Part shown: piece after piece, positions 1 through 60,271 of the stretch
Layout of the letters: each line of letters starts with the position of its first letter
Position numbering within the stretch: position 1 is the first letter of the stretch
Source: Bacilli bacterium
Lineage (GTDB): Bacteria; Bacillota_I; Bacilli_A; RF39; UBA660
Direction: 5' to 3'
Assembly (NCBI GenBank): GCA_022801735.1
Contig: JAAWSW010000001.1
Coordinates: 1-60,271, forward strand
DNA: 60,271 bases
The notes under the pieces: generated by a model
What the model saw: the letters and a program-made list of their open reading frames with translations, nothing else
What the model was told of the DNA's origin: nothing
The model's database searches: none
Made by a program: the position numbers and the translations under genes

Positions 1-1166
1 GGTATATCCCTTCTCTTATCAGAAAATAAATTTTTAATAATTTGACGCTTATTCTTTAAAATAAACTTTCCCATAATATCTAAAAGTTCCATAGAATTAC
101 GATAAGTTTTCTCTAATTTAAAAATTGTAGACTGTGGAAAATAATTGTCAAATTCAAAAAACACCTTCAGATTAGATCCAGTAAAACGATATATACTTTG
201 AAAATCATCACCAACCGCCAACAATTTAGAACCAGTTTTTACCTTAATAAGCCTAATGAGTTCACACTTAACCAAAGAAATATCCTGATATTCATCAATA
301 ATAATATATTTATAATTCCTAATCCCAAATTTTTCCACAATATTTATAGATTCATTAATCATATCATGAAAATCAATACTTCCATCCTTCATAAGATAAT
401 CCATATATCTAACATATATTTCTTTAGCCATTAATAATAAAGTTCTATTTCTTTTCTTTAAAAAATCATCACTTTCCAAACTATTAAGACTTAAAAACAA
501 ATCAAACTTATCCACATTAAAATTATTTCCCTTAAATAAATTAATAAAAGTTAAAAAAAGCATTTTCAAATTTTCCACAGGCTTAGTTTCTAACGCTAAC
601 GAATGATGTAAAAAAGAAAAATCACCATCACCAAAATCATAAAAATTATAATAAGGTAAAATATCTAAAATATCATTTTCTGATATAACCTCTTCAATAA
701 TATTACATAAAATTTCATCTTTAACTATAGACCTAAATTGCCCATTAGATTTTAAAATTTCCATACCAAGTTTATGAAAAGTATAAACTTTCATATCAAT
801 TCCATTATTAACTAACTTTCTTCTTAAACTATCACATGCCTTATTAGTAAAAGATATACAAAGAATATCATTAGGATCAACACCACTTTTAACCAAATAT
901 AAAATACGGCCCAAAATAGTTAAACTTTTTCCACTCCCTGCACCAGCAATAACTAAAGTACTATCCTCTTCAGATAAAACAATCTTTCTTTGCTGATCAT
1001 CCAAAACATGACCATTAATATTATTAAGTAAATCTTTGTATTGACATTCCTTTTCAAAAAGATAATCTCTATTCAAACTTTCTATTTTTCTTTTTAACCA
1101 TTTATTAGAAACAAAGTATCTATAAAAAATATTTTTATCTTTTAGTTCTCTTATTTTATCAGACAT
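1..1166 (-). CDS. SF1 UvrD/Rep-family (helicase IV-like) DNA helicase, N-terminal ~388 aa; C-terminus lies outside the window
   Basis: Absent from the ORF track because it runs off the window edge. My minus-strand translation from ATG 1166-1164 reads MSDKIRELKDK... It contains 'VIAGAGSGKSLTILGRI' (Walker A), 'YKYIIIDEYQDIS' (motif II), 'LLAVGDDFQSIYRFTG' (motif III) and 'EKTYRNS', with no in-frame stops down to position 1. Confidence 0.8.
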   Translation of the reverse strand, partial: MSDKIRELKDKNIFYRYFVSNKWLKRKIESLNRDYLFEKECQYKDLLNNINGHVLDDQQRKIVLSEEDSTLVIAGAGSGKSLTILGRILYLVKSGVDPNDILCISFTNKACDSLRRKLVNNGIDMKVYTFHKLGMEILKSNGQFRSIVKDEILCNIIEEVISENDILDILPYYNFYDFGDGDFSFLHHSLALETKPVENLKMLFLTFINLFKGNNFNVDKFDLFLSLNSLESDDFLKKRNRTLLLMAKEIYVRYMDYLMKDGSIDFHDMINESINIVEKFGIRNYKYIIIDEYQDISLVKCELIRLIKVKTGSKLLAVGDDFQSIYRFTGSNLKVFFEFDNYFPQSTIFKLEKTYRNSMELLDIMGKFILKNKRQIIKNLFSDKRRDI

Positions 1167-1263
1167 ATCTAATTTTGAAACATACAAAAAAACCACCTCT
1201 AAAGTATATATACCCTAAAAGTAGTCCAAATTCCTGCATAAAACTCAAAATTTCTTAAAATAA

Positions 1264-1608
1264 TTATAAACTAACTGTAACTTTACTTAAATTCATAAAT
1301 ATATAAATTGCTGTAGTAATAGCACCACCAGCAAAACCAACTAATAAAGCCATTATTAAAGTATTAATAAACCCACCATTAAACTTATTATTATCTCCTA
1401 AAATAGAATGACCATTATTTAAAGATAAAGTTTTTCCTTCACTTTTGACCTGTGAATTAGAATTACTTTCACCTAAACCTTGAGACACGGTAGATGTTTG
1501 CGCAATAGCCTGTAATCTTGCCTGTTCTTGTAATTGAGCAATATTTTGCTTAATTTCTCTTGCCTTTTTTAAATTAGCCTGAATCTGTTCTAATTTACTA
1601 CCATTCAT
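1264..1608 (-). CDS. Small coiled-coil protein with C-terminal transmembrane anchor (hypothetical)
   Basis: Track ORF 1264..1635. The preferred start is the internal ATG (MNGSKLEQIQ...) preceded by GGAGGTG. The C-terminus 'GFINTLIMALLVGFAGGAITTAIYIF' is hydrophobic. Confidence 0.5.
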   Translation of the reverse strand: MNGSKLEQIQANLKKAREIKQNIAQLQEQARLQAIAQTSTVSQGLGESNSNSQVKSEGKTLSLNNGHSILGDNNKFNGGFINTLIMALLVGFAGGAITTAIYIFMNLSKVTVSL

Positions 1609-1724
1609 ACAAACACCTCCCATTACTATATCCATTATAACAAATTATCATAATTAGTATTAAACAAATGAAGTAAGTTTACACATTAATTAAAAAAATT
1701 TACATAAAAAAAGGGACAATCCCC

Positions 1725-3080
1725 TTATTTTATATATTTAGATACCTCTTCAAAATCACTTAAATGAATTTTTTCAGTACCAATAATTTGATAATCTTCA
1801 TGACCTTTTCCTAACACAAGTAAAATATCTTTAGACTCCAATAAACTAATAGCCTTTTTAATCGCATCCTTACGATCTAAAACAATTTCATAATTAGTTT
1901 TCTTAAGACCATTTGTAATGTCACTTAAAATAACCTCAGGATCCTCAGTTCGTGGATTATCACTAGTAAATATAACATAATCACTATTTTTACTAGCAAT
2001 TTCCCCCATTATAGGTCTTTTAGTTTTATCACGATCTCCACCACAACCAATTAAAGTAAATATACGTCCCTCACAATACTCTTTAACACTATTGATAATA
2101 TTTAATACAGCATCAGGCGTATGAGCATAATCAATTATTGCAGTATATTTATCATTACTTATAATTTGATATCGTCCAGATGGTGCCTTCAAATTACGAG
2201 TTTCAGAGACAACATCATCCATTTCCATTCCAAACATATCGCAAATAATATAAGAATACATATAATTATAGATATTATAAGTTCCTGGAATAGGTAACAT
2301 TACTTCCCTAACTTCACCATCATGAGTAACCTTAAAAGTACTATAATTGTTGAACAATTTTACATTACTCACTTTATAATCATGCTTTCCATTAATTCCA
2401 AATAAAATATTTTTATTACCCTCTAAAACAAAATCATTAGAATACTTATCATCCATATTAATAATTGCATACCCAGATCTTTTCATACTTTGAAATAAAT
2501 TAATTTTCGCCTTCTTATACTCTTCCATAGTTTTATGATAATCTAAATGATCTTGAGTCAAATTAGTAAAACCAGCAAAATCAAATTTTATTCCATCTAA
2601 ACGCCTATTAACAAGCGCATGACTAGAAACTTCCATAGCCACAAACACACAATCGTCATTAGCCGCCTCTACAAGCATATCGTACTGCTCATACAAATCT
2701 GGTGTCGTATTAGCAAGTTCCCTATGTTTTTCCGGCAAATAAAAGCCAATCGTTCCAATATATGCACTCTTCATCCCAAGTAAATTTAATAACTGATATA
2801 ATAAATAACAACTGGTAGTTTTCCCATTAGTTCCAGTTATACCAATCAATTTAAGTTTACTAATTTTATCAGCATATAACTCTTTCAAATAATTAGATAA
2901 ATACTTCTTAGTATCTGGGACAATTATAGTTTTAACACTATAATCACCACGTTCAGCAATTATACAAGCAGCTCCTCTGTCAATGGCATCCTCGATATAA
3001 TCATGACCATCACGTACAGCAGACTTAATAGCAATAAAAGTATCTCCAGTTTCAATACTTCTAGAATTAACCTTAAGCAT
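1725..3080 (-). CDS. murE: UDP-N-acetylmuramoyl-L-alanyl-D-glutamate--2,6-diaminopimelate ligase (Mur ligase, MurE type)
   Basis: Contains the Mur ligase P-loop 'GITGTNGKTT'. The N-terminus 'SRSIETGDTFIAIKSAVRDGHDYIEDAIDRGAA' is typical of MurE. The 'SDNPRTEDP' (DNPR) motif is associated with meso-DAP-adding MurE. SD is AAGGAGTG. Confidence 0.85.
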   Translation of the reverse strand: MLKVNSRSIETGDTFIAIKSAVRDGHDYIEDAIDRGAACIIAERGDYSVKTIIVPDTKKYLSNYLKELYADKISKLKLIGITGTNGKTTSCYLLYQLLNLLGMKSAYIGTIGFYLPEKHRELANTTPDLYEQYDMLVEAANDDCVFVAMEVSSHALVNRRLDGIKFDFAGFTNLTQDHLDYHKTMEEYKKAKINLFQSMKRSGYAIINMDDKYSNDFVLEGNKNILFGINGKHDYKVSNVKLFNNYSTFKVTHDGEVREVMLPIPGTYNIYNYMYSYIICDMFGMEMDDVVSETRNLKAPSGRYQIISNDKYTAIIDYAHTPDAVLNIINSVKEYCEGRIFTLIGCGGDRDKTKRPIMGEIASKNSDYVIFTSDNPRTEDPEVILSDITNGLKKTNYEIVLDRKDAIKKAISLLESKDILLVLGKGHEDYQIIGTEKIHLSDFEEVSKYIK

Positions 3081-3108
3081 TATTAATCACTCCTTATTAA
3101 ATTATATG

Positions 3109-3591
3109 TTAATGTTTTTTACTAGATACTAAAGTTACTAACTTACCTAATATTAAAATAACAATTGAACTCAAATAAGATAAACCTATCACAATAGCAT
3201 AACAAATCCAAATACTCTCAGATAAATATTGATTACATAAACCAAATACTAAAAACAATAAAACATATAAAATCATTATAAATATAATAGTTTTAATTGA
3301 ATCACTATTAAAGTTAACCTTTTTAAAATCCCTAAGTTCTGCTAAAAAGAGTAAAGTATAAAATCCCACCATACAAATACCAACTATTTTAGCATCAGCA
3401 AATAATGCCATAATAATTATAACAAATCCTAAAATTTCTGGTGTCACAAAAGTTTCTCTAGGATTTTTAGTAATATAATCACCAAATAATTTCATATCAA
3501 AATTATTATCTTGTAAAATTTTAAGTTGTCTTTGATATTTTAAAATTAAATAACACAAATATGTTGATAAAGAAATAAAGAAAAATATCAT
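3109..3591 (-). CDS. Polytopic membrane protein, unknown function, in operon between asnB and murE
   Basis: 160 aa with 4-5 hydrophobic helices. Its ATG overlaps the asnB TGA stop (ATGA overlap at 3588-3591). Confidence 0.6.
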   Translation of the reverse strand: MIFFFISLSTYLCYLILKYQRQLKILQDNNFDMKLFGDYITKNPRETFVTPEILGFVIIIMALFADAKIVGICMVGFYTLLFLAELRDFKKVNFNSDSIKTIIFIMILYVLLFLVFGLCNQYLSESIWICYAIVIGLSYLSSIVILILGKLVTLVSSKKH

Positions 3592-5411
3592 TTAGAACCT
3601 CCAAAATAAATATCATACCATAATAAGAATGTATAAATAGTCCATACTTTACGACTATTATCAGCCTTACCTGCTCTATGATTATCTAATAATTTAATAA
3701 TCTTATCAGTTTTGAAAAATTGTGATGCATTTTCAAACTTAGTTTTTATTTCAGTATAAACATCATCATCTTTCATCCATACTCTTATAGGAACTGGAAA
3801 ACCTAATTTTTTCTTATCAGAAACCTTAGATTCTAACTTTTCATGAGCAATATCCCTAAATAATTTTTTAGTTTTAAACTTATCTACCTTATACTCTGTT
3901 GGTATACCTCTAGCATAATCAATAAGTGGTCTATCTAAAAATGGAACACGAACCTCTAAAGAATTAGCCATACTCATTTTATCAGCCTTAAGTAAAATAT
4001 CACCAATTAACCAAAAATTAAAATCAATATATTGCATCTTAGTAACATTATCATAATCCTTAGCAGTTTCATAATAAGTGGCAGTTAAATCTTGAAAACC
4101 TTTAGTTTGTCTCTTATTTGCTAAAATCTTACTTACTTCTTTATTATTAAAAATAAATGCATTTCCAACAAATCTATCTTCTAATTTTTTACCACGTCTT
4201 ACTAAAAAATTAAGTCCTCTATGACTAGGCAATAATCCAGCAATACCACCAATTACTTTCCTAATTGGATATGGTACTTTATAATACCAAGGCCAAACAA
4301 ATGATTCTTGATAAATATTATATCCACCAAATATCTCATCAGCCCCCTCACCAGATAAAGATACTTTAACATTTTCACTAGCAATCTTAGTAACGAAATA
4401 TAAGGCAATTGCTGAAGGATCTGCTAAAGGTTCATCCATATAATACATAATATTAGATAAATTTTTAAAATACTCTTCTTTAGTAATAACTTTACTTATA
4501 TTTTGTGTATCAATCTTACTAGATAAATCCTTAGCATAACTAATTTCACTATACTTTTCATCATTGAATCCAACAGTAAAAGTTTTATCAACATCACTAC
4601 TAGCCGCTATAAATGATGAATCAACACCACTAGATAAGAAAGAACCAACTTCAACATCACTAACCTTATGGGCTTTAACTGAATCTTCTAATCTCTCTTT
4701 AACGCCCTCACGCCATTCATCATAACTCTTACTATTATCTACTTCAAATTCAAGTTCATAATACTTTTTTATTTCTAATTCCCCGTCTTTATATTTTAAA
4801 TAATGACCAGGCATTAATTTAAAAACATTTTTAAAGAAAGTTTCACTTCCTACACTATATTGGAAAGTTAAATAATATTCTAACATTTTTTCATTTAATT
4901 CTTTCTTAAAATCAGGATGAATTAAAAAACTTTTAATTTCTGATCCAAAAAAGAAAGTATCATCCATAGTAGCATAATAAAATGGTTTAATTCCATAAAA
5001 ATCCCTAGCAGCAAAAACTTCATGTGTATTAATATCGTAAATAACAAACGCAAACATACCACGTAATTTATCTAAAATCCCCTCAGCATATTCTTCATAC
5101 CCATGAATTAAAACTTCAGTATCAGCATTAGTACTAAAAACATGACCTTTTTCTTCCAAATCTTTTCTAAGTTCAGCAAAATTATATATTTCTCCATTAA
5201 AAGTAATAACTTTAGTTTTATCCTCATTATAAATAGGCTGTGACCCATTATTTAAATCTATAATAGATAAACGACGAAATCCCATTGCAATAGTATCATC
5301 AGTATAATAACCTTCAGAATCAGGCCCACGATGAGCAATTAAATCTGCCATTTTCTTAATATTATCTTTTTTATCTTTTTCTTTATTTACATAGCCAACG
5401 AATCCACACAT
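3588..5411 (-). CDS. asnB: Glutamine-hydrolysing asparagine synthetase family protein (AsnB type)
   Basis: The N-terminal nucleophile motif 'MCGFVGY' marks a class II glutamine amidotransferase. 'SFLSSGVDSS' is the PP-loop. Length is 607 aa and the gene ends with TGA. Confidence 0.9.
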   Translation of the reverse strand: MCGFVGYVNKEKDKKDNIKKMADLIAHRGPDSEGYYTDDTIAMGFRRLSIIDLNNGSQPIYNEDKTKVITFNGEIYNFAELRKDLEEKGHVFSTNADTEVLIHGYEEYAEGILDKLRGMFAFVIYDINTHEVFAARDFYGIKPFYYATMDDTFFFGSEIKSFLIHPDFKKELNEKMLEYYLTFQYSVGSETFFKNVFKLMPGHYLKYKDGELEIKKYYELEFEVDNSKSYDEWREGVKERLEDSVKAHKVSDVEVGSFLSSGVDSSFIAASSDVDKTFTVGFNDEKYSEISYAKDLSSKIDTQNISKVITKEEYFKNLSNIMYYMDEPLADPSAIALYFVTKIASENVKVSLSGEGADEIFGGYNIYQESFVWPWYYKVPYPIRKVIGGIAGLLPSHRGLNFLVRRGKKLEDRFVGNAFIFNNKEVSKILANKRQTKGFQDLTATYYETAKDYDNVTKMQYIDFNFWLIGDILLKADKMSMANSLEVRVPFLDRPLIDYARGIPTEYKVDKFKTKKLFRDIAHEKLESKVSDKKKLGFPVPIRVWMKDDDVYTEIKTKFENASQFFKTDKIIKLLDNHRAGKADNSRKVWTIYTFLLWYDIYFGGSK

Positions 5412-5503
5412 AATCGCTGCCTCCTTTAACTTCTATATACATATAATTTTACCACATATAGAAAACTTATACAAGAAAAGCCATGGATAAAAAAGAAAGT
5501 AAA

Positions 5504-5534
5504 ACAGAAAAAAACTATGTCTCAACATAGTTTT
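5504..5534 (-). terminator. Rho-independent terminator after the 311-aa surface protein gene
   Basis: Stem AAACTATG / CATAGTTT followed by a T-run on the minus strand. Confidence 0.6.
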
Positions 5535-5548
5535 AAAATATTAATAAA

Positions 5549-6484
5549 TTAGCCATTAACATAACATGAAGAACCCCAAGAAGCAGTACTAACATAAGTA
5601 TTACAAACCCTTGCATTAATATCCACGGTTATAACACTTTTATCAGCATAAACTGCACCAAATGAATCGCTACAAAGAATTCTAGAAGTATTAATGTCAC
5701 ATGCAGAAGATCCAAAAATATCTAATAATGTTGTTTTATTATTTTCATATTCACTTGGTTTTAAACAATATAAATTATTATTCTTTATAAAACATGCCTC
5801 TGATGATGCAACATTCCCATCAACTATTACATGCTTTATAAAGTGATTTTTATCTAATGTTTTGTAATCTGCTGTTACACCTTCTATAGTTTTTACTGAA
5901 TCTCCTGGTTTAACTGATTTAGTACTCCAACTATATACCTCACCATTATCAGGGATTTCTAATGAGCCTCCATTTAATGTTCCTTCTTGAACATAATCAA
6001 GTTGAACATTAAACTCTGATTTTAAATTATTTGGTTGTGTTGTTACACTATTTAAGTATTCTACTTTTACTGTTAATGTTGCACTTCCCCCTGCACTTAG
6101 TGTTTCTCCTTCTGTTAATCCTGTTGCAGTAAATTTGATTGCTTCATTATCTGGATCACTTAATGTTATCTTTTCTAATACCGCATTTAAACTTCCACCA
6201 TTGGTTACTGTTATATGATACTCTATAGAATCTCCTGGACTTACTAAATTTGTATTAAATTTAGCAGTTAATGTCCCTACTCCTGTTGGGTCAGAGGCAT
6301 TACTTGCTCCTCCTACTATATTTTTTGTATCTATTTTTGTTATTAATATTTGCCAGTTACTACTTACTCTTGTTGTTCCTGTTATATTTAGTATGCTTTG
6401 AAATGCTGCATATCCTACTACCATTAGTAGTACTACTGCACACAAGCTTGCTATGATTATATTGTTCTTTTTCTTTTGGCTCAT
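5549..6484 (-). CDS. Secreted or cell-surface protein with N-terminal signal/anchor (hypothetical)
   Basis: The N-terminus 'KKKNNIIIASLCAVVLLMVVGYAAFQS' loosely resembles SipW/TasA-type signals. It is followed by a beta-rich region ('PGDSIEYHITVTNGGSLNAVL') and a Cys-containing C-terminal domain. No LPXTG motif. Confidence 0.55.
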   Translation of the reverse strand: MSQKKKNNIIIASLCAVVLLMVVGYAAFQSILNITGTTRVSSNWQILITKIDTKNIVGGASNASDPTGVGTLTAKFNTNLVSPGDSIEYHITVTNGGSLNAVLEKITLSDPDNEAIKFTATGLTEGETLSAGGSATLTVKVEYLNSVTTQPNNLKSEFNVQLDYVQEGTLNGGSLEIPDNGEVYSWSTKSVKPGDSVKTIEGVTADYKTLDKNHFIKHVIVDGNVASSEACFIKNNNLYCLKPSEYENNKTTLLDIFGSSACDINTSRILCSDSFGAVYADKSVITVDINARVCNTYVSTASWGSSCYVNG

Positions 6485-6556
6485 TCTTTCTTCCTCCTAT
6501 TATAGTTTCATTATATCTTAAAATAATATATAAAGCAATAAAAAAGACCATAAGGT

Positions 6557-7564
6557 CTAAAATCTATTAATTACTATTGTCTTAGTAAATAAATCTTTAA
6601 ACGTTTGTTTTCTAGGTGTTACAAAAGCAAGTAATGTTCCAAATGGTAAAATAAGTATTTCTATAAATAAAGAAATAAATCTAAAGAATGATCTAAATAA
6701 TCCTATTTTATTACCATCTAAATCAGTCACTTTTATCTTCATAAGTGATTTACCAAAACTAGATCCATGCGATTCAGTATAAGGAAAATAAAGTAACATA
6801 ATAACTACCATAATAATTGGTAAAACATTTAGAATTGTACTTCTTGCTTCAATATGAAGCCCTGCTACATAATCTTGTAAATATCCAAATAACAAATAAA
6901 TAACATACAAGAATAATATATCAATAACAAATGCCAAAAATCTTTTAAACAAATGAGAATAACCCATTCCTGCATATTTTTCATTGGTTAACTTATTAAC
7001 CACAAAAGTATTAGAAGCCATATCACTTAAAGATTGTTTTTTCTTAGTAAAAATAATAATTAAAAGTCCAATCCCGCAAGTTAAAACATTTAAAATCCTA
7101 AAAATATTTCTTTTAAAAGATAAACCTAATGTCAAAGGGCTATCTAAATCATCAACAACTTCAATTCCTAAAAATTTCTCACCCAAAGTAGCCATTGATT
7201 TAGAATATTGCATAAATACACAATAAAAGAAATATATAATCGGCATAACTAAATAAGGAATAAATGATTTAATAATATAACTAAATTCAACACTTTCAAA
7301 AGAAAAATCATTTATTATTGGCTTCATAAAAAAGTATAAATAAACAAACTCAATAACAGTAAATATAATTAAAAATAACAGATAATCAATTCCATTAGCC
7401 GCCATTCGTTTTATAAATCCAGCATACTTAGGACTCTTAAAATTCATTTCAGCATCATAATTTCTAAACATCTTATTTAAATCAGTAAAATCATAATTAC
7501 AATAAGGACATTTTGATGAACTAGCATCAATCATTCGTCCACAACTAGGACAACCTCTTTCCAT
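6557..7564 (-). CDS. Zinc-ribbon plus tandem RDD-domain membrane protein
   Basis: N-terminal 'CPSCGRMIDASSSKCPYCNY' is a zinc ribbon. Two repeated modules of three TM helices carry the R..D..D style of RDD-family proteins ('FIKRMAANGIDYL', 'LFKRFLAFVIDIL'). Confidence 0.65.
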   Translation of the reverse strand: MERGCPSCGRMIDASSSKCPYCNYDFTDLNKMFRNYDAEMNFKSPKYAGFIKRMAANGIDYLLFLIIFTVIEFVYLYFFMKPIINDFSFESVEFSYIIKSFIPYLVMPIIYFFYCVFMQYSKSMATLGEKFLGIEVVDDLDSPLTLGLSFKRNIFRILNVLTCGIGLLIIIFTKKKQSLSDMASNTFVVNKLTNEKYAGMGYSHLFKRFLAFVIDILFLYVIYLLFGYLQDYVAGLHIEARSTILNVLPIIMVVIMLLYFPYTESHGSSFGKSLMKIKVTDLDGNKIGLFRSFFRFISLFIEILILPFGTLLAFVTPRKQTFKDLFTKTIVINRF

Positions 7565-7632
7565 ATTACCTTCTCCCTCTATAATAAAATTATAACATAC
7601 AAAATAATAAAAAGAAAAGTCTGAAAACAGAC

Positions 7633-8319
7633 TTAAGCATTCTTTATTTTAGTCATATAACTATTAATTTTTACATGCCAATTAGGATTGGCAGCATACT
7701 TTTTATTCATTAATTCTGGCGTATTTAGTCCATAATTATAATATTTTTCTTTTAAGTTAACAATAAAAGCCTTTATACCTTCTTCTAAAGAATTAAAACG
7801 AATTAATCCGCCTTTAGACATCATTCCACCGACATTATTTTTATTTTTAACAGCCGCACTACAACTATGATTACATCCAGTTTCATGAAGTACAATCGCT
7901 ACCGCCAAATAAGGATCAATCCCATATTCTACAGAATATTTAGCAAATATATTACCAGTACCACTTAAATTAGACTTCAAATTTTTATTTAATTTATAAG
8001 TTAATTGCTCCATACTTAAATTATCATAAACAATAGCAGGTTGATTAGTTACAGTCTTAGAAGCCACAACTGGTTTTGGATTAGGTTTAGGTTCTTCTTT
8101 TTTCTCCTCAACACTAGGTGTTGCTACTGCTACATCAATATTAGTAGCATCTTCTAAATTATTAGTTTCTTTAACCATTTCACTTGTTCCTGCAAGTTCA
8201 CTACTATTTTCAGTTTCGTATTTTTGAACAGAATTTTTATTAATAGGTAAATTACAGCACAATACTGACACCGTAATTCCAAAGGCTAAAATAACATATA
8301 CTAAGTGAGTTATTTTCAT
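7633..8319 (-). CDS. Membrane-anchored GH73-like N-acetylglucosaminidase domain protein (paralog 1)
   Basis: C-terminal domain 'GIDPYLAVAIVLHETGCNHSCSAAVKNKNNVGGM' resembles the glucosaminidase 'ESGWG...NN.FG' core. The start was moved to MKITHL (GGAGAG SD 8 nt upstream). An N-terminal TM helix is present. Confidence 0.6.
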   Translation of the reverse strand: MKITHLVYVILAFGITVSVLCCNLPINKNSVQKYETENSSELAGTSEMVKETNNLEDATNIDVAVATPSVEEKKEEPKPNPKPVVASKTVTNQPAIVYDNLSMEQLTYKLNKNLKSNLSGTGNIFAKYSVEYGIDPYLAVAIVLHETGCNHSCSAAVKNKNNVGGMMSKGGLIRFNSLEEGIKAFIVNLKEKYYNYGLNTPELMNKKYAANPNWHVKINSYMTKIKNA

Positions 8320-8406
8320 TCTCATCTCTCCTACGCTATATATCATTTTATCATAGTAAAAGTAATCAGTCAAATTTTTATACTCTTTATATCATAAGAA
8401 AAAAGC

Positions 8407-9117
8407 CTATGCGGCTTTTATTTCGTTTATGTAAGCATTAACCTGTGATGCCCAAGTTCCACTTGCAGCATACTTTGGTCCCATCGCTTCAGCAGTAGTT
8501 AAACCTACAGAAATATAGTTCTTATACAAATTATTCATATAAGCCCTAATCCCTTCCTCTAATGACGGAAAACTAGCATATGCACCACCATTACAACTAG
8601 TAGAGCCTTTCATTCCTCCAACATTATTGCAAGTTTTTAATAAACTACTACAATTCCATTTACACCCTGTCTCATGAAGTACAATCGCTACTGCTAAATA
8701 AGGGTTAATTCCAAGATCTATTGCCATTGAAGCAAAAGCATACCCTTGACCTGAAAGAGTAGAATTTAAAGATCTGTTAAGTTTATCAGATAATTCTTGT
8801 AAAGTCATTCCTTCAAATACAACCTCTTTTAATTTAGCCTCCATAGCCTCTTTTTCAATTTGTTCTTGTGATACTCCCTCAGTTGCTACTACAGGGGTTA
8901 CCACAGTAGTTTCTTCTTTCATATCCAAAACTTTTTTATCATAAAGTACTGATACGACAGGTTTTATATCCATTTTACTATCCATAAGGACAGTGTTATT
9001 TTCACTTACATACTCTTTTCCACTTAAAGCAAGTATTGCCTCACCATATACGGCTACGGCTAAACTTAATGTAGTTATGGCCACTAATAGGGCCTTAACC
9101 GATTTATATTTAATCAT
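8407..9117 (-). CDS. Membrane-anchored GH73-like N-acetylglucosaminidase domain protein (paralog 2)
   Basis: 'GINPYLAVAIVLHETGCKWNCSSLLKTCNNVGGM' shows it is a tandem paralog of the preceding gene. ATG start (MIKYKS) with SD GGAGAGGG. Confidence 0.6.
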   Translation of the reverse strand: MIKYKSVKALLVAITTLSLAVAVYGEAILALSGKEYVSENNTVLMDSKMDIKPVVSVLYDKKVLDMKEETTVVTPVVATEGVSQEQIEKEAMEAKLKEVVFEGMTLQELSDKLNRSLNSTLSGQGYAFASMAIDLGINPYLAVAIVLHETGCKWNCSSLLKTCNNVGGMKGSTSCNGGAYASFPSLEEGIRAYMNNLYKNYISVGLTTAEAMGPKYAASGTWASQVNAYINEIKAA

Positions 9118-9153
9118 ATTCACCCTCTCCTGCTTAACTAGAAAACAGGCTCT

Positions 9154-9182
9154 ATTTTAGCACACTACCATAATCATGTCAA
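9154..9182 (-). promoter_or_regulatory. Sigma-A type promoter for the GH73 gene pair
   Basis: The minus strand reads TTGACA-17 nt-TAAAAT (TGTCAA at 9177-9182 and ATTTTA at 9154-9159 on the plus strand). Confidence 0.5.
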
Positions 9183-9285
9183 ATTGAGACAAAATTAGAC
9201 ATCGGCCTGTGCTCACTATATTATATGTCCAAAATATAAAAAATTATACCACTTCGGCCCAAAAGAAAAAACAACCGAAGTTGTT

Positions 9286-9900
9286 TTATTGTAATTCCGC
9301 AATATATATAGTTTGTGTAGTATCATCATCTTTAGTACATGTAATAAGTGTCAAAGTAGTTTTAAATTTATTACGATAAATCATAACATCACCATCTTTT
9401 GTGTCAGTATAAATGTTCACAATTTTATAAACATAAGTTTTACCTTTAAACTTAACAGTAGCCAAATCACCTTTATTTAACTTATATAAATGTTTGAAAT
9501 ATCCAAGATAACTACTTCCTGAATGAGCAACCAAAATAGTATTTCCATTCTTTTGATCGGGATAATTAGAAGGATTTAATAAAGTAACACTCTTACCAAC
9601 ATGGTTATTAGGATTTCCCTTATCATAGAACCCTTGTTCAAGATTAATTTTATCAATTTTTAAAACTCCTAAATACTTACCATCACCAGTCTCAACATTA
9701 GTTCCAATATCTGCTACTGCAATATTTTGTGGTGTATTATCCACCGTTTCACCTGCTGATTCACTATATAAAGAAATATTTACCTTTTCATATGCCTTTT
9801 CCTTTTTACCAGTAAAATAATCATAAGTAAGTAAAGTAATACCAACTCCAAGTAATATAAAACCAATAATAACTATTGTTCTATTACTAAGTTTATCCAT
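9286..9900 (-). CDS. Sortase-family transpeptidase-like protein
   Basis: N-terminal TM anchor, 'NTILVAHSG' (His) and 'LTLITCT' (TLxTC Cys motif). The start was moved to MDKLSN. A hairpin terminator (AACAAC/GTTGTT plus T-run) sits at about 9258-9285. Confidence 0.75.
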   Translation of the reverse strand: MDKLSNRTIVIIGFILLGVGITLLTYDYFTGKKEKAYEKVNISLYSESAGETVDNTPQNIAVADIGTNVETGDGKYLGVLKIDKINLEQGFYDKGNPNNHVGKSVTLLNPSNYPDQKNGNTILVAHSGSSYLGYFKHLYKLNKGDLATVKFKGKTYVYKIVNIYTDTKDGDVMIYRNKFKTTLTLITCTKDDDTTQTIYIAELQ

Positions 9901-9988
9901 AGTCGCACCCCATTTTTCTCTAACCAAATTATAACAAAAAAAACATCATCTATCAAATATTATTATTCTTTTATTTAATAATTACTTT

Positions 9989-10015
9989 TTAGCACTCGCA
10001 CTTGACAAGTGCTAA
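9989..10015 (+). promoter_or_regulatory. CIRCE (HrcA operator) inverted repeat upstream of clpB
   Basis: TTAGCACTC-GCACTTGAC-AAGTGCTAA compared with the consensus TTAGCACTC-N9-GAGTGCTAA gives one mismatch. It overlaps the -35 element of the clpB promoter. Confidence 0.75.
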
Positions 10016-10029
10016 AAAGGGTGTATAAT
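10002..10029 (+). promoter_or_regulatory. Sigma-A type promoter of clpB
   Basis: TTGACA (10002-10007), a 16-nt spacer, then TATAAT (10024-10029), about 40 nt upstream of the AAAGGAGG SD. Confidence 0.5.
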
Positions 10030-10068
10030 TAATTCTGTAAGGAGTATAATAACAAAGGAGGTAATAAT

Positions 10069-12183
10069 ATGAATATGCAAAATGAATACGCAGAAAATTT
10101 ACAAAACCCCTTAGAAAAATACGGTAGAGATATTACTGAAAGCGTAAAAAACGGCAAAATAGACCCAGTTATTGGTAGAGATGATGAAATCAGAAGTATT
10201 ACCCGTATTTTATCAAGAAAAACCAAAAACAACCCTGTTTTAATAGGAGAACCTGGTGTTGGTAAAACAGCAATCGTAGAAGGTTTAGCCCACCGTATTA
10301 TCAAAGGCGATGTTCCAAATAGTCTACTTAACAAAAAAGTTTGGGAACTAGATATGGGAGCCCTTATCGCAGGCGCTAAATATCGAGGAGAATTCGAAGA
10401 TAGATTAAAAGCAGTATTAAAAGAAGTAAAAGATTCCGATGGTGAAATCATTATGTTCATCGATGAAATCCATATGATAGTAGGTGCTGGAGCCCTAGAA
10501 GGTGCTATGGATGCTGGAAACATGCTAAAACCAATGCTTGCTAGAGGAGAAATTCACTGTATAGGAGCAACAACCCTAAATGAATACCGCAAATATATTG
10601 AAAAAGATGGAGCCCTTGAAAGACGTTTCCAAAAAGTACAAGTTAAAGAGCCAACCATAACAGATACCATTACAATACTACGTGGACTAAAATCAAGATT
10701 TGAAGTATATCATGGAGTCAACATCAAAGATAACGCTCTAATAGCCGCTGCAAGTCTATCAGATAGATATATTACTGACAGATTCTTACCAGATAAAGCC
10801 ATAGATTTAGTTGATGAAGCATGTGCAACTATAAAAGTTCAAATGGAATCTGTTCCAACTGAATTAGACACTTTAACTAGAAAAATCATGCAACTAGAAG
10901 TCGAAAAAGAGGCCATAAAAAAAGAAAATGATGAAATATCTAAAAATAGAAATATCGAAATAGATAAAAAATTAACTGAACTTAAAGAAAAAGAAAAAGT
11001 CTTAAGAAACAACTGGCAGCAAGAAAAAGAAATAAATAATAAAATTAAAAACAAAAAAGAAGAAATAGAAAACGCTAATCATAAATTAGAAAGAGCAGAA
11101 TCTAATTATGATTTAGAAACTGCGGCTAGACTAAGACATGGTGTAATTCCAGAGTTACAAAAAGAATTAGAAAACTTAAGAAAAGAAGATAAATCTGCCA
11201 TTTTAAGTGATACAGTTACTGATGAATCAATCGCCAGTATTGTCGCAAAATGGACACATATTCCAGTAAGTAAACTAGTTGGTGGTGAAAAAGAAAAACT
11301 CATAAACTTAGATAAAAATCTAAAAAAACGTGTTAAAGGACAAGACAATTCAATTACACTAGTAAGTGAGGCAATTATAAGAGCACGTGCTGGCATTAAA
11401 GACCCAAATAGACCAATAGGTTCATTTATATTTTTAGGTCCAACTGGAGTTGGAAAAACCGAAATAGCCAAAAGTTTAGCCTTTGAATTATTTGACGATG
11501 AACGCCATATGATTCGTATTGATATGAGTGAATATATGGAAAGTCACTCAGTCGCTAGATTAATTGGTTCTCCTCCAGGATATGTTGGATATGATGATGG
11601 TGGACAACTAACTGAAGCAGTAAGAAGAAATCCATATAGTATCATATTATTTGACGAAATAGAAAAAGCACATAAAGATGTCTTTAACATATTACTTCAA
11701 ATATTAGATGACGGAAGAATCACCGATTCACAAGGGAGAACAGTTGACTTCAAAAACACAATTATTATCATGACATCTAACTTAGGAAGTGAATACATAC
11801 TAGAAAATAATGAAAATAGTAATGAATTAGTTATGAACGAACTACATCATACATTTAAACCAGAATTCTTAAATCGTATAGATGAAATCATTATATTTAA
11901 TGCACTATCTAAAGAAGTTGTATATGAAATTTTAGAAAAAATAATAAAAGAAGTTGAAACTAGATTAGATGATAAAAAAATTAAATTATCATTAACTGAT
12001 AAAGCCAAAGAATATATTATAGAAAACTCTTACGATGAAAAATATGGAGCAAGACCAATAAAAAGATTTGTAAGTAGAAATATAGAAACATTACTAGCAA
12101 ACGCAATTATTAGTGATAAAATTAAATTTAATTCTACTATAACAATAGACCATAAAAACGGAGAGTTCACACTAGAAAATTAA
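10069..12183 (+). CDS. clpB: ClpB-type Hsp100 disaggregase lacking the N-terminal domain
   Basis: The protein starts directly at NBD1 ('[60 protein letters not shown]'). It has a long coiled-coil middle domain and a second P-loop 'GPTGVGKTE'. Length is 704 aa versus about 860 for canonical ClpB. Confidence 0.9.
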
Positions 12184-12186
12184 TAA

Positions 12187-12216
12187 AAAGACAAACAAAA
12201 TACTGTTTGTCTTTTT
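12187..12216. terminator. Bidirectional hairpin terminator between convergent clpB and the glutaminyl cyclase gene
   Basis: AAAGACAAACA-loop-TGTTTGTCTTT flanked by A/T runs. Confidence 0.7.
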
Positions 12217-12978
12217 CTATTTCAATTTACACTCAAAAATCAAAGGCCATCTTTTACCAGTTATATAAATTTTATCATCATTATATGCAATACCATTTAA
12301 AACATCTGTATTTTCATCTTTTAGATTTTCATCCAAAATACCTGTAAAATCTATTTTTTTAACAACATTACCATTTTCAGGATTAATAACCACAATAAAA
12401 TTTGTTTGCCATATATTCGCCCATATATAACCATCAATATATTCAAGTTCATTCAACATTTCTACCTTATTGCCATTAAAAGTAACATTAATCTCTTTAA
12501 TAACATCTAAACCTTCATTCATAAAATATAATTTTGAAGATCCATCACTAGCAATTAAATATTTACCATCAGTAGTTAACCCAAAGCCTTCTTTATCATA
12601 ATTTAATGTTTCTAACACCAACATTTCATCAGGATCCATAATAAGAACCTTTCCCTCTTTCCATGTCAAAACATATAATTTATTTTTAAAAACCACTGAC
12701 CCTTCACCAAATAACTCACTATCTAAAGAATAACTTTCACTAGGTTTTCCTGTTAACAAATCAATATCCTTATAAATCTTTGACCATCCATATTTTCCTG
12801 TTGATTCATATAACATACCATTATCAAAAAATAATCATTGCGTAAATGAAGAAGTATTATGTGGATACGTATTTATAACACTTAAATAATCATTATAATC
12901 AGTAATTTTGATATCGTGATTTTCTGCATTACTACATCCCGTTAACATTACCACTAAAATCAATAAAAACTTCTTCAT
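12217..12978 (-). pseudogene. Glutamine cyclotransferase (beta-propeller QC) lipoprotein gene interrupted by an in-frame TGA
   Basis: Track ORF 12217..12816 begins 'MLYESTGKYGWSKI...'. The same frame continues upstream to ATG 12978-12976 as 'MKKFLLILVVMLTGC(lipobox)SNAENHD...YPHNTSSFTQ-TGA-LFFDNGMLYESTG'. The TGA (12835-12837) replaces the conserved Gly of the family motif 'FTQGL'. Confidence 0.7.
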
Positions 12979-13051
12979 TCTACCACATCCATAAAATATA
13001 ATATTACATATATTATATTACAAATTTAACAGCAAAAACATATGTAACACA

Positions 13052-13549
13052 TTATTTTTTATCAATTTTTTCGTATAAATCTAACATTTTACTTTGATTT
13101 TCCAAAAGAAGTTCAAGTTTTCTATGTAAATCTTCCAAAATAAGTTCACTTTTCAAATCCACAATATAATCATTTTGATTACGCATACTATCTTTTTTAG
13201 CCTCTCTATTTTGACTCATCATAATAATAGGTGCCTGAATAGCAGAAATACAAGATAGTACTAAATTAAGTAAAATAAATGGATAAGGGTCTACTTTCTC
13301 TGTTAAAACAAAAGCATTTAAAATTATCCACAGTATTAAAAATAAAACAAACAACATAATAAAAAACCAACTACCAGCAATAGCAGAAATCTTATCTGCC
13401 ATTTTTTCTCCAAATGTAGTATTTTCTTCTTGCTGTTTATCAACATCCACAGAAATAGGATTATTAATTACCATCTCAATTAATTCTTCACGGTCCTTAT
13501 CCTCTAACTTCTGACTAACTAAAGTCTTAACAATTTCCCTTTTTTCCAT
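13052..13549 (-). CDS. DUF1003-family membrane protein
   Basis: 'FGEKMADKISAIAGSWFFIM...DPYPFILLNLVLSCISAIQAPIIMMSQNREAKKD' matches the characteristic DUF1003 core. SD is GGAGG. Confidence 0.65.
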   Translation of the reverse strand: MEKREIVKTLVSQKLEDKDREELIEMVINNPISVDVDKQQEENTTFGEKMADKISAIAGSWFFIMLFVLFLILWIILNAFVLTEKVDPYPFILLNLVLSCISAIQAPIIMMSQNREAKKDSMRNQNDYIVDLKSELILEDLHRKLELLLENQSKMLDLYEKIDKK

Positions 13550-13558
13550 AATAAACCT

Positions 13559-13590
13559 CCAAAAAATAACAATACCTAAGTATTGTTATT
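13559..13590 (-). terminator. Strong hairpin plus T-run immediately 5' of the DUF1003 gene SD
   Basis: AATAACAATAC-CTAA-GTATTGTTATT is a perfect 11-bp stem. On the minus strand it is followed by TTTTTT and then GGAGG. Confidence 0.5.
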
Positions 13591-13740
13591 ATGTGGAATA
13601 ATTTTCTTTTTATGTATTGTACTTTTATTGTCAAAACTTTACCATTTTAGACATTTATATAGTTAAAATGCATTTTTATAACTTTCTAAAAAACTTTATC
13701 AAATAAAGTTAAAAAGTAATGTTTTCGTAAAATCAAATAC

Positions 13741-14733
13741 CTAATTGTCACTCGAAGACGAAACATCATCTGATACTGCTGTATTATTATTCATATTTTG
13801 TAATTGCTGATTATTATTTAAATTTTGATCGTTACCAGATTGCATTGCTTGATTATTTTTAACAACTTGGTTTGTATCAAAATTATTTATTATAGGTTGA
13901 TTAGTTCCAAAAATTCCTGCATTTGCATCACTATTAACATTTTGAATCATCCCTGCCATTCCCTGCAAATTAGACTGATTCATAACATTTGTATTAATTG
14001 CGTGCCCCTGACTATAATCGCCAGGTAAATTTCCTGATAATCTGTTAATTTCAAAATCAATATAATAATTATCCGGATTATTTAAATCAATCAATAAATC
14101 TACCATACCATCACTATCACTATATCTATGATCATATCTAGGAGTACCTCGAAGTTCCAAAGTTGTTCCATTTGGAAGTGTATAACTTACTATAGGGCAC
14201 ATAATTCTAACCTCATTAACAGCCATACCAGATGGCACCATTCGATAAGGTAATTGTTTTACTAAAGTCCCTGTTTCATTTAATTTTTTTACCTTTTTAA
14301 TTTGTTTTACCCCTTTTAAACACTTTATACCACCAACAATAACAAATATTAAAGAAAATAATATAAAAATCAAGGAAAATAAATTAAAAGTAGTTTCTGC
14401 CCCAGTTATACACTCATTAGGTTTTTGGGAATTATAGTATACCTTTTTATCACTAGTATTTACAACAGAACTAGAATAGCCTGGTGAACACTTATAGAAA
14501 GTACCATCAACATTATAAGTATAAATTGGTTGACATAAATAATCTCCATCCTCATCATATTTGCAATTTTTATTAATATCTACTGCTTCTACTGATTTAT
14601 CCATAGATGCTTTTTTAACAATAGGATTTATAACCAAACCAGACGATATTATCATAAATACTAAGCCAATAAACAAAAATGGCAATCCAAACATTGCATC
14701 TTTCCTCAAGTTTTTAAAATTAATATCATACAT
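13741..14733 (-). CDS. DUF3592-like two-TM membrane protein with Q/N-rich C-terminal tail
   Basis: Start moved to MYDINFKNL (GAGGTG SD). Two TM segments flank a Cys-containing beta-rich domain. The C-terminal ~90 aa are N/Q-rich low complexity. Confidence 0.5.
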   Translation of the reverse strand: MYDINFKNLRKDAMFGLPFLFIGLVFMIISSGLVINPIVKKASMDKSVEAVDINKNCKYDEDGDYLCQPIYTYNVDGTFYKCSPGYSSSVVNTSDKKVYYNSQKPNECITGAETTFNLFSLIFILFSLIFVIVGGIKCLKGVKQIKKVKKLNETGTLVKQLPYRMVPSGMAVNEVRIMCPIVSYTLPNGTTLELRGTPRYDHRYSDSDGMVDLLIDLNNPDNYYIDFEINRLSGNLPGDYSQGHAINTNVMNQSNLQGMAGMIQNVNSDANAGIFGTNQPIINNFDTNQVVKNNQAMQSGNDQNLNNNQQLQNMNNNTAVSDDVSSSSDN

Positions 14734-14960
14734 GCTAATTACACCTCTTCTACTTTTATAATATCTATCCCATATCATAGCCTATTATTCCATCTAATCC
14801 CATACCTTGTCAATAATTTTTACCTTTTATAATAACAACACCTCTAAATTATACATTTATATACATTTAAATTTATTACAAAATTTTAACAAAAAAATAA
14901 GTGCCCATTTTTATATTCATAGGCACTCAAATTCAACCAAAATAAATTTTCACACATTTT

Positions 14961-16352
14961 TTAATCATTTTCAAGAATATCTCTTGCTGCAACTAAACCA
15001 GTAGCCGCCGCAGTTACAATATTACCTGCTTTACCTGCACCATCACCAACAAAATAAACATCATAATCTTTAAGTTTAAATTTATTGTCAGTTTCAATCT
15101 CATTACTAAAGAATTTAATTTCAGGACCATATAATAAAGTTTCACCATTATTAACACCTGGAATAATCTCATTTAATTTATCAAGTCCCTCAATAATATT
15201 AGTAATAATACGATGTGGTAATACTAAAGCCAAATCACCAGCCACACAATCTTTTAAAGTAGGTGTAATAAAACCTTTTTCAATACGGTGCCATTCACTA
15301 CGTCTTGCTTGCCTTAAATCTTTAAGCGTTTGAATAATTGGTTTCCCACCACCTAAAACATTCGCAATACGTGCAATACTCTCTCCATATTCACGAGTAT
15401 TCGTAACAGGCTCTGTCAAAGTTACTTTACTAATAAAAGCAAAATTACTATTATTAGATTTAATTTCTTTTAAAGCATGACCATTTACACATATATATCC
15501 ATAGTAATTCTCTTTGGCCACAAAACCACCAGGGTTTGTACAGAAAGTTCTTATTTCATCTCCATAAGTATCAGTTTTAATAAAGATAGTCGGATCATAA
15601 ATTACATTACAAATTTGTTCCATAATCTCTTTTCTAACTTCAACCCTAACACCAATTTCAATACTCTTAGATAAATATGGAATTTCATATTTATCAGCAA
15701 GGGCTTGAATCCATTTTGCCCCAGTTCTTCCAGGAGCAACCACAACCTTAGAAGCCTCATAAACTTCCTCTTTTCCTTTAACACAGCAAACAACATCATG
15801 GCTATTCTTAGATTTACTATGAACTGTGGTAACTTCAGTCAATTCCTGAACTTTAACACCTTTATTAACTAAAAAATCAGTAAAATCTTGTATATATTTA
15901 GGTAAATGATCACTACCTAAATGTTTTTGTTTAATAAGCAATAAACGTGCTCCTACTAAAGACACTTTACCTTTAATTTTTAAAGCCTCATCCATATTAG
16001 AAGGATATACATCACTATCCATACCAAATTTAGTAAAAATATCTTCACAATCATCTATTAACTTATTAGCAGTTTCTTCATCCATATATTTAAATAAATC
16101 ACTCTTACCAAGTTTAGGAATAAAATTAAGTTTTCCATCAGAAAAAGTCCCTGCTCCGCCATATCCAGATAATATACTACATGTCTTACAATTAACACAT
16201 TCCTTTTTAACCTTCATTGGACAAGTTCGCTTATCAGCAAACCTTCCCTCATCCAATAATAAAATATTTAACTTTGGATTGTTAGTTATAAGTTCATAAG
16301 CAGTAAATAATCCTGCAGGACCTGCTCCTATAATTACAACGTCATACTTCAT
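14961..16352 (-). CDS. FAD-dependent oxidoreductase (COG2509-like uncharacterised dehydrogenase)
   Basis: 'MKYDVVIIGAGPAGLF' is a Rossmann FAD-binding motif and the C-terminal 'YFVGDGAGKAGNIVTAAATG' fits the family. Start at the ATG preceded by AAGGGTGG. Confidence 0.75.
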   Translation of the reverse strand: MKYDVVIIGAGPAGLFTAYELITNNPKLNILLLDEGRFADKRTCPMKVKKECVNCKTCSILSGYGGAGTFSDGKLNFIPKLGKSDLFKYMDEETANKLIDDCEDIFTKFGMDSDVYPSNMDEALKIKGKVSLVGARLLLIKQKHLGSDHLPKYIQDFTDFLVNKGVKVQELTEVTTVHSKSKNSHDVVCCVKGKEEVYEASKVVVAPGRTGAKWIQALADKYEIPYLSKSIEIGVRVEVRKEIMEQICNVIYDPTIFIKTDTYGDEIRTFCTNPGGFVAKENYYGYICVNGHALKEIKSNNSNFAFISKVTLTEPVTNTREYGESIARIANVLGGGKPIIQTLKDLRQARRSEWHRIEKGFITPTLKDCVAGDLALVLPHRIITNIIEGLDKLNEIIPGVNNGETLLYGPEIKFFSNEIETDNKFKLKDYDVYFVGDGAGKAGNIVTAAATGLVAARDILEND

Positions 16353-16371
16353 ATTAACCACCCTTCATCCA

Positions 16372-16447
16372 CATTATATCATTATTTGACACTTTTTTGC
16401 CTGTGTAAACTAAAAAAAGGTATATTTCAATAAAATATTACCTTTTT
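16372..16447 (-). repeat. Copy A of a ~76-nt terminator-plus-promoter cassette
   Basis: Roughly 85-90 percent identical by eye to 17378-17453. It contains the hairpin GGTAATATTT/AAATATACC plus a T-run, and an extended -10 TGATATAAT on the minus strand. Confidence 0.6.
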
Positions 16448-16464
16448 ATACTATTGTATAATTA

Positions 16465-17349
16465 CTATTTCTCTGATAAAATTATACGTTTCTTTAGATA
16501 ATTTACACCAAAAGTGACTATATCTATAAATACTGGCACTATAAATATTATATAAATAACAAATAATAATATTTTAGGCCAACCAACTGTATTATAAATT
16601 TTACTTAATAATAAATCATCATTCCTATGCCCATTAGCATAAACAAACATAATCACTACACATATTATCCAAACAAAACCTAGAACTGGTATAGACTGTT
16701 TTGTACCAACCTCAATAATTTCTGCCACTGGTTCTGATATAACCTTTTCACTAACCCTATTTTTAGATATTATTTTTTCATTTTTATCCACAGTAATTTC
16801 GTAAGTTACCTCTTTTTTCCCATTAATACCTTTTTTTAATGTCTTCTTTTCGCCTTCAGGCATTTCATTGTTTTCTTTATATTCAGTCTTAAATTTAATT
16901 TTTTTTATTTCAGTAGCCGTTTTTTTATATTTACAACTATCATCAGTAACATTTGCACTTGCATCATAATTTATCGCACTATTATCCATACAACCATACT
17001 TTTTAGCAATACAACTACCATCATCTTTATTGGCCTTTGCATTATAATTATAAGCATTTTTATCCATGCAACCATAAATATAATTAGGCGTTACTTGTCT
17101 TGATGATTGATTATTGGAATATGAACTAGAACTTGAATTATTAGATGAATAATTAGAATTACCACTATTGCCACCGCTACAAGTGCACGATGGACTGGTA
17201 GTCCCATCCTTACAAATATATTTACCTCCAGAACCACAATAGTCAACACCACCGTGACTTGAACAACATCCTCTTTGCGCATTAACTACTAAAGGTGTAA
17301 ACAAAACAAGGCACACAAAAACCACCATACAACCTACTACTTTTCTCAC
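16465..17349 (-). CDS. Secreted or membrane protein with Cys-rich N-terminal repeats and a G5-like domain
   Basis: Signal peptide ending 'VVNAQ', then 'GCCSSHGGVDYC' and repeated 'GCMD..A.NY.A.AN..D.SC' motifs. 'KKGINGKKEVTYEITVDKNEKIISKNRV...EIIEVGTK' is G5-like. There are C-terminal TM helices. A GTG start with an AGGAGGT SD is plausible. Confidence 0.55.
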   Translation of the reverse strand: MRKVVGCMVVFVCLVLFTPLVVNAQRGCCSSHGGVDYCGSGGKYICKDGTTSPSCTCSGGNSGNSNYSSNNSSSSSYSNNQSSRQVTPNYIYGCMDKNAYNYNAKANKDDGSCIAKKYGCMDNSAINYDASANVTDDSCKYKKTATEIKKIKFKTEYKENNEMPEGEKKTLKKGINGKKEVTYEITVDKNEKIISKNRVSEKVISEPVAEIIEVGTKQSIPVLGFVWIICVVIMFVYANGHRNDDLLLSKIYNTVGWPKILLFVIYIIFIVPVFIDIVTFGVNYLKKRIILSEK

Positions 17350-17377
17350 ACTATACCTCCTACTATTTTTCTAAAAT

Positions 17378-17453
17378 CATTATATCATCATTTAATGTAC
17401 TTTTTTACCTGTGTAAACTAAAAAAGGTATATTTTAATAAAATATTACCTTTT
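17378..17453 (-). repeat. Copy B of the ~76-nt terminator-plus-promoter cassette
   Basis: See copy A. This copy overlaps the addA stop codon and precedes the G5-protein gene. Confidence 0.6.
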
Positions 17454-20400
17454 AATTTAATTTAACAAGTTTTTCATCCATGATTGAATATAAATAAATG
17501 CATACTGGTTTATCACTAATACTCATAATATAATCGAGGTAACCATTTAACTGTTTCATATAAGCCTCATCTGCAGTATTTTTAAGCTTATAATCAATAA
17601 TCGCAAACCTATCTTCGTATTCAATTAATAAATCGATAAATCCATGCATAAGCATACCATCTACTTCATAAACAAATTCATATTCCTTATACAAATTAAT
17701 AGAATCATCTAAAATACCAGAATTAATAAAACGTTCCACTTTCCTTTTCTTAAATTCATCTATACCACTATAATCAGGATTAGAAAAATCTATAAGTTCA
17801 AATAACGAATGCATCTGTAAACCTAACTTAATATTATTTGCTTCTTCCTTAGAATATAAACTATGATTATCCTTAGAGAATCTTTTATTAAAAATTTCTT
17901 TAGCCTCGCCTTCATATTCATTAACTACAATAACATCATCAGTTAATTCCAAGTTTTCCCTATAATTAGATTTCTTAGTCAAATTATAATCCTTAGTAAG
18001 ACCTAATTCATTAATATTAACATTCCTAACATACTTACCTATATAATCAGATACCGAAGACAGCATATCATTAAAAGATAAATACTTTGTGCGGACTTCA
18101 TTATTAATAATTCCATTATCTTTAAAACTCAGAATATTAGGTTTAAGTTCACAAATCATAACCATCTTTTCACGAGCCCTAGTTAAAGCCACATAAAATA
18201 ATCTTAACTTCTCCGAAACCTCTGCATGAATATATTTTTGCTTAAATAAAGTCTTCAAAATTGTATTTTTAGGCCCATTATCCATATAAGGAATTAAAAT
18301 ACCATAATCATTAGAAAAATAAAACTTATTCTTTAAATCATCAATATTAAATTTCTTGTAAAGCCCGCTGAAATAACATACGTGATATTCAAGACCTTTA
18401 GACGCATGAATAGTCATAATCTTAACGGAATTACTAGAATCCTTATTCAAGGATAACTTAATATCAAGCCCCTCATCAGAAATATCATTTAAATAATCTA
18501 AAAAATCCTTAGGTGTATAACCAAAATTACTTACGTTAGAAACAATCTTACTTATAGACTCCAAAGTCACTAAATGATTATCAATATTTCCAGTAGTTAT
18601 TATTCTTTTATAAAAATCAAAACCATAAATAATCCTATCGTATAATTCCTTATTGCTAAGAATATCTAATTCATCAGAAATCTTCTTACACTTCTTAAAA
18701 ATCTCCGTTTCATAAAACTTATTATCCTTAAATATTCTAAAAATGTCAGCATCAGCCATATTAAACAAATAAGAGCGCGCAATTGACATAAACGAATACT
18801 TAAATAAAGTGTCATATCTTTTTTCACTAATAGAAATAATTAAATTATATAAATTTTTAATAAGTAAAATATCCACCGAATCAGATACACTAGTATCCCT
18901 ATAAATAGTAAGCGGAATATTAAGATACTCAAAAACCTTTTTATACTTTTCAAAAGCCGTCGCCCTATCCATTAAAATCGCAAAATCACCATAAGTAATA
19001 TCACGCTCTTCCAAAGTATCTTGATCCATAACTTTAAAATGATTATTAACCTTATTTTGAATATCTCTAGCTACCATAAATATTTCAATTTCTTCCTTAG
19101 AAAAATACTTATCATCCGGCATTTCATAATTTAAAATTTCCATTGAATAATCCTCATTATCCACATTATCATAAGCCGTATTTCCAAACACCATTTGATG
19201 ACTACTTATATAATCAGCCCCGCCTATTTCATTATCCATAATCATATTAAAAATCAAATTAATATTTTCAGTAACATCTCTGCGTGACCTAAAATTCTTA
19301 TTCAAATCAATCTTCATTCCACCATCATTATTAGAATACTGATCATACTTACCCTTAAATAACAAAGGATTCGCATTTCTAAAACGGTAAATAGATTGCT
19401 TAACATCACCAACCATATAAACATCATCATTAGAAATATAAGAAATAAATAAATCCTGCAAATCATTTGTATCTTGATATTCATCAATCAAAATTTCTTT
19501 ATATTTGCCTTTGAGTTCTTCCCTAACATCCTCATGTTTCTCTAAAATACTTATCGCCATTTTTGCGATATCAGTAAATTCATAAGCCTCATTTTCGTAT
19601 TTAAAATCATTAATCCTTTTATCTAACTCCAAAAGAATCTCTACAATGACTAACGCATAATCCTTAGTCATAAAAATAGAATTTCTAATTTCATCATCAT
19701 CCTTATATTTAGTAAGTACATTTATTTCCTTAATCAAATCAGACAGGCTTGCCTTAATCGCTTTAGCCTCTTCACTGCTACCACGTGGAACTTGAGGCAA
19801 TTTAATAATAGAATTAAACTTAAAATCCATGTATGTTTTTGAATTTAATAAAGGACCTATTACCTCATTAATTTTCTCTATATAAGAGTAATCAACATAA
19901 CTAGATAAGTTATCCACAGTATTTTTAATTGAGCAGGCTTTATCACATAAAATTCCTACATACTCAGAAATAAAACCATTAATAATATTTCCATCATAAA
20001 AACCACTAATATAATTTTCTAAATAATCTCTTTTATTATAAAGATTATCCATCTTATCATTAAGGTCTATAATTGCCTTAAAAATTTCCTTATCATCCTT
20101 TAAACAAAAATCATTAATAAGTTTTAAAAACCTAGAGTCTTCATTTTTATAATACTCTTCAAAAATATCCGTTAAAATTTCTTTCTTCTTAAGTTTAATA
20201 ATACTATCATCTATAATACTAACATTATCAGACATATTTAAAAGATAATTATACTTCTTAACCAACGATAAAGCAAAAGCATCAAACGTTGTAATATAAG
20301 CCAAATCTACCTTATCAAGTTGATCTTTAAGTTCACTATTCAAAGAAAGTTTCTTTCTAATACGTTCTTTCATTTCCGAAGCCGCTGCATTAGTAAAAGT

Positions 20401-20559
20401 TAAAATAAGTAAATCATCTATACCCATTCCACTTAAAACATGAGTTAATACCCTTTCCGATAAAACAGCCGTTTTCCCACTTCCTGCTCCAGCCGAAACA
20501 ATAATATTTTTACCCTTTTCATTGATAGCCAAAGCCTGTTCTTCCGTCCATTTAGGCAT
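17452..20559 (-). CDS. addA: ATP-dependent helicase/nuclease subunit A (AddA/RexA)
   Basis: 'VSAGAGSGKTAVLSERV' (Walker A), 'ILIDEYQDTN', 'VGDVKQSIYRFRNA', 'MTIHASKGLE', and a C-terminal RecB-type nuclease motif 'GFIDLLIEYEDRFAIIDYKLK'. The ATG (MPKWTEEQ) overlaps the addB 3' end by 8 nt. Confidence 0.85.
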   Translation of the reverse strand: MPKWTEEQALAINEKGKNIIVSAGAGSGKTAVLSERVLTHVLSGMGIDDLLILTFTNAAASEMKERIRKKLSLNSELKDQLDKVDLAYITTFDAFALSLVKKYNYLLNMSDNVSIIDDSIIKLKKKEILTDIFEEYYKNEDSRFLKLINDFCLKDDKEIFKAIIDLNDKMDNLYNKRDYLENYISGFYDGNIINGFISEYVGILCDKACSIKNTVDNLSSYVDYSYIEKINEVIGPLLNSKTYMDFKFNSIIKLPQVPRGSSEEAKAIKASLSDLIKEINVLTKYKDDDEIRNSIFMTKDYALVIVEILLELDKRINDFKYENEAYEFTDIAKMAISILEKHEDVREELKGKYKEILIDEYQDTNDLQDLFISYISNDDVYMVGDVKQSIYRFRNANPLLFKGKYDQYSNNDGGMKIDLNKNFRSRRDVTENINLIFNMIMDNEIGGADYISSHQMVFGNTAYDNVDNEDYSMEILNYEMPDDKYFSKEEIEIFMVARDIQNKVNNHFKVMDQDTLEERDITYGDFAILMDRATAFEKYKKVFEYLNIPLTIYRDTSVSDSVDILLIKNLYNLIISISEKRYDTLFKYSFMSIARSYLFNMADADIFRIFKDNKFYETEIFKKCKKISDELDILSNKELYDRIIYGFDFYKRIITTGNIDNHLVTLESISKIVSNVSNFGYTPKDFLDYLNDISDEGLDIKLSLNKDSSNSVKIMTIHASKGLEYHVCYFSGLYKKFNIDDLKNKFYFSNDYGILIPYMDNGPKNTILKTLFKQKYIHAEVSEKLRLFYVALTRAREKMVMICELKPNILSFKDNGIINNEVRTKYLSFNDMLSSVSDYIGKYVRNVNINELGLTKDYNLTKKSNYRENLELTDDVIVVNEYEGEAKEIFNKRFSKDNHSLYSKEEANNIKLGLQMHSLFELIDFSNPDYSGIDEFKKRKVERFINSGILDDSINLYKEYEFVYEVDGMLMHGFIDLLIEYEDRFAIIDYKLKNTADEAYMKQLNGYLDYIMSISDKPVCIYLYSIMDEKLVKLN

Positions 20560-22867
20560 TATCCTCACCCCCTATAATATCCTTAAATTTAGTATCTTCT
20601 AAATTAACAATATCCTCTTCTTTTCTAAAACATAAATCCTTAAATTTACAATAATTACAGCCAATAACCTTATCACCAAGACGTTTTGGATTAATATCAA
20701 AATTACCTTTAGTAGTCGCGCTTATCACTTCATCAATCTTCTCATCTACCAGATTAACTACCTTATCAACCCCACTATTAGAAATAAGTTTAGTATAAGC
20801 ATAAAATCCTGTTTTAGCCTTCTTCATCCCTTTAATAACTTCACTCTCTTCATAAGTAGAATCAAATTTAGAAATAAGTCTTTCATCATTAATTGTATAA
20901 CCATCTAACCTTAAACTTTTATACTTTTCATCTTCCGCATTATCCGCATCCATAGAAACATTATTAAGTATTTTTTGTAAGTAAAAACCAGTAATCTGAA
21001 TATCCTTATGCATACCATTTTTAGTTAAATAAATATATACAGGAAGTTGCAAATGAAGCCCATGATTAATATTATCCAAAGTAGTTTCCACATTACCAGT
21101 CTTATAATCAATAATGGCCACTAAAGTTTTACCATCTTCTTCTTTATATTTAATTTTATCCACAATACCTACAAATTGGACATTTAATTTAGAAGACTTA
21201 TCCACCATAATATTTTCCTCAGTTAAAACTTGATCAAACATTGAATAACTCTCCTGTTTTTTAATAGTTTCTATAATAAATAATAAATCATTATAAAGTT
21301 TTTTAACAAAAAAATTCTCTTTAAAACTTAAATTCTTATCCTTTAAATAATCATTATATATTTTTTCCACATTAAAATCTTCATCATACATATGTGATAA
21401 ACATTCATGAAATAAATTCCCTAACAAAATCGCAAAATTTTCGTGAAAAGGATCTAACCTTAAAATATTTTGAATATAAAATCTAAACGCACATAAAAAA
21501 TAATTATTCATACTAGAATAAGATAATCTAAGTTTACCACCTAAGTAATCATAAATATCTTTTTCATTCCCACCACTATAACTATTATCATAAGTTTGAT
21601 AAAAAATAGTCTTATAATTTGAATATAATTTTTCTAAACAATTACTTTTTTCGTTATATTTAATATAATTATCTAATCCTCTAGCTAAACAAAGTTTATT
21701 ATAACCATGTGAATACTCATAAGAAATTTCTGGGTTCATAATAACCGAAAGACCAAAATCCTCTATCAAAGGTGATGGGAAATACGTTCTATAATTATCC
21801 TTTAATTTGTAAGTTATAATTAAATTTTTTGTATTGTGGATAACTTTAGAAATATATTTCTTTTCATTAATTAACTTTTCCAAAGAAGTATTTAAACCTA
21901 ACTTACTTCTATCACTATCTTTAATAAGTTCATCATCGTGATAAATCCTAGGTACAATTCCTTGATTAAAACCTAATACATAATAGTAATTATCTGGTGT
22001 TGTGTCTATAGATGTAAAATCAGTTACTCTAACTACATTATCTAATTCATTATTTTTAATTCTTTTATTTTTAAGTTCATTGGTAATAATTTGGATAAAT
22101 AAGTCGTTGGTTTCGTTTACAAAACTATACTTATTAATCACATCTACAATCACATTATATATTTCATTTCTAGGAGTATCATCTAAAGCCAAAGCAATAT
22201 CCTTTTTTTCTTTCAAACTAGATAAAAATATTTTTACAGTTTCCGTTCCATATATTTCTTTACTATCAGATAAATCAATAGGTATATTAAATAACTTAAA
22301 TATTCTTTTTACATTAGACTTATAATCATCGCTAACTCCCACCAAATAAAACTTATTAATATCCACATTTTTTAATTTACATGCAATATCACTAGCCACA
22401 AAAGCCACTTCATCAGATTGCTTATCAAAACCATATATAGTAGGTTTATAATTAAGTTCGTCATCACTAATGTATCTAACATTATAATTATTTAAAGCAT
22501 CTTTTATATAACTATCTAACCCCTCATAGCCAATTACACATATATTATCCAAACTATTTTTAAATAGTTTATTTTCTATTAATAATCCGTTTTCTTTTAA
22601 TTCTTCATAATAAGACTTAACTAAATCAAAATCAAAATAAATATTATCTAAAAACTCTTTAGCAACACCAACTTTAAATCCGTATTTATTCATTAAATAA
22701 TAAATAGCCTTTTCATCATAAGTTCCAAAATAATTATTTTTAAATTCATTTACCGTCATAAACTTAATATTTAGTATTTTCTTATTTTCATTAAGTTCCT
22801 TTAATATCTTTAATTTCATATTAGAAGGACATATTACTAAGTCACCATTTTTTATTTTATCAAGCAT
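20552..22867 (-). CDS. addB: Helicase/nuclease subunit B (AddB/RexB), short form
   Basis: Position upstream of addA with overlap. C-terminal nuclease motif 'GIVDKIKYKEEDGKTLVAIIDYKTG'. Fe-S style cysteines are present ('LCAFRFY' ... 'GCNYCKFKDLC'). Length is 771 aa versus about 1150 in Bacillus. Confidence 0.8.
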   Translation of the reverse strand: MLDKIKNGDLVICPSNMKLKILKELNENKKILNIKFMTVNEFKNNYFGTYDEKAIYYLMNKYGFKVGVAKEFLDNIYFDFDLVKSYYEELKENGLLIENKLFKNSLDNICVIGYEGLDSYIKDALNNYNVRYISDDELNYKPTIYGFDKQSDEVAFVASDIACKLKNVDINKFYLVGVSDDYKSNVKRIFKLFNIPIDLSDSKEIYGTETVKIFLSSLKEKKDIALALDDTPRNEIYNVIVDVINKYSFVNETNDLFIQIITNELKNKRIKNNELDNVVRVTDFTSIDTTPDNYYYVLGFNQGIVPRIYHDDELIKDSDRSKLGLNTSLEKLINEKKYISKVIHNTKNLIITYKLKDNYRTYFPSPLIEDFGLSVIMNPEISYEYSHGYNKLCLARGLDNYIKYNEKSNCLEKLYSNYKTIFYQTYDNSYSGGNEKDIYDYLGGKLRLSYSSMNNYFLCAFRFYIQNILRLDPFHENFAILLGNLFHECLSHMYDEDFNVEKIYNDYLKDKNLSFKENFFVKKLYNDLLFIIETIKKQESYSMFDQVLTEENIMVDKSSKLNVQFVGIVDKIKYKEEDGKTLVAIIDYKTGNVETTLDNINHGLHLQLPVYIYLTKNGMHKDIQITGFYLQKILNNVSMDADNAEDEKYKSLRLDGYTINDERLISKFDSTYEESEVIKGMKKAKTGFYAYTKLISNSGVDKVVNLVDEKIDEVISATTKGNFDINPKRLGDKVIGCNYCKFKDLCFRKEEDIVNLEDTKFKDIIGGEDNA

Positions 22868-22923
22868 ACATCATCACCCTACAATTAGTATAACATGGAA
22901 ATTGAGATATGGCATTTTTTTAG

Positions 22924-22950
22924 AATAAAAACCATAGATTTTTCTATGAT
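22924..22950 (-). terminator. Hairpin terminator downstream of the acidic small ORF, upstream of the addB promoter
   Basis: The minus strand reads ATCATAGA-AAAA-TCTATGGT followed by TTTTTATT. A TGTTATACT extended -10 for addB follows at about 22885-22895. Confidence 0.55.
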
Positions 22951-23048
22951 TTCATCTAAAGTAAACTAAATCGATTTAAATATCATCCCTTTTTTTCATA
23001 AATTATTTTTAATTAAATACCTTACAAAAATAAATCTATGATAAAAAT

Positions 23049-23201
23049 TTATTGCTTGTCATCTATTTGATTTTCATTAAAATATTCATCTACTTCTTCA
23101 CTTAATTCCTCATCTTCTTCTAATAACTCGATTTCTTCATCTGTTAATTCATCCAATTCCCTATCATCAAATAATAATTTAAATTTTTTAAATATACACA
23201 T
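23049..23201 (-). CDS. Unannotated 50-aa hyper-acidic small protein
   Basis: My translation is MCIFKKFKLLFDDRELDELTDEEIELLEEDEELSEEVDEYFNENQIDDKQ*, with 21 D/E against 5 K/R. An AAAGGA SD lies 8 nt upstream. It falls below the ORF-track length cutoff. Confidence 0.4.
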   Translation of the reverse strand: MCIFKKFKLLFDDRELDELTDEEIELLEEDEELSEEVDEYFNENQIDDKQ

Positions 23202-23324
23202 ATTTTAATTCCTTTCATTTTAAAATTGTTGAGATAAATAAACCACTATACACCTTCCATTTATGTTGGACATCTTAGTTCCTTTATATTAGTTGCACCT
23301 ACTAAACTATTAAGGCATAATAAA

Positions 23325-23345
23325 AGCACTCTATTTTTGAGTGCT
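23325..23345 (-). terminator. Hairpin overlapping the stop codon of the 57-aa ORF
   Basis: AGCACTC-N7-GAGTGCT, followed on the minus strand by TTTTATT. Confidence 0.5.
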
Positions 23346-23504
23346 ATATTTTTCAATTACTTTTTTTATTTCTTTTTTCATTTTAGGTTCATTTTCATAA
23401 ATATACTTTTTTTCTTCTTCTACAGACATATTTTTGCAGTTCTCTAATATTTTATCAGCATATTTTTGATAAATCTCCTGAATTTCTTTTCCTTTATTGG
23501 TCAT
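23331..23504 (-). CDS. Unannotated 57-aa lysine/glutamate-rich helical small protein directly abutting the CRISPR array
   Basis: My translation is MTNKGKEIQEIYQKYADKILENCKNMSVEEEKKYIYENEPKMKKEIKKVIEKYSTQK*. The GAGGTGG SD begins 9 nt after the last repeat (8 intervening nt) and the ATG lies 19 nt after it. Confidence 0.45.
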   Translation of the reverse strand: MTNKGKEIQEIYQKYADKILENCKNMSVEEEKKYIYENEPKMKKEIKKVIEKYSTQK

Positions 23505-23523
23505 TTTACCACCTCATATGATA

Positions 23524-24285
23524 GATTTAATATCATTTAAGATAACGTAGTTCTAAAACATAGTTACCACTCCTATTCTTTTGGAATATGATTTAATACT
23601 ACTTAAGATGACATAGTTCTAAAACAAGCAAGTGGATTATATGGGTATGATATTAGATTTAATACCATTTAAGATAACATAGTTCTAAAACTCATACTTT
23701 TTGGGGTTGTTTAACAATTGTGATTTAATACCATTTAAGATAACATAGTTCTAAAACGTGGATTCATTACCTTTACTGTTATTTGTCGATTTAATACCAT
23801 TTAAGATAACATAGTTCTAAAACTTCTTTATTCATCTAACCACCTATTAACTTGATTTAATACCATTTAAGATAACATAGTTCTAAAACGGGTTAGTTAC
23901 ATTGGTGCATTAGATCATAGATTTAATACCATTTAAGATAACATAGTTCTAAAACTCATAGATACTGTACCAATAATATACTACGGATTTAATACCATTT
24001 AAGATAACATAGTTCTAAAACTTATACATAATATATAATGCGGATAGCATAGATTTAATACCATTTAAGATAACATAGTTCTAAAACTTGCTATATGATG
24101 TTTTATATTCTTCAATTGATTTAATACCATTTAAGATAACATAGTTCTAAAACGCCAACTATCTTATAACGTTGTGAAGTGTTGATTTAATACCATTTAA
24201 GATAACATAGTTCTAAAACTCTTATGATATTATTAAGATGTCAAAGCGAGATTTAATACCATTTAAGATAACATAGTTCTAAAAC
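23524..24285 (-). CRISPR. Type II-A CRISPR array: 12 repeats of 36 nt and 11 spacers of exactly 30 nt
   Basis: The repeat in transcribed (minus) orientation is GTTTTAGAACTATGTTATCTTAAATGGTATTAAATC. Repeat starts on the plus strand are 23524, 23590, 23656, 23722, 23788, 23854, 23920, 23986, 24052, 24118, 24184 and 24250. The two repeats farthest from csn2 are degenerate (2 and 3 mismatches), which marks that end as leader-distal. Confidence 0.97.
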
Positions 24286-24356
24286 CTCAAATAATTAAAG
24301 AACTATTCTAACGACATAGAAAGTTAGCACCTTAAATAGTAACTATGTCTAATTAA
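24286..24356 (-). promoter_or_regulatory. CRISPR leader (71 nt between the csn2 stop and the first repeat)
   Basis: On the minus strand the leader ends ...ATTATTTGAG directly before GTTTTAG. A possible -10 TAGAAT lies at 24305-24310. A 7-10 bp inverted repeat GACATAG...CTATGTC spans 24313-24349. Confidence 0.6.
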
Positions 24357-25031
24357 TTATAACATAATTTCGTCTAAATTTTTATCAATTATCAATTTAT
24401 GCTCATACTCCAATGTTGGACCATAACTTTGTGAATCTATTAATAATATTTTTACTTGATTATACAAAGCATATTTATAAAATTCAATTAATTCATCTTG
24501 GTTTAAATATTGTTTTAAATTAACAAAGACTAAAATTTTATTTAATTTAAATATTTTCTCTAAATCTATACATAAAAACAAATTATTAAGTAAATTATTA
24601 TCAATCAAAAATCTAGGTTTCAACAATTTAATAAATAATTCTAAATTAAATTCATCATTTATTAAAATTGGTAAATCAACTTCCTTAATAAGTTGTGTAA
24701 AATCTTTTTTTATTTTCTTATAATCAGTAGTAAATTTATTGTTTATTTCATCATTACAAAATGTAGAAATATACTTTATAAAAGGATTTGAATAACATTT
24801 AAATAATTCATCAAAATTAAAATAATCCGATACCACCATAATTTTACCAGCAATTACTAATTCTGAATTATCAGAATTAAAACAATAAAAGTTGTCTAAA
24901 ACATCCCCATTACTAATAAAATTTAAATCCCTAACACATCTATAAAAATAATTTTTATTTTCTATTTCTAAAGAAAACACATTATTACTAAAATCTAAAA
25001 CATTTTCCAAATAATCAAACTTTATTTTCAT
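24357..25031 (-). CDS. csn2: Csn2 (type II-A signature adaptation protein)
   Basis: 224 aa, located after cas2 with an ATGA overlap. The N-terminus 'MKIKFDYLENVLDFSNNVFSLEIENKNYFY' is Csn2-like. Confidence 0.85.
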   Translation of the reverse strand: MKIKFDYLENVLDFSNNVFSLEIENKNYFYRCVRDLNFISNGDVLDNFYCFNSDNSELVIAGKIMVVSDYFNFDELFKCYSNPFIKYISTFCNDEINNKFTTDYKKIKKDFTQLIKEVDLPILINDEFNLELFIKLLKPRFLIDNNLLNNLFLCIDLEKIFKLNKILVFVNLKQYLNQDELIEFYKYALYNQVKILLIDSQSYGPTLEYEHKLIIDKNLDEIML

Positions 25032-25348
25032 AGAATAAGTAACCTTTCATCATTATCAACTATTTTAGAATTATTACTACCTATTACATATTCAATTTGA
25101 GCATACTGTTTTTCTGTAACTGTAAGCATTTGAACAATACCTTTTTGAGGTGCGTTTTTTCTAACTCTTTCCATCAAATACTTAGTTTGTCCAGAATTTA
25201 AAGTTAATTTAGAATAAACAGATTCTTGTAACATTAAAAAACCTTCATTAATTAAAAATTTTCTAAATTTAATATAATTTTTTCTATCCCTAGCATAAAC
25301 ATTAGGTAAGTCAAAAAATACAATTGTCCTCATCGCCCTATCCCTCAT
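25028..25348 (-). CDS. cas2: Cas2
   Basis: 'MRDRAMRTIVFFDLPNVYARDRKNYIKFRKFLINEGFLMLQESVYSKL' is colinear with S. pyogenes Cas2 'MSYRYMRMILMFDMP...'. I chose the ATG at 25348 rather than the track TTG at 25357. Confidence 0.9.
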   Translation of the reverse strand: MRDRAMRTIVFFDLPNVYARDRKNYIKFRKFLINEGFLMLQESVYSKLTLNSGQTKYLMERVRKNAPQKGIVQMLTVTEKQYAQIEYVIGSNNSKIVDNDERLLIL

Positions 25349-26210
25349 AAAATACAAAATCCTTATATATTACGTTGTTTTCTAACACTAACAGTGTGTT
25401 TTTTACATATAGTGAAACAATATCTTTAACTGTATATAATTTACCATTGAATTTATATCTTTCATTAAACAAATTTACTAAATCCATTTTACAATTAGAG
25501 TCAAATTTTCTAGACTGATTATAATAAACAAAATTATCAATAATAATTCGAAATGGCTCCATTAAGTCACAAGATAAATTAAAATTATTAAATTCACTTT
25601 TATGATTAATTCCTATTTGTGTAATATAACCATTACTAACCACTTCTTTATTAACTGTAGATAAAAGAATTGCATATCCATAATTAAGCATAGAGTTAAT
25701 ATCATCATCACTATTGCGAATAAATTTTTTTCCAAATAAAGAATTGAAATAAACTTTGGCAGCATGTGCCTCTCTATTAGTTTTATCCCCTGGATTAACC
25801 TCATCTATATAAGAAATCAATAAATTAGTATTATTACTTTTAATTTTCTGTAACAATAACATCTGATTCATTATTTTATTTTTTACTATTTTTTGCCATA
25901 AAACATCTTTATCTTTTTTTAACCATTTAGTTTGAAATAAAATCTTTTTGGTAGAATTATGACAATTATAATATGATGAAAGTTCGCCAAAGGGATTATG
26001 TTTCTCATCACAAAAAATAATATTTATTTTACTTTGAGATAATTCTTTAAGAAGATATGAAGAAATAGATACTGAAATAGAATCAACTATAACAGTATCT
26101 ATCTCCGACAAATGAATATATTTTTCATCCAAATCTTGCTTTACTACTAAATATTTATTTTTATAACTTATTTTAGACGCATTACTAATTACTACTGTTC
26201 TAAAACTCAT
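25338..26210 (-). CDS. cas1: Cas1
   Basis: 'MSFRTVVISNASKISYKNKYLVV' resembles the type II Cas1 N-terminus. Length is 290 aa. It overlaps the cas9 stop by 11 nt. Confidence 0.93.
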   Translation of the reverse strand: MSFRTVVISNASKISYKNKYLVVKQDLDEKYIHLSEIDTVIVDSISVSISSYLLKELSQSKINIIFCDEKHNPFGELSSYYNCHNSTKKILFQTKWLKKDKDVLWQKIVKNKIMNQMLLLQKIKSNNTNLLISYIDEVNPGDKTNREAHAAKVYFNSLFGKKFIRNSDDDINSMLNYGYAILLSTVNKEVVSNGYITQIGINHKSEFNNFNLSCDLMEPFRIIIDNFVYYNQSRKFDSNCKMDLVNLFNERYKFNGKLYTVKDIVSLYVKNTLLVLENNVIYKDFVFYEG

Positions 26211-29200
26211 ATGTATCTCCGTATAATCCAGTTACTGAATTATAAATAATTTTACCATGTTCAATAATTCTTTTTTCTTTTTTGCCAAATGCAGACGATA
26301 ACTCATTGTTAAATTCTTTCAAATTTGCTGTTTCCCTATTAAATTTTAATAATCTTAACATCTGTACTATAATAATTTCTTTCTCATGAACAGTTAAAGT
26401 ATCTATTCTATCAATCATAAAATTATTTTTCATATTTGGAACTAAATCATTATATAGTTTATATTCACTTTCTATTTTATCCACAATATAAATTACAATT
26501 TCTGATAATTGTTTATTATAAACTTCTTCAGTAATTTTATCTGTTTCTTTGTTGTTTAAAACTCTATTCAAAGAATATTTCCACTCTTTTAAATGCTCTT
26601 TATCTATAATAAATTCTTTAGCATTACAAACTTCAACCTTATCAGTAGCACCTCTCAATGAACATATTTGGCCATTCCAATCAATAATACTATGAAATGG
26701 AATTTTATCTTTAATAATTTCTACACTTTCATTATCTTTTAAACCTAGTAAATTTTTAATATAATTTATTTTTGCACTATCATTATTTAATTTATCAATA
26801 TAAATAGGCATTCCTATCATTCTTTGAGAAGTTTTGCCTTTTTTATTAAATTTAACTATAACCCCATAACCAGGGAGTACACGACTATATCCACCATATA
26901 ATTCTGTAGATAATCCTTTTTTTAATGATGTAGTTTTAGTTCCCTTTTTAGACATATTTTGTTCATAAAATTGTCCAGTCCTAATTTCAGTTTTTTTACT
27001 AACTAAAATATCAGAATTATAAAGTGTATTAGTAATAGTATCAATAAATTTTGCATTATCAATTAAAACTTCACCAGTTTCCTTATCAAATGGAACTATT
27101 TCAGGATCTATATTATTAATAAGATATCCATATTTTTTATTGTATTTATATTTCCCACTCTGATAGATTTCGTAATTATTTTTCTTTAAAGTTTCAAAAT
27201 CAACATCCTTAAAGAAAGCATCTTTATAAACTCCTAAAACTGTCGCTAAATAAGCATCATGTGTATGGTGAAAATCATTTAAACTTCTATATTTAAATAA
27301 TTCAAATTTACTTCTAAAATCACTAGAAAAACTTGCCTTCAAATATATAACCTTTGTCTTTTTATAATAAGTATTTAAAATGTTAGCAATATGTTTAGTA
27401 ATTTGTCTAGTTTCTACAATTTGTCTGTTGATAAAACCATTTATATCTGCATCACTATATTTATATCTTTTTAAATTATTAATTTTTTTATCAGAAAGCA
27501 ATCCTTTTTTCTTAAGGTTTTCCCACCATACAATATTAGATTTACTTCTAAATTGTTCAGGTAATACAAAACTAGACGCTTTTGCTTGATTTTCTTCTCT
27601 AAGAACTAATGCTTTGTTATCAATAGAATCATCTTTAATTAATGTTCTAGGAATTATATGATCAACCTCATAATTATCCAAATTATCTATATTTAATGGT
27701 CTACCAGAATATAAACTTTTTCCCTCTTGAAGGAAATATAAATAAAGTTTCTCTTTACTAAGTTCCTTTTCTTCTTTACCATTCAATTCCTTAAATAATT
27801 GATTATAATTATCAATACTATTTTTGGCTTTTTTATAGGTTTCCACTAATTTATTTTTCCTACTTTGAGTTCTTTGTTTCTTACCGTCTTCACGGGCCAT
27901 CTCTAAAATAATATTATATGGTTCATAACCTATATAATTTACAATTTCTCTAACAATTTTTAAAGACTGATAAATCCCTCTCTTAACAGCAGGTGAAGTT
28001 GCTAAATCAGCAACTACAGAATAATCTAATTTAGTAATATTCTCTATCACATTAAATTTATCTATCATTTTTTGAAAATTATATTTTTTATCATTAATTA
28101 TTTGCATAAAATTTAACTTAGTTTCAATCATTAAATCCATTATTGATTTTTTTGTACCTTCATTTTTATCTTCATAATACTTAGTTTCAAGTAATTTTCG
28201 AGACAATTGACTCCAACCTTTATATTTCTTAGATAGAATTTTTCTAATTTTTGAATCAGACAATTCACAATATTTTTGTACAACCTTTCTTTCAAGAATA
28301 CTTTTATCCTCAAAAATAGTTATCCATTCAATAATTTCCTCTGCATCATTAATATCATAATTTGTATTTTCAAAAATGCCATCTGGACCAAAAAAATCTA
28401 TATATGGTTGCATATTGTTAGCAAATTTATTTAAAGCAGAATAACCTGTAATATTAAAATCATTATACATAGAAAACTCATCTAATGTTTTTAAATAATC
28501 AACAAATACATTATTGGTAATATTACCATTCTGTTTTAAAAACAATTCATTATAAACCTTTCCAATCATATCTGATGTTAATTTTTCATTATTAACTTTG
28601 ATTTGTTTTAATTCATTATAAACTTTAAATTTAGAATATAATATAGAATTGTTTGGTATAGATGGTTCATTAAGAATGTATGTACAATTAGATATCATTC
28701 TTTTAATAAACTTTTCTGCAGACGCATCTAAATCGACTACTTCTTCAAAGTTATATGGAGTAATCTTAACATTATCCACTTTTCTTTGAACCCATGAATT
28801 CTGATTATTTTGTCCCTTTATATTTGTAGTATTATTTAAAGGGCCTACAAAATAAGGTATTTTAAATGATAAAATTTTTTCAATTTTATACACACCATTT
28901 ACTTTATCAAGCAAAAATGGATAATACTTCCCTTGATTTTCTATAATTGTTTTAAGTTCTTTTTTATTAAGTTGATATGGATATTTTCCATTATCAGAAT
29001 CTGTAATTCTTGGCATAAATTGCTCATTTTCCATTTCAGCCAATTTAATATCTTGGTATAAAGAAATAAGTTTTTGATCATTAATATCACGCAAACATAT
29101 CTCAATACTCTTTTTAACAGCATTGATAAAATCTTTATAGCTCATATCATTATGTACATATTTATCATATACACATTTAGTTTTACCAATTGTTCTTAAA

Positions 29201-30240
29201 ATTTTATTATATTCTTTCCTATTTTTACACAATATACTTTTCAAAAATTTTAAATCTTCTTTATGCTTTTCAAATTTTGAAACCATAAGATCTGAAATGT
29301 TTGTATGGTCTGCTCCTTTAAATAATGACTTCAAAAAAACCATATCATAAACTTCTTTAAATAAGTTTATAACTTCCATATTAGTACTTATTATTTTTTC
29401 TATTTCATCTAATTTACCATCATAATCAGTCCCTTTAAAACTAATAGATAATTTAGAATCATATTCTATTCCAAATAATTTCACTAAATCTGATTTATTA
29501 CCAATCATTAATTTGGTAAATTCGTTGATAAAATTTTTATTTTCAAAAGTTTTCAAACATTCTTTAATTAATCGTTCTCTATCCTTTTTAGACTCAGCAA
29601 GTAAAGCCTTTTCCAATTCTTTATAATCGATATTACCTATATGTTCTTCATCAAAACCTAAAGAATCATTAATTTTAACCAAAGTTTCAAACGATTGATG
29701 TAATTTATCTATTATATCCAAATTATCTACATCAAAATTATCATTAGAATATAAAAAATTACCTCTATACTTAATAATATGATGTAAAGCCAAATAAACA
29801 AGTCTTACATCCTCTTTTTGTGGATTATTTACAAGCCTACTACGCAAATGATAAATTGTTGGATATTTATCATGAAAGTTTTTTATCATATTTTTTTCAG
29901 CAACTGACATATGGATTGTTTTGTTTTCTAAATCATCTTCTCTATAAAATGATTCTTTAAGTTTTTTGAAAAAATTAACATCATTTTTTTGGATTTCATC
30001 GCAAAAAATTTCTTGCAATAATTTAATACGTTCTCTTCGTCTATCATATCTACGTCTAGTACTTCTATAAAGTCTTCTTTCTGCTGCACTTTGAGCCTCA
30101 TCAAATAATCTAACACCCCATAATTTTTTATTACCTTTACGCATAACTTTAAAATTATCATTATTAATAACTGCCCATCCAACAGATGATGTCCCTATAT
30201 CTAAACCAATACTATATTTCTTTCTATTATCTACTGTCAT
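26200..30240 (-). CDS. cas9: Cas9 (type II-A, 1346 aa), with catalytic motifs intact
   Basis: 'YSIGLDIGTSSVGWAVI' is RuvC-I. 'YEVDHIIPRTLIKDDSIDNKALV' is HNH. 'NDFHHTHDAYL' is RuvC-III. SD is GGAGGAG. There are no internal stops. Confidence 0.97.
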   Translation of the reverse strand: MTVDNRKKYSIGLDIGTSSVGWAVINNDNFKVMRKGNKKLWGVRLFDEAQSAAERRLYRSTRRRYDRRRERIKLLQEIFCDEIQKNDVNFFKKLKESFYREDDLENKTIHMSVAEKNMIKNFHDKYPTIYHLRSRLVNNPQKEDVRLVYLALHHIIKYRGNFLYSNDNFDVDNLDIIDKLHQSFETLVKINDSLGFDEEHIGNIDYKELEKALLAESKKDRERLIKECLKTFENKNFINEFTKLMIGNKSDLVKLFGIEYDSKLSISFKGTDYDGKLDEIEKIISTNMEVINLFKEVYDMVFLKSLFKGADHTNISDLMVSKFEKHKEDLKFLKSILCKNRKEYNKILRTIGKTKCVYDKYVHNDMSYKDFINAVKKSIEICLRDINDQKLISLYQDIKLAEMENEQFMPRITDSDNGKYPYQLNKKELKTIIENQGKYYPFLLDKVNGVYKIEKILSFKIPYFVGPLNNTTNIKGQNNQNSWVQRKVDNVKITPYNFEEVVDLDASAEKFIKRMISNCTYILNEPSIPNNSILYSKFKVYNELKQIKVNNEKLTSDMIGKVYNELFLKQNGNITNNVFVDYLKTLDEFSMYNDFNITGYSALNKFANNMQPYIDFFGPDGIFENTNYDINDAEEIIEWITIFEDKSILERKVVQKYCELSDSKIRKILSKKYKGWSQLSRKLLETKYYEDKNEGTKKSIMDLMIETKLNFMQIINDKKYNFQKMIDKFNVIENITKLDYSVVADLATSPAVKRGIYQSLKIVREIVNYIGYEPYNIILEMAREDGKKQRTQSRKNKLVETYKKAKNSIDNYNQLFKELNGKEEKELSKEKLYLYFLQEGKSLYSGRPLNIDNLDNYEVDHIIPRTLIKDDSIDNKALVLREENQAKASSFVLPEQFRSKSNIVWWENLKKKGLLSDKKINNLKRYKYSDADINGFINRQIVETRQITKHIANILNTYYKKTKVIYLKASFSSDFRSKFELFKYRSLNDFHHTHDAYLATVLGVYKDAFFKDVDFETLKKNNYEIYQSGKYKYNKKYGYLINNIDPEIVPFDKETGEVLIDNAKFIDTITNTLYNSDILVSKKTEIRTGQFYEQNMSKKGTKTTSLKKGLSTELYGGYSRVLPGYGVIVKFNKKGKTSQRMIGMPIYIDKLNNDSAKINYIKNLLGLKDNESVEIIKDKIPFHSIIDWNGQICSLRGATDKVEVCNAKEFIIDKEHLKEWKYSLNRVLNNKETDKITEEVYNKQLSEIVIYIVDKIESEYKLYNDLVPNMKNNFMIDRIDTLTVHEKEIIIVQMLRLLKFNRETANLKEFNNELSSAFGKKEKRIIEHGKIIYNSVTGLYGDTYEF

Positions 30241-30258
30241 AAAACACTCCTCCTACTA

Positions 30259-30287
30259 TTGACATATATAATTTCATATGATATCAT
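30259..30287 (+). promoter_or_regulatory. Near-consensus sigma-A promoter of the tracrRNA
   Basis: TTGACA (30259-30264), a 17-nt spacer, then TGaTATCAT, an extended -10 whose hexamer is at 30282-30287. The palindrome ATGATATCAT at 30278-30287 reads the same on both strands. Confidence 0.55.
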
Positions 30288-30293
30288 TAAATT

Positions 30294-30388
30294 GTCTTAA
30301 TACCATTTAAGATGACATAGTGAGTTAAAATAAAGGTTTTACCCTAAATACTTATCTAAATAAGTTGCTGCGTTGTGCAGTTTTTTTT
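30294..30388 (+). ncRNA. tracrRNA: tracrRNA (about 95 nt), divergent from cas9
   Basis: The anti-repeat at 30297-30331 (TTAATACCATTTAAGATGACATAGTGAGTTAAAAT) is complementary to the CRISPR repeat (24 consecutive pairs including one G-U) with the S. pyogenes-like bulge. It is followed by nexus-like TAAAATAAAGG, the hairpin ACTTAT-CTAA-ATAAGT, and the terminator CTGC-GTTGT-GCAG plus T8. Confidence 0.8.
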
Positions 30389-30476
30389 ATTTAAACATGT
30401 CATCTTAGTTATAATACATATATAATTATAATAAAAATGTTTTTCAGTCGACGTTTTCATGTCCCACTTCTACTTC

Positions 30477-30516
30477 AAAAAAAGACAGCATTAACCCTAT
30501 AAGAGATTAATACTGC
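30477..30516 (-). terminator. Strand-specific intrinsic terminator between tRNA-His and the cas9 upstream region
   Basis: The minus-strand RNA forms GCAGUAUUAA-12 nt loop-UUAAUGCUGU, a 10-bp stem including 2 G-U pairs that form only on this strand. C plus U7 follows. Confidence 0.5.
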
Positions 30517-30585
30517 TCATCTCATTACAAGTATACCATATTTTGACATTTTTTACATCAATTTCAAAATCATTTAAATAATTGT

Positions 30586-30622
30586 TTCAAAATAAAAACG
30601 AACTATATTCCATAGTTCGTTT
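30586..30622 (-). terminator. Intrinsic terminator of tRNA-His
   Basis: AAACGAACTAT-loop-ATAGTTCGTTT is an 11-bp stem, followed on the minus strand by TTTTATTTT. Confidence 0.65.
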
Positions 30623-30634
30623 TAATGTTATAAA

Positions 30635-30711
30635 TGGGGCGCTGTGTGGGAATCGAACCCACGCATGGTGGAACCACAATCCACTGTGTTAACCACTTCA
30701 CCAACAACGCC
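30635..30711 (-). tRNA. trnH: tRNA-His (GUG) with encoded G-1 and CCA
   Basis: The reverse complement is GGCGTTGTTGGTGAAGTGGTTAACACAGTGGATTGTGGTTCCACCATGCGTGGGTTCGATTCCCACACAGCGCCCCA. The anticodon loop TTGTGGT gives GTG. The 7-bp acceptor stem has an extra G-1:C73, the His identity element, and a TPsiC arm GGTTCGATTCC. A promoter TTGTCA-17-TAAAAT lies at 30726-30754. Confidence 0.9.
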
Positions 30712-30804
30712 ATATAACAGATAATATTTTATCAGGTATTTTCACTTTTGACAAGCCTTTTTTATTATAAATTCCCAGATAACCGTAAAATTTAGTTAAT
30801 AACC

Positions 30805-30812
30805 CATACACT
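30805..30812 (+). promoter_or_regulatory. Possible sigma-E type -10 element (CATACACT) upstream of cotJ
   Basis: It matches the CATACA-T -10 consensus of mother-cell sigma-E promoters, and B. subtilis cotJ is sigma-E dependent. The -35 match is weak. Confidence 0.3.
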
Positions 30813-30855
30813 TATAACACAATTTCATACCCTAATCACAGAGGAGGGGTAATTA

Positions 30856-31422
30856 ATGAACGACTATTCTAACATGAATAATTATATGCCAGATGATTTT
30901 GAATATTTAAATAGACTATATAATTTTGGCATGCCAAATATGATGCCAAATAACGGGATGATGCAAATGCAAAATCCAAATATGGGGGAAAACATTCAAT
31001 TAAAGCAAAAATTAGCAAAACAAGCAGGCGATAACATGAACTTCAATAAAGGAAATTATAATCAACAAATAAATCCTAACGAAGTTTATGACATTTATGG
31101 TGGATTTATTCGTGGAAATATGTTCCCAGATTTATATAACCAATATAAAAATAATAAACCATTTGAAATCGAGCCAATGAATGAACAAGCAGAATTATTA
31201 ACATATCTTGATGCTTATAGTTTTGCTGCTCATGATTTAAATCTATATTTAGATAATAATCCAAACGATAGAGATATGATTAATCTTTTCAAAGAATACG
31301 CAACCAAAGCAAATCAAATTCAAAAAGAATATGAACAAAAATATGGACCACTATTTGTGGATGCCAGCACTACATATCCATGGGCATGGAATGATTCACC
31401 ATGGCCTTGGGAAAATAAATAA
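30856..31422 (+). CDS. cotJB: CotJA-CotJB fusion spore-coat protein with M/N/P-rich N-terminal low-complexity region
   Basis: The C-terminal half 'NEQAELLTYLDAYSFAAHDLNLYLDNNPNDRDMINLFKEY...KYGPLFVDASTTYPWAWNDSPWPWE' is CotJB-like. The preceding 'GGFIRGNMFPDLYNQYK' resembles the CotJA core. The gene lies directly upstream of cotJC. Confidence 0.7.
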   Translation: MNDYSNMNNYMPDDFEYLNRLYNFGMPNMMPNNGMMQMQNPNMGENIQLKQKLAKQAGDNMNFNKGNYNQQINPNEVYDIYGGFIRGNMFPDLYNQYKNNKPFEIEPMNEQAELLTYLDAYSFAAHDLNLYLDNNPNDRDMINLFKEYATKANQIQKEYEQKYGPLFVDASTTYPWAWNDSPWPWENK

Positions 31423-31436
31423 AGGAGGAAAAAATA

Positions 31437-32018
31437 ATGTGGAAATATGAAAAAAAACTTCAATATCCTGTAAACATTAAAAAGAAAGACCCAAAACTAG
31501 CAAAATATATTGTCACACAATATGGTGGTCCTGCAGGAGAACTTGCCGCTGCTTGGCAATATTTAGATCAAAGATACAATATGCCAGATGATAGAGGAAA
31601 GGCATTACTTACAGACATTGGAACTGAAGAATTAGCCCACGTTGAAATTATTTCAACAATGCTATATCAATTAACCAAAGATGCCACTCCAGAAGAAATG
31701 AAAGCGGCAGGCTTTGGTGAACAATACGCACAGTTTGGTAATGACCTATTCCCATCAGACTCATTTGGAAATCCATTTACAATGGCATACATAAAAGTAT
31801 CTGGAGATTATATCGCCGATATCGAAAGTAACATGGGAGCAGAACAAAGAGCACGTGCAACATATGAACACTTAATGGATTTAACAAACGATCCAGACGT
31901 TCTCGCACCACTTGCATTCTTAAGAGAACGAGAAATTGTTCACTATCAAAGATTTAAAGAACTACGCAATTACTATTTAAAAAACAAAATAGAAGTTGAA
32001 AAAAATAATACTCGATAA
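31437..32018 (+). CDS. cotJC: CotJC (manganese-catalase-family spore coat protein)
   Basis: 'MWKYEKKLQYPVNIKKKDPKLAKYIVTQYGGPAGELAAAWQYLDQRY' and 'GTEELAHVEIISTMLYQL' are characteristic of CotJC. Confidence 0.9.
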   Translation: MWKYEKKLQYPVNIKKKDPKLAKYIVTQYGGPAGELAAAWQYLDQRYNMPDDRGKALLTDIGTEELAHVEIISTMLYQLTKDATPEEMKAAGFGEQYAQFGNDLFPSDSFGNPFTMAYIKVSGDYIADIESNMGAEQRARATYEHLMDLTNDPDVLAPLAFLREREIVHYQRFKELRNYYLKNKIEVEKNNTR

Positions 32019-32063
32019 GGGTATTTTTTTTAATACTTTAAGCATACTAAAAATGGTGATAAC

Positions 32064-32738
32064 ATGAAAAAAATACTACTAATTATAATAATTTTTACGC
32101 TAACTGGCTGCACCTCAGAAATAAAATTAGATGGAAAAATAACAGAAATCAAGTATAATGATACAAAAATTTTAAAAAACGATTACAACGAGATAAAAAA
32201 AATGTTAAATATAAAATTTAAAAACGGAAATGAACAAACCCCAAATAACCTTACTATTAAAACAACAAAAGATATATATTATTTTAAAATATCTGACACC
32301 CATTTGCAATACAACAATAAATATGCCAAAAACAATAAACTAAATAAATATTTAAACGAATTAAAAAGCAAATATTACAATACAAAATTTTATGATATAA
32401 AATACGAAAAAATTTTTGATAAAGATAAAAATAATATAAATATAAACCTAGATAAAACGTCAAACTACATAATAATTACATTCAAAGATACTATTAAAGA
32501 CTTTAAAATAAATGAAATAGAATATAAAAACAAAAAATATAAAGATATCGATTTATTATATGAAAAAGATATTATAGATGGGCAAACTGTTATAATTAGA
32601 AAAAGTATTAATATAAATAAACCGGATATTAGAATATCATTCAGTAATCAATATAACTATAATGTTTCAATAATTCCAGCATACAAAGATGAAGAAATAA
32701 AATTTGAAAAAACTTACCAAATGAAAAACTCCGATTAA
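32064..32738 (+). CDS. Lipoprotein, unknown function
   Basis: 'MKKILLIIIIFTLTGCTSE' carries the lipobox LTGC. The protein is K/N/Y-rich. The terminator CCGATT/AATCGG follows. Confidence 0.6.
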   Translation: MKKILLIIIIFTLTGCTSEIKLDGKITEIKYNDTKILKNDYNEIKKMLNIKFKNGNEQTPNNLTIKTTKDIYYFKISDTHLQYNNKYAKNNKLNKYLNELKSKYYNTKFYDIKYEKIFDKDKNNININLDKTSNYIIITFKDTIKDFKINEIEYKNKKYKDIDLLYEKDIIDGQTVIIRKSININKPDIRISFSNQYNYNVSIIPAYKDEEIKFEKTYQMKNSD

Positions 32739-32754
32739 AAAATCGGGGTTTTAA

Positions 32755-32931
32755 TTATCTTCTATAATTGTTGTATCCAGTCTTTTCTGCCTTTTTCTTA
32801 TCACGGCAAGCCTTACATCTTACAGGCTTATTATCAAAGCCTTTTTCTTTATAAAACTCTTGTTCCCTAATAGTAAAAATAAACTTTTCACCACAATCTT
32901 TACATGTGATTTCAATATCTTTCTTTTCCAT
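32755..32931 (-). CDS. Unannotated 58-aa zinc-ribbon protein
   Basis: My translation is MEKKDIEITCKDCGEKFIFTIREQEFYKEKGFDNKPVRCKACRDKKKAEKTGYNNYRR*. The CxxC...CxxC pattern with 'EQEFY..KGF' is typical of a widespread small zinc-ribbon family. SD is GGAAGGAG. Confidence 0.6.
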   Translation of the reverse strand: MEKKDIEITCKDCGEKFIFTIREQEFYKEKGFDNKPVRCKACRDKKKAEKTGYNNYRR

Positions 32932-33074
32932 AAATGACTCCTTCCTTTAAATTTGATTTAGAAATACTCGTTTCTTCATAAAAAGGAAGTGACAAAATAA
33001 TTTTAAACCATTACTAATATAACACAACTAAAACAAATATGCAAACAAATAAAAAAGTTTCTTATCGAAACCTT

Positions 33075-34889
33075 TTAATTATTTTTCTTTAAATCAAACT
33101 TTTTACGATCATTAGTATTTAAGATTTTCTTACGTAAACGATAAGTAACTGGAGTAACCTCAACTAATTCATCATCGTTAATATAGTCTAAACAAACCTC
33201 TAAACTCATTTCACGAGGACGTTTAAGAACCACAGTATGGTCTTTGCCGGCAGAACGTGTATTAGTTAAGTTCTTACTCTTAACAACATTAACTGCTAAA
33301 TCCTTATCTTGATTACCTTCACCAACAATCATACCTTCGTATACTTCAGCACCAGGTTCAATGAACATAATACCACGGTCCTCTAAAGACCCTAAAGCAT
33401 ACGCTGTAGCCTTACCATTTTCCATAGAAACTAAAACACCAAGTTTTCTTTGACCAACAGCATTAGACGCCATAGGTGCATATTCTTTAAACGTATGATT
33501 AATAATACCATAACCTTTAGTAAGTGTCATAAAATCAGTCATAAAACCAATTAACCCACGAGAAGGAATAGTATAATTAAGCCTAACTTGACTCTCACGG
33601 TTTTCCATATTTTCCATATTACCACCACGAGTTCCAAGCATTTCAATTACATTTCCTACATACTCTTCAGGTACATCAATTTGAACATCTTCATAAGGTT
33701 CACAAACTATACCATCAATTTCCTTAGTAATAATTTGGGGTTTAGAAACTTGCATTTCATAACCTTCACGACGCATATTTTCAATTAAAATAGATAAATG
33801 TAACTCACCACGACCAGATACCATCCAAGATTCAGAATCAACTTGTTTAACTTTTAAAGACACATCCCTTTCAGTTTCCTTCATAAGACGTTCTTCAATC
33901 TTTCTAGCCGTAACAAATTTACCCTCTTTACCACTAAATGGACTTCCATTAACACCAAAAGTCATTTGTAAAGTAGGTTCATCAATACGTAAATGTGGTA
34001 GCGCATCTTCCTTACCAACTTCACAAACAGTTTCACCAACAGAAATATCTGGTAAACCCGCAATTGCGACAATATCACCAGCATGAGCCTCTTCTAACTC
34101 AATTTTATTAAGACCCAAATAACCAAATATCTTTTGAATTCTAAATTGCTTAACACTTCCATCAAGACGAACACATGATACTGTACTATTTAACTTCATA
34201 GTTCCTCTTTTAATAAGTCCAATTCCCATTCTTCCAACAAAATCGTTATAATCAAGTAATGCTGGTTGGAATTGCAACGAACCTTCCTCACTAACCTTAG
34301 GTTCAGGAATATGTTCAATAACTGCATCTAAGATAGGATCCATAGTTTCCTTTTGAGTACTAACATCAGGATCCAAACTAGAAGTTCCAGCAAGTCCTGA
34401 AGCATAAATAACAGGGAATTCTAATTGTTCGATACTAGCATCAAGTTCGATAAATAAATCTAAAACCTCATCCACAACTTCCTTAGGACGAGCAGAATCT
34501 TTATCAACCTTGTTAACTACAACAATAGGTGTAACCCCTGCCTCTAAAGCCTTTTTAAGAACAAAACGAGTTTGAGGCATAGTACCTTCATAAGCATCAA
34601 CTACAAGTAAAACACCATCAACCATATTCATGATTCTTTCAACCTCACCACCAAAATCAGCATGGCCTGGAGTATCTAAAATATTAATACGACATCCTTT
34701 ATAATTAATGGCAGTAGTCTTAGCCAAAATAGTAATTCCACGTTCTCTTTCAATAGCATTAGAATCCATTACACAATTTACAACTTCTTCATTATCTCTA
34801 AAAGTTCCTGACATTTGTAATAATTTATCAACCAAAGTAGTTTTACCATGGTCAACGTGAGCAATAATTGCAATATTTCTTTTATTCAT
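33075..34889 (-). CDS. typA: Translational GTPase TypA/BipA
   Basis: '[20 protein letters not shown]', '[14 protein letters not shown]' and 'NKVDK'. Length is 604 aa. Confidence 0.93.
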
Positions 34890-34986
34890 AAAAAAAACAC
34901 TCCCTTTAAAAAACTAAAAATAATTATAGCACTTATCATTTAAAAAGTAAATAAAAAAGGCCAAATAATAAGCCTTTATATTCAAA

Positions 34987-35337
34987 CTAGATGCTAAGTA
35001 ATTTCTTCTCATTAGAATAACCTACAAACCCTAATATGATAAGAGGAATTGTGAACATAAAATATAATGGGAATAAAACTAAACCAACACAATATAAAAT
35101 TGCACCTACTAAAGCTCCCCAGGTTTTCTTTAATCCAAAGCCAAGCCAACTAAATATAGCCCCTAATGCCATAACCATCATATGTGGTATAACAAGAGCA
35201 GTTGCAATTGCTCCACCTATTGCTTCAATATCATCTTCGCTTGCAGTAGCCCCAGCAAAATAAGTAATTAAATAAATAATATATAACGTTACTAAAATTG
35301 CACATACAAACAAAACTTTACTTCTTTTTTCAAACAT
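34987..35337 (-). CDS. Small polytopic membrane protein (hypothetical)
   Basis: 116 aa with 3-4 hydrophobic helices. Confidence 0.5.
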   Translation of the reverse strand: MFEKRSKVLFVCAILVTLYIIYLITYFAGATASEDDIEAIGGAIATALVIPHMMVMALGAIFSWLGFGLKKTWGALVGAILYCVGLVLFPLYFMFTIPLIILGFVGYSNEKKLLSI

Positions 35338-35379
35338 AATATAACCTCCTATAATCGCTTTTTAATAGCATCTAATTAA

Positions 35380-36087
35380 TTATTGAGAAAGTGTTGCCCT
35401 ACTCAAATTTAAATATTGTCCATTATTTACAATAAATTCTTTTTTACCATTAAAATTATCATTGTTAACTATATCACTATCGCCAACTGGACCAGTCATA
35501 ATAGCATAATATCCACTACCTAAACTTTCAACGGTATATTTCCCTGCTGGAATATCAACACCAATTTTATAATATCCCGCTTGATTATAATTTTCTTGTT
35601 CATTAATTGTTTCATAAATTTGTTTAGCGCTTTCAACACCTAGTTTTTCAAATGCATTAATATTAATCAAAACTCCTCTTGTAGTTAAATTGCCAGCACC
35701 ATGAACTTTTACATAACCAAAACTATCGAAATTTTCATTATCAATTATATTGCCGCCAGCATCTTCCTCAGAATAATAGGAACCACTACCATCAAATTTA
35801 ATAAACGCATATTCACCAGAAGGAATTTCACCTTTAACATAATCACCTGTATCAAAAACTAATTTTTCCTCCATCAGGTCAGTTATTTTAACTATCATTT
35901 TCTGAGATTCACTAAGTTCTTTTTTCTCCTCGACTTTTGTTTCTTCTTTAACTTCCTTTTTATCTGTTTCATTTTTTGAAGAATCATCAAATATAGTACC
36001 AAAAATTCCTATAACCAAAACAACTGCAATTACAATTAATACTATCTTCCCCTTTTTATTGCTAGTCCCTTTTTTTATTTCATCCAT
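35380..36087 (-). CDS. Membrane-anchored extracytoplasmic protein with two internal repeats (hypothetical)
   Basis: N-terminal TM helix, a K/E-rich linker, then two related modules ('GDYVKGEIPSGEYAF..GSGSYY' and 'GYYKIGVDIPAGKYTV..GSGYYA'). Confidence 0.5.
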   Translation of the reverse strand: MDEIKKGTSNKKGKIVLIVIAVVLVIGIFGTIFDDSSKNETDKKEVKEETKVEEKKELSESQKMIVKITDLMEEKLVFDTGDYVKGEIPSGEYAFIKFDGSGSYYSEEDAGGNIIDNENFDSFGYVKVHGAGNLTTRGVLININAFEKLGVESAKQIYETINEQENYNQAGYYKIGVDIPAGKYTVESLGSGYYAIMTGPVGDSDIVNNDNFNGKKEFIVNNGQYLNLSRATLSQ

Positions 36088-36259
36088 AATATCACCTCTG
36101 ACTTTCCCTATTTTACAATTTACAACATACTACTAATAACTATATAATTCTTAACAACATCCCTCCTTATTTTCATAATAACATAATCTAAATAAAAAGT
36201 CACCCATTAAGTGACTTTTTATTTACGGTTTCTATTATAAAATGTTATTAGGTGATACT

Positions 36260-36484
36260 ATGGAAAACGATGGTATATATAAAACAATAGGTAAAAACAT
36301 AAAAAAATACCGCAAATTAAAAAGCATAACTCAAGAACAATTAGCTCAAATGGCTAATCTATCATATGGTTATATAAAAAATTTAGAAGCACCTAATGTA
36401 AACGCAACAATTTCCATAGAATCTTTAAATCTTATCGCTAAATGCCTAGATACTACCATAATAAAACTTTTAGATGACGCATAG
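36260..36484 (+). CDS. XRE-family helix-turn-helix transcriptional regulator
   Basis: 'IGKNIKKYRKLKSITQEQLAQMANLSYGYIKNLE' is an HTH_3-type motif. Start at MENDG with an AGGTGAT SD. Confidence 0.7.
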   Translation: MENDGIYKTIGKNIKKYRKLKSITQEQLAQMANLSYGYIKNLEAPNVNATISIESLNLIAKCLDTTIIKLLDDA

Positions 36485-36521
36485 TTCTCTAAAAGTTTTT
36501 ATATTAAACACTTTAAACCAA

Positions 36522-37358
36522 TTAAAATAATTCCCTAACAACTAAATCGTCAGACCATAAATTATTATTTTTACCCAACAATAAATTTTCATAAAACTTA
36601 ATCAAATAACTATTATCCTCATTAATACCTAAATAATTATTATAATAACTACTTCTAACTAAAGCATTTCTATAATAAATAGACTTATCCTTAAATAAAT
36701 TATTATCAACATTATAACCAAGATTAATCAAATATTTTTGTATAAACACTGCCGTAGTCCTAGTATTCCCTTCTCTAAAAGGATGTACTTGCCATATACT
36801 AGAAGAAAACAAAGTAATATTTCTTATAATATCTACCATAGGCATATCCTTATAATTCTTTTCTAATTCCAAAGATATATCATAGTCTAATGACTCCTCC
36901 AAGTGTTTATAATCACCATATGACACAGTATCATTGTTTAATATTCTTTCCTGTTTAGAAATATCAACATTTCTAAATTCTCCTGCAAATTCATAAACAT
37001 CTTGAAATAAATACTTATGAATAAATTTCAAGTAATCAACCGATAATTCAAAATCATCATTTTCAAGTAATTCAACAATTCTAGTTGAAACAAAATCACA
37101 TTCTAATTCATTATAATTAACATCATTTTCCGATTGTTTTTCTAAATAATATTCTTTCAAATTTTTTGAAACCTCTTTAATAGCCTTATTTCCATAAATA
37201 TTTTCCTCTACTAACTGCTCTAGATATTTAGAAGGCTTTAAATTATCTACTTCTTGAAGACCTATTGCCATATTCCACTGTAATTGCTTAATACAATTCG
37301 TAGAGGTATACTTCTCTTCATATTCATTAACACTCGAATCCCATTTTTTTTCGTCCAT
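36522..37358 (-). CDS. Fic-domain protein (probable AMPylase family)
   Basis: The Fic motif is 'HPFREGNTRTTAVF' (canonical HxFx[D/E]GNGRxxR, here with G-to-T at the second Gly). SD is AGGAGG. Confidence 0.8.
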   Translation of the reverse strand: MDEKKWDSSVNEYEEKYTSTNCIKQLQWNMAIGLQEVDNLKPSKYLEQLVEENIYGNKAIKEVSKNLKEYYLEKQSENDVNYNELECDFVSTRIVELLENDDFELSVDYLKFIHKYLFQDVYEFAGEFRNVDISKQERILNNDTVSYGDYKHLEESLDYDISLELEKNYKDMPMVDIIRNITLFSSSIWQVHPFREGNTRTTAVFIQKYLINLGYNVDNNLFKDKSIYYRNALVRSSYYNNYLGINEDNSYLIKFYENLLLGKNNNLWSDDLVVRELF

Positions 37359-37438
37359 GAAACGCCTCCTAAATCTATATCAATATTATAACATGTAAAA
37401 TATGAAAAAAGTAAATAAAAAAGGCTTAAGATATAAAC

Positions 37439-39157
37439 TTAAACCAATTCAGTTTCATATAAATTTTTATATTCGATACAATTTTTCATAAGTTCCTCAT
37501 GCGTTCCAGTAGCAATCACCCTACCATCATCAACAAATAAAATTCTATCACTATTAATAACTGTAGATAGACGGTGCGCAATAATTAAAATAGTATACTC
37601 ACCCTTCATATTATTAATAGCCATTTGTATATCCTTTTGAGTTTCATTATCCAAAGCACTAGTTGCCTCATCAAATAAAATAATTTCTGTTTTCTTAAGT
37701 AACGCACGAGCAATTGCTAGTCTCTGCCTTTGTCCACCAGATAAAGTGATTCCACCCTCACCAACTAAAGTATCATACTTATCTGGTAAAGTCATAATAT
37801 AATCATGAATTTGAGCAAGTCTGCAAGCCTCTATCATCTCTTCTTCAGTCATATCATCTTTAACTAAAGATAAATTTTCTCTTATCGAAAAATTAAATAT
37901 ATAAGGATCCTGAGTAATTAAAGAAATATTTCCTCTAATAGAATCACAAGTCAAATCATTAATATTAACACCGTCAATAGTAATAGATCCATCATTAACC
38001 TCATATAACTTGGTTATCAAATTAAATATAGTACTTTTACCACTTCCACTTTTACCTACAAAAGCAACTGTTTCATTCTCATTAATTTTAAAATCTAAGT
38101 TGTTAAGAACCATCTTATCATTATAACCAAAAGAAACATTCCTAAATTCAAAGTTGCCACTAGCCTTATTTAAAACAACATCACCAAAAGTTTCTTTCTT
38201 AAACTTATCATGTGAAATTATTTCAAAAATACGGCTACTACTCAAATTATAATCCTTTAAATACTGTGTTATGTAATTAAAATTCTCAAGTAAATTAAAC
38301 ACATGATCTTGGTAATTATATAAAACAATAAACATTGGAAAAACAAGCAAATTATGACTAATTAAAAATACCCCTAGAATTATAAAACCAAACTTTCCTA
38401 ATTCTTCGACAGTTCTAATTAAAGACCACAAAAGGCTATTATTTCTAATCATCTTATAACGTAAATTATTAGTAGTAGTAAATCTCTCTTTCATTTTATT
38501 AGTAAAACCTGCAATCGCATTTAATACCTTAATATCCTTAAGACCACGTATTAACTCCGATACTATTCCAGTATTATTTTCATTTAACTTTCTAATTTCC
38601 TTATCAATTTTAAAATAGTACTTAAATCTCAAATGATTACAGAATGAAATTAAACAAAGAACAAATACATAATAACAAAATACATATTTATTAACTAAAA
38701 ATACAGCTACCATTATTCCCAAATTAGCCATTGTTGTAATAATTGTATGAGATAATTCTACAAAAACATACCTCACCTGGTTACAATCATTATTTAGCCT
38801 ATCTGCAAAAACACCAGACGAATTTGTCAATAACTCCTTTTGTTCCAATAATAACGTTTCAGAAGCAAGTTCACACTGTAGTTTAACTAATATACCCCTA
38901 CTGAATTTATTAGAAGCAACATTACCTATTGCCCAAAAAACTTCTGTACCTACCGAAAACAAAAATATCAAAAAACCAACAAAAATCAAATTATTAACAT
39001 TCTGATTTGTAATTTCAATAATTAACTGTGCCACTAAAAGTGGATTTAAAACATTACAAACAGTAGTCAAAATACCGAAGAAAATAAATATAAATAAATA
39101 TCTTCTATACCCATACGCATATTTCCATGTTTTCTTCAAACTCTTTAACGATTCCAT
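37439..39157 (-). CDS. ABC exporter, fused permease plus ATPase (MsbA/MdlB-like)
   Basis: A six-TM N-terminal half, then 'GKSGSGKST' (Walker A), 'LSGGQRQRLAIARA' (signature) and 'ILFDEATSALD' (Walker B). No C39 peptidase domain. Start at MESLKS with a GGGAGGATG SD. Confidence 0.85.
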   Translation of the reverse strand: MESLKSLKKTWKYAYGYRRYLFIFIFFGILTTVCNVLNPLLVAQLIIEITNQNVNNLIFVGFLIFLFSVGTEVFWAIGNVASNKFSRGILVKLQCELASETLLLEQKELLTNSSGVFADRLNNDCNQVRYVFVELSHTIITTMANLGIMVAVFLVNKYVFCYYVFVLCLISFCNHLRFKYYFKIDKEIRKLNENNTGIVSELIRGLKDIKVLNAIAGFTNKMKERFTTTNNLRYKMIRNNSLLWSLIRTVEELGKFGFIILGVFLISHNLLVFPMFIVLYNYQDHVFNLLENFNYITQYLKDYNLSSSRIFEIISHDKFKKETFGDVVLNKASGNFEFRNVSFGYNDKMVLNNLDFKINENETVAFVGKSGSGKSTIFNLITKLYEVNDGSITIDGVNINDLTCDSIRGNISLITQDPYIFNFSIRENLSLVKDDMTEEEMIEACRLAQIHDYIMTLPDKYDTLVGEGGITLSGGQRQRLAIARALLKKTEIILFDEATSALDNETQKDIQMAINNMKGEYTILIIAHRLSTVINSDRILFVDDGRVIATGTHEELMKNCIEYKNLYETELV

Positions 39158-39201
39158 CTTACATCCTCCCTCACAAAACATTCATATTAATATTTACTTA
39201 A

Positions 39202-39759
39202 TTATACACCAATAGGCTCAATAATTCTATCAACAATACCATAATTTAATGCAATATCACTCGATAACCAAAAATCACGTTCCAAATTTATTACCATTCC
39301 TTGATCTAATTTTGTATTCATTAAAATAATATCAGTTAACGTCTGTTTAATCTTCTTCATATGCTCAGAAGCAATAATAATATCAGTAGCCTGACCTTCA
39401 GTACTTCCTAATGGTTGATGAAGCATAACCTCACTATGTGGAAGCATTTTTCTTTTTCCCTTTGTTCCTGACATTAATATGATTGAAGCCATTGAAGCGC
39501 ATAAAACAATACCTATAGTTACAACATCAGATTTAATATATTTCATTGTATCATATATCATAAAACCACTATTGATTTCACCACCAGGTGAATTAATATA
39601 TAAAATAATATCATCATGACTCTTTGAATCCAAATATAATAACTTAGCCACAATTTCTTTAGCACTTTTCTCATCAATATTCCCAGATAAAAATACTATC
39701 CTATTTTTTAACAATTCATTATAAATTTCAAATTCTTTAGGCAAAGAAAACACCCTCAT
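39202..39759 (-). CDS. ClpP-family serine peptidase paralog with a shortened N-terminus
   Basis: 'YINSPGGEINSGFMIYDTM', 'CASMASIIL' (Ser), 'MLHQPLG' (His) and 'LERDFWLS' (Asp). It is about 8 aa shorter than canonical ClpP and lacks the conserved N-terminal P-x-V-(I/V)-E axial-loop segment. The ATG lies 23 nt inside the upstream AAA+ gene. Confidence 0.8.
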   Translation of the reverse strand: MRVFSLPKEFEIYNELLKNRIVFLSGNIDEKSAKEIVAKLLYLDSKSHDDIILYINSPGGEINSGFMIYDTMKYIKSDVVTIGIVLCASMASIILMSGTKGKRKMLPHSEVMLHQPLGSTEGQATDIIIASEHMKKIKQTLTDIILMNTKLDQGMVINLERDFWLSSDIALNYGIVDRIIEPIGV

Positions 39760-40645
39760 TCTTAATCATAAATTCAGAAATATTCATATCTTCCTTACTA
39801 ATAGTAAGTAACTGATTACTATCCATAATATCTTTAGTCCTAGTTGCATGTTCCAGTAATATCTTATTATACAAATTATCAACTAAACGTCCATTCCCAC
39901 TATTTTCTATATTAGTCTTATCCAAAAGTTTCTTAAACTCATCTTCAGCATCAAAATCCAATTTCAAATTACTATCATTTATTTTTTTCTTAAACATTTG
40001 AAATAATTCATCAGCGCTATAATCATTAAAATCTATAGTATAACCAATCCTAGACTTAAGTCCTGGATTAATATCAATAAATTCCTTCATTTGATTTTTA
40101 TAACCCGCAAACACAAATACAGTCTCCTTCTTTTCCATCTCTTTAATTATTTCTACAATTGCATCCTTCGCAAAACCATTTTCTTCATCATTATTAAATC
40201 CATATGCTTCATCAATAAATATTAATCCACCTCTATATGTATCAAGTATTCCCTTAGTTTTAATCGCCGTTTGTCCAACATATCCTGCAATACAAGCCTG
40301 CGGAGTAATTTCAACAACCGCATTATTCTTAATATAACCCATACTATATAAAATATCTGCAAGTAAACGAGCAACCGTTGTTTTTCCAGTACCTGGATTA
40401 CCACTAAATACCATATGAAGATTTAAACTATCTATATTAGCCTTATCCTTAACTTTATTAATAAATTCCAAATAAGAAACTAATTTTCTAATTTCCCTTT
40501 TAATATTTTCAAGACCAATTAAATTATTTAAATCCTCTAAACCATTACTATGAACTTCATAAACTTGAAAATTAATCCCATTTCTATTTTCAATCTCACT
40601 TAATCTCTTATCAATTTTTTTTAAAATACTATCAAAATCATCCAT
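39737..40645 (-). CDS. CbbX/SpoVK-type AAA+ ATPase
   Basis: 'MVFSGNPGTGKTTVARLLADIL' (Walker A), 'GGLIFIDEAYGF' (Walker B) and 'VFVFAGYKNQM' (sensor region), as in the SpoVK/CbbX/EccA family. Start at MDDFDS with a GGGGGTGAGG SD. The C-terminus is '...NEGVFFA'. Confidence 0.8.
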   Translation of the reverse strand: MDDFDSILKKIDKRLSEIENRNGINFQVYEVHSNGLEDLNNLIGLENIKREIRKLVSYLEFINKVKDKANIDSLNLHMVFSGNPGTGKTTVARLLADILYSMGYIKNNAVVEITPQACIAGYVGQTAIKTKGILDTYRGGLIFIDEAYGFNNDEENGFAKDAIVEIIKEMEKKETVFVFAGYKNQMKEFIDINPGLKSRIGYTIDFNDYSADELFQMFKKKINDSNLKLDFDAEDEFKKLLDKTNIENSGNGRLVDNLYNKILLEHATRTKDIMDSNQLLTISKEDMNISEFMIKNEGVFFA

Positions 40646-40754
40646 AACAATCCTCACCCCCTAAAAAAAATAGTACAAACTAATCGTACCATTTTTTATT
40701 ATCAAAAATTTAAACTAAAATGACTTTTATAAAAGTAAATAATTATATTTCTTA

Positions 40755-41279
40755 CTATGCCGCCTTTTTATCTGATTGTCTAGTTAACACTTTCACAGGA
40801 ACTTTAACATCATTTTTATCATTATTATTTTCAAAGGCTGATGATTGTAAACCACTAATTATTTTTTTCAACTCCTTAAGTTCCGCCAAATCAGTCTGGA
40901 TTTGTTCTAATTTATCCATATCCTTTCCTCCTTGTTCAAAAGGAAGGCTGCCATGAACTAAAGAAAATTTTCTAAATTTAGATGGACTCAATCCAACAAT
41001 CCTAGTAAATTGCTCAGAAAAGTATTCAAGTGAATTAAAACCATTATTAAGCGCTACCTTAAGCATGGAATCATCTGTATAAGCAATTTCATGCATACTG
41101 TTTTGGATTTTTCTACTATTTATATATTGATTTATAGTTAAACCAGTACACTCTTTAAACTTTCTCATCAAATGAAATTTATTAAAATGAAAAACCGAAG
41201 CAATATCATCAATCGAAATAGAATCATTTACGTTATCATCAATATATAAGCAAATATCACTTATTAAATTTTCGTTCAT
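40755..41279 (-). CDS. AraC-family HTH regulator with a non-canonical coiled-coil C-terminus
   Basis: The AraC double HTH ('ISIDDIASVFHFNKFHLMRKFKECTGLTINQYINSRKI...GFNSLEYFSEQFTRIVGLSPSKFRK') is N-terminal. There is no sugar-binding domain. The C-terminal ~65 aa are coiled-coil and charged. Confidence 0.7.
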   Translation of the reverse strand: MNENLISDICLYIDDNVNDSISIDDIASVFHFNKFHLMRKFKECTGLTINQYINSRKIQNSMHEIAYTDDSMLKVALNNGFNSLEYFSEQFTRIVGLSPSKFRKFSLVHGSLPFEQGGKDMDKLEQIQTDLAELKELKKIISGLQSSAFENNNDKNDVKVPVKVLTRQSDKKAA

Positions 41280-41343
41280 GTGCTTCCCCCCTTCAGCATC
41301 ATTTTAACAAAAATTTCAAAAAAGAATTTAAACAATAATGACA

Positions 41344-41371
41344 TTATAACACAAATTAACATATTGTCAAA
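41344..41371 (-). promoter_or_regulatory. Near-consensus sigma-A promoter of the AraC-type gene
   Basis: The minus strand reads TTGACA-16 nt-TGTTATAAT. Confidence 0.5.
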
Positions 41372-41400
41372 TTATAATAAACATCTAAAAAAGACTTAAT

Positions 41401-41709
41401 TTAAAGTCTTTCTTCCTTAGCAAGCAAATACTCTCCTAACATGTTTTTAGCAACCTCAACATAAACAAGAATAGCCTCAACATAATCTTCCTCTGGCATA
41501 CTATCTTCATTAATATCCAAAATTTCTTTACTAGTTAAATAATGTAACTCTATTCCATCATTACTAGCCATCATTTCAATACTAATAATTAATTCTTTTA
41601 TAGAATCTATAACTTCCTGCTTTTTTTCAAATAAACTCAAAGGTTTTACCGACTCAATATACTCAGTAAAAGCATTTTGTAATTCATTTATATTAACGAC
41701 TTCTTCCAT
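41401..41709 (-). CDS. Acidic 102-aa protein, unknown function
   Basis: Track ORF 41401..41721. The start preferred is the ATG preceded by GGAG (MEEVVNINEL...). It overlaps the upstream 255-aa gene by 17 nt. A terminator hairpin AAGACTT/AAGTCTT lies at its stop. Confidence 0.45.
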   Translation of the reverse strand: MEEVVNINELQNAFTEYIESVKPLSLFEKKQEVIDSIKELIISIEMMASNDGIELHYLTSKEILDINEDSMPEEDYVEAILVYVEVAKNMLGEYLLAKEERL

Positions 41710-42460
41710 TTGTGTCTCCATAATATAATTGATCTATCTGCCCAGCATTATTCCCATTTAAAATTTTTCTTTCTTTTAAATGGGTCAGTTTATATAGTGG
41801 ACTCTGCTTTTTATATCGTTCTTTTGCTTCCCTCTTCGCACGTTTTAAATCCATATCACGAAAATGATGAGGATTTTCATTAACCATTTCATTTAATTCT
41901 TCTATTTTCTTATTAGCATAACTAATTGAAACAGAACCACTTAATTCATTACGCGCTATTTCCAAACCAGACAATATCTGCATTTTTACTGCCGAATTAT
42001 CAATTTCATTAAAAACATCCAAAAAAACACCAAAATCACGAATAACCTTATTAACATGACCTGTTTGAGTTAACATTGCTCTTTCATAATCAACATTTAA
42101 CTGTTCCACCATTGATTTTAATTCAGCAACCTTGTGCATATCTACTGTACTTTGATTAAGTCCAGTATAACCCATTTCGATATTTTCATCTTCTTGTTTT
42201 TCATTTAAATCTTGATCCTCAAGTATTTGATTTGCAACATCGTTAGACATCTGAATTCTATCATCACGTTCACTAATTACTGCTGAATACTCCTCTGGTG
42301 TTAAATAACATACTTTTTCAAACCCATTCTCAGTCCAAGTAACAATATAATTACCATCATTATTTCTTACAATAGAAGTATTTCCCAAAGAATCAGAAAG
42401 CCCATAATAACGCCCATATAAAATATCTGCTACGTTTTTAACCTTATTAATATCAACCAT
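41693..42460 (-). CDS. 255-aa protein, unknown function
   Basis: Long ORF with a GGGAGGA SD. I recognise no motif. The C-terminal segment is basic. Confidence 0.5.
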   Translation of the reverse strand: MVDINKVKNVADILYGRYYGLSDSLGNTSIVRNNDGNYIVTWTENGFEKVCYLTPEEYSAVISERDDRIQMSNDVANQILEDQDLNEKQEDENIEMGYTGLNQSTVDMHKVAELKSMVEQLNVDYERAMLTQTGHVNKVIRDFGVFLDVFNEIDNSAVKMQILSGLEIARNELSGSVSISYANKKIEELNEMVNENPHHFRDMDLKRAKREAKERYKKQSPLYKLTHLKERKILNGNNAGQIDQLYYGDTNGRSR

Positions 42461-42580
42461 CTTTATCCTCCCATCAACATCATTATAATATATTATTAAC
42501 TAAAAAGAAAAAATAATAATCAATAGTATACATATATTGACACCAATAATTCAAAATAGTATATTTAATATGGTGATTAT

Positions 42581-43600
42581 ATGGAAATATTAATGTTATT
42601 TATCAGTCTTATCGTTATATTAATTGCAGCAGAACTGTTTGTAAATGCAATAGAATGGTTAGGAAAATTATTAAATCTATCAGAAGGAGCAGTAGGTTCA
42701 GTATTAGCAGCTGTTGGAACCGCCTTACCAGAAACTTTAATCCCAATTATTGCACTAGTTAGTGGAACACACGAAAGTGCCGAAGAAATTGGAATTGGAG
42801 CAATACTAGGTGCACCATTAATGCTATCAACATTAACAATGTTTGTAACAGGTGTTGCGGTTATAACCTTCAAACACAAAAGAAAACATAAAGATAAAGT
42901 AGTTGTACATTATAATACTGTAAGCCGTGATTTAAAATTCTTTATTTTTTCATTCACAGTTGCCTTATTATGCGGATTTATTCCAAGCGAACTACAATCA
43001 GTAAAAATATGTTTAGGTGCTCTATTAGTATTAAGTTACTTTATTTACATTATTAAAATCGTAAAAGAAAATAGAGAAAGCGAAAGTGATGTCCCAGACC
43101 TATACTTTGCCTTTGGCCATAACAAAATCATGAAAAAGAAACAAGCAATATTATTAGTCCTATTCCAAGCAATAGTCGCTTTAACACTTATAATCATAGG
43201 TGCTGAAGTATTTGTCGATTCAATTTCATATGTATCAAAATTATTAAACATTCCAGCATTTGTACTAGCAATCATCATTACACCAATTGCTACTGAACTT
43301 CCAGAAAAATTTAATAGTGTCATTTGGATATCTAGAGAAAAAGATACACTAGCACTAGGAAATATCACAGGAGCCATGATGTTTCAAGCCTCAATTCTTC
43401 CAGCAGTTGGAATTTTACTAACTGATTGGACACTAAATAGTTCTGGAACAATTATTTCATCACTAATAGCAATCGCCTCAGCAACCCTTCTATTAACAGA
43501 ACTAAATATGAAGAAACATATGACTGTAAAGATGTTATTACTATGTGGACTATTCTATTTTCTATTTTTAACACTAGTTTTAATAGGAGTTATAAGATAG
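42581..43600 (+). CDS. CaCA-family sodium/calcium exchanger membrane protein (YrbG-like)
   Basis: Two alpha-repeat signatures are present, 'AAVGTALPETLIP' and 'PIATELPEKFNS', within about 10 TM helices. Confidence 0.8.
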   Translation: MEILMLFISLIVILIAAELFVNAIEWLGKLLNLSEGAVGSVLAAVGTALPETLIPIIALVSGTHESAEEIGIGAILGAPLMLSTLTMFVTGVAVITFKHKRKHKDKVVVHYNTVSRDLKFFIFSFTVALLCGFIPSELQSVKICLGALLVLSYFIYIIKIVKENRESESDVPDLYFAFGHNKIMKKKQAILLVLFQAIVALTLIIIGAEVFVDSISYVSKLLNIPAFVLAIIITPIATELPEKFNSVIWISREKDTLALGNITGAMMFQASILPAVGILLTDWTLNSSGTIISSLIAIASATLLLTELNMKKHMTVKMLLLCGLFYFLFLTLVLIGVIR

Positions 43601-43640
43601 TAAAAACTTACCTAAATGGTAAGTTTTTTAATAAATAAAA

Positions 43641-44315
43641 CTAAAAAACAATTTTAAAAGGATTGTGTAAAGTACCATTACCCGATAACCTAAAATTATT
43701 ATCCAAAGAAACCACAGGCAAAATTCCAATTTCATTATATGATGGTCTAATATCAGGAAAATAAGTATTTCCAACATAATATATTCCATCAGTATCCTCA
43801 TCAATAGTCAAAGTCCAAATTGCATTATTAACGCTACTAGAAGCAATATAATTTACATAATTACCTTTATAACACACTTTCTCATTTTTAAAATACAAAT
43901 TAAGTTTCCCACATAATAATTGATTAGAATTAATCTCTAAATACTCTTTTAAACTAATAAGTTCAATTTGTTTAACAATCTTTCTATAATTATCCTCTAC
44001 AATATTTAAATAGTCGTAATTTAAATATTTATTTAATGTAGAATCATTCCATTTACTAGAACCACCTTCATCATAAGGCATATGAGCAAAAACCTCATTT
44101 CTAATTAATTTAACTTCATTCTTATCCAAAGATAAAACCCTCCATAACTCATTATTGAAAACAATATAATTATTCGGATTAAACCCTTTATACAAATATC
44201 TTTCCTCTTCATATTTATCTTGATATAAACCATCACCCTTTGTAACTACAGGAACATTTACACCATTAAAATTAAATCCAATAACTATCATAATTAACTT
44301 TAATAAAAATTCCAT
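43641..44315 (-). CDS. Secreted or membrane-anchored protein, unknown function
   Basis: N-terminal hydrophobic segment. Start at MEFLLKL with a GGAGGA SD. Confidence 0.45.
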   Translation of the reverse strand: MEFLLKLIMIVIGFNFNGVNVPVVTKGDGLYQDKYEEERYLYKGFNPNNYIVFNNELWRVLSLDKNEVKLIRNEVFAHMPYDEGGSSKWNDSTLNKYLNYDYLNIVEDNYRKIVKQIELISLKEYLEINSNQLLCGKLNLYFKNEKVCYKGNYVNYIASSSVNNAIWTLTIDEDTDGIYYVGNTYFPDIRPSYNEIGILPVVSLDNNFRLSGNGTLHNPFKIVF

Positions 44316-44455
44316 TATTCCTCCAATCATTAAATTATTACCCCAAAGCCCTTTTTACCCTTCTACATATATCCTACTGCGCTGGCCTATCAAATTCCTT
44401 CTTTTTATGTAAAAAAATAAAAAAAATTTGCTATAATTTATAATAGGTGAAGTAA

Positions 44456-45178
44456 ATGACAAAAAAACAAAAAAATAAATTAATAATACCCATAATACTA
44501 ATTTTAATTATTACAATAGTATCATATTTTAAATATGATATTGATAAAATATTTAATCAAATATTACCAAAAGAAGAAATAAAATCTTATAGCCTAAAAG
44601 AAATACCTGAATATGACCATAAAGATTATATTGTAATTAACAATAATATTCCAAACTTTAATGAAGAAGACTATACTAAAAAAGCCTTTGAAAACTATAG
44701 TAACTTAGACTATTTAGGAAGAGCCATGGCAGCATACGCCAATATAGGAATAGAATTAATGCCAACCGAAAAAAGAGGATCAATTGGTATGATAAAACCA
44801 TCTGGATGGCACACAATAAAATATGATATAGTAAATGGTAAATATCTATATAATAGATGTCACTTAATTGGCTATCAATTAACAGGTGAAAACGCCAATG
44901 AAAAAAACTTAATAACATGTACAAGACAAATGAACACTGGTGCTATGTTAGATTATGAAAATAAAGTAGCAAATTATATCAAAGAAACTAATAATCACGT
45001 ATTATATAGAGTAACACCTATATATAAAGACAATAATTTACTATCAAACGGTGTCCAAATAGAAGCAAGTTCAGTAGAAGATAAAGGAAAATCACTTTCA
45101 TTTAATATATTTATATATAATGTTCAAGATGGTATACAGATAGACTATAAAACAGGAGATAGTAAATTAAAACAATAA
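44456..45178 (+). CDS. Membrane-anchored non-specific DNA/RNA endonuclease (EndA / DNA-entry nuclease-like)
   Basis: N-terminal TM helix. 'YNRCHLIGYQLTGENANEKNLITCTRQMN' matches the Endonuclease_NS_2 type H-N-N core. The promoter is TGCTATAAT. Confidence 0.75.
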   Translation: MTKKQKNKLIIPIILILIITIVSYFKYDIDKIFNQILPKEEIKSYSLKEIPEYDHKDYIVINNNIPNFNEEDYTKKAFENYSNLDYLGRAMAAYANIGIELMPTEKRGSIGMIKPSGWHTIKYDIVNGKYLYNRCHLIGYQLTGENANEKNLITCTRQMNTGAMLDYENKVANYIKETNNHVLYRVTPIYKDNNLLSNGVQIEASSVEDKGKSLSFNIFIYNVQDGIQIDYKTGDSKLKQ

Positions 45179-45208
45179 AAAATTAGGAAACAAACTCCTA
45201 ATTTTTTA
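45177..45208. terminator. Bidirectional terminator between convergent genes
   Basis: AATTAGGA-loop-TCCTAATT flanked by A and T runs. Confidence 0.65.
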
Positions 45209-45224
45209 TTAGTCTAAAATTAAT

Positions 45225-45623
45225 TTAACGTAATATTGCTCTTGCTAAAATTTCTCTACTTTTTTTATTAATTTTTACTTTAGATAACTTATCATCTTCT
45301 ACGCAAGAACTAGTTTCTAAGCAAGTGCTTATTTGTTCTATATTATCTTCACCATAATTTTGTTCAATATCATATAATTTTAATATTTCATCTATAGAAT
45401 TTTCATCCAAAAACCTTTTAATTGTTTCTTCATACGATAAAGTAACGCCTGATAGTTTACTTTCTAATAGCCGAATTTGAAAAAAACCATAATTCATCGC
45501 ATTTTCTAAAAACAATAAAATATCTTCAAATGATACTAAGGTACCATAATATTCTTTAATTATAACTTGTAACTCTAAAATTTTGTTCATTACATCATTA
45601 TCCATTACCATTTTTTCTTTCAT
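45225..45623 (-). CDS. Hypothetical 132-aa protein
   Basis: Start at MKEKMVMDND with an AAGGAGG SD. No recognised motif. Confidence 0.45.
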   Translation of the reverse strand: MKEKMVMDNDVMNKILELQVIIKEYYGTLVSFEDILLFLENAMNYGFFQIRLLESKLSGVTLSYEETIKRFLDENSIDEILKLYDIEQNYGEDNIEQISTCLETSSCVEDDKLSKVKINKKSREILARAILR

Positions 45624-45702
45624 AAAAAACCTCCTTTTAATAAGATTATACAACAATAATATAGCACCGTCAAAAAAACTTAAGAAATAAAAATCTTAAG
45701 TT

Positions 45703-46143
45703 TTAATTTACATTAAAATAATTTTTTAAAACATAATCCATAGTAATTTTAACATCTGGAAAAACAGATAAGTTTTCAAGTTCTTTTCTAGAAAACCACC
45801 CAATATCATAACTTTCATTACTAATTACTAGATCAGTAATTTCATTATTAGGTACAGCAGCATAAATAATATCGAAATGTTTTTCACCATTATCCTTACG
45901 ATTACACTGAATACCTAAAGGTCTAATCATATCATCTTCCCTAGGAAAACGCTCTCCAAGAAGCGTAATCTTAATACCAGTTTCTTCATAAACCTCTCTA
46001 ATTGCTGCTTCCTCTGGAGTCTCTCCATCTTCCATATGACCACCAGGTTGTACCCATTTATCCCATAAATGATGTTTAACTAATAATATCTTTTTATCAA
46101 TTGGATTAATAACAAACGCCGAAGCGCAAAAATGTCTTTTCAT
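45703..46143 (-). CDS. NUDIX hydrolase
   Basis: The Nudix box is 'GGHMEDGETPEEAAIREVYEETGI'. Confidence 0.85.
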   Translation of the reverse strand: MKRHFCASAFVINPIDKKILLVKHHLWDKWVQPGGHMEDGETPEEAAIREVYEETGIKITLLGERFPREDDMIRPLGIQCNRKDNGEKHFDIIYAAVPNNEITDLVISNESYDIGWFSRKELENLSVFPDVKITMDYVLKNYFNVN

Positions 46144-46186
46144 ACTACCACCATATTAAATTATAACAAATACTTATATATAAAAT

Positions 46187-46906
46187 CTACCCAAGTTCAT
46201 CATAACCTTTAGTGTTTACATTTTTTCCGTAAACAAGTAACGTATCCTCTAAATCTAAAGTAGCAAGTAAAACTTCCTCTAATTTATAACCCTTAACCTT
46301 AAGTTCATGCATAAGCCAATCCACATCCTTATGCATAACCTCCATAGAATTATCAATAATTTGTCCATCCACAATTAAATTAGCACATAACCCAGTCTTT
46401 TTCTTTTTTACCTTTAAATCCTTGTTAGTTGGTGTTTGATAATCCGGTTTAGCCAGAAAACTAATCTCACCATTTGCCTCCATCAAAGCATAATCAACTT
46501 CCGAAATATCAAAATAACCATTGATTCTACATTCTTCTAATAAATCATTAATATCAAATTTAGTTTTTCGTAAATTAGCATATAAAATTCTACCATCTTG
46601 AATTAACATAGTAGGATCTCCAATAAAAAATTTACGCAAACGAAGACTTTTCATAGAAAGAATAGAAACTAAATAAGCAACAAACCCAAATACAATAACT
46701 GCAATTATCCCATGTAAATACTTAGAATCTAAATTTAAAGCCATTTCTGCTGCAAAATTACCAATAGATATTCCGATAACATAATCAAAAACACTAAACT
46801 GTGATACCTGTTTCTTACCAATCATTTTAGTAACTAAAAATAATACAACTAAAGAAACTAAACACCTCATAACCACATCAAATAAATCAATTAATTCTTT
46901 TTCCAT
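46187..46906 (-). CDS. DUF421 (YetF-family) membrane protein
   Basis: 'GKKQVSQFSVFDYVIGISIGNFAAEMA' and the C-terminal soluble domain are typical of DUF421. Start at MEKELIDLF. Confidence 0.7.
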   Translation of the reverse strand: MEKELIDLFDVVMRCLVSLVVLFLVTKMIGKKQVSQFSVFDYVIGISIGNFAAEMALNLDSKYLHGIIAVIVFGFVAYLVSILSMKSLRLRKFFIGDPTMLIQDGRILYANLRKTKFDINDLLEECRINGYFDISEVDYALMEANGEISFLAKPDYQTPTNKDLKVKKKKTGLCANLIVDGQIIDNSMEVMHKDVDWLMHELKVKGYKLEEVLLATLDLEDTLLVYGKNVNTKGYDELG

Positions 46907-46958
46907 AAAATCACCATTTTTAGTATTACCTTCAAAAAAAAAATTATGCAAAGCATAA

Positions 46959-48032
46959 TTATTTTTTAGGCAATTTAAACTTCTTTTCAAAATCTTTATG
47001 ATTAAATACAACATCCGTTTTCAAAACTAAAAGCATAACAATAATTACTAACACAGTATAAAGTATATAACCTAACTCTCTATTCTTAAGTACATATACA
47101 ATAGACGCAATTGCAAATAAAATTTGAATACCATAAATAATTAAAACAGAAGTCCTATAAGAAAGATTCATATTTAAAAATTGATGATGAATATGTGATT
47201 TATCAGGAGTAGCAAAACTTTCTCCCTTTAACCTTCTTCTAACAATAGCAAATAAAGTATCTAAAATAGGAATTGCTAAAATAAGTAATGGAATAATAAA
47301 TGAAGTTAAAGTAACATTCTTAAATCCAAGTAAAGCAATTACTGAAACCATAAATCCCATAAACATAGAACCCGAATCACCAGCAAATACTGTAGCAGGA
47401 TGGAAATTATGAACTAAAAATCCTAAAGTAGCACCAAACATTATAAAAGTCATTGTAACATCTAGTCCCATATTTCCCATAATAACTGCAATTATTCCAA
47501 TAGTTAAATAGTAAATAGCGCTTATACCGCCAGCCAGTCCATCAAGTCCATCAATTAAATTCATACAGTTTATACATGCAACAATAAATAAAACTGTAAT
47601 TGGATACGCAAGAACCCCAAAATCAATATAGAAACCAAATGCACTTACGTCTTGTAATACAATTCCACCATAGAAAGTTACAACACATGCCGCTGCAAGT
47701 TGTCCAGCAAATTTAACAGATGCCTTTATTGAATGAATATCATCTATAATTCCTGTAAGCACAATTAAAAAACTACCAATCAAAATAGAATTCATCATAC
47801 TACTTTGTTCACCAAAAATCATATAACTAAACAAAAATCCGATAAACATTGCAAGTCCACCAAGTTTTGGTGTCGTTTTCTTATGAATATGTCTATGTCC
47901 CTCTTCTGATCTTGGAATATCCAAAGCACCAATATGAAAGGCAAGTTTCTTAATAAAAGGCATTATAAATGCTACCACTAAAAATGTAATTAAAATCATT
48001 AGGAAAATTCTTGTAATTAGTTCTTCTCCCAT
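46959..48032 (-). CDS. tagO: Glycosyltransferase family 4 polyprenyl-phosphate GlcNAc-1-P transferase (TagO/WecA-like)
   Basis: 'NCMNLIDGLDGLAGG', 'FAGDSGSMFMGF' and about 10-11 TM helices. It is not in a dcw context, so TagO/WecA is favoured over MraY. Confidence 0.75.
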   Translation of the reverse strand: MGEELITRIFLMILITFLVVAFIMPFIKKLAFHIGALDIPRSEEGHRHIHKKTTPKLGGLAMFIGFLFSYMIFGEQSSMMNSILIGSFLIVLTGIIDDIHSIKASVKFAGQLAAACVVTFYGGIVLQDVSAFGFYIDFGVLAYPITVLFIVACINCMNLIDGLDGLAGGISAIYYLTIGIIAVIMGNMGLDVTMTFIMFGATLGFLVHNFHPATVFAGDSGSMFMGFMVSVIALLGFKNVTLTSFIIPLLILAIPILDTLFAIVRRRLKGESFATPDKSHIHHQFLNMNLSYRTSVLIIYGIQILFAIASIVYVLKNRELGYILYTVLVIIVMLLVLKTDVVFNHKDFEKKFKLPKK

Positions 48033-48116
48033 CACTACCACCTCTATTATTAATTTTACCATATTTCAAAAAATAAATCTATTTTTGAATAAAAATTAAA
48101 AAAAGAGCACTCGCTC

Positions 48117-49526
48117 TTAATCCTGATAAAATGCCTTATAAACTTCATAAGCATTATATAAATCAAATTTACTAATAACCTCATATGGCGCATGCATTGA
48201 AAGTACTGGAACACCACAATCTAAAACATCTACACCCTTATTGGCCAATATATAAGCAATTGTTCCTCCGCCACCTTCATCAACTTTACCCATATCAGAC
48301 ATTTGATAAACTAAATTGTTTTTATCTAAAATATTTCTAATTTTAGCCACAAATTCTGCAGAAGCATCACTCGCTCCACCTTTTCCACCACTACCAGTAT
48401 ATTTACACAAAGAAATACCATTTCCTAGATAAGCAGCATTATGGCAATCATCAACATCACTATATGTAGGGTCTGCTGCAGAAGTTACATCAGAAGATAA
48501 CATCTTAGAATTGCATAAAGTTTTTTCCAATACATTATACCCATTTTGACCAGTTTTATCTAAAAGTTTAGCAATAAACACATCAAAATTTGCAGAATAC
48601 ATACCAGTATTACCAACACTACCAATTTCCTCTTTATCAGCAAGTAATGCAATAGAAGTACGCTTTGGATTTTTCAAATCAATAATAGCCCTCAAAGTAG
48701 CATAAGCACAAGATCTATCATCATGACCATACCCAGCAATCATACTAAGATCAAAACCCAAACTACGGGCTTCAAATGCTGGAACCAATTCTAACTCTGC
48801 ACTAATAAAGTCTTTTTCAATAATGCCATATTTTTTATTTAAAATATCCAAAATATTTAATTTAACTTTTTCCGAAGCATCTTTATCATCATAAGGAATA
48901 CTACCAACTAAAACATTTAAATCCTCACCAGCAATGCCTGATTCTAAAGTTTTCTTTTCCTGTTTTCTTGCTAAATGTGGTAATAAATCTGTAATAGTAA
49001 ATATTGGATCATTTTTATCATCACCAATACGAACATTAACAACCTCTCCACTACTTTTAACAATAACACCTCTAAGCATTAAAGGAATTGCAGTCCATTG
49101 ATATTTCTTTATTCCACCATAATAATGTGTTTTAAATAAAGCCAAACCACCAGATTCATATAAAGGATTAGGTTTCAAATCAAGTCTAGGCGAATCAATA
49201 TGCGCCCCTACCAAATTCAAACCTTCCTCAAGCATAGTATCTCCAATAACTGCAGCATAAATAGCCTTTTTTCTATTTACAAAATAAACTTTATCACCTG
49301 GGTTTAAACAATCTACTTCATCAATATTTACAAATCCATTTTCTTTAAGTAAAACTTCAGAAAATAAGGTGCATTCCCTTTCAGTCCTGCACCTATTTAA
49401 AAATTCTATATACTCACTACTAAAATCCATCACTAACGCTTTTTTATCCCCAGATAATCCTTCAAAACCACTTTTTTTATTGTCAAACAATTGATCTTTC
49501 AATTTTTGACCCTTAGTTTTATCCAT
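48117..49526 (-). CDS. M18-family aminopeptidase
   Basis: 'LVGAHIDSPRLDLKPNPL', 'GYGHDDRSCAY' and 'SMHAPYE' motifs. Start at MDKTKGQ. Confidence 0.8.
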   Translation of the reverse strand: MDKTKGQKLKDQLFDNKKSGFEGLSGDKKALVMDFSSEYIEFLNRCRTERECTLFSEVLLKENGFVNIDEVDCLNPGDKVYFVNRKKAIYAAVIGDTMLEEGLNLVGAHIDSPRLDLKPNPLYESGGLALFKTHYYGGIKKYQWTAIPLMLRGVIVKSSGEVVNVRIGDDKNDPIFTITDLLPHLARKQEKKTLESGIAGEDLNVLVGSIPYDDKDASEKVKLNILDILNKKYGIIEKDFISAELELVPAFEARSLGFDLSMIAGYGHDDRSCAYATLRAIIDLKNPKRTSIALLADKEEIGSVGNTGMYSANFDVFIAKLLDKTGQNGYNVLEKTLCNSKMLSSDVTSAADPTYSDVDDCHNAAYLGNGISLCKYTGSGGKGGASDASAEFVAKIRNILDKNNLVYQMSDMGKVDEGGGGTIAYILANKGVDVLDCGVPVLSMHAPYEVISKFDLYNAYEVYKAFYQD

Positions 49527-49562
49527 ATTATCTCTCCATTCTGGTTTTAGTATATCCAATTA

Positions 49563-50564
49563 TTAAAAATTTAAACCATTATCCACTAAATTTACATTAT
49601 CAAGTAAAACTCCAGTACCCTCAACAACACAAGTTAAAGGACTTTCAGCAATAAATACTGGTACTTTAAGTTCGTGTGCTAATAATTGATCAAAACCATT
49701 AAGTAAAGCACCACCACCAGTTACCACAACACCTTTATCAACAATATCTGCAGATAATTCTGGAGGTGTTTGCTCTAAAACTGCTTTAGCAGTATTTATA
49801 ATTGTATAAATACTTTCTCTTAATGCCTCTTCAACCTCATCAGAAGTAATAGTTACAGTATGTGGTAATCCAGTAACTAAGTCACGACCTCTAACTTCCA
49901 TTTTTTCGTTTAAAGCACCTGGAAAAACAGTACCAATTGTAAACTTAATATCCTCTGCTGTACGATCACCAATAAGTAATTTATATTTATCTTTTAAATA
50001 TTTCATAATATCACTATCAAAAACATTACCCGCAATTTTAATAGAAGAAGAAGTAACAATACCACCTAAAGATAAAATTGCAATATCAGTAGTTCCACCA
50101 CCAATGTCGATAATCATATTACCACTAGGTTTTGAAATATCCATTCCTGCACCAATAGCAGCAACTTTTGGTTCTTCTTCAAGAAATACTTTTCTTGCTC
50201 CAGTTCTTTCCGCCGCTTCTGTAATCGCATTTTTTTCTACTTGAGTAATATTCGAAGGACAACAAATTAAAATTCTAGGACGAGCAAAAAAACTTCTACC
50301 ATTTACTTTTCTAATAAAATGGTTAAGCATTATTTCCGTAATTTCAAAATCCGCAATAACTCCATCTTTCATAGGTCTAATAGCCTTAACCCTTCCTGGA
50401 GTTCTACCAAGCATATCCCTAGCCTCTGTTCCAACCGCTAAAGGTCTTTTTGTGTCAGCATCTATAGCCACTACACTAGGCTCATTTAAAACGATTCCTT
50501 GCCCTTTTATATATATAAGTACGTTTGCTGTTCCTAAATCTATTCCAATATCTTTTGAAAACAT
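49563..50564 (-). CDS. mbl: MreB/Mbl actin-like rod-shape protein
   Basis: 'DIGIDLGTANVLIY' and 'DIGGGTTDIAILSLGG'. It lies directly downstream of spoIIID, as mbl does in B. subtilis. Confidence 0.9.
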   Translation of the reverse strand: MFSKDIGIDLGTANVLIYIKGQGIVLNEPSVVAIDADTKRPLAVGTEARDMLGRTPGRVKAIRPMKDGVIADFEITEIMLNHFIRKVNGRSFFARPRILICCPSNITQVEKNAITEAAERTGARKVFLEEEPKVAAIGAGMDISKPSGNMIIDIGGGTTDIAILSLGGIVTSSSIKIAGNVFDSDIMKYLKDKYKLLIGDRTAEDIKFTIGTVFPGALNEKMEVRGRDLVTGLPHTVTITSDEVEEALRESIYTIINTAKAVLEQTPPELSADIVDKGVVVTGGGALLNGFDQLLAHELKVPVFIAESPLTCVVEGTGVLLDNVNLVDNGLNF

Positions 50565-50619
50565 ATATATCACCTTTTTCCTTCTAATATTATAACACAG
50601 AGCATCCCATTTTAATAGA

Positions 50620-50874
50620 TTAACTAGATAAATTTAAATACTTTTTTTTCGTTGATTCCCCGCCCTTAATATGTCTAATATCCATGTGATATTTAAGTAT
50701 TTGCTGAACAGATAAATATAAGCCCTCATCAATAACTTTTAATCTATCTTTCAAATCTTTATGAACAGTACTTTTTGATACATTAAATACCTTTGCAATC
50801 TCTCTTAATGTATCGCCTGTATCAATCATATATTCCGCTTCCAATATAACTCTCTTAACAATATCATTTTCCAA
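50620..50874 (-). CDS. spoIIID: Sporulation transcriptional regulator SpoIIID
   Basis: 'REIAKVFNVSKSTVHKDLKDRL...ILKYHMDIRHIKGGESTKKKY' closely parallels B. subtilis SpoIIID. A probable TTG start preceded by AAGGGG gives about 84 aa. The track ORF start at 50943 looks too long. Confidence 0.8.
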   Translation of the reverse strand: MENDIVKRVILEAEYMIDTGDTLREIAKVFNVSKSTVHKDLKDRLKVIDEGLYLSVQQILKYHMDIRHIKGGESTKKKYLNLSS

Positions 50875-50963
50875 ACATATCGCCCCTTTATTTAAGTATA
50901 TAAATTTGGAAAAATAATTAGACCAAAATATAATATATAACAATAAATAGGCGCCAAATAATT

Positions 50964-51824
50964 TTATAATTGATCTAATAAAATTTTTAAATAATTACTA
51001 TCCTCTATTTTATTAATCCCAAAACATTTTTTACCTAATTCCTTAAATGAGGCTCCACAGTGATATAAAATACTATCATCGATAATTATAAACCTATCAT
51101 GAAATTTATAATTATTAATTATTTCAATATTATCATACTGTTTCATATATTTTGTTATTGCTGTCTTATCAATATTTTTAGTATATATTTTTATAGGAAC
51201 TGTTATATTTTTAATTAAATTAAATAACGTCCTCCCAGCATAATTATCTATAATTATTATTTTTTCTTTAGCATTAGTTAATATTTCCATCATCAAATTA
51301 TATGCATCATATATTTGCCCTTCAAAAAACAAATGATTATTTGGAGTATTTTGAAAATTATCAAAAGTCTCCTTTAAAAACTTTATATCATCATCGTGTT
51401 TTAAAACCAAACTATTTATATACCTTTGTTCCAATAAACTATTAGACATAAATTTTCTCATGGCTACAAAAGCACGCATAATATCTACACTTATTTGGGC
51501 AGCTTTTTCCGTTCTCAGTACTGAAGCAAGCATCGCAACACCCTGCTCAGTAAAAACGTATGGTAACTTTCTAACCCCACCTTGATTACCAATTTTTGAA
51601 GTTCCATTTTGGAACTTCAAACCATTATATTCTTCCTTTGTTAACTGAAAATAAAAATCTTCTGGAAATCTATTAGTATTTCTTTTAACCGCTTTATTTA
51701 TATCCTTTGTTCCATTCGCACATCCATACAATTTTGCTAAATCTGAATCCAACATCACCTGTTTACCTCTAATTTCATATATCATATTTTTAATATCATT
51801 ATCCTTAATCATAATTTCATTCAT
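50964..51824 (-). CDS. ORF6N (KilA-N-like DNA-binding) domain protein with a PLD-like C-terminal domain
   Basis: The N-terminus 'IRGKQVMLDSDLAKLYGCANGTKDINKAVKRNTNRFPEDFYFQLTKEEY...LPYVFTEQGVAMLASVLR' is ORF6N. The C-terminus 'FHDRFIIIDDSILYHCGASFKELGKK' fits an HxK(4)D(6)GSxN-like pattern with K replaced by R. Start at MNEIMIKD with a GGAGGTG SD. Confidence 0.7.
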   Translation of the reverse strand: MNEIMIKDNDIKNMIYEIRGKQVMLDSDLAKLYGCANGTKDINKAVKRNTNRFPEDFYFQLTKEEYNGLKFQNGTSKIGNQGGVRKLPYVFTEQGVAMLASVLRTEKAAQISVDIMRAFVAMRKFMSNSLLEQRYINSLVLKHDDDIKFLKETFDNFQNTPNNHLFFEGQIYDAYNLMMEILTNAKEKIIIIDNYAGRTLFNLIKNITVPIKIYTKNIDKTAITKYMKQYDNIEIINNYKFHDRFIIIDDSILYHCGASFKELGKKCFGINKIEDSNYLKILLDQL

Positions 51825-51910
51825 TATAAACACCTCCATTTTCAAATAAGCCCTTTTATTCCCTCATCTATAATATACAATTTTTGTATATCAAATCCCT
51901 GCTTCAAACA

Positions 51911-51936
51911 CAAAAAAATTGCACTTTTATGCAATT
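51911..51936 (-). terminator. Terminator ending the DAC gene / small ORF transcript
   Basis: ATTGCA-loop-TGCAAT followed by T7 on the minus strand. Confidence 0.55.
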
Positions 51937-52095
51937 TTATAATTTTTTATAATAAACACTGTACACTCTTTAATTTTCCATTTATTATCCACATTAACTA
52001 ACTCAAAACTAGTAATAATTTCTTCTGCTTGATTAATATCATCTACAACATTACCTTCATTATCAACAATATAACAATATCCTTTTATAATTCAT
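51927..52095 (-). pseudogene. Frameshifted small ORF (intact form about 55 aa) coupled to the DAC-domain gene
   Basis: AAGGA SD plus ATG (52095-52093) lie right after the upstream stop. The ATG frame reads MNYKRILLYC* while the +1 frame is open for 54 codons (IIKGYCYIVDNEGNVVDDINQAEEIITSFELVNVDNKWKIKECTVFIIKNYKIA*). Removing one A from the A4 run at 52083-52086 joins the two frames. Confidence 0.45.
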
Positions 52096-52103
52096 TTATA
52101 TCC

Positions 52104-53255
52104 TTAGTAACGCTTAAGTCGCCCAGACAAAAGATTAGCCAAAGGGTCAAATTTATCATCGTTATATGCATTACATATCTTATCATTTTCCCTTAACGCT
52201 CCATTTATATATTCACTCATTATTACCCTCAAATCCGCTGGCGTTTTATCAGGATTATTAACAATAATCCTTATACACTCCCAAGCGCTTTCCAAATCAA
52301 GTTCCATAACTTTTTCTAAAACACCGACTATTTCATCTTTAAAGATTGGCGCTAACGCACGAGCTAAATCAATTAAATTATTAAATGATACAACATTTAT
52401 ATTATCATCAAAAGATGATGATTTTTTCTTTTGTTTAAGAAAATTTTCATTAGCCCTAAAAGCTAAATCCAATATTTCGACATAACAATTGGTATCCAAT
52501 ACATTCTTATCTGTTAACAAGTCTACAAGTGACTGATCCCCAAGGGGTATATTATAAACATAAGCATGAGGGGTAATAGCCTTATACGACTTATAAGCAG
52601 CCATCATAATAGAAATTCTGTCAGGCCTTTTTTGCACGTCTTCATTATAGTAGATTTCCTTCATTTGTTTTTTAAACATTGTTATCCCACCATAACGTAA
52701 TCTAAACGTTTTACATGCAACCGCCAAATAAAGTTTATCCGCCAATAAAAGACGATGTGTCCTCTTATTTACTTTGTATTTTACTGTAGTTGGACTTTTT
52801 ATTGCACTATCATTAACCTTTTTTTCGGCAAAATAATTCTGCGGATCACCATTATTAAGACCTACAACATCTTTTTTATCACCTTGATAAACAGTAATAA
52901 TACCTTTTCTTTGAGAAACTGCAACAGCAATACAATCTAATTGTTTTGCAACCCTTTCAGCAGTCCTATGCCTCATTCCAGTTTCAAAAGTTTGAATATT
53001 TTTAAGCGGTAATAACTGAACATTGGCCGCGATAATTGTATCCATACTAGAATTTAATATAATCGCACCGTCTAGTTTAGCAAGTTCAAATATCTTTTCA
53101 GGAGAGTAACTTTGATTAACATAGAACCCTCCATCCATAATTTCATTAAGGTTTTCTCCACCGCCAATTATAATAAGTGCTCCTAATTTGGCAGATACAA
53201 TATTCTTCAAAGCATCAATAAAACGTGGATTCCTTTCTAAAATATCATTATACAT
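52104..53255 (-). CDS. DisA-type diadenylate cyclase (DAC) domain protein with a non-DisA C-terminal half
   Basis: The N-terminal ~140 aa, 'GALIIIGGGENLNEIMDGGFYVNQSYSPEKIFELAKLDGAIILNSSMDTIIAANVQLLP...ETGMRHRTAERVAKQ', closely parallel B. subtilis DisA and include the DGA and RHR motifs. The remaining ~240 aa show no DisA linker or HhH features. Start at MYNDIL with a GAGGGGTG SD. Confidence 0.75.
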   Translation of the reverse strand: MYNDILERNPRFIDALKNIVSAKLGALIIIGGGENLNEIMDGGFYVNQSYSPEKIFELAKLDGAIILNSSMDTIIAANVQLLPLKNIQTFETGMRHRTAERVAKQLDCIAVAVSQRKGIITVYQGDKKDVVGLNNGDPQNYFAEKKVNDSAIKSPTTVKYKVNKRTHRLLLADKLYLAVACKTFRLRYGGITMFKKQMKEIYYNEDVQKRPDRISIMMAAYKSYKAITPHAYVYNIPLGDQSLVDLLTDKNVLDTNCYVEILDLAFRANENFLKQKKKSSSFDDNINVVSFNNLIDLARALAPIFKDEIVGVLEKVMELDLESAWECIRIIVNNPDKTPADLRVIMSEYINGALRENDKICNAYNDDKFDPLANLLSGRLKRY

Positions 53256-53284
53256 AAAAACACCCCTCAATTAAAATATAAACA

Positions 53285-53329
53285 TATTATACTTAAAAAA
53301 ACACACTTGTCAAATTGAAAAAATTGACA
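53285..53329 (-). promoter_or_regulatory. Sigma-A promoter with an overlapping palindromic operator-like site upstream of the DAC gene
   Basis: The minus strand reads TTGTCAA-N10-TTGACAA (53306-53329). The right arm supplies the TTGACA -35, with TATAAT 16 nt downstream (53285-53290). Confidence 0.45.
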
Positions 53330-53360
53330 ACAAAAAAAGATATTTATCAAAAATATCCTT

Positions 53361-54005
53361 TTATAATTCATTAATATTTTTATCATAATATTCTTCAGGA
53401 TTAACATAGGTACCATTAACTTTAATTTCAAATACAAAATGATTACCCAAATCCTTATTCATATTTGATACACCACTTTTACCAATGATATCCCCTTGTT
53501 TTACCTTATCATCTTTTTTTACCTTTACATCAGTTAAAGTTTGATAAATAGTAATCACTTTATCAGAACTTTGAATTTCAACAATAGTTCCTAAAAGTTT
53601 ATCCTCTTTAACACTAGTAACAGTTCCATCTAATGAACTAGCAACATCAAAAGCCCCTTTAGGTCCACCATATGCAACACCACTATTTTGAATATAAGTT
53701 TGTTCATAATTAATTATAGAGTTTTCTTGTTCTTTTTCACTGCCTTTATAATTATAAAAATTTTGAACAATCTTAATTGAATCATCTATATAAGGTCTCA
53801 TTATAACTGATTCAGTATTCACAACAGGAATATCATCACTACCAAACAACCTAGAAACATATTGCATATCATCATCAGTTGCCTTATCACTAGGCGCTAA
53901 ATTCTTATTTGAAAAATCAACATAATAAAGTGCTCCTAGCAATAATGCAAATAATCCAGTATACATTCCATAAAGAACTGGTTTTTTCAACTTAATTTTC
54001 TTCAT
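53361..54005 (-). CDS. spoIIQ: Membrane-anchored degenerate LytM/M23-domain protein, SpoIIQ-like
   Basis: N-terminal TM helix. The C-terminal LytM fold 'GDIIGKSGVSNMNKDLGNHFVFEIKVNGTYVNP' has the HxH motif degenerated to HFV. Its position between spoIID and spoIIID matches clostridial spoIIQ. Confidence 0.55.
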   Translation of the reverse strand: MKKIKLKKPVLYGMYTGLFALLLGALYYVDFSNKNLAPSDKATDDDMQYVSRLFGSDDIPVVNTESVIMRPYIDDSIKIVQNFYNYKGSEKEQENSIINYEQTYIQNSGVAYGGPKGAFDVASSLDGTVTSVKEDKLLGTIVEIQSSDKVITIYQTLTDVKVKKDDKVKQGDIIGKSGVSNMNKDLGNHFVFEIKVNGTYVNPEEYYDKNINEL

Positions 54006-54051
54006 AATTTCACCTCTATTATCATTTTGAACATAAAAGGATAAAATTATA

Positions 54052-54963
54052 CTATATTTTTTTAATTTCTGTTCCTTGATAATAATATTTTAAAATTTTA
54101 TCATAAGAATAACCTTCTTTAGCCATACCTAAAGCACCATATTGACTCATACCAACACCATGACCAAAACCTTTAGTTGTAATAATAACCTTATCATTAT
54201 TCTGAATAACATTAAAATAATTAGAACGAAGTTTTAATTTAGTTGCTACATCACGTCCATTAAACTCTACTCCATTTATCTTAATTTTTTTATTACGACC
54301 CGTACTAGTTTTTTCTAAAACTTCAAAACTAATTTTATCACTATATTTCAAACCTAATTTATTATAAAAATCAGCAAGTTCAAAACTAGCAGTATCCTCA
54401 TATGCTGGAGAATCCTCATCCCATGTACTAACCACACTTCTTAAATAAGGAACCTTAGAAGAAAACACTTCCTCACTATTTTCCGTTTTTCCTGTACTAG
54501 TAGAAAAAAACAAAGTTTCTGCAATCTCGCCATTATAACTTAAATATTCCCCCTTTGTTTCAGTAACTGCTGTTTTTAATTTGTTAATCTTAGACACATA
54601 TTCATCTTTCCACTTTTCTTTTAACTTTTCGTCAGATAAATATACCTGATTATCAACCGTATTTACAACATCATAATCCTTAGATTCATTTTTTTTCATT
54701 TGAATTAAAGCATAACTTCGTGCGGCTACTGCCTGAGCCTTTAACGCCTCAAGTTCAAAACTAGTAGGCATCTCCCCTGCTAAAACCCCTTTAACATATT
54801 CTTCAAAAGGAACCTCTACAATTTTATCTGCACTTACATCTTTTACCCTTATCACTTTATTAGAAACATAATGAAATTTAATTTCATCAGTTCTGACAAA
54901 TAAATTGACAATAAAAAAAGGAATAAATACTACTAATAAAGTAATCAAGAGTATTTTTTTCAT
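54052..54963 (-). CDS. spoIID: Stage II sporulation protein D (lytic transglycosylase)
   Basis: 'VKGVLAGEMPTSFELEALKAQAVAARSYAL', 'ETLFFSTSTGKTENSEEVF' and 'GFGHGVGMSQYGALGMA'. Confidence 0.88.
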   Translation of the reverse strand: MKKILLITLLVVFIPFFIVNLFVRTDEIKFHYVSNKVIRVKDVSADKIVEVPFEEYVKGVLAGEMPTSFELEALKAQAVAARSYALIQMKKNESKDYDVVNTVDNQVYLSDEKLKEKWKDEYVSKINKLKTAVTETKGEYLSYNGEIAETLFFSTSTGKTENSEEVFSSKVPYLRSVVSTWDEDSPAYEDTASFELADFYNKLGLKYSDKISFEVLEKTSTGRNKKIKINGVEFNGRDVATKLKLRSNYFNVIQNNDKVIITTKGFGHGVGMSQYGALGMAKEGYSYDKILKYYYQGTEIKKI

Positions 54964-54977
54964 AGCAAACTTCCTTT

Positions 54978-55175
54978 CTAAAAAATATTTGTATATGAGA
55001 AAAAGTCATATAAGAAATTTACTACTAAATATGATAAAGAAATACTTATCATTAAATATAATACTCGAGAAGCGTAATATTTATTCTTCTTAAATACATT
55101 AGTGATATTAATACTATCAAGCGCCCATATTGCCACAAAAGTAAAAATAATATATAAAATAGTTTTTAAAAGCAT
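54978..55175 (-). CDS. Small two-TM membrane protein (possibly YwzB/DUF1146-like)
   Basis: 65 aa with two hydrophobic helices. A GAGG SD sits within the end of the upstream gene. Confidence 0.4.
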   Translation of the reverse strand: MLLKTILYIIFTFVAIWALDSINITNVFKKNKYYASRVLYLMISISLSYLVVNFLYDFFSYTNIF

Positions 55176-55177
55176 AA

Positions 55178-55951
55178 TTAACCTCTATTATTAAGCATAT
55201 CAATACGTTTTTGATGGCGTTCTAATCCAGTAAAAGAAGTATTTAAAAATGCATCAATAATATCCTTTGCCCTAAATAAATGCATATTACCTGCAATAGC
55301 AACTACGTTAGCATCATTATCTTGTCTAGAATATTTTATCTCTTTAGCATTATCTACCTTAGCACATCTAACACCTTTAACCTTATTACAAGCAATACTT
55401 ATGCCAATACCACTACCACAAATTGCAATTCCCTTTGAAACTTCATAGTTAGCAACTGCCTCACCAAGTCTAAAACCAAACTCAGGATAGTCAGTACTAA
55501 CAGTAGAATCTGTTCCATAGTCAACAACAGTATAACCTTTTTTATTTAAATAATTTGTCAGTTTTTGTTTCAACTTATATCCTCTATGATCAGAAGCAAT
55601 TCCAATCTTTTTATCAGTTGGTACTTCCATCTGAACAATAGTTTTTTCCTGAAAGTCATTTTGAACAATGTCCTTTAAACTAGTAACTGTATCCATCACT
55701 TCTACAGTATCTTCTTTTTCATCAATAAAACTATCTAAACTAGGTTCCCCAACCTCGTCAACTAAATCATCATCAGATACTCTAGCTCCTTGTGTCTCTT
55801 CTTCCATTACAATCTCATCTAACTCATCTAGCATTTGTTCATTTTCAAAACTTTCCACAATATTATTTTCTACTTCTACCTTTTGTTCTTCTTTTTTATT
55901 TATATTAATATCTTCAATATTAAAACTTTTTGTTTCTTCAAAATCCTTCAT
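55178..55951 (-). CDS. rpiB: RpiB/LacA/LacB-family sugar-phosphate isomerase with a ~110-aa acidic N-terminal extension
   Basis: The C-terminal ~145 aa ('KIGIASDHRGYKLKQKL...ICGSGIGISIACNKVKGVRCA') are RpiB-like. A strong AGGAGGA SD precedes the distal ATG (55951). The internal Met that would give a canonical-size protein has only a weak SD. Confidence 0.75.
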   Translation of the reverse strand: MKDFEETKSFNIEDININKKEEQKVEVENNIVESFENEQMLDELDEIVMEEETQGARVSDDDLVDEVGEPSLDSFIDEKEDTVEVMDTVTSLKDIVQNDFQEKTIVQMEVPTDKKIGIASDHRGYKLKQKLTNYLNKKGYTVVDYGTDSTVSTDYPEFGFRLGEAVANYEVSKGIAICGSGIGISIACNKVKGVRCAKVDNAKEIKYSRQDNDANVVAIAGNMHLFRAKDIIDAFLNTSFTGLERHQKRIDMLNNRG

Positions 55952-56023
55952 AAATCCTCCTCTTATTATTCTTTATAATTATATCATAACCCGAAAAAAA
56001 ATAACACCAAAAGGTGTTATAAA

Positions 56024-56242
56024 TTATTTTACGAAAGGTAATAAAGCCATAAATCTTGCTTTTTTTACTTCATTAGCAATATGTCTTTGGTGTTTTGAAC
56101 AAGCACCAGTAATTCTTCTAGGTAAAATTTTACCTTTGTCAGCGCTTACATATTTTTTTACTATATCAGGATCTTTATAATCAACTGATTTACCAGCACA
56201 CATTTGACATATCTTTTTTCTTTTTCTATAAAAATCTGCCAT
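56024..56242 (-). CDS. rpsR: 30S ribosomal protein S18
   Basis: '[19 protein letters not shown]...[32 protein letters not shown]'. Confidence 0.93.
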
Positions 56243-56254
56243 TGATATCCTCCT

Positions 56255-56722
56255 TTAATCTAAAAAATTATCATCGATAGATACATTATCACCAAAATCT
56301 GCAAAAGGATCATCTTCAATATTCACATTATTAACAGGCGCACTTGGTGCAGGCGCATCTTGATAGTCATAAGGAGTTGGAGCACTTGCTCTAGCCTCGT
56401 TTTGCTTTCTAGTATCCAAAAATTGAACATTATCAGCAACTACATCAGTGGTATATCTCTTACTACCATCTTGAGCAGTATAACTTCCTGTTTGAATTCT
56501 ACCATCAATAGATACTTGACTACCTTTATCTAAATAATTAGCAACATTTTCTGCTTGTTTTCTCCAAACAATAATATTGATAAAATCTGTTTCTCTTTCT
56601 CCTTGAGCATTACTAAAAGTTCTATTCACTGCTAAACTAAAACGTGCATATGGAACATTAGAACCTGTATATCTTAATTCTGGTTTTGCGGTTAATCTAC
56701 CAACTAAACAAACTCTATTCAT
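56255..56722 (-). CDS. ssb: Single-stranded DNA-binding protein
   Basis: The OB-fold N-terminus is '[34 protein letters not shown]'. The acidic tail ends '...[20 protein letters not shown]'. The gene sits between rpsF and rpsR. Confidence 0.93.
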
Positions 56723-56736
56723 AAATAGTACCTCTC

Positions 56737-57027
56737 TTATTTTTCTTCTTTAGTAATTAAGTGACGAATAATATCTTTACTAATTAAAGATAAACGATCA
56801 AATTCATTGATTGCTTTATCATCATTAGTTTCGATATTATAAACATAGTAAAATCCGCTTTTAAAATCATTGATTTCGTAAGCAAGTTCTCTTTGTCCCA
56901 TGTCTTTTTCATTAATTATTTTCGCACCATTATCAGTTAAGATTTTACCAAAGTCTTTAATAACTTTTTTAACTTCATCTTCTCCTAATGTTGGTCTAAC
57001 GATAAACATGATTTCATAGTTTCTCAT
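56737..57027 (-). CDS. rpsF: 30S ribosomal protein S6
   Basis: '[19 protein letters not shown]...' with an AAGGAGGTG SD. Confidence 0.93.
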
Positions 57028-57122
57028 TTTTACACCTCCTTATGGTCTGTATGGCTTCCAAAGAAGCAAGGAGTAATTAAATACTCGCATTTAATTATAA
57101 CAGATTTTTCCACGTTTGTAAA
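57028..57122 (-). promoter_or_regulatory. rpsF promoter and structured 5' leader (possible S6:S18 autoregulatory leader)
   Basis: The minus strand reads TTTACA-17 nt-TGTTATAAT (57094-57122). The ~55-nt leader has the hairpin GCTTC-TTTG-GAAGC, and CTCCTT can pair with the AAGGAG SD. Confidence 0.45.
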
Positions 57123-57195
57123 TAAAATCCATTATTAATAATATATTAACAACATATTATGTTTATTCAAAAAAGAAATAGCAAATACTATCTCT

Positions 57196-60100
57196 TTATT
57201 TAAAACTATGAATACGATTTCCTATAGGAGTCTCTACTGTTTTTGATAATGATACACTTCTGTTATAATCACCATCACTACCAGCCACTGAAGTAATGTT
57301 ATTGTTATAGAAACGAATAAAATCCGTATTATAAGAAAAATAATGCCAAATTACAATTTCCTCTAAATCATATACTTTACCTAAATCAACTATTAAACAT
57401 TGATTACCACTATCCCCCATATATGCAAAGCCACTATTACCACCATGATTATCCATCTGACCATCAACAGCGTTTGAAAAGGCATAAGTAGTATTATTAT
57501 ACGCGTCTGCAGGAACACCATTCTTTAAACCAGAAACATTTTTTCCCTTAGCAACATTAACACCTTTATTGATGGCCTGTATTTCCACCCAATGATTACC
57601 TACATTTTCACCATTACCATTAATACAATCTTTTATATATCTAACACCTTTTATTTTTGAACTATCTTCACTACTAGGATATTTTAAATATGTTATTTTA
57701 ACCTTACCATTTCCATTATTAACACCTGTTTTCATCTCGGTGTTAATAAAATATTTTCCAGAATAATGTTTGGTTTGATTCGTGTGAATACCAGAAGAAG
57801 CAGATGTTATTGAATTAGATCCAGCATATCCAGATATATATGATGACCCACTTCCTGCATAAAATACTCCACTATTTAACCCTGATGCTCCAGAACCACC
57901 ATAATAACCAGAACTACCACTAGCACCACCGTAAGTAATAGCACTATATACACTAGCGCCTCCATTACCAGCAAATCCAAATCCACCTGCAGTACCATTA
58001 GAAGTAGCCGAAGAAAATTTAGTAGGTGCAATTCCACCACTAGTTTGCTTAGCCTGTTTTCCTACATAATCATAATATTCATAAGTTAGAACTGCCTCTC
58101 TACCTATTAAATCTCCACCTTCGCTACCAAAAGTTCCACCTGCTGCCACCATTATTCTACTTCTCAGTGAAGTAACATTATCCCAATTTCCACTAACTAA
58201 TCTAACATCAGTTGCTCCGCCACCAGTTGGACCACACGCACCATTGGCATTCTTATCATTAATAGCCCCATTATTAAAACCGGCTATAGAACTGCAAACA
58301 TTACTGGCATTACCTTGTTGACCAACATAAACATAAAGTTTATCACCTTTAGTCAAATAAATTTCACCTTTAGTATATGCACCACCTTTAGAATTTGTAT
58401 CACTATATATTTTCCCACCTGAAGCACCCCAAAGTTCTATCTTATAATATCCGTCCTTTTCAGCAATATATTCTTGGACACCACCAGTATATTCAAGTTC
58501 ATTTCCTTCAAATATAACTGCATAACTACTAGACACTTCATTTGTTCCATCAAATACCTTTGCGACTAAACTTCCTGAATCCGAGTATATTACATCTTTA
58601 GATTTTTCTGTAACCTCTACCCATTCATCTTCATCTTTTTGATATGAACACGTTAACGTATCACCACAACCTTCTGGATATGTTATTGTCACTTTTTTAT
58701 CTGTTTCTGCCTCATTTTCTACAAATGTGGGGACAGATAATCCATTTGTTGTTACCTTCAATTCATTTGATGTAGTTACTTTTCCAACTTTACTTGTTAC
58801 TCTTACCTTTATAGAATATTCAGTATTTTTAGTAAGACCTGTAAACTTATGAAAATTATCATCAATTATCCATTCCCCACCATTTATGGAATATTCATAC
58901 TTAGATATTCCACTTTCACTAGAAGCATCCGCAACTACTGTTATTGAATTAGTTGTACTTGAACTAGATAAATTGATTGTCGCTGGATTTTCTGCATCTA
59001 TCATACAATTATTCGACTGAGTTACTGATGATATTTTACTATCCAACCACGTAGAAATTACACTAGCGTTCGCTATTGTCCATTTTGATCCAACATATAC
59101 TTTTTCTAGATTTTTAGTTCCCCTAAACATATGATTCATATTTGTAACTTTACTTGTATCAAATGAACATAAATTAATCTTTCTAAGTTCGCTATCTCCG
59201 CCTTCATTGTTATAAAACATACTATCCATATTTTCTACATTACTTGTATTCCATGTTCCAAGGTTTATCTCCTTTAATTTGGGACAATGTTGAAATAATG
59301 CATTCATTGTTGTTACATTTTTAGTATTAAAGTGCCTTATATCAATTGATTCTAATGAATAACATCTATCAAACATATAGGCCATATTTTCTAAACTATC
59401 CGTTTTCCAATTAGATAAATTTATTGTCTTTAAATAAGTATTTTGATCAAACATTGAATTAGTTGATGTAACTTTTGAAACATCAAAATTTGATACGTCA
59501 AGTGTAGTATAACTACCATTTCTAAACATTGCGCCCATATTAGTCACTTTACTTGTATCAAAATTTTCTAATCCCTTTATTTCACTTAAAGCACCCTTAT
59601 TAAAATAATTATCGAACATAAATTGCATATTAGTTACACTGCTTGTATCATAATTAGTTCCAAAGTCTATAGTTTTAAGGTTATAAAATTTAAAGAATAG
59701 ATAACTAGAATTTTCATTAGCAATTACGCCGCCATTACCACCTATATATAAATCATATTTACTATTATCACTAGCATTAATCATCAGCCATGCCATTACG
59801 CTTTTATCTTTTGCTTCTGATACATCCCAACTAACAACTGCATTTTCTGGTACATTTTTATTATCTAAGAAAGTCGCACTTACTATCTTTTCTCTATATT
59901 CATCACTATGAAATTCTGTATGAATAACCCTCGGAAAAGCATTCTCTGAAAGTGTTTCATCACACCAACTTTTTATAATTGGTCTTCCTTCGAATATCGC
60001 ATATAAAGTTATATCTTCACTCGGCATTTGTAATTCTGTTAATCCATCTTTAGCATCTTTATTAGTGTTCCATCCTATAAATTCATATCCTTCTTTACTT

Positions 60101-60271
60101 GATGTATTGTTTAGGTTTACTACGTCTCCTTCTTTTAAGTATTCGTTATATTTTGTACAACTCTTTCCTCCGTTACTTGTACAGTCATAGGTTACTAGAT
60201 ATCTTTCTGGAGATGTTATTTCTCCATCTTCTCCATTTTGGTAATCATTATTTTGGGTATAGTTTAAGTCT
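57196..60271 (-). CDS. Large multidomain surface protein; N-terminus outside the window
   Basis: The domain order is a Listeria-Bacteroides repeat, DUF285/BspA-type LRRs, Fn3-like domains, a glycine-rich domain, then a discoidin-like C-terminus. The frame stays open upstream of the track ATG (60027) to the window edge ('...SKEGYEFIGWNTNKDAKDGLTELQ' is the Flg_new-type repeat). About 8 repeats of the form 'FDTSKVTNMxxMF' follow. The glycine-rich domain is 'IELWGASGG...GGAYTKGEIYLTKGDKLYVYVGQQG...GGGATDVRL'. The C-terminal region is discoidin (F5/8C)-like. Confidence 0.8.
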   Translation of the reverse strand, partial: DLNYTQNNDYQNGEDGEITSPERYLVTYDCTSNGGKSCTKYNEYLKEGDVVNLNNTSSKEGYEFIGWNTNKDAKDGLTELQMPSEDITLYAIFEGRPIIKSWCDETLSENAFPRVIHTEFHSDEYREKIVSATFLDNKNVPENAVVSWDVSEAKDKSVMAWLMINASDNSKYDLYIGGNGGVIANENSSYLFFKFYNLKTIDFGTNYDTSSVTNMQFMFDNYFNKGALSEIKGLENFDTSKVTNMGAMFRNGSYTTLDVSNFDVSKVTSTNSMFDQNTYLKTINLSNWKTDSLENMAYMFDRCYSLESIDIRHFNTKNVTTMNALFQHCPKLKEINLGTWNTSNVENMDSMFYNNEGGDSELRKINLCSFDTSKVTNMNHMFRGTKNLEKVYVGSKWTIANASVISTWLDSKISSVTQSNNCMIDAENPATINLSSSSTTNSITVVADASSESGISKYEYSINGGEWIIDDNFHKFTGLTKNTEYSIKVRVTSKVGKVTTSNELKVTTNGLSVPTFVENEAETDKKVTITYPEGCGDTLTCSYQKDEDEWVEVTEKSKDVIYSDSGSLVAKVFDGTNEVSSSYAVIFEGNELEYTGGVQEYIAEKDGYYKIELWGASGGKIYSDTNSKGGAYTKGEIYLTKGDKLYVYVGQQGNASNVCSSIAGFNNGAINDKNANGACGPTGGGATDVRLVSGNWDNVTSLRSRIMVAAGGTFGSEGGDLIGREAVLTYEYYDYVGKQAKQTSGGIAPTKFSSATSNGTAGGFGFAGNGGASVYSAITYGGASGSSGYYGGSGASGLNSGVFYAGSGSSYISGYAGSNSITSASSGIHTNQTKHYSGKYFINTEMKTGVNNGNGKVKITYLKYPSSEDSSKIKGVRYIKDCINGNGENVGNHWVEIQAINKGVNVAKGKNVSGLKNGVPADAYNNTTYAFSNAVDGQMDNHGGNSGFAYMGDSGNQCLIVDLGKVYDLEEIVIWHYFSYNTDFIRFYNNNITSVAGSDGDYNRSVSLSKTVETPIGNRIHSFK

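Follow-up and report, generated by a model that had tools for sequence, protein, structure and literature searches.

The sequence of this locus most likely describes a previously undescribed ATP-dependent protease, assembled from a CbbX/SpoVK-type AAA+ ATPase and a shortened ClpP. That the two proteins form a dedicated two-component protease, expressed from one operon together with a MarA/SoxS-like regulator of their own, is our preferred reading, to which we give a probability of roughly 60%. We found no published description of a CbbX/SpoVK-type AAA+ paired with ClpP, as the initial annotation had supposed, and a 2024 survey of the CbbX/SpoVK AAA+ clade reported no peptidase association. The pairing would thus give a protease partner to an AAA+ clade reported to have none.

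The window, meaning the whole 60,271-nt stretch of DNA analysed, comes from an uncultured gut bacterium. The four genes of the module lie on its minus strand (37439-41371), ordered 5' to 3' as promoter, AraC-type regulator, CbbX/SpoVK-clade AAA+, ClpP-family peptidase, half-size ABC exporter and terminator. The features are as follows:

41343..41370, minus strand: sigma-70-type promoter 5' of the regulator gene (TTGACA, 16 nt, TG-n-TATAAT)
40755..41279, minus strand: AraC/XylS-family regulator, MarA/SoxS-like, 174 aa, DNA-binding domain only (HTH_18/HTH_AraC only)
40755..40919, minus strand: last 54 regulator residues (MDKLEQIQTDLAELKELKK...KKAA), a copy, fused or nested here, of a small ORF that stands alone in relatives
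40665..40697, minus strand: A/U-rich hairpin plus U run in the araC/AAA+ intergenic region (14-bp stem, centroid structure)
39737..40645, minus strand: CbbX/SpoVK-clade classical AAA+ ATPase, 302 aa (Pfam, NCBIfam, structure comparison)
39740..39769, minus strand: flexible AAA+ C-terminal tail ...IKNEGVFFA, proposed ClpP-docking element, which also encodes the clpP Shine-Dalgarno (GAGGG) and TTG start
39202..39744, minus strand: ClpP paralog of the 'short class', truncated at the N-terminus; 180 aa, TTG start, intact triad
37439..39157, minus strand: half-size ABC exporter, MsbA/ABCB-like, 572 aa (ABC_membrane + ABC_tran)
37423..37445, minus strand: intrinsic-terminator-like hairpin with T run at the operon end (terminator scan)

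The promoter, first described as near-consensus, matches the consensus at 12/12 positions and has an extended -10 TG, and it is the sole perfect match within 36000-42600; this single consensus promoter and a single terminator flank all four genes. The terminator previously placed behind the regulator is less secure, as the hairpin there is weak (whole-region z = -1.35, and no call from a consensus terminator scan) and is possibly a weak terminator or attenuator. The module is chromosomal, with uniform GC content at the locus and with spoIID, spoIIID, mreB, NUDIX and typA common to the window and the relative locus L084. Besides the module's own ClpP, ClpB was the only Clp protein found in the window.

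The ATPase is a classical AAA+ protein of the CbbX/SpoVK/EccA clade, in agreement with its first assignment; its catalytic motifs are complete (Walker A GNPGTGKTT, Walker B IFIDEAY), and its pore loop, GYVG, is like that of ClpX. It is composed of an N-terminal helix, one AAA module carrying the pore loop and an AAA_lid_6 domain (Pfam AAA, 8e-13; AAA_lid_6, 1.9e-8), and its gene starts at an ATG at 40645 preceded by the Shine-Dalgarno GGGGGTGAGGA. Walker A and B, Y122-x-G124, R199 and R253 were invariant in the protein alignment (A1). The top NCBIfam matches were SpoVK (2.8e-60), CbbX (1.1e-55) and EccA (3e-44), and the closest solved structure was CbbX (E 4e-44, 34% identity). CbbX was also the top Foldseek hit (3syl/3syk/3zuh; E 2e-23, TM 0.70-0.75) of the AF2 model, whose pLDDT was 80 overall and which predicts flexibility for the pore loop and for the final 10 residues (pLDDT <50 for residues 293-302). 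With CbbX (red-type Rubisco activase), SpoVK (MurG activator) and EccA (type VII secretion) the protein shares the GY sensor-1 signature, the Asn upstream of the Arg finger, the sensor-2 Arg and the four-helix AAA_lid_6 lid. However, those proteins are narrow-client remodelling chaperones without a peptidase partner, whereas the module AAA+ scores under every one of the SpoVK, CbbX and EccA equivalog cut-offs, carries no more than a short helix at its N-terminus and is encoded by a gene joined to that of a ClpP.

The peptidase is a genuine ClpP (Pfam CLP_protease, 1.9e-61), without the N-terminal gating loop and with Lys replacing F112. Proper alignment with solved ClpPs bore out the claim that its Ser/His/Asp triad is kept. 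The alignment to canonical ClpP begins only at residue ~15, so that the axial N-terminal loop is missing, as had been noticed, with a loss of ~13 residues instead of the ~8 first estimated. In E. coli, deletion of the ClpP N-terminus weakens the function of ClpX/ClpA, which speaks against the protease reading. On core columns the short ClpPs are monophyletic, forming one clade of ~111 clusters at 90% identity in which triad conservation is 100%, and nearly all of them have GKRK, which puts Lys where E. coli ClpP has F112, presumably a docking-pocket residue to judge by ClpP-ADEP and ClpXP structures from E. coli. The clpP start is most likely the TTG at 39744, with GAGGG as ribosome-binding site 5' of it and an 8-nt overlap with the AAA+ gene, and the resulting 180-aa form is also given by other gene callers. 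The 23-nt overlap reported initially assumes the alternative ATG at 39759 (185 aa, 39202-39759); since GAGGG precedes the TTG, the gene does have a Shine-Dalgarno, contrary to what was first stated.

The initial annotation had named the gene order in related genomes as a check, and the AAA+ and short ClpP genes were adjacent, with the identical 8-nt overlap, in 15/15 relative loci with a readable junction, which also upholds the translational coupling that had been suggested; the fixed stoichiometry proposed along with it is putative. AAA+ identity across the paired loci goes from 72% down to ~45%, while the gene neighbourhood and even the location on the chromosome vary. Since it recurs in every relative examined, the pairing is beyond chance. 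The short ClpP was seen only adjoining the AAA+ subgroup of the module, and that subgroup only beside the short ClpP. No ClpP was present within 6 kb in 80 other SpoVK-like genome loci, and neither ClpP nor AraC within <=5 kb on each side in 15 metagenome loci of long-form, I/L/M-G-F-tailed proteins. All relative loci with sufficient upstream sequence have araC 5' of the AAA+ gene. The conserved core consists of the AraC regulator, a small helical peptide, the AAA+ and the ClpP.

The hydrophobic C-terminus of the ATPase had been likened to a docking tail. The tail is disordered and ends in Phe-X, the penultimate residue being Phe in 77 of 86 short-form AAA+ relatives. Sister long-form AAA+ proteins, which have no adjoining ClpP, end in ...K-I/L-G-F, and the tripeptide IGF/LGF is the docking element of Clp ATPases on ClpP. 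We found [ILMV]GF within the last 8 residues of 20/34 long-form sister proteins versus 2/1063 control ORFs, and IGF-tailed members also in Bacteroidota loci. Three long-form loci were inspected; there hisS-aspS or holA follows downstream without overlapping, so that the motif is not explained by gene overlap. The tail residues conserved among ClpP-linked members fall on the clpP Shine-Dalgarno (E-R/G-G, encoded by GAGGG/AAGGGG) and on the TTG start, made in 15/15 loci by the Phe codon TTT plus G, and tail conservation in this group is thus partly a nucleotide-level constraint. The docking-tail idea is strongly, though indirectly, supported by the literal IGF/LGF ends of the sister proteins. 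A change of F to Y, which would yield a better ATG start for clpP, was never seen in the ClpP-linked (group-A) tails.

In the proposed two-component protease, an ATPase hexamer would be seated on the ClpP ring, its flexible tails (hydrophobic-x-Phe-x-COOH) would enter the remodelled inter-subunit pockets of ClpP and the GYVG pore would thread substrates into the chamber of ClpP. Tail insertion would be akin to that of the ClpX/ClpA/ClpC IGF loops and, more literally, to that of the C-terminal tails of HslU or the proteasomal ATPases. As in ClpXP, ClpAP, ClpCP and ClpEP, a presumably hexameric AAA+ unfoldase would serve a Ser-His-Asp ClpP. The GYVG pore loop is shared with ClpX, and the sister proteins have the literal I/L-G-F. 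In Clp proteases a hydrophobic Gly/Phe element docks in the inter-subunit pockets (H sites) of ClpP (review PMC9035409), and docking through an element of that kind would be expected here as well. The module nevertheless differs from them in that its ATPase is a CbbX/SpoVK-clade classical AAA+ and not a Clp/Hsp100 or ClpX family member, its proposed docking element is the extreme C-terminus instead of an internal loop, and its ClpP has Lys at F112 and no N-terminal loops for pore gating and ClpX/ClpA contact. By analogy with PAN, Mpa/ARC, Rpt and Cdc48 (HbYX tails) and with HslU-HslV, an AAA+ ring would sit on a self-compartmentalised peptidase and dock by C-terminal tails that are flexible, have an aromatic last residue but one and insert into inter-subunit pockets; for PAN, Mpa and Rpt the likeness includes a classical-clade AAA+ ring. 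In the 20S proteasome a pocket lysine binds the terminal carboxylate of the tail, to which the Lys at ClpP position 112 is possibly a parallel. However, the peptidase is a 7-fold serine ClpP and not the Ntn-threonine 20S or HslV, and the motif is hydrophobic-x-Phe-x or I-G-F versus Hb-Tyr-X.

Several other explanations could apply. It is rather unlikely that the short ClpP does not work alone and that its heptameric ring stacks on a housekeeping ClpP ring, as in the ClpP1P2 of Mycobacterium, Listeria, Chlamydia and Pseudomonas, with one face for the CbbX-type AAA+ and the other for ClpX/ClpC as a specificity switch. Hetero-oligomeric ClpP1P2 is a well-known solution, closely related uncultured Bacilli have canonical ClpPs 50-56% identical to the short class, and the window ClpP differs from most short ClpPs in retaining the canonical HQPLG strand; yet the complete triad means that catalysis needs no partner ring, and in L122, where the module lies beside holin-lgt-cofD-whiA, the slot after whiA that holds the canonical clpP in relatives is empty, which is compatible with replacement, not partnership. 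Diverged second ClpPs whose partner specificity is altered are seen in ClpP1P2 (also in Clostridioides), cyanobacterial ClpR and Streptomyces ClpP-ADEP, but those paralogs still have Clp/Hsp100 or ClpX partners, keep the N-terminal region and are not in an operon with a CbbX-type ATPase. We consider it improbable that the AAA+ is a chaperone or activase which remodels a specific client, as CbbX does Rubisco or SpoVK MurG, without threading into ClpP, even if that client might be the short ClpP itself (e.g. its assembly or activation). The nearest structure is CbbX, all characterised clade members are narrow-client remodellers and the clade survey gave no peptidase partners. The invariant GYVG-type pore loop, the disordered Phe tail and the literal IGF sister C-termini are in contrast hallmarks of a docking unfoldase, and the ClpP has lost the very gate that an unfoldase would open.

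Slimmer still is the chance that the proteins are independent stress or quality-control factors, merely co-expressed from one AraC-controlled operon. Unrelated stress genes are commonly grouped in operons, and the clpP translation signals can account for the conservation of the linked tails, but not only do the pairing and the 8-nt overlap persist at ~45-72% protein identity while surroundings and position change, the ClpP subclass and AAA+ subgroup are also seen only together, and the ClpP pocket residue and N-terminus are altered in step. A mobile-element, phage or anti-phage module, be it the remains of a prohead-type protease or a protease for abortive infection with an AAA+ protein as its arming sensor, is very improbable, even though a Fic gene directly downstream is a strong PADLOC candidate-defence match (PDC-S72, 2e-77), RhuM and Fic genes lie inside L002 and a type II-A CRISPR-Cas locus is 9 kb from the module. 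The prohead or SppA protease identity that could have refuted the initial annotation was rejected, given 217 bits to bona fide ClpP versus 83 to head-maturation protease and 20 to SppA; the ClpP gave no PADLOC match, no module relatives were present among 2.9 million viral contigs, phage genomes had only SpoVK-like proteins at <=39% identity, and the locus lies within conserved housekeeping synteny with uniform GC.

The regulator matched HTH_18 (1.2e-17) and HTH_AraC (2.3e-17) at residues 13-104. What was first seen as an unusual coiled-coil C-terminus corresponds to a small ORF, of which it is a fused copy: the segment has its own internal Shine-Dalgarno AAGGAGG (40927-40933) and ATG (40917-40919), L002, L084, L085, L086, L093, L103 and L122 have separate ORFs of 34-55 aa in the interval from araC to the AAA+ gene, and alignment gave the common pattern M-x-K/R-L-E...E-L-K-x-Y-K-x-F-L. 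More speculatively, the N-terminal helix of the ATPase could bind the amphipathic helix at the regulator's C-terminus, the related small peptide or both, and the module, if it recognised them, might act as a transcriptional switch that resets itself; it is from the order of the genes and the likeness of the helices that they are proposed as substrates. MarA and SoxS are degraded by Lon, and ComK is released from MecA-ClpCP by the 46-aa peptide ComS. Like these systems, the module brings together a small activator of the AraC/MarA type, a short helical peptide and a protease, and its peptide resembles the C-terminal helix of the regulator, as a decoy or adaptor would, but here all components are in one operon and a role of the regulator or the peptide as substrate is purely conjectural.

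The ABC exporter starts at an ATG at 39157 (SD GGGAGGA), 44 nt past the ClpP stop as originally noted, and comprises a transmembrane domain and an ATPase, with no C39 peptidase domain in a Pfam search. Export had been counted as part of the module; however, an orthologous exporter lies beside the pair in only 4/9 loci having enough downstream DNA, with orthologs (46-79% identity) near the pair in L001, L002 and L085 only, and the exporter is thus accessory and outside the conserved core. A gene for an ABCB-type half transporter beside that of a compartmentalised protease, as in the window, recalls proteasome-TAP, m-AAA-Mdl1 and ClpXP-HAF-1, although the link of its substrate to the protease is putative. 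Where present, the exporter might, more speculatively, be an output gene or remove peptide products. The TAP-type family TIGR00958 (4.8e-87) was among its best NCBIfam matches.

The operon occupies the minus strand, in a contig (60,271 bp, from the MAG of an uncultured 'Bacilli bacterium') whose GC content is about 28% along its whole length, and comprises the following features.

41370, upstream end of the operon, minus strand: sigma-70 promoter, perfect (12/12 consensus plus TG)
40755-41279, minus strand: AraC-type regulator, from profile searches
Between the araC and AAA+ genes, minus strand: A/U-rich hairpin with a U run, weak
39737-40645, minus strand: AAA+ gene, from profile searches, with ATG at 40645
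39202-39744 (TTG start) or 39202-39759 (ATG start), minus strand: ClpP-family gene
37439-39157, minus strand: half-size ABC exporter, with ATG at 39157
37423, downstream end of the operon, minus strand: terminator, from a signal scan

Profile searches recovered every domain call of the initial annotation, and the promoter it had placed before the regulator is there, whereas its terminator after araC is a hairpin that is present but weak. The ATG starts of the AAA+ and ABC genes are each preceded by a strong Shine-Dalgarno (SD) sequence. At the AAA+/clpP junction, which reads ...AAT GAG GGT GTT TTC TTT GCC TAA, the final TT of the Phe codon together with the G of the following Ala codon makes a TTG with GAGGG in front of it, and clpP therefore has a ribosome-binding site, contrary to the earlier statement that it lacked a good SD. 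Starting at this TTG, ClpP is 180 aa long and its gene overlaps the AAA+ gene by 8 nt instead of the 23 nt first described; the T-TTG-NNT-AA arrangement recurs at the junction in 15/15 relatives, and the 180-aa form is also the one given by other gene callers for the same organism.

Against the SpoVK, CbbX and EccA models the AAA+ protein reaches 1e-44 to 1e-60 but falls below their NCBIfam equivalog cut-offs (203.6 vs 422.95, 189 vs 459.25 and 151.5 vs 466.65, respectively); the ClpX, ClpA and ClpC models were absent among its matches in the NCBIfam profile search. Its nearest solved relative is CbbX, both by sequence and by predicted fold, and the AAA_lid_6 four-helix lid is present. The SpoVK-CbbX-EccA clade is recognised by GY at sensor-1, by an Asn ahead of the first Arg finger and by an Arg at sensor-2 (PMC11513918). 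In our alignment of the window AAA+ with its relatives these correspond to the invariant G181-Y182 (FAGY), N193 in NPGLKSR with R199, and R253 in GNGR, the fourth residue after N193 being Lys and not Arg; Walker A/B, the Y-x-G pore-1 loop (GYVG, the same as in ClpX), the Arg finger R199 and the sensor-2 R253 are all invariant. By these signatures the window AAA+ is a member of the SpoVK-CbbX-EccA higher-order clade. When protein representatives were searched with the alignment, the superfamily amounted to 24,528 representatives, of which the best 150, ranked by summed score, are giant multi-AAA proteins. In the AF2 model (pLDDT 80), residues 4-21 form an N-terminal helix attached by a flexible linker, the pore loop is flexible and the last ten residues are disordered. 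The protein looks like a docking unfoldase.

The neighbouring protein aligns with CLP_protease (Pfam PF00574, MEROPS S14) at 1.9e-61 and 207.6 bits over profile positions 7-180 of 182, and scores under the housekeeping cut-offs (195.8 vs 308.6 bits for TIGR00493, 216.6 vs 249 for NF001368); on these scores it is a true ClpP and not the housekeeping equivalog. Among the best 120 matches to it, 24 are without the canonical N-terminus M-x-L-I-P-x-V-V-E...G-E-R-S-Y-D-I-Y and start around M-N-K-L-F-E-N-E-V-Y. In a tree built on core columns alone these 24 short-class sequences are monophyletic, and a profile of the class collected about 111 clusters at 90% identity, out of 5.8 billion proteins, before canonical ClpP scores appeared. 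The Ser-His-Asp triad that the initial annotation believed to be kept does align with that of E. coli (S97, H122, D171), at the Ser in CASMAS, the His in MLHQP and the Asp in ERD, and is 100% conserved in the 24 sequences. The axial loop (about 15 residues; I/V-P-x-V-I-E), by which housekeeping ClpP gates its pore and touches the ATPase, occurs in 0/24 of the short class and 96/96 of the canonical sequences. Its reported loss from the window ClpP, whose alignment begins at canonical residue ~15, is thereby borne out, as is the N-terminal shortening, although the deficit relative to canonical ClpP is about 13 residues and not about 8.

We take Y60, Y62, F82, I90, M92, F112, L114 and L189 to be the docking pocket of E. 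coli ClpP, F112 lining the hydrophobic pocket bound by IGF loops and ADEPs. The short class retains Y62, I90 and L114, carries Y for F82 and has K in place of F112 in 24/24 sequences, and the motif GKRK is found in 111 of the best 120 matches to its profile, i.e. in nearly all members. The general role of the H sites and N-terminal gating loops of ClpP is described in PMC9035409. In most short-class members H-[DE]-L-S replaces H-Q-P-L; the window ClpP and its closest relative, at locus L001, both of which branch early, retain HQPL/HQPF. The AF2 model of the short ClpP reached a pLDDT of 55, from a shallow alignment.

Relatives of the AAA+ at 45-72% identity were taken from their encoding contigs and from metagenomes scanned with a profile of the C-terminal half. 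Among the short-form relatives (283-325 aa), each one whose contig runs on has a ClpP gene behind it, overlapping by 8 nt (related loci L001-003, L084-086, L092, L093, L102-105, L111, L115, L122 and L123), and an AraC-type gene lies upstream wherever upstream DNA is available, so that the AAA+/ClpP part of the gene order proposed for comparison is indeed shared. The module changes position, being next to L31-rpiB-spoIID in L084, next to holin-lgt-cofD-whiA in L122 and between NUDIX and typA in the window, in surroundings that are housekeeping and syntenic throughout. A scan of species-representative genomes with the full AAA+ alignment drew on generic Walker A/B patterns, and the matches listed are distant SpoVK-like loci at 35-47% identity; none of the 80 other SpoVK-like loci listed has ClpP within 6 kb. 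The genomic coupling of the two is established, and we consider that the AAA+ and the short ClpP probably form a dedicated two-component AAA+ protease (probability about 0.6). Such a system would work as Clp proteases do, but with an ATPase from outside any known ClpP-partner family.

How the two proteins might dock is suggested by the AAA+ C-terminus. ClpX, ClpA, ClpC and ClpE dock on ClpP by a surface-exposed [ILV]-G-[FL] loop with basic residues in front; as the initial annotation had remarked, no such internal loop is found in the window AAA+ sequence, which ends in EGVFFA. The short-form, ClpP-linked tails read ...E-[RG]-G-hydrophobic-x-F-x (GGYFE, GGIFD, GGMSFE), with Phe penultimate in 77/86. 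The long-form sisters, which are 475-570 aa long and have either two AAA modules or an additional N-terminal domain, end in ...K-[ILM]-G-F, in some cases with a few further residues, and [ILMV]GF falls within the last eight residues of 20/34 long-form proteins vs 2/1063 control ORFs. More distant SpoVK-like proteins of Clostridia and Bacteroidota, with one or two modules, carry the same tail (L004, 005, 009, 014, 020, 033, 034, 060 and 067-069). Neither ClpP nor AraC was found in the 15 metagenome loci with a long-form I/L/M-G-F tail (up to 5 kb on each side). Many larger SpoVK/CbbX-like proteins of Clostridia and Bacteroidota, those just named and P0125, P0163, P0197 and P0211 among them, end in K-I/L-G-F or have IGF in the last ~10 residues, with one or two AAA modules and N-terminal domains that are unannotated or Sel1; none of those listed has a ClpP gene beside it, and such proteins may act as ClpP partners in trans.

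The overlap of the two genes complicates the reading of these tails. In the ClpP-linked group the codons of E-[RG]-G are at the same time the clpP SD (GAGGG/AAGGGG), and the Phe codon TTT with the G of the last codon provides the TTG start; the conservation of these residues alone is therefore no evidence of function at the protein level. A change from F to Y, which would give a stronger ATG start, is seen in 0/15 divergent loci, and of the three long-form loci inspected, none has a downstream gene that overlaps the codon of the terminal Phe, the next genes being hisS-aspS or holA at gaps of 13-55 nt. Both points argue that the Phe is under protein-level selection. Docking of the AAA+ on ClpP through its C-terminal tail, in the manner of proteasomal ATPases and HslU, would fit, and we hold the odds for it to be even.

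Other origins for the module were weighed. The window ClpP scores 83 bits with the prohead (head-maturation) protease model, under the cut-off of 120, and 19.8 bits with SppA, vs 217 bits to ClpP. The partner AAA+ has no relatives among 2.9 million viral contigs, phage genomes hold SpoVK-like proteins solely at 39% identity or less, and the neighbouring genes are housekeeping; we therefore reject a prohead protease, SppA and a phage origin. A known defence system was likewise set aside, the PADLOC matches being to generic AAA with none for ClpP.

A RiPP or bacteriocin processing-export module was also considered. The ABC protein aligns to bacteriocin exporter models from model position ~135-155 onward. 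Pfam finds in it ABC_membrane and ABC_tran alone, with no C39 peptidase domain. Its orthologs (46-79% identity) adjoin the pair or lie at most two genes away in the window, L001, L002 and L085, and are missing from L084, L086, L092, L102 and L122 in the 4-9 kb of downstream sequence. An exporter is thus part of the operon, as first described, but its absence from five loci makes export accessory and places it outside the core module. We reject the RiPP module because C39 is lacking, conservation of the pair does not extend to the exporter, and the small ORFs of related loci resemble the tail of the regulator and not precursor peptides.

The regulator matches HTH_18/HTH_AraC over residues 2-106 of 174, has no N-terminal ligand or dimerisation domain and, by this domain content, is an AraC/XylS-family protein, a minimal activator of the MarA/SoxS type. 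In seven related loci a helical ORF of 34-55 aa stands between the araC and AAA+ genes.

L002, 6939-7106: small ORF
L084, 7876-7995: small ORF
L085, 7876-7980: small ORF
L086, 1074-1226: small ORF
L093, 4277-4417: small ORF
L103, 4259-4396: small ORF
L122, 9886-10035: small ORF

These ORFs follow the pattern M-x-[KR]-L-E...E-L-K-x-Y-[KR]-x-F-L-x-x-L and run into the AAA+ start in some loci, and the AraC proteins encoded beside them have a similar helix C-terminal to the HTH domain. A separate small ORF is absent from the window and L001. The last 54 residues of the window regulator start M-D-K-L-E-Q-I-Q, align with the free peptides of the relatives and are preceded by an in-frame AAGGAGG-N7-ATG; the coiled-coil C-terminus noticed initially is therefore a copy of the small peptide, either fused to the regulator or started internally. 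Small activators of the MarA/SoxS type are well-known examples of unstable proteins degraded by proteases, and ComS-type peptides control the degradation of ComK by MecA-ClpCP. By analogy, we propose that the N-terminal helix of the AAA+ could take the regulator and/or the peptide as clients or adaptors, a speculative role that we judge less likely than not; the set of regulator, peptide and protease may be a compact regulated-proteolysis circuit.

A wider reading, which we offer tentatively and with somewhat more doubt than tail docking itself, is that a whole branch of the SpoVK/CbbX clade in Bacillota and Bacteroidota, so far overlooked, consists of ClpP-dependent, tail-docking unfoldases, one gut Bacilli lineage of which has an exclusive short-ClpP switch. 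Docking would then occur through the extreme C-terminus, either K-I/L-G-F-COOH or hydrophobic-x-F-x-COOH, as a proteasome- or HslU-style mode transferred to ClpP. The partnership would have turned exclusive in a single lineage of uncultured gut Bacilli: ClpP would have been duplicated or replaced, its gate lost, its pocket altered (F112K) and its gene overlapped with that of the ATPase, and linkage to a MarA-like regulator and to a peptide acting as decoy or adaptor would have produced a self-contained proteolytic switch.

ClpP is among the best-studied proteases and an antibiotic target. To our knowledge its partners (ClpX, ClpA, ClpC and ClpE) are regarded as confined to the Clp/Hsp100 and ClpX families. 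The initial annotation knew of no SpoVK/CbbX-type AAA+ paired with ClpP, and we found no description of such a pairing in the full-text literature, subscription-only papers being outside the scope. A 2024 survey of the clade presents CbbX, SpoVK and EccA as narrow remodelling chaperones without peptidase association (PMC11513918). With the conserved, overlapping operon and the docking tripeptide at the end of the sister proteins, the partner repertoire of ClpP would extend to the classical AAA+ clade, Clp docking would have converged with proteasome/HslUV docking, and a natural gate-less ClpP would be available to mechanistic work; the finding also suggests protease components behind many proteins now annotated as 'SpoVK-like' in gut Firmicutes and Bacteroidota.

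In related Bacilli (L117-L121) the canonical clpP is convergent to whiA. In L122 the AraC-peptide-AAA-ClpP module (9302-14566) lies on the other side of the holin-lgt-cofD-whiA block and the site after whiA has no clpP but a SpaA-domain gene, an arrangement that hints at replacement of the canonical ClpP by the short one. The sole Clp/Hsp100 protein of the window is ClpB (10069-12183; TIGR03346, 1138 bits), which is no ClpP partner. It is encoded on the plus strand, as are few genes of the window, in a patch of reversed GC skew, and its 704 aa align from model position 144, i.e. without the N-terminal domain.

Several other features of the window deserve mention. Overlapping ORFs of 255 and 106 aa just upstream of the operon promoter (41401-42460, minus strand) have no Pfam or NCBIfam match and were not found in the related loci. 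Directly downstream of the operon is a Fic-domain gene (36522-37358, minus strand) that matches the PADLOC candidate defence family PDC-S72 at 2e-77, followed by a divergent Xre-type HTH gene (36242-36484, plus strand); in L002, RhuM and a short Fic gene stand between the araC and AAA+ genes. A complete type II-A CRISPR-Cas locus spans 23524-30240 on the minus strand.

26200-30240, minus strand: Cas9
25338-26210, minus strand: Cas1
25028-25357, minus strand: 109-aa ORF in the Cas2 position, assigned by position
24357-25031, minus strand: Csn2
23524-24308, minus strand: CRISPR array, 12 repeats (36 nt each) and spacers of 30 nt

At 17452-22867 on the minus strand, the genes for a 1038-aa UvrD-type helicase and a 771-aa PD-(D/E)XK nuclease overlap and make up an AddAB-like pair. 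Genes associated with sporulation (CotJB, CotJC-type Mn catalase, SpoIIID and SpoIID) are located at 30856-32018, 50620-50943 and 54052-54963. Between spoIIID and a DisA-type DAC gene, an ORF6N/Rha-type phage-regulator-like gene (50964-51845, minus strand) breaks the synteny seen in L084, and at 57196-60027 a DUF285 'Mycoplasma' repeat protein with an ALK/LTK glycine-rich domain is encoded.

Follow-up and report, generated by a model that had tools for sequence, protein, structure and literature searches.

The genes spoIID, spoIIQ, spoIIID and mbl form a conserved block, and in an uncultured gut bacterium, from a clade of gut Bacilli that are low in GC and likewise uncultured, this block is interrupted by two accessory genes, one of which carries the domain of a diadenylate cyclase (DAC). 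What do these genes encode, how are they delimited, and do they belong together? The window analyzed here is a stretch of 60,271 nucleotides. According to its ORF listing, all genes of the block are on the minus strand, in the order spoIID, spoIIQ-like gene, DAC gene, ORF6N gene, spoIIID and mbl. spoIID (54052-54963) matched TIGR02870 with 328 bits. The two core genes flanking the insertion are the spoIIQ-like gene (53361-54005), whose product is an M23 peptidase (NCBIfam SpoIIQ, E = 6e-50; Pfam M23), and spoIIID (50620-50874; Pfam SpoIIID, E = 3e-26). The core gene mbl (49563-50573) is next to spoIIID.

The gap between spoIIQ and spoIIID

The limits of the insertion were located by comparison with relatives. 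On the spoIIQ side, the window ceases to align with 69 related genomes at about 53330; homology picks up again at about 50928, upstream of spoIIID. The segment delimited by these homology breaks (50929-53323, minus strand, about 2.4 kb) contains two accessory genes, the DAC gene (gene 1) and an ORF6N-PLD gene (gene 2). An insertion of this size in the conserved block had been proposed in the original prediction. The homology breaks and the synteny agree with the limits given there, and a survey of the spoIID-spoIIID interval over the 69 related genomes confirmed the insertion. Neither an integrase nor a transposase is present at the insertion.

In the synteny survey, spoIIQ and spoIIID were separated by 50-100 nt in about 40 of the 69 genomes. 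The closest relatives had 0.2-4.5 kb of varying cargo in the gap, including AbiEi/AbiEii, AbiLi/AbiLii, PDC-S01 and PDC-S05, among others, and also an HTH plus M78 protein and a radical-SAM/RiPP-like set. The gap is therefore described here as a variable hotspot for accessory genes in the closest relatives, and it offers a practical site for mining accessory and defense genes in uncultured gut Bacilli. The survey gave no DAC gene here in any of the 69 related species. The layout had been interpreted as that of a signaling or defense module; the presence of AbiE, AbiL, PDC-S01 and PDC-S05 in the gap of relatives supports the defense flavor of the locus, and the two-gene module did not hold up (see below).

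The two parts of the gene 1 protein

Gene 1 (52104-53255, minus strand, stop codon included) encodes a chimeric diadenylate cyclase of 383 aa, as identified with Pfam and NCBIfam. Its ATG is at 53255, with a GAGGGG ribosome-binding site 8 nt upstream. At least 22 contigs carry a gene call for an identical protein, and NCBI annotates the product as a hypothetical protein. The prediction of an N-terminal DisA-type DAC domain was upheld for residues 14-132 (52860-53216, minus strand). Pfam PF02457 aligned to residues 19-132 of the 388-aa ORF of gene 1 (E = 2e-27), and the top match in the PDB was DisA of T. maritima (E = 1e-25), with only the DAC domain covered. The protein contains LDGAIIL and ETGMRHRTAERVAKQ, and the motifs DGA (D62-G63-A64), RHR (R95-H96-R97) and SQRK are intact and form invariant columns in the alignment. 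The domain was modeled by AlphaFold2 with a pLDDT of 90-97, and Foldseek matched it to DisA with E = 5e-15. When the N-terminal domain was used as the query, short DisA fragments were the sole returns. The conserved catalytic motifs suggest that the gene 1 protein would synthesize c-di-AMP. No DAC paralogue of gene 1 is present in the window, and no c-di-AMP genes were found among the ten large ORFs of the window that were scanned. An Rfam scan of the window gave one tRNA and no other family, hence no match to a c-di-AMP riboswitch. Gene 1 could encode the organism's main cyclase instead of an accessory one.

The DAC domain is 50-56% identical to that of clostridial and Bacillus DisA and shares with DisA (PDB 3c1y, 9y4s) the fold and the DGA, RHR and SQR(R/K) motifs. 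The protein differs from DisA, however, in lacking the helical-spine linker (PF10635), the C-terminal HhH and about 20 N-terminal residues. The NCBIfam DisA model (NF010009) scored 164 bits, below its cut-off of 201, and aligned only over model positions 24-141 of 357. The context differs as well: the neighbors of gene 1 are spoIIQ and the ORF6N gene, radA is not adjacent, and gene 1, which is limited to one species group, is part of a cassette within a hotspot.

The remainder of the protein, residues 133-383 (52107-52859, minus strand), was analyzed by homologue searches and by dN/dS. A word-indexed search of 5.8 billion proteins returned only gene 1 itself and one 88%-identical allele (L080), and an exhaustive phmmer search of 1.84 billion representative proteins returned gene 1 itself and no other. 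Relatives of this tail were absent from IMG/VR viral contigs, from JGI metagenome contigs and, according to phmmer, from the hotspot cargo proteins of related genomes; a tblastn search of phages and plasmids matched only disA. The tail had no family match in Pfam, NCBIfam or the PDB at E values up to 10. Judged by these searches, the tail is an orphan at the level of sequence, in line with the prediction of a new C-terminal half without the DisA spine or HhH. The structure prediction was all-helical and of low confidence, with an AlphaFold2 pLDDT mostly below 50, at which no meaning can be attached to Foldseek alignments that extend past the DAC domain.

A hidden DisA linker in the tail was rejected. 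Pfam (E up to 10) and NCBIfam detected neither the linker nor the HhH in gene 1, and hhalign of residues 241-383 against DisA-linker fragments gave a probability of 0.24%. A higher hhalign probability, 63%, was confined to the DAC end shared by gene 1 and DisA, SQRK..ITVYQGDKK. Same-frame tblastn matches around RANENFLKQKKK, compared with KANQALQTLEKYK in DisA, were weak and not significant. A frameshifted disA remnant was also rejected, since neither the linker nor the HhH gave a hit in the other frames.

Homology to DisA stops abruptly past ITVYQGDKK, and the tail that follows has no confident model. These features could be expected of a decaying or accidental chimera, made of a truncated disA fragment and meaningless sequence and devoid of function. 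However, the frame of 383 codons is intact in both alleles, with no indels at a dS of 0.2 between the window allele and L080. The dN/dS was 0.26 for the tail (binomial p = 4e-6) and 0.19 for the DAC domain, values that come from a single pairwise comparison, since the family comprises two alleles, both belonging to one species group. Because there are no indels at dS 0.2 and dN/dS is 0.26, the tail is real coding sequence, kept by purifying selection. The catalytic motifs are also intact, the promoter and the ribosome-binding site are of the consensus type, and the other frames yielded no DisA-like sequence. A decaying chimera is thus very unlikely.

Gene 1 and gene 2 are independent cargo

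Gene 1 is preceded by a sigma-A consensus promoter, TTGACA-16-TATAAT (53286-53313, minus strand), which matches the consensus at 12 of 12 positions and is kept in L080. A perfect 7-bp inverted repeat, TTGTCAA-N10-TTGACAA (53307-53330), spans the insertion junction. Both the promoter and the repeat in which its -35 element is embedded had been predicted, and both are present. The repeat had further been taken for a repressor operator. Its right arm is the -35 element, and its left arm, TTGTCAA (53324-53330), is native flank downstream of spoIIQ; in L080, this left arm is absent upstream of the DAC promoter. The operator idea was rejected because the repeat is not conserved and straddles the insertion junction.

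A direct repeat of 21 bp exact (34 bp imperfect) was found in two copies 1276 bp apart, with a chance expectation of zero. Copy 1 (53349-53382, exact core 53352-53372, AATGAATTATAAAAGGATATT, minus strand) comprises the last codons of spoIIQ, its stop codon and the start of the spoIIQ terminator; it is displaced from the insertion junction, about 29 nt into the native flank. Copy 2 (52073-52106, exact core 52076-52096, minus strand) is located directly after the gene 1 stop codon. The gene 1 cassette of 1.25 kb thus lies between copies of the spoIIQ 3' end repeat, which enclose the DAC cassette alone and not gene 2. The same limits emerged from the comparison with L080: the identity between the window and L080, 92.7%, is restricted to 53323-52072, the cassette homology beginning at 53323. 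L080 has the same repeat, after which it continues, like L011 and L013, with the native spoIIQ terminator and the DNA that follows it; the upstream neighbor of its DAC allele is not spoIIQ. The spacer between gene 1 and gene 2, of 280 nt, holds two features read from the sequence, which together occupy 51912-52085 on the minus strand: a start-less remnant reading frame of about 52 codons, whose stop is at 51927, and a hairpin resembling a terminator (51912-51934). The remnant frame had no homology in relatives and no family match, and no gene is called there on public contigs.

Gene 2 (50964-51824, minus strand) encodes a protein of 286 aa that combines an ORF6N domain with a PLD-like domain. 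It belongs, as an unremarkable member, to the widespread PDC-S05 family, which has been defined as a single-gene phage-defense candidate, and it has more than 8000 homologues. The PADLOC profile PDLC04869 aligned to residues 10-292 over profile positions 9-299 of 306 (E = 1.7e-95), which makes gene 2 a full-length PDC-S05 member. A PDC-S05 representative has been reported to protect E. coli; it was described with a RhuM domain and may therefore fall under a different PDC-S05 sub-model. The prediction for this protein, an ORF6N domain followed by a PLD-like C terminus with a lysine-to-arginine replacement, proved correct in both parts. The ORF6N domain (PF10543) scored 112.4 bits against a gathering threshold of 27.8. 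For the C-terminal domain (residues ~170-286, 50967-51317, minus strand; pLDDT 85-90), the Foldseek search recovered a PLD fold, with matches to NucT, Zucchini, Nuc, PLD1/2, FAM83 and TrmB/TrmBL2 at E = 1e-7 to 1e-4; for NucT, Zucchini, Nuc and PLD1/2, the target-normalized TM was 0.5-0.56 at E = 1e-6 to 1e-4. The fold is therefore shared with the PLD/HKD nucleases Nuc, NucT and Zucchini and also with the noncatalytic PLD-like domains of TrmB/TrmBL2 and FAM83. As in TrmB, the DNA-binding domain at the N terminus is followed by a long helix and then by the PLD-like domain.

Gene 2 differs from the PLD/HKD nucleases in its motif, which is HxR and not HxK. The protein contains FHDRFIIIDDSILYHCGAS, and its motif H242-x-R244-x4-D249-x7-G257-x-S259 has H242, R244, D249, G257 and S259 invariant in 32 homologues. 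The family thus carries an invariant HxR(x)4D(x)7GxS in place of the canonical HxK(x)4D(x)6GSxN, and Pfam PLDc gave no match in gene 2.

Could the two proteins form one cyclic-dinucleotide module, with the DAC protein as synthase and the ORF6N-PLD protein as nuclease-like effector? The genes are adjacent and on the same strand in a defense hotspot, PDC-S05 is a defense candidate with one representative reported to be protective, and all the contigs examined with an identical SpoIIQ carry both genes, which are fixed together in the species. However, the direct repeats enclose the DAC cassette only, and the 280-nt spacer with its remnant frame and hairpin separates the genes. Each gene was also found without the other: the sole other DAC allele, L080, lies in a different context without an ORF6N gene, and ORF6N-PLD genes without a DAC gene occur in L015, in L016 and in three sampled unrelated contexts. 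In L085, a different ORF6N allele (84% identity) is located beside a near-identical DAC gene. PDC-S05 is a single-gene system by definition, and no domain known to bind cyclic dinucleotides is present in gene 2. The two-gene module that had been predicted was therefore abandoned, the separate occurrence of the genes being an outcome that the original prediction itself had named as speaking against it; such a module is extremely unlikely. Gene 1 and gene 2 are independent hotspot cargo, not a working pair.

Possible roles of the gene 1 protein

The locus is probably best explained by two independently acquired single-gene cargoes in a recombination hotspot, with the cyclase as a domain-shuffled DisA derivative. 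The spoIIQ-spoIIID gap is the recombination hotspot, mostly for defense genes. The first cargo is the cassette of 1.25 kb, equipped with a strong sigma-A promoter of its own, in which the catalytic DAC domain has been retained and the helical spine of DisA and its HhH DNA sensor have been exchanged for a tail of about 250 residues, probably helical. The second cargo, with its ORF6N DNA-binding domain, long helix and PLD fold with HxR, would work alone. A DAC active site arises only where two such domains face each other, and Firmicutes are poisoned by too much c-di-AMP; to our knowledge, every known DAC needs oligomerization and/or on-off control. The gene 1 protein would make c-di-AMP, and the orphan tail may supply its oligomerization and/or on-off control. 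If the tail does so in place of the HhH, the signal input would differ from the sensing of DNA branches by DisA. The analysis shows the insertion, the hotspot, the domain architecture, the orphan status of the tail, the selection acting on it and the independence of the two genes. With a pLDDT below 50 for the tail, its regulatory or oligomerizing role is purely inferential, and we likewise infer cyclase activity and any biological role. The DAC domain with an orphan tail is new, and a DisA-type DAC and the PDC-S05 gene 2 were already known. Gene 1 cleanly illustrates how a gene can be born through domain shuffling that brings in unknown sequence; its generality is low, since the cyclase is found in one species group only.

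The flanking spoIIQ and spoIIID raise the question of whether gene 1 serves sporulation as a lineage-specific cyclase with a role like that of CdaS, as the original prediction had offered, its position amid forespore and mother-cell genes ensuring expression in sporulating cells; read-through is possible past the spoIIQ terminator, whose stem is AT-rich and weak. Gene 1 shares the DAC catalytic domain with CdaS, CdaA and CdaM, and as in CdaS, its noncatalytic helical region probably controls activity. However, the CdaS model NF038328, whose cut-off is 225, scored only 32 bits, and the N-terminal autoinhibitory helical domain was not found. The scores of the CdaA model TIGR00159 (42.9 bits, cut-off 188.8; no N-terminal transmembrane region) and of the CdaM model (37 bits, cut-off 225) were similarly low. 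The DAC domain of gene 1 starts at about residue 14 without an N-terminal extension, so that its accessory region is C-terminal and not N-terminal as in these enzymes. Transmembrane helices are absent, as is a promoter of the sporulation type. Gene 1 has its own sigma-A consensus promoter, a DAC gene at the locus occurs in 0 of 69 related sporulating species, and the upstream neighbor in L080 is not spoIIQ. A sporulation cyclase is accordingly most improbable.

We know of DAC enzymes before 2026 only as housekeeping signal synthases. An active role of DAC enzymes in defense islands was reported in 2026 (bioRxiv 10.64898/2026.08.10.743927). Of the two enzymes described there, PanS of Panoptoo is a minimal DAC of ~150 aa paired with PanE, a two-transmembrane beta-rich effector, and DS-2C of the CBASS-like DS-2 has ~550 aa, with DACNG and DACNH at the N terminus and DAC at the C terminus; both are about 25-27% identical to DisA (bioRxiv 10.64898/2026.08.10.743927). 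Gene 1 resembles them as a DAC-domain enzyme encoded among anti-phage genes. It differs from PanS in its length of 383 aa and in its neighbors, which are spoIIQ, the remnant frame and the ORF6N gene and include no PanE. It is set apart from DS-2C by domain description, its DAC being N-terminal, and no CBASS genes are nearby. In contrast to both, its DAC is closely DisA-like and is followed by an orphan domain, with no membrane partner.

The gene 1 protein might by itself be a single-gene defense or abortive-infection device, in which the tail would sense infection and release the cyclase; c-di-AMP, or a non-canonical dinucleotide, would then flood the cell and stop its growth. Abi and PDC systems occupy the same hotspot elsewhere, the cassette has a strong constitutive promoter and is lineage-restricted like many defense genes, and DAC enzymes act in two defense systems. 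This is guilt by association only, however, and no effector is evident. PADLOC gave no match for gene 1, phages and viral contigs held no relatives, and a DAC domain 50-56% identical to housekeeping DisA differs from those of defense DACs, at about 25%. We consider such a device unlikely. If active, gene 1 would add a third DAC architecture in phage defense and a Gram-positive example. It is also rather improbable that gene 1 represents a third, Firmicute-type class of defense-associated DAC, a single polypeptide whose tail would sense phage infection or a counter-defense protein of the phage and would gate a DisA-grade cyclase, with a burst of c-di-AMP or of an altered dinucleotide as the result. 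Such a class would use an essential-but-toxic messenger of the host as the abortive-infection effector, without an effector gene.

The spoIIQ-spoIIID gap

The host was an uncultured gut bacterium of ~28% GC deposited as 'Bacilli bacterium'; MAGs related to it carry Tenericutes or Mycoplasmatota labels too. All genes within 49.5-55 kb of the window lie on the minus strand: spoIID (54052-54963), a gene for a SpoIIQ-like M23 protein (53361-54005), the gene with the diadenylate cyclase (DAC) domain (52104-53255; 383 aa counted from an ATG with a GAGGGG ribosome-binding site), the ORF6N gene (50964-51824; 286 aa), spoIIID (50620-50874) and mbl (49563-50573). The spoIID, spoIIQ-like, spoIIID and mbl genes were assigned by profile matches. 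The peptide strings, promoter and inverted repeat named in the original prediction were all found in the window sequence, and its observation was confirmed as a whole. Its interpretation held for the insertion, the DisA-type domain with a new tail and the PLD-like fold, and failed for the two-gene module and the operator.

The spoIIQ locus was fetched from 69 related species, and the window proteins were mapped onto these loci. The spoIIQ-spoIIID spacing was 50-100 nt in about 40 of the 69. Among the closest relatives (SpoIIQ 65-81% identical), it varied between 60 nt and 4.5 kb and the contents differed; several MAG contigs broke exactly after spoIIQ. The gap is a variable hotspot in this clade. 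Its cargo included AbiEi/AbiEii (L027 and L028; L027:8808-12133), AbiLi/AbiLii (L039:4585-6784), the candidate phage-defence family PDC-S01 (L030 and L032; L030:8706-9977), an HTH plus an M78 protein (L020), a radical-SAM/RiPP-like set (L037:8671-11845), an ORF6N gene (L015 and L016) and genes without an assigned family, such as a 578-aa ORF (L024). A DAC gene was found at the spoIIQ locus in none of the 69 species. Nucleotide homology between the window and the relatives stopped at about 53330 and restarted at about 50928; the insert therefore corresponds to about 50929-53323. The two native stubs flanking it sum to about 90 nt, which fits an uninterrupted intergenic region. Both the homology break and the synteny bore out the predicted insertion.

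Several relatives carried a recurrent secreted-protein gene with a basic stretch at its start followed by '...GYAAF.TNLNI.G' (L012, L014, L018, L023, L027 and L080:1455-1483). It lies after spoIIQ in several of them, and in L080 it comes after the DAC cassette. A Listeria-Bacteroides repeat domain is present in the L018 copy. The complete spoIID-spoIIQ-spoIIID-mbl block was present in L031 and L069-L076, among them a 1.2-Mb circular contig and Tenericutes/Mycoplasmatota-labelled MAGs, which suggests that Mollicutes-like gut lineages with very small genomes form spores.

A cassette carrying the DAC gene

A direct repeat of 34 nt, exact over a core of 21 nt (AATGAATTATAAAAGGATATT), was found in two copies 1276 bp apart, one at the spoIIQ stop codon (core 53352-53372) and one directly after the DAC stop codon (core 52076-52096); it did not occur in shuffled sequence. 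The only other known allele of the DAC gene is on L080, a 1.48-kb contig encoding an 88% identical protein. L080 aligned to the window solely across 53323-52072. Its sequence upstream of the -35 element was unrelated to the window, and 3' of the repeat it had a spoIIQ-type terminator and intergenic DNA as found after spoIIQ in two relatives (L011 and L013). From these match limits and the flanking repeats, the mobile unit therefore consists of promoter, gene and repeat, a cassette specific to the DAC gene. No recombinase gene was present with it; the cassette could move by site-specific insertion in trans or by homologous exchange via conserved flanks. In L037, the true end of spoIIQ is followed about 650 nt downstream by a second, partial spoIIQ 3' end (9249-9341; 61% identity over residues 184-214), echoing the spoIIQ-end repeat that flanks the window's cassette.

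The inverted repeat at the promoter had been proposed as a repressor operator. Its left arm, TTGTCAA (53324-53330), is native post-spoIIQ sequence, and its right arm is the -35 element of the cassette; the palindrome was therefore made by the junction. In L080 the inverted repeat is absent, TTGTCAA lying 3' of the terminator and not 5' of the promoter. We do not consider the repeat to be regulatory.

The DAC and ORF6N genes had also been proposed to form a module. The 280 nt between them hold a start-less remnant frame of ~52 codons (51927-52085; …IVDNEGNVVDDINQAEEIITSFELVNVDNKWKIKECTVFIIKNYKIA*) and then a hairpin and T-run. No homologue of this frame was found in the relatives' loci or family libraries; a cassette insertion probably displaced the gene of which it is the 3' stump. 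The repeats bracket the DAC gene only. L080 has the DAC gene and no ORF6N gene, ORF6N-PLD occurs without a DAC gene in L015, L016 and the wider family, and within the species, L085 has a different ORF6N allele (84% identity) beside a near-identical DAC gene. All of this spoke against a module, and the two genes do not form one.

The DAC protein and its tail

Residues 14-132 of the DAC protein matched the DisA-type catalytic domain (Pfam, E = 2e-27), and the NCBIfam DisA model aligned over positions 24-141. The domain also matched DisA in the PDB (E = 1e-25), was 50-56% identical to clostridial and Bacillus DisA, and was modelled by AlphaFold2 with a pLDDT of 90-97 and a Foldseek match to DisA (E = 5e-15). 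D62-G63-A64, R95-H96-R97 and S114-Q-R-K were conserved. These results supported the predicted domain type.

Similarity to DisA broke off sharply past 'ITVYQGDKK'. As had been noted, the remaining ~250 residues resembled nothing recognisable: among 5.8 billion proteins they matched only themselves and the L080 allele, and an exhaustive phmmer search of 1.84 billion representatives returned only the protein itself. There were no matches in phage, plasmid, viral-contig or JGI sequences, or in Pfam, NCBIfam or PDB. hhalign gave no DisA-linker signal in the tail (probability 0.24%), and no DisA remnants were found in other reading frames. The tail was predicted to be helical with a pLDDT below 50 (AlphaFold2). 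Compared with L080, the gene had no indels over 383 codons, a dS of 0.2 throughout, a dN/dS of 0.26 in the tail and 0.19 in the DAC domain, and a synonymous excess in the tail (p = 4e-6 in this two-allele comparison). Judged from these substitution patterns, the tail is real coding sequence. Every contig read with an identical SpoIIQ carried the gene. Found in one species group, it represents a known class of enzyme in a new architecture.

The protein scored below the cut-off for DisA and lacked its linker, HhH and radA neighbour; it scored far below the cut-offs for CdaS, CdaA and CdaM. Compared with PanS and DS-2C, the defence-island DAC classes described in 2026 (bioRxiv 10.64898/2026.08.10.743927), it had the wrong size and domain order and no partner. 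It is probably an active c-di-AMP synthase, in which the orphan tail would stand in for the DisA spine and HhH as an oligomerisation and control element. A CdaS-like sporulation role, the alternative originally offered, is unlikely because the promoter is of sigma-A consensus, the gene is absent in relatives and L080 provides a second genomic context. The hotspot location suggests, by association, an accessory, possibly defence-related role.

The ORF6N gene and other features of the window

The ORF6N protein belongs to an already known candidate family, being a full-length member of PADLOC PDC-S05 (E = 1.7e-95) with more than 8000 homologues, the listed top hits being 55-66% identical. A PDC-S05 representative in E. 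coli reportedly reduced T7 and T5 plating about 1000-fold (bioRxiv 10.1101/2024.09.26.614923). The C-terminal domain (model pLDDT 85-90) matched the PLD-fold proteins NucT, Zucchini, Nuc, PLD1/2, FAM83 and TrmB/TrmBL2 in Foldseek, and H242, R244, D249, G257 and S259 were invariant across 32 homologues. The suggested HKD motif with K replaced by R holds at the level of fold and motif, and the domain is putatively nuclease-like. Sampled ORF6N-PLD homologues stood alone in unrelated contexts with no DAC gene near. In L016 (6130-13071), the gene borders a stretch of membrane proteins and large ORFs; if this stretch is conjugative (type IV secretion-like), as ORF sizes and order would indicate, integrative conjugative elements may be vehicles for PDC-S05 genes.

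A perfect 8-bp palindrome, ATATACAA-AAA-TTGTATAT (51870-51895), just 5' of the ORF6N ribosome-binding site, could be an operator. Elsewhere, the window contains a type II CRISPR-Cas locus (23654-30240) with Cas9 (26200-30240, minus strand; 1346 aa), further ORFs (24357-26210) and a CRISPR-like array (23654-24285) in which about 10 units recur every 66 nt. At 57196-60027, upstream of rpsF-ssb-rpsR, lies the gene for a large surface-type protein, 943 aa long in the window and over 1100 aa on longer contigs, that has DUF285 repeats and a glycine-rich domain of ALK/LTK-like type.
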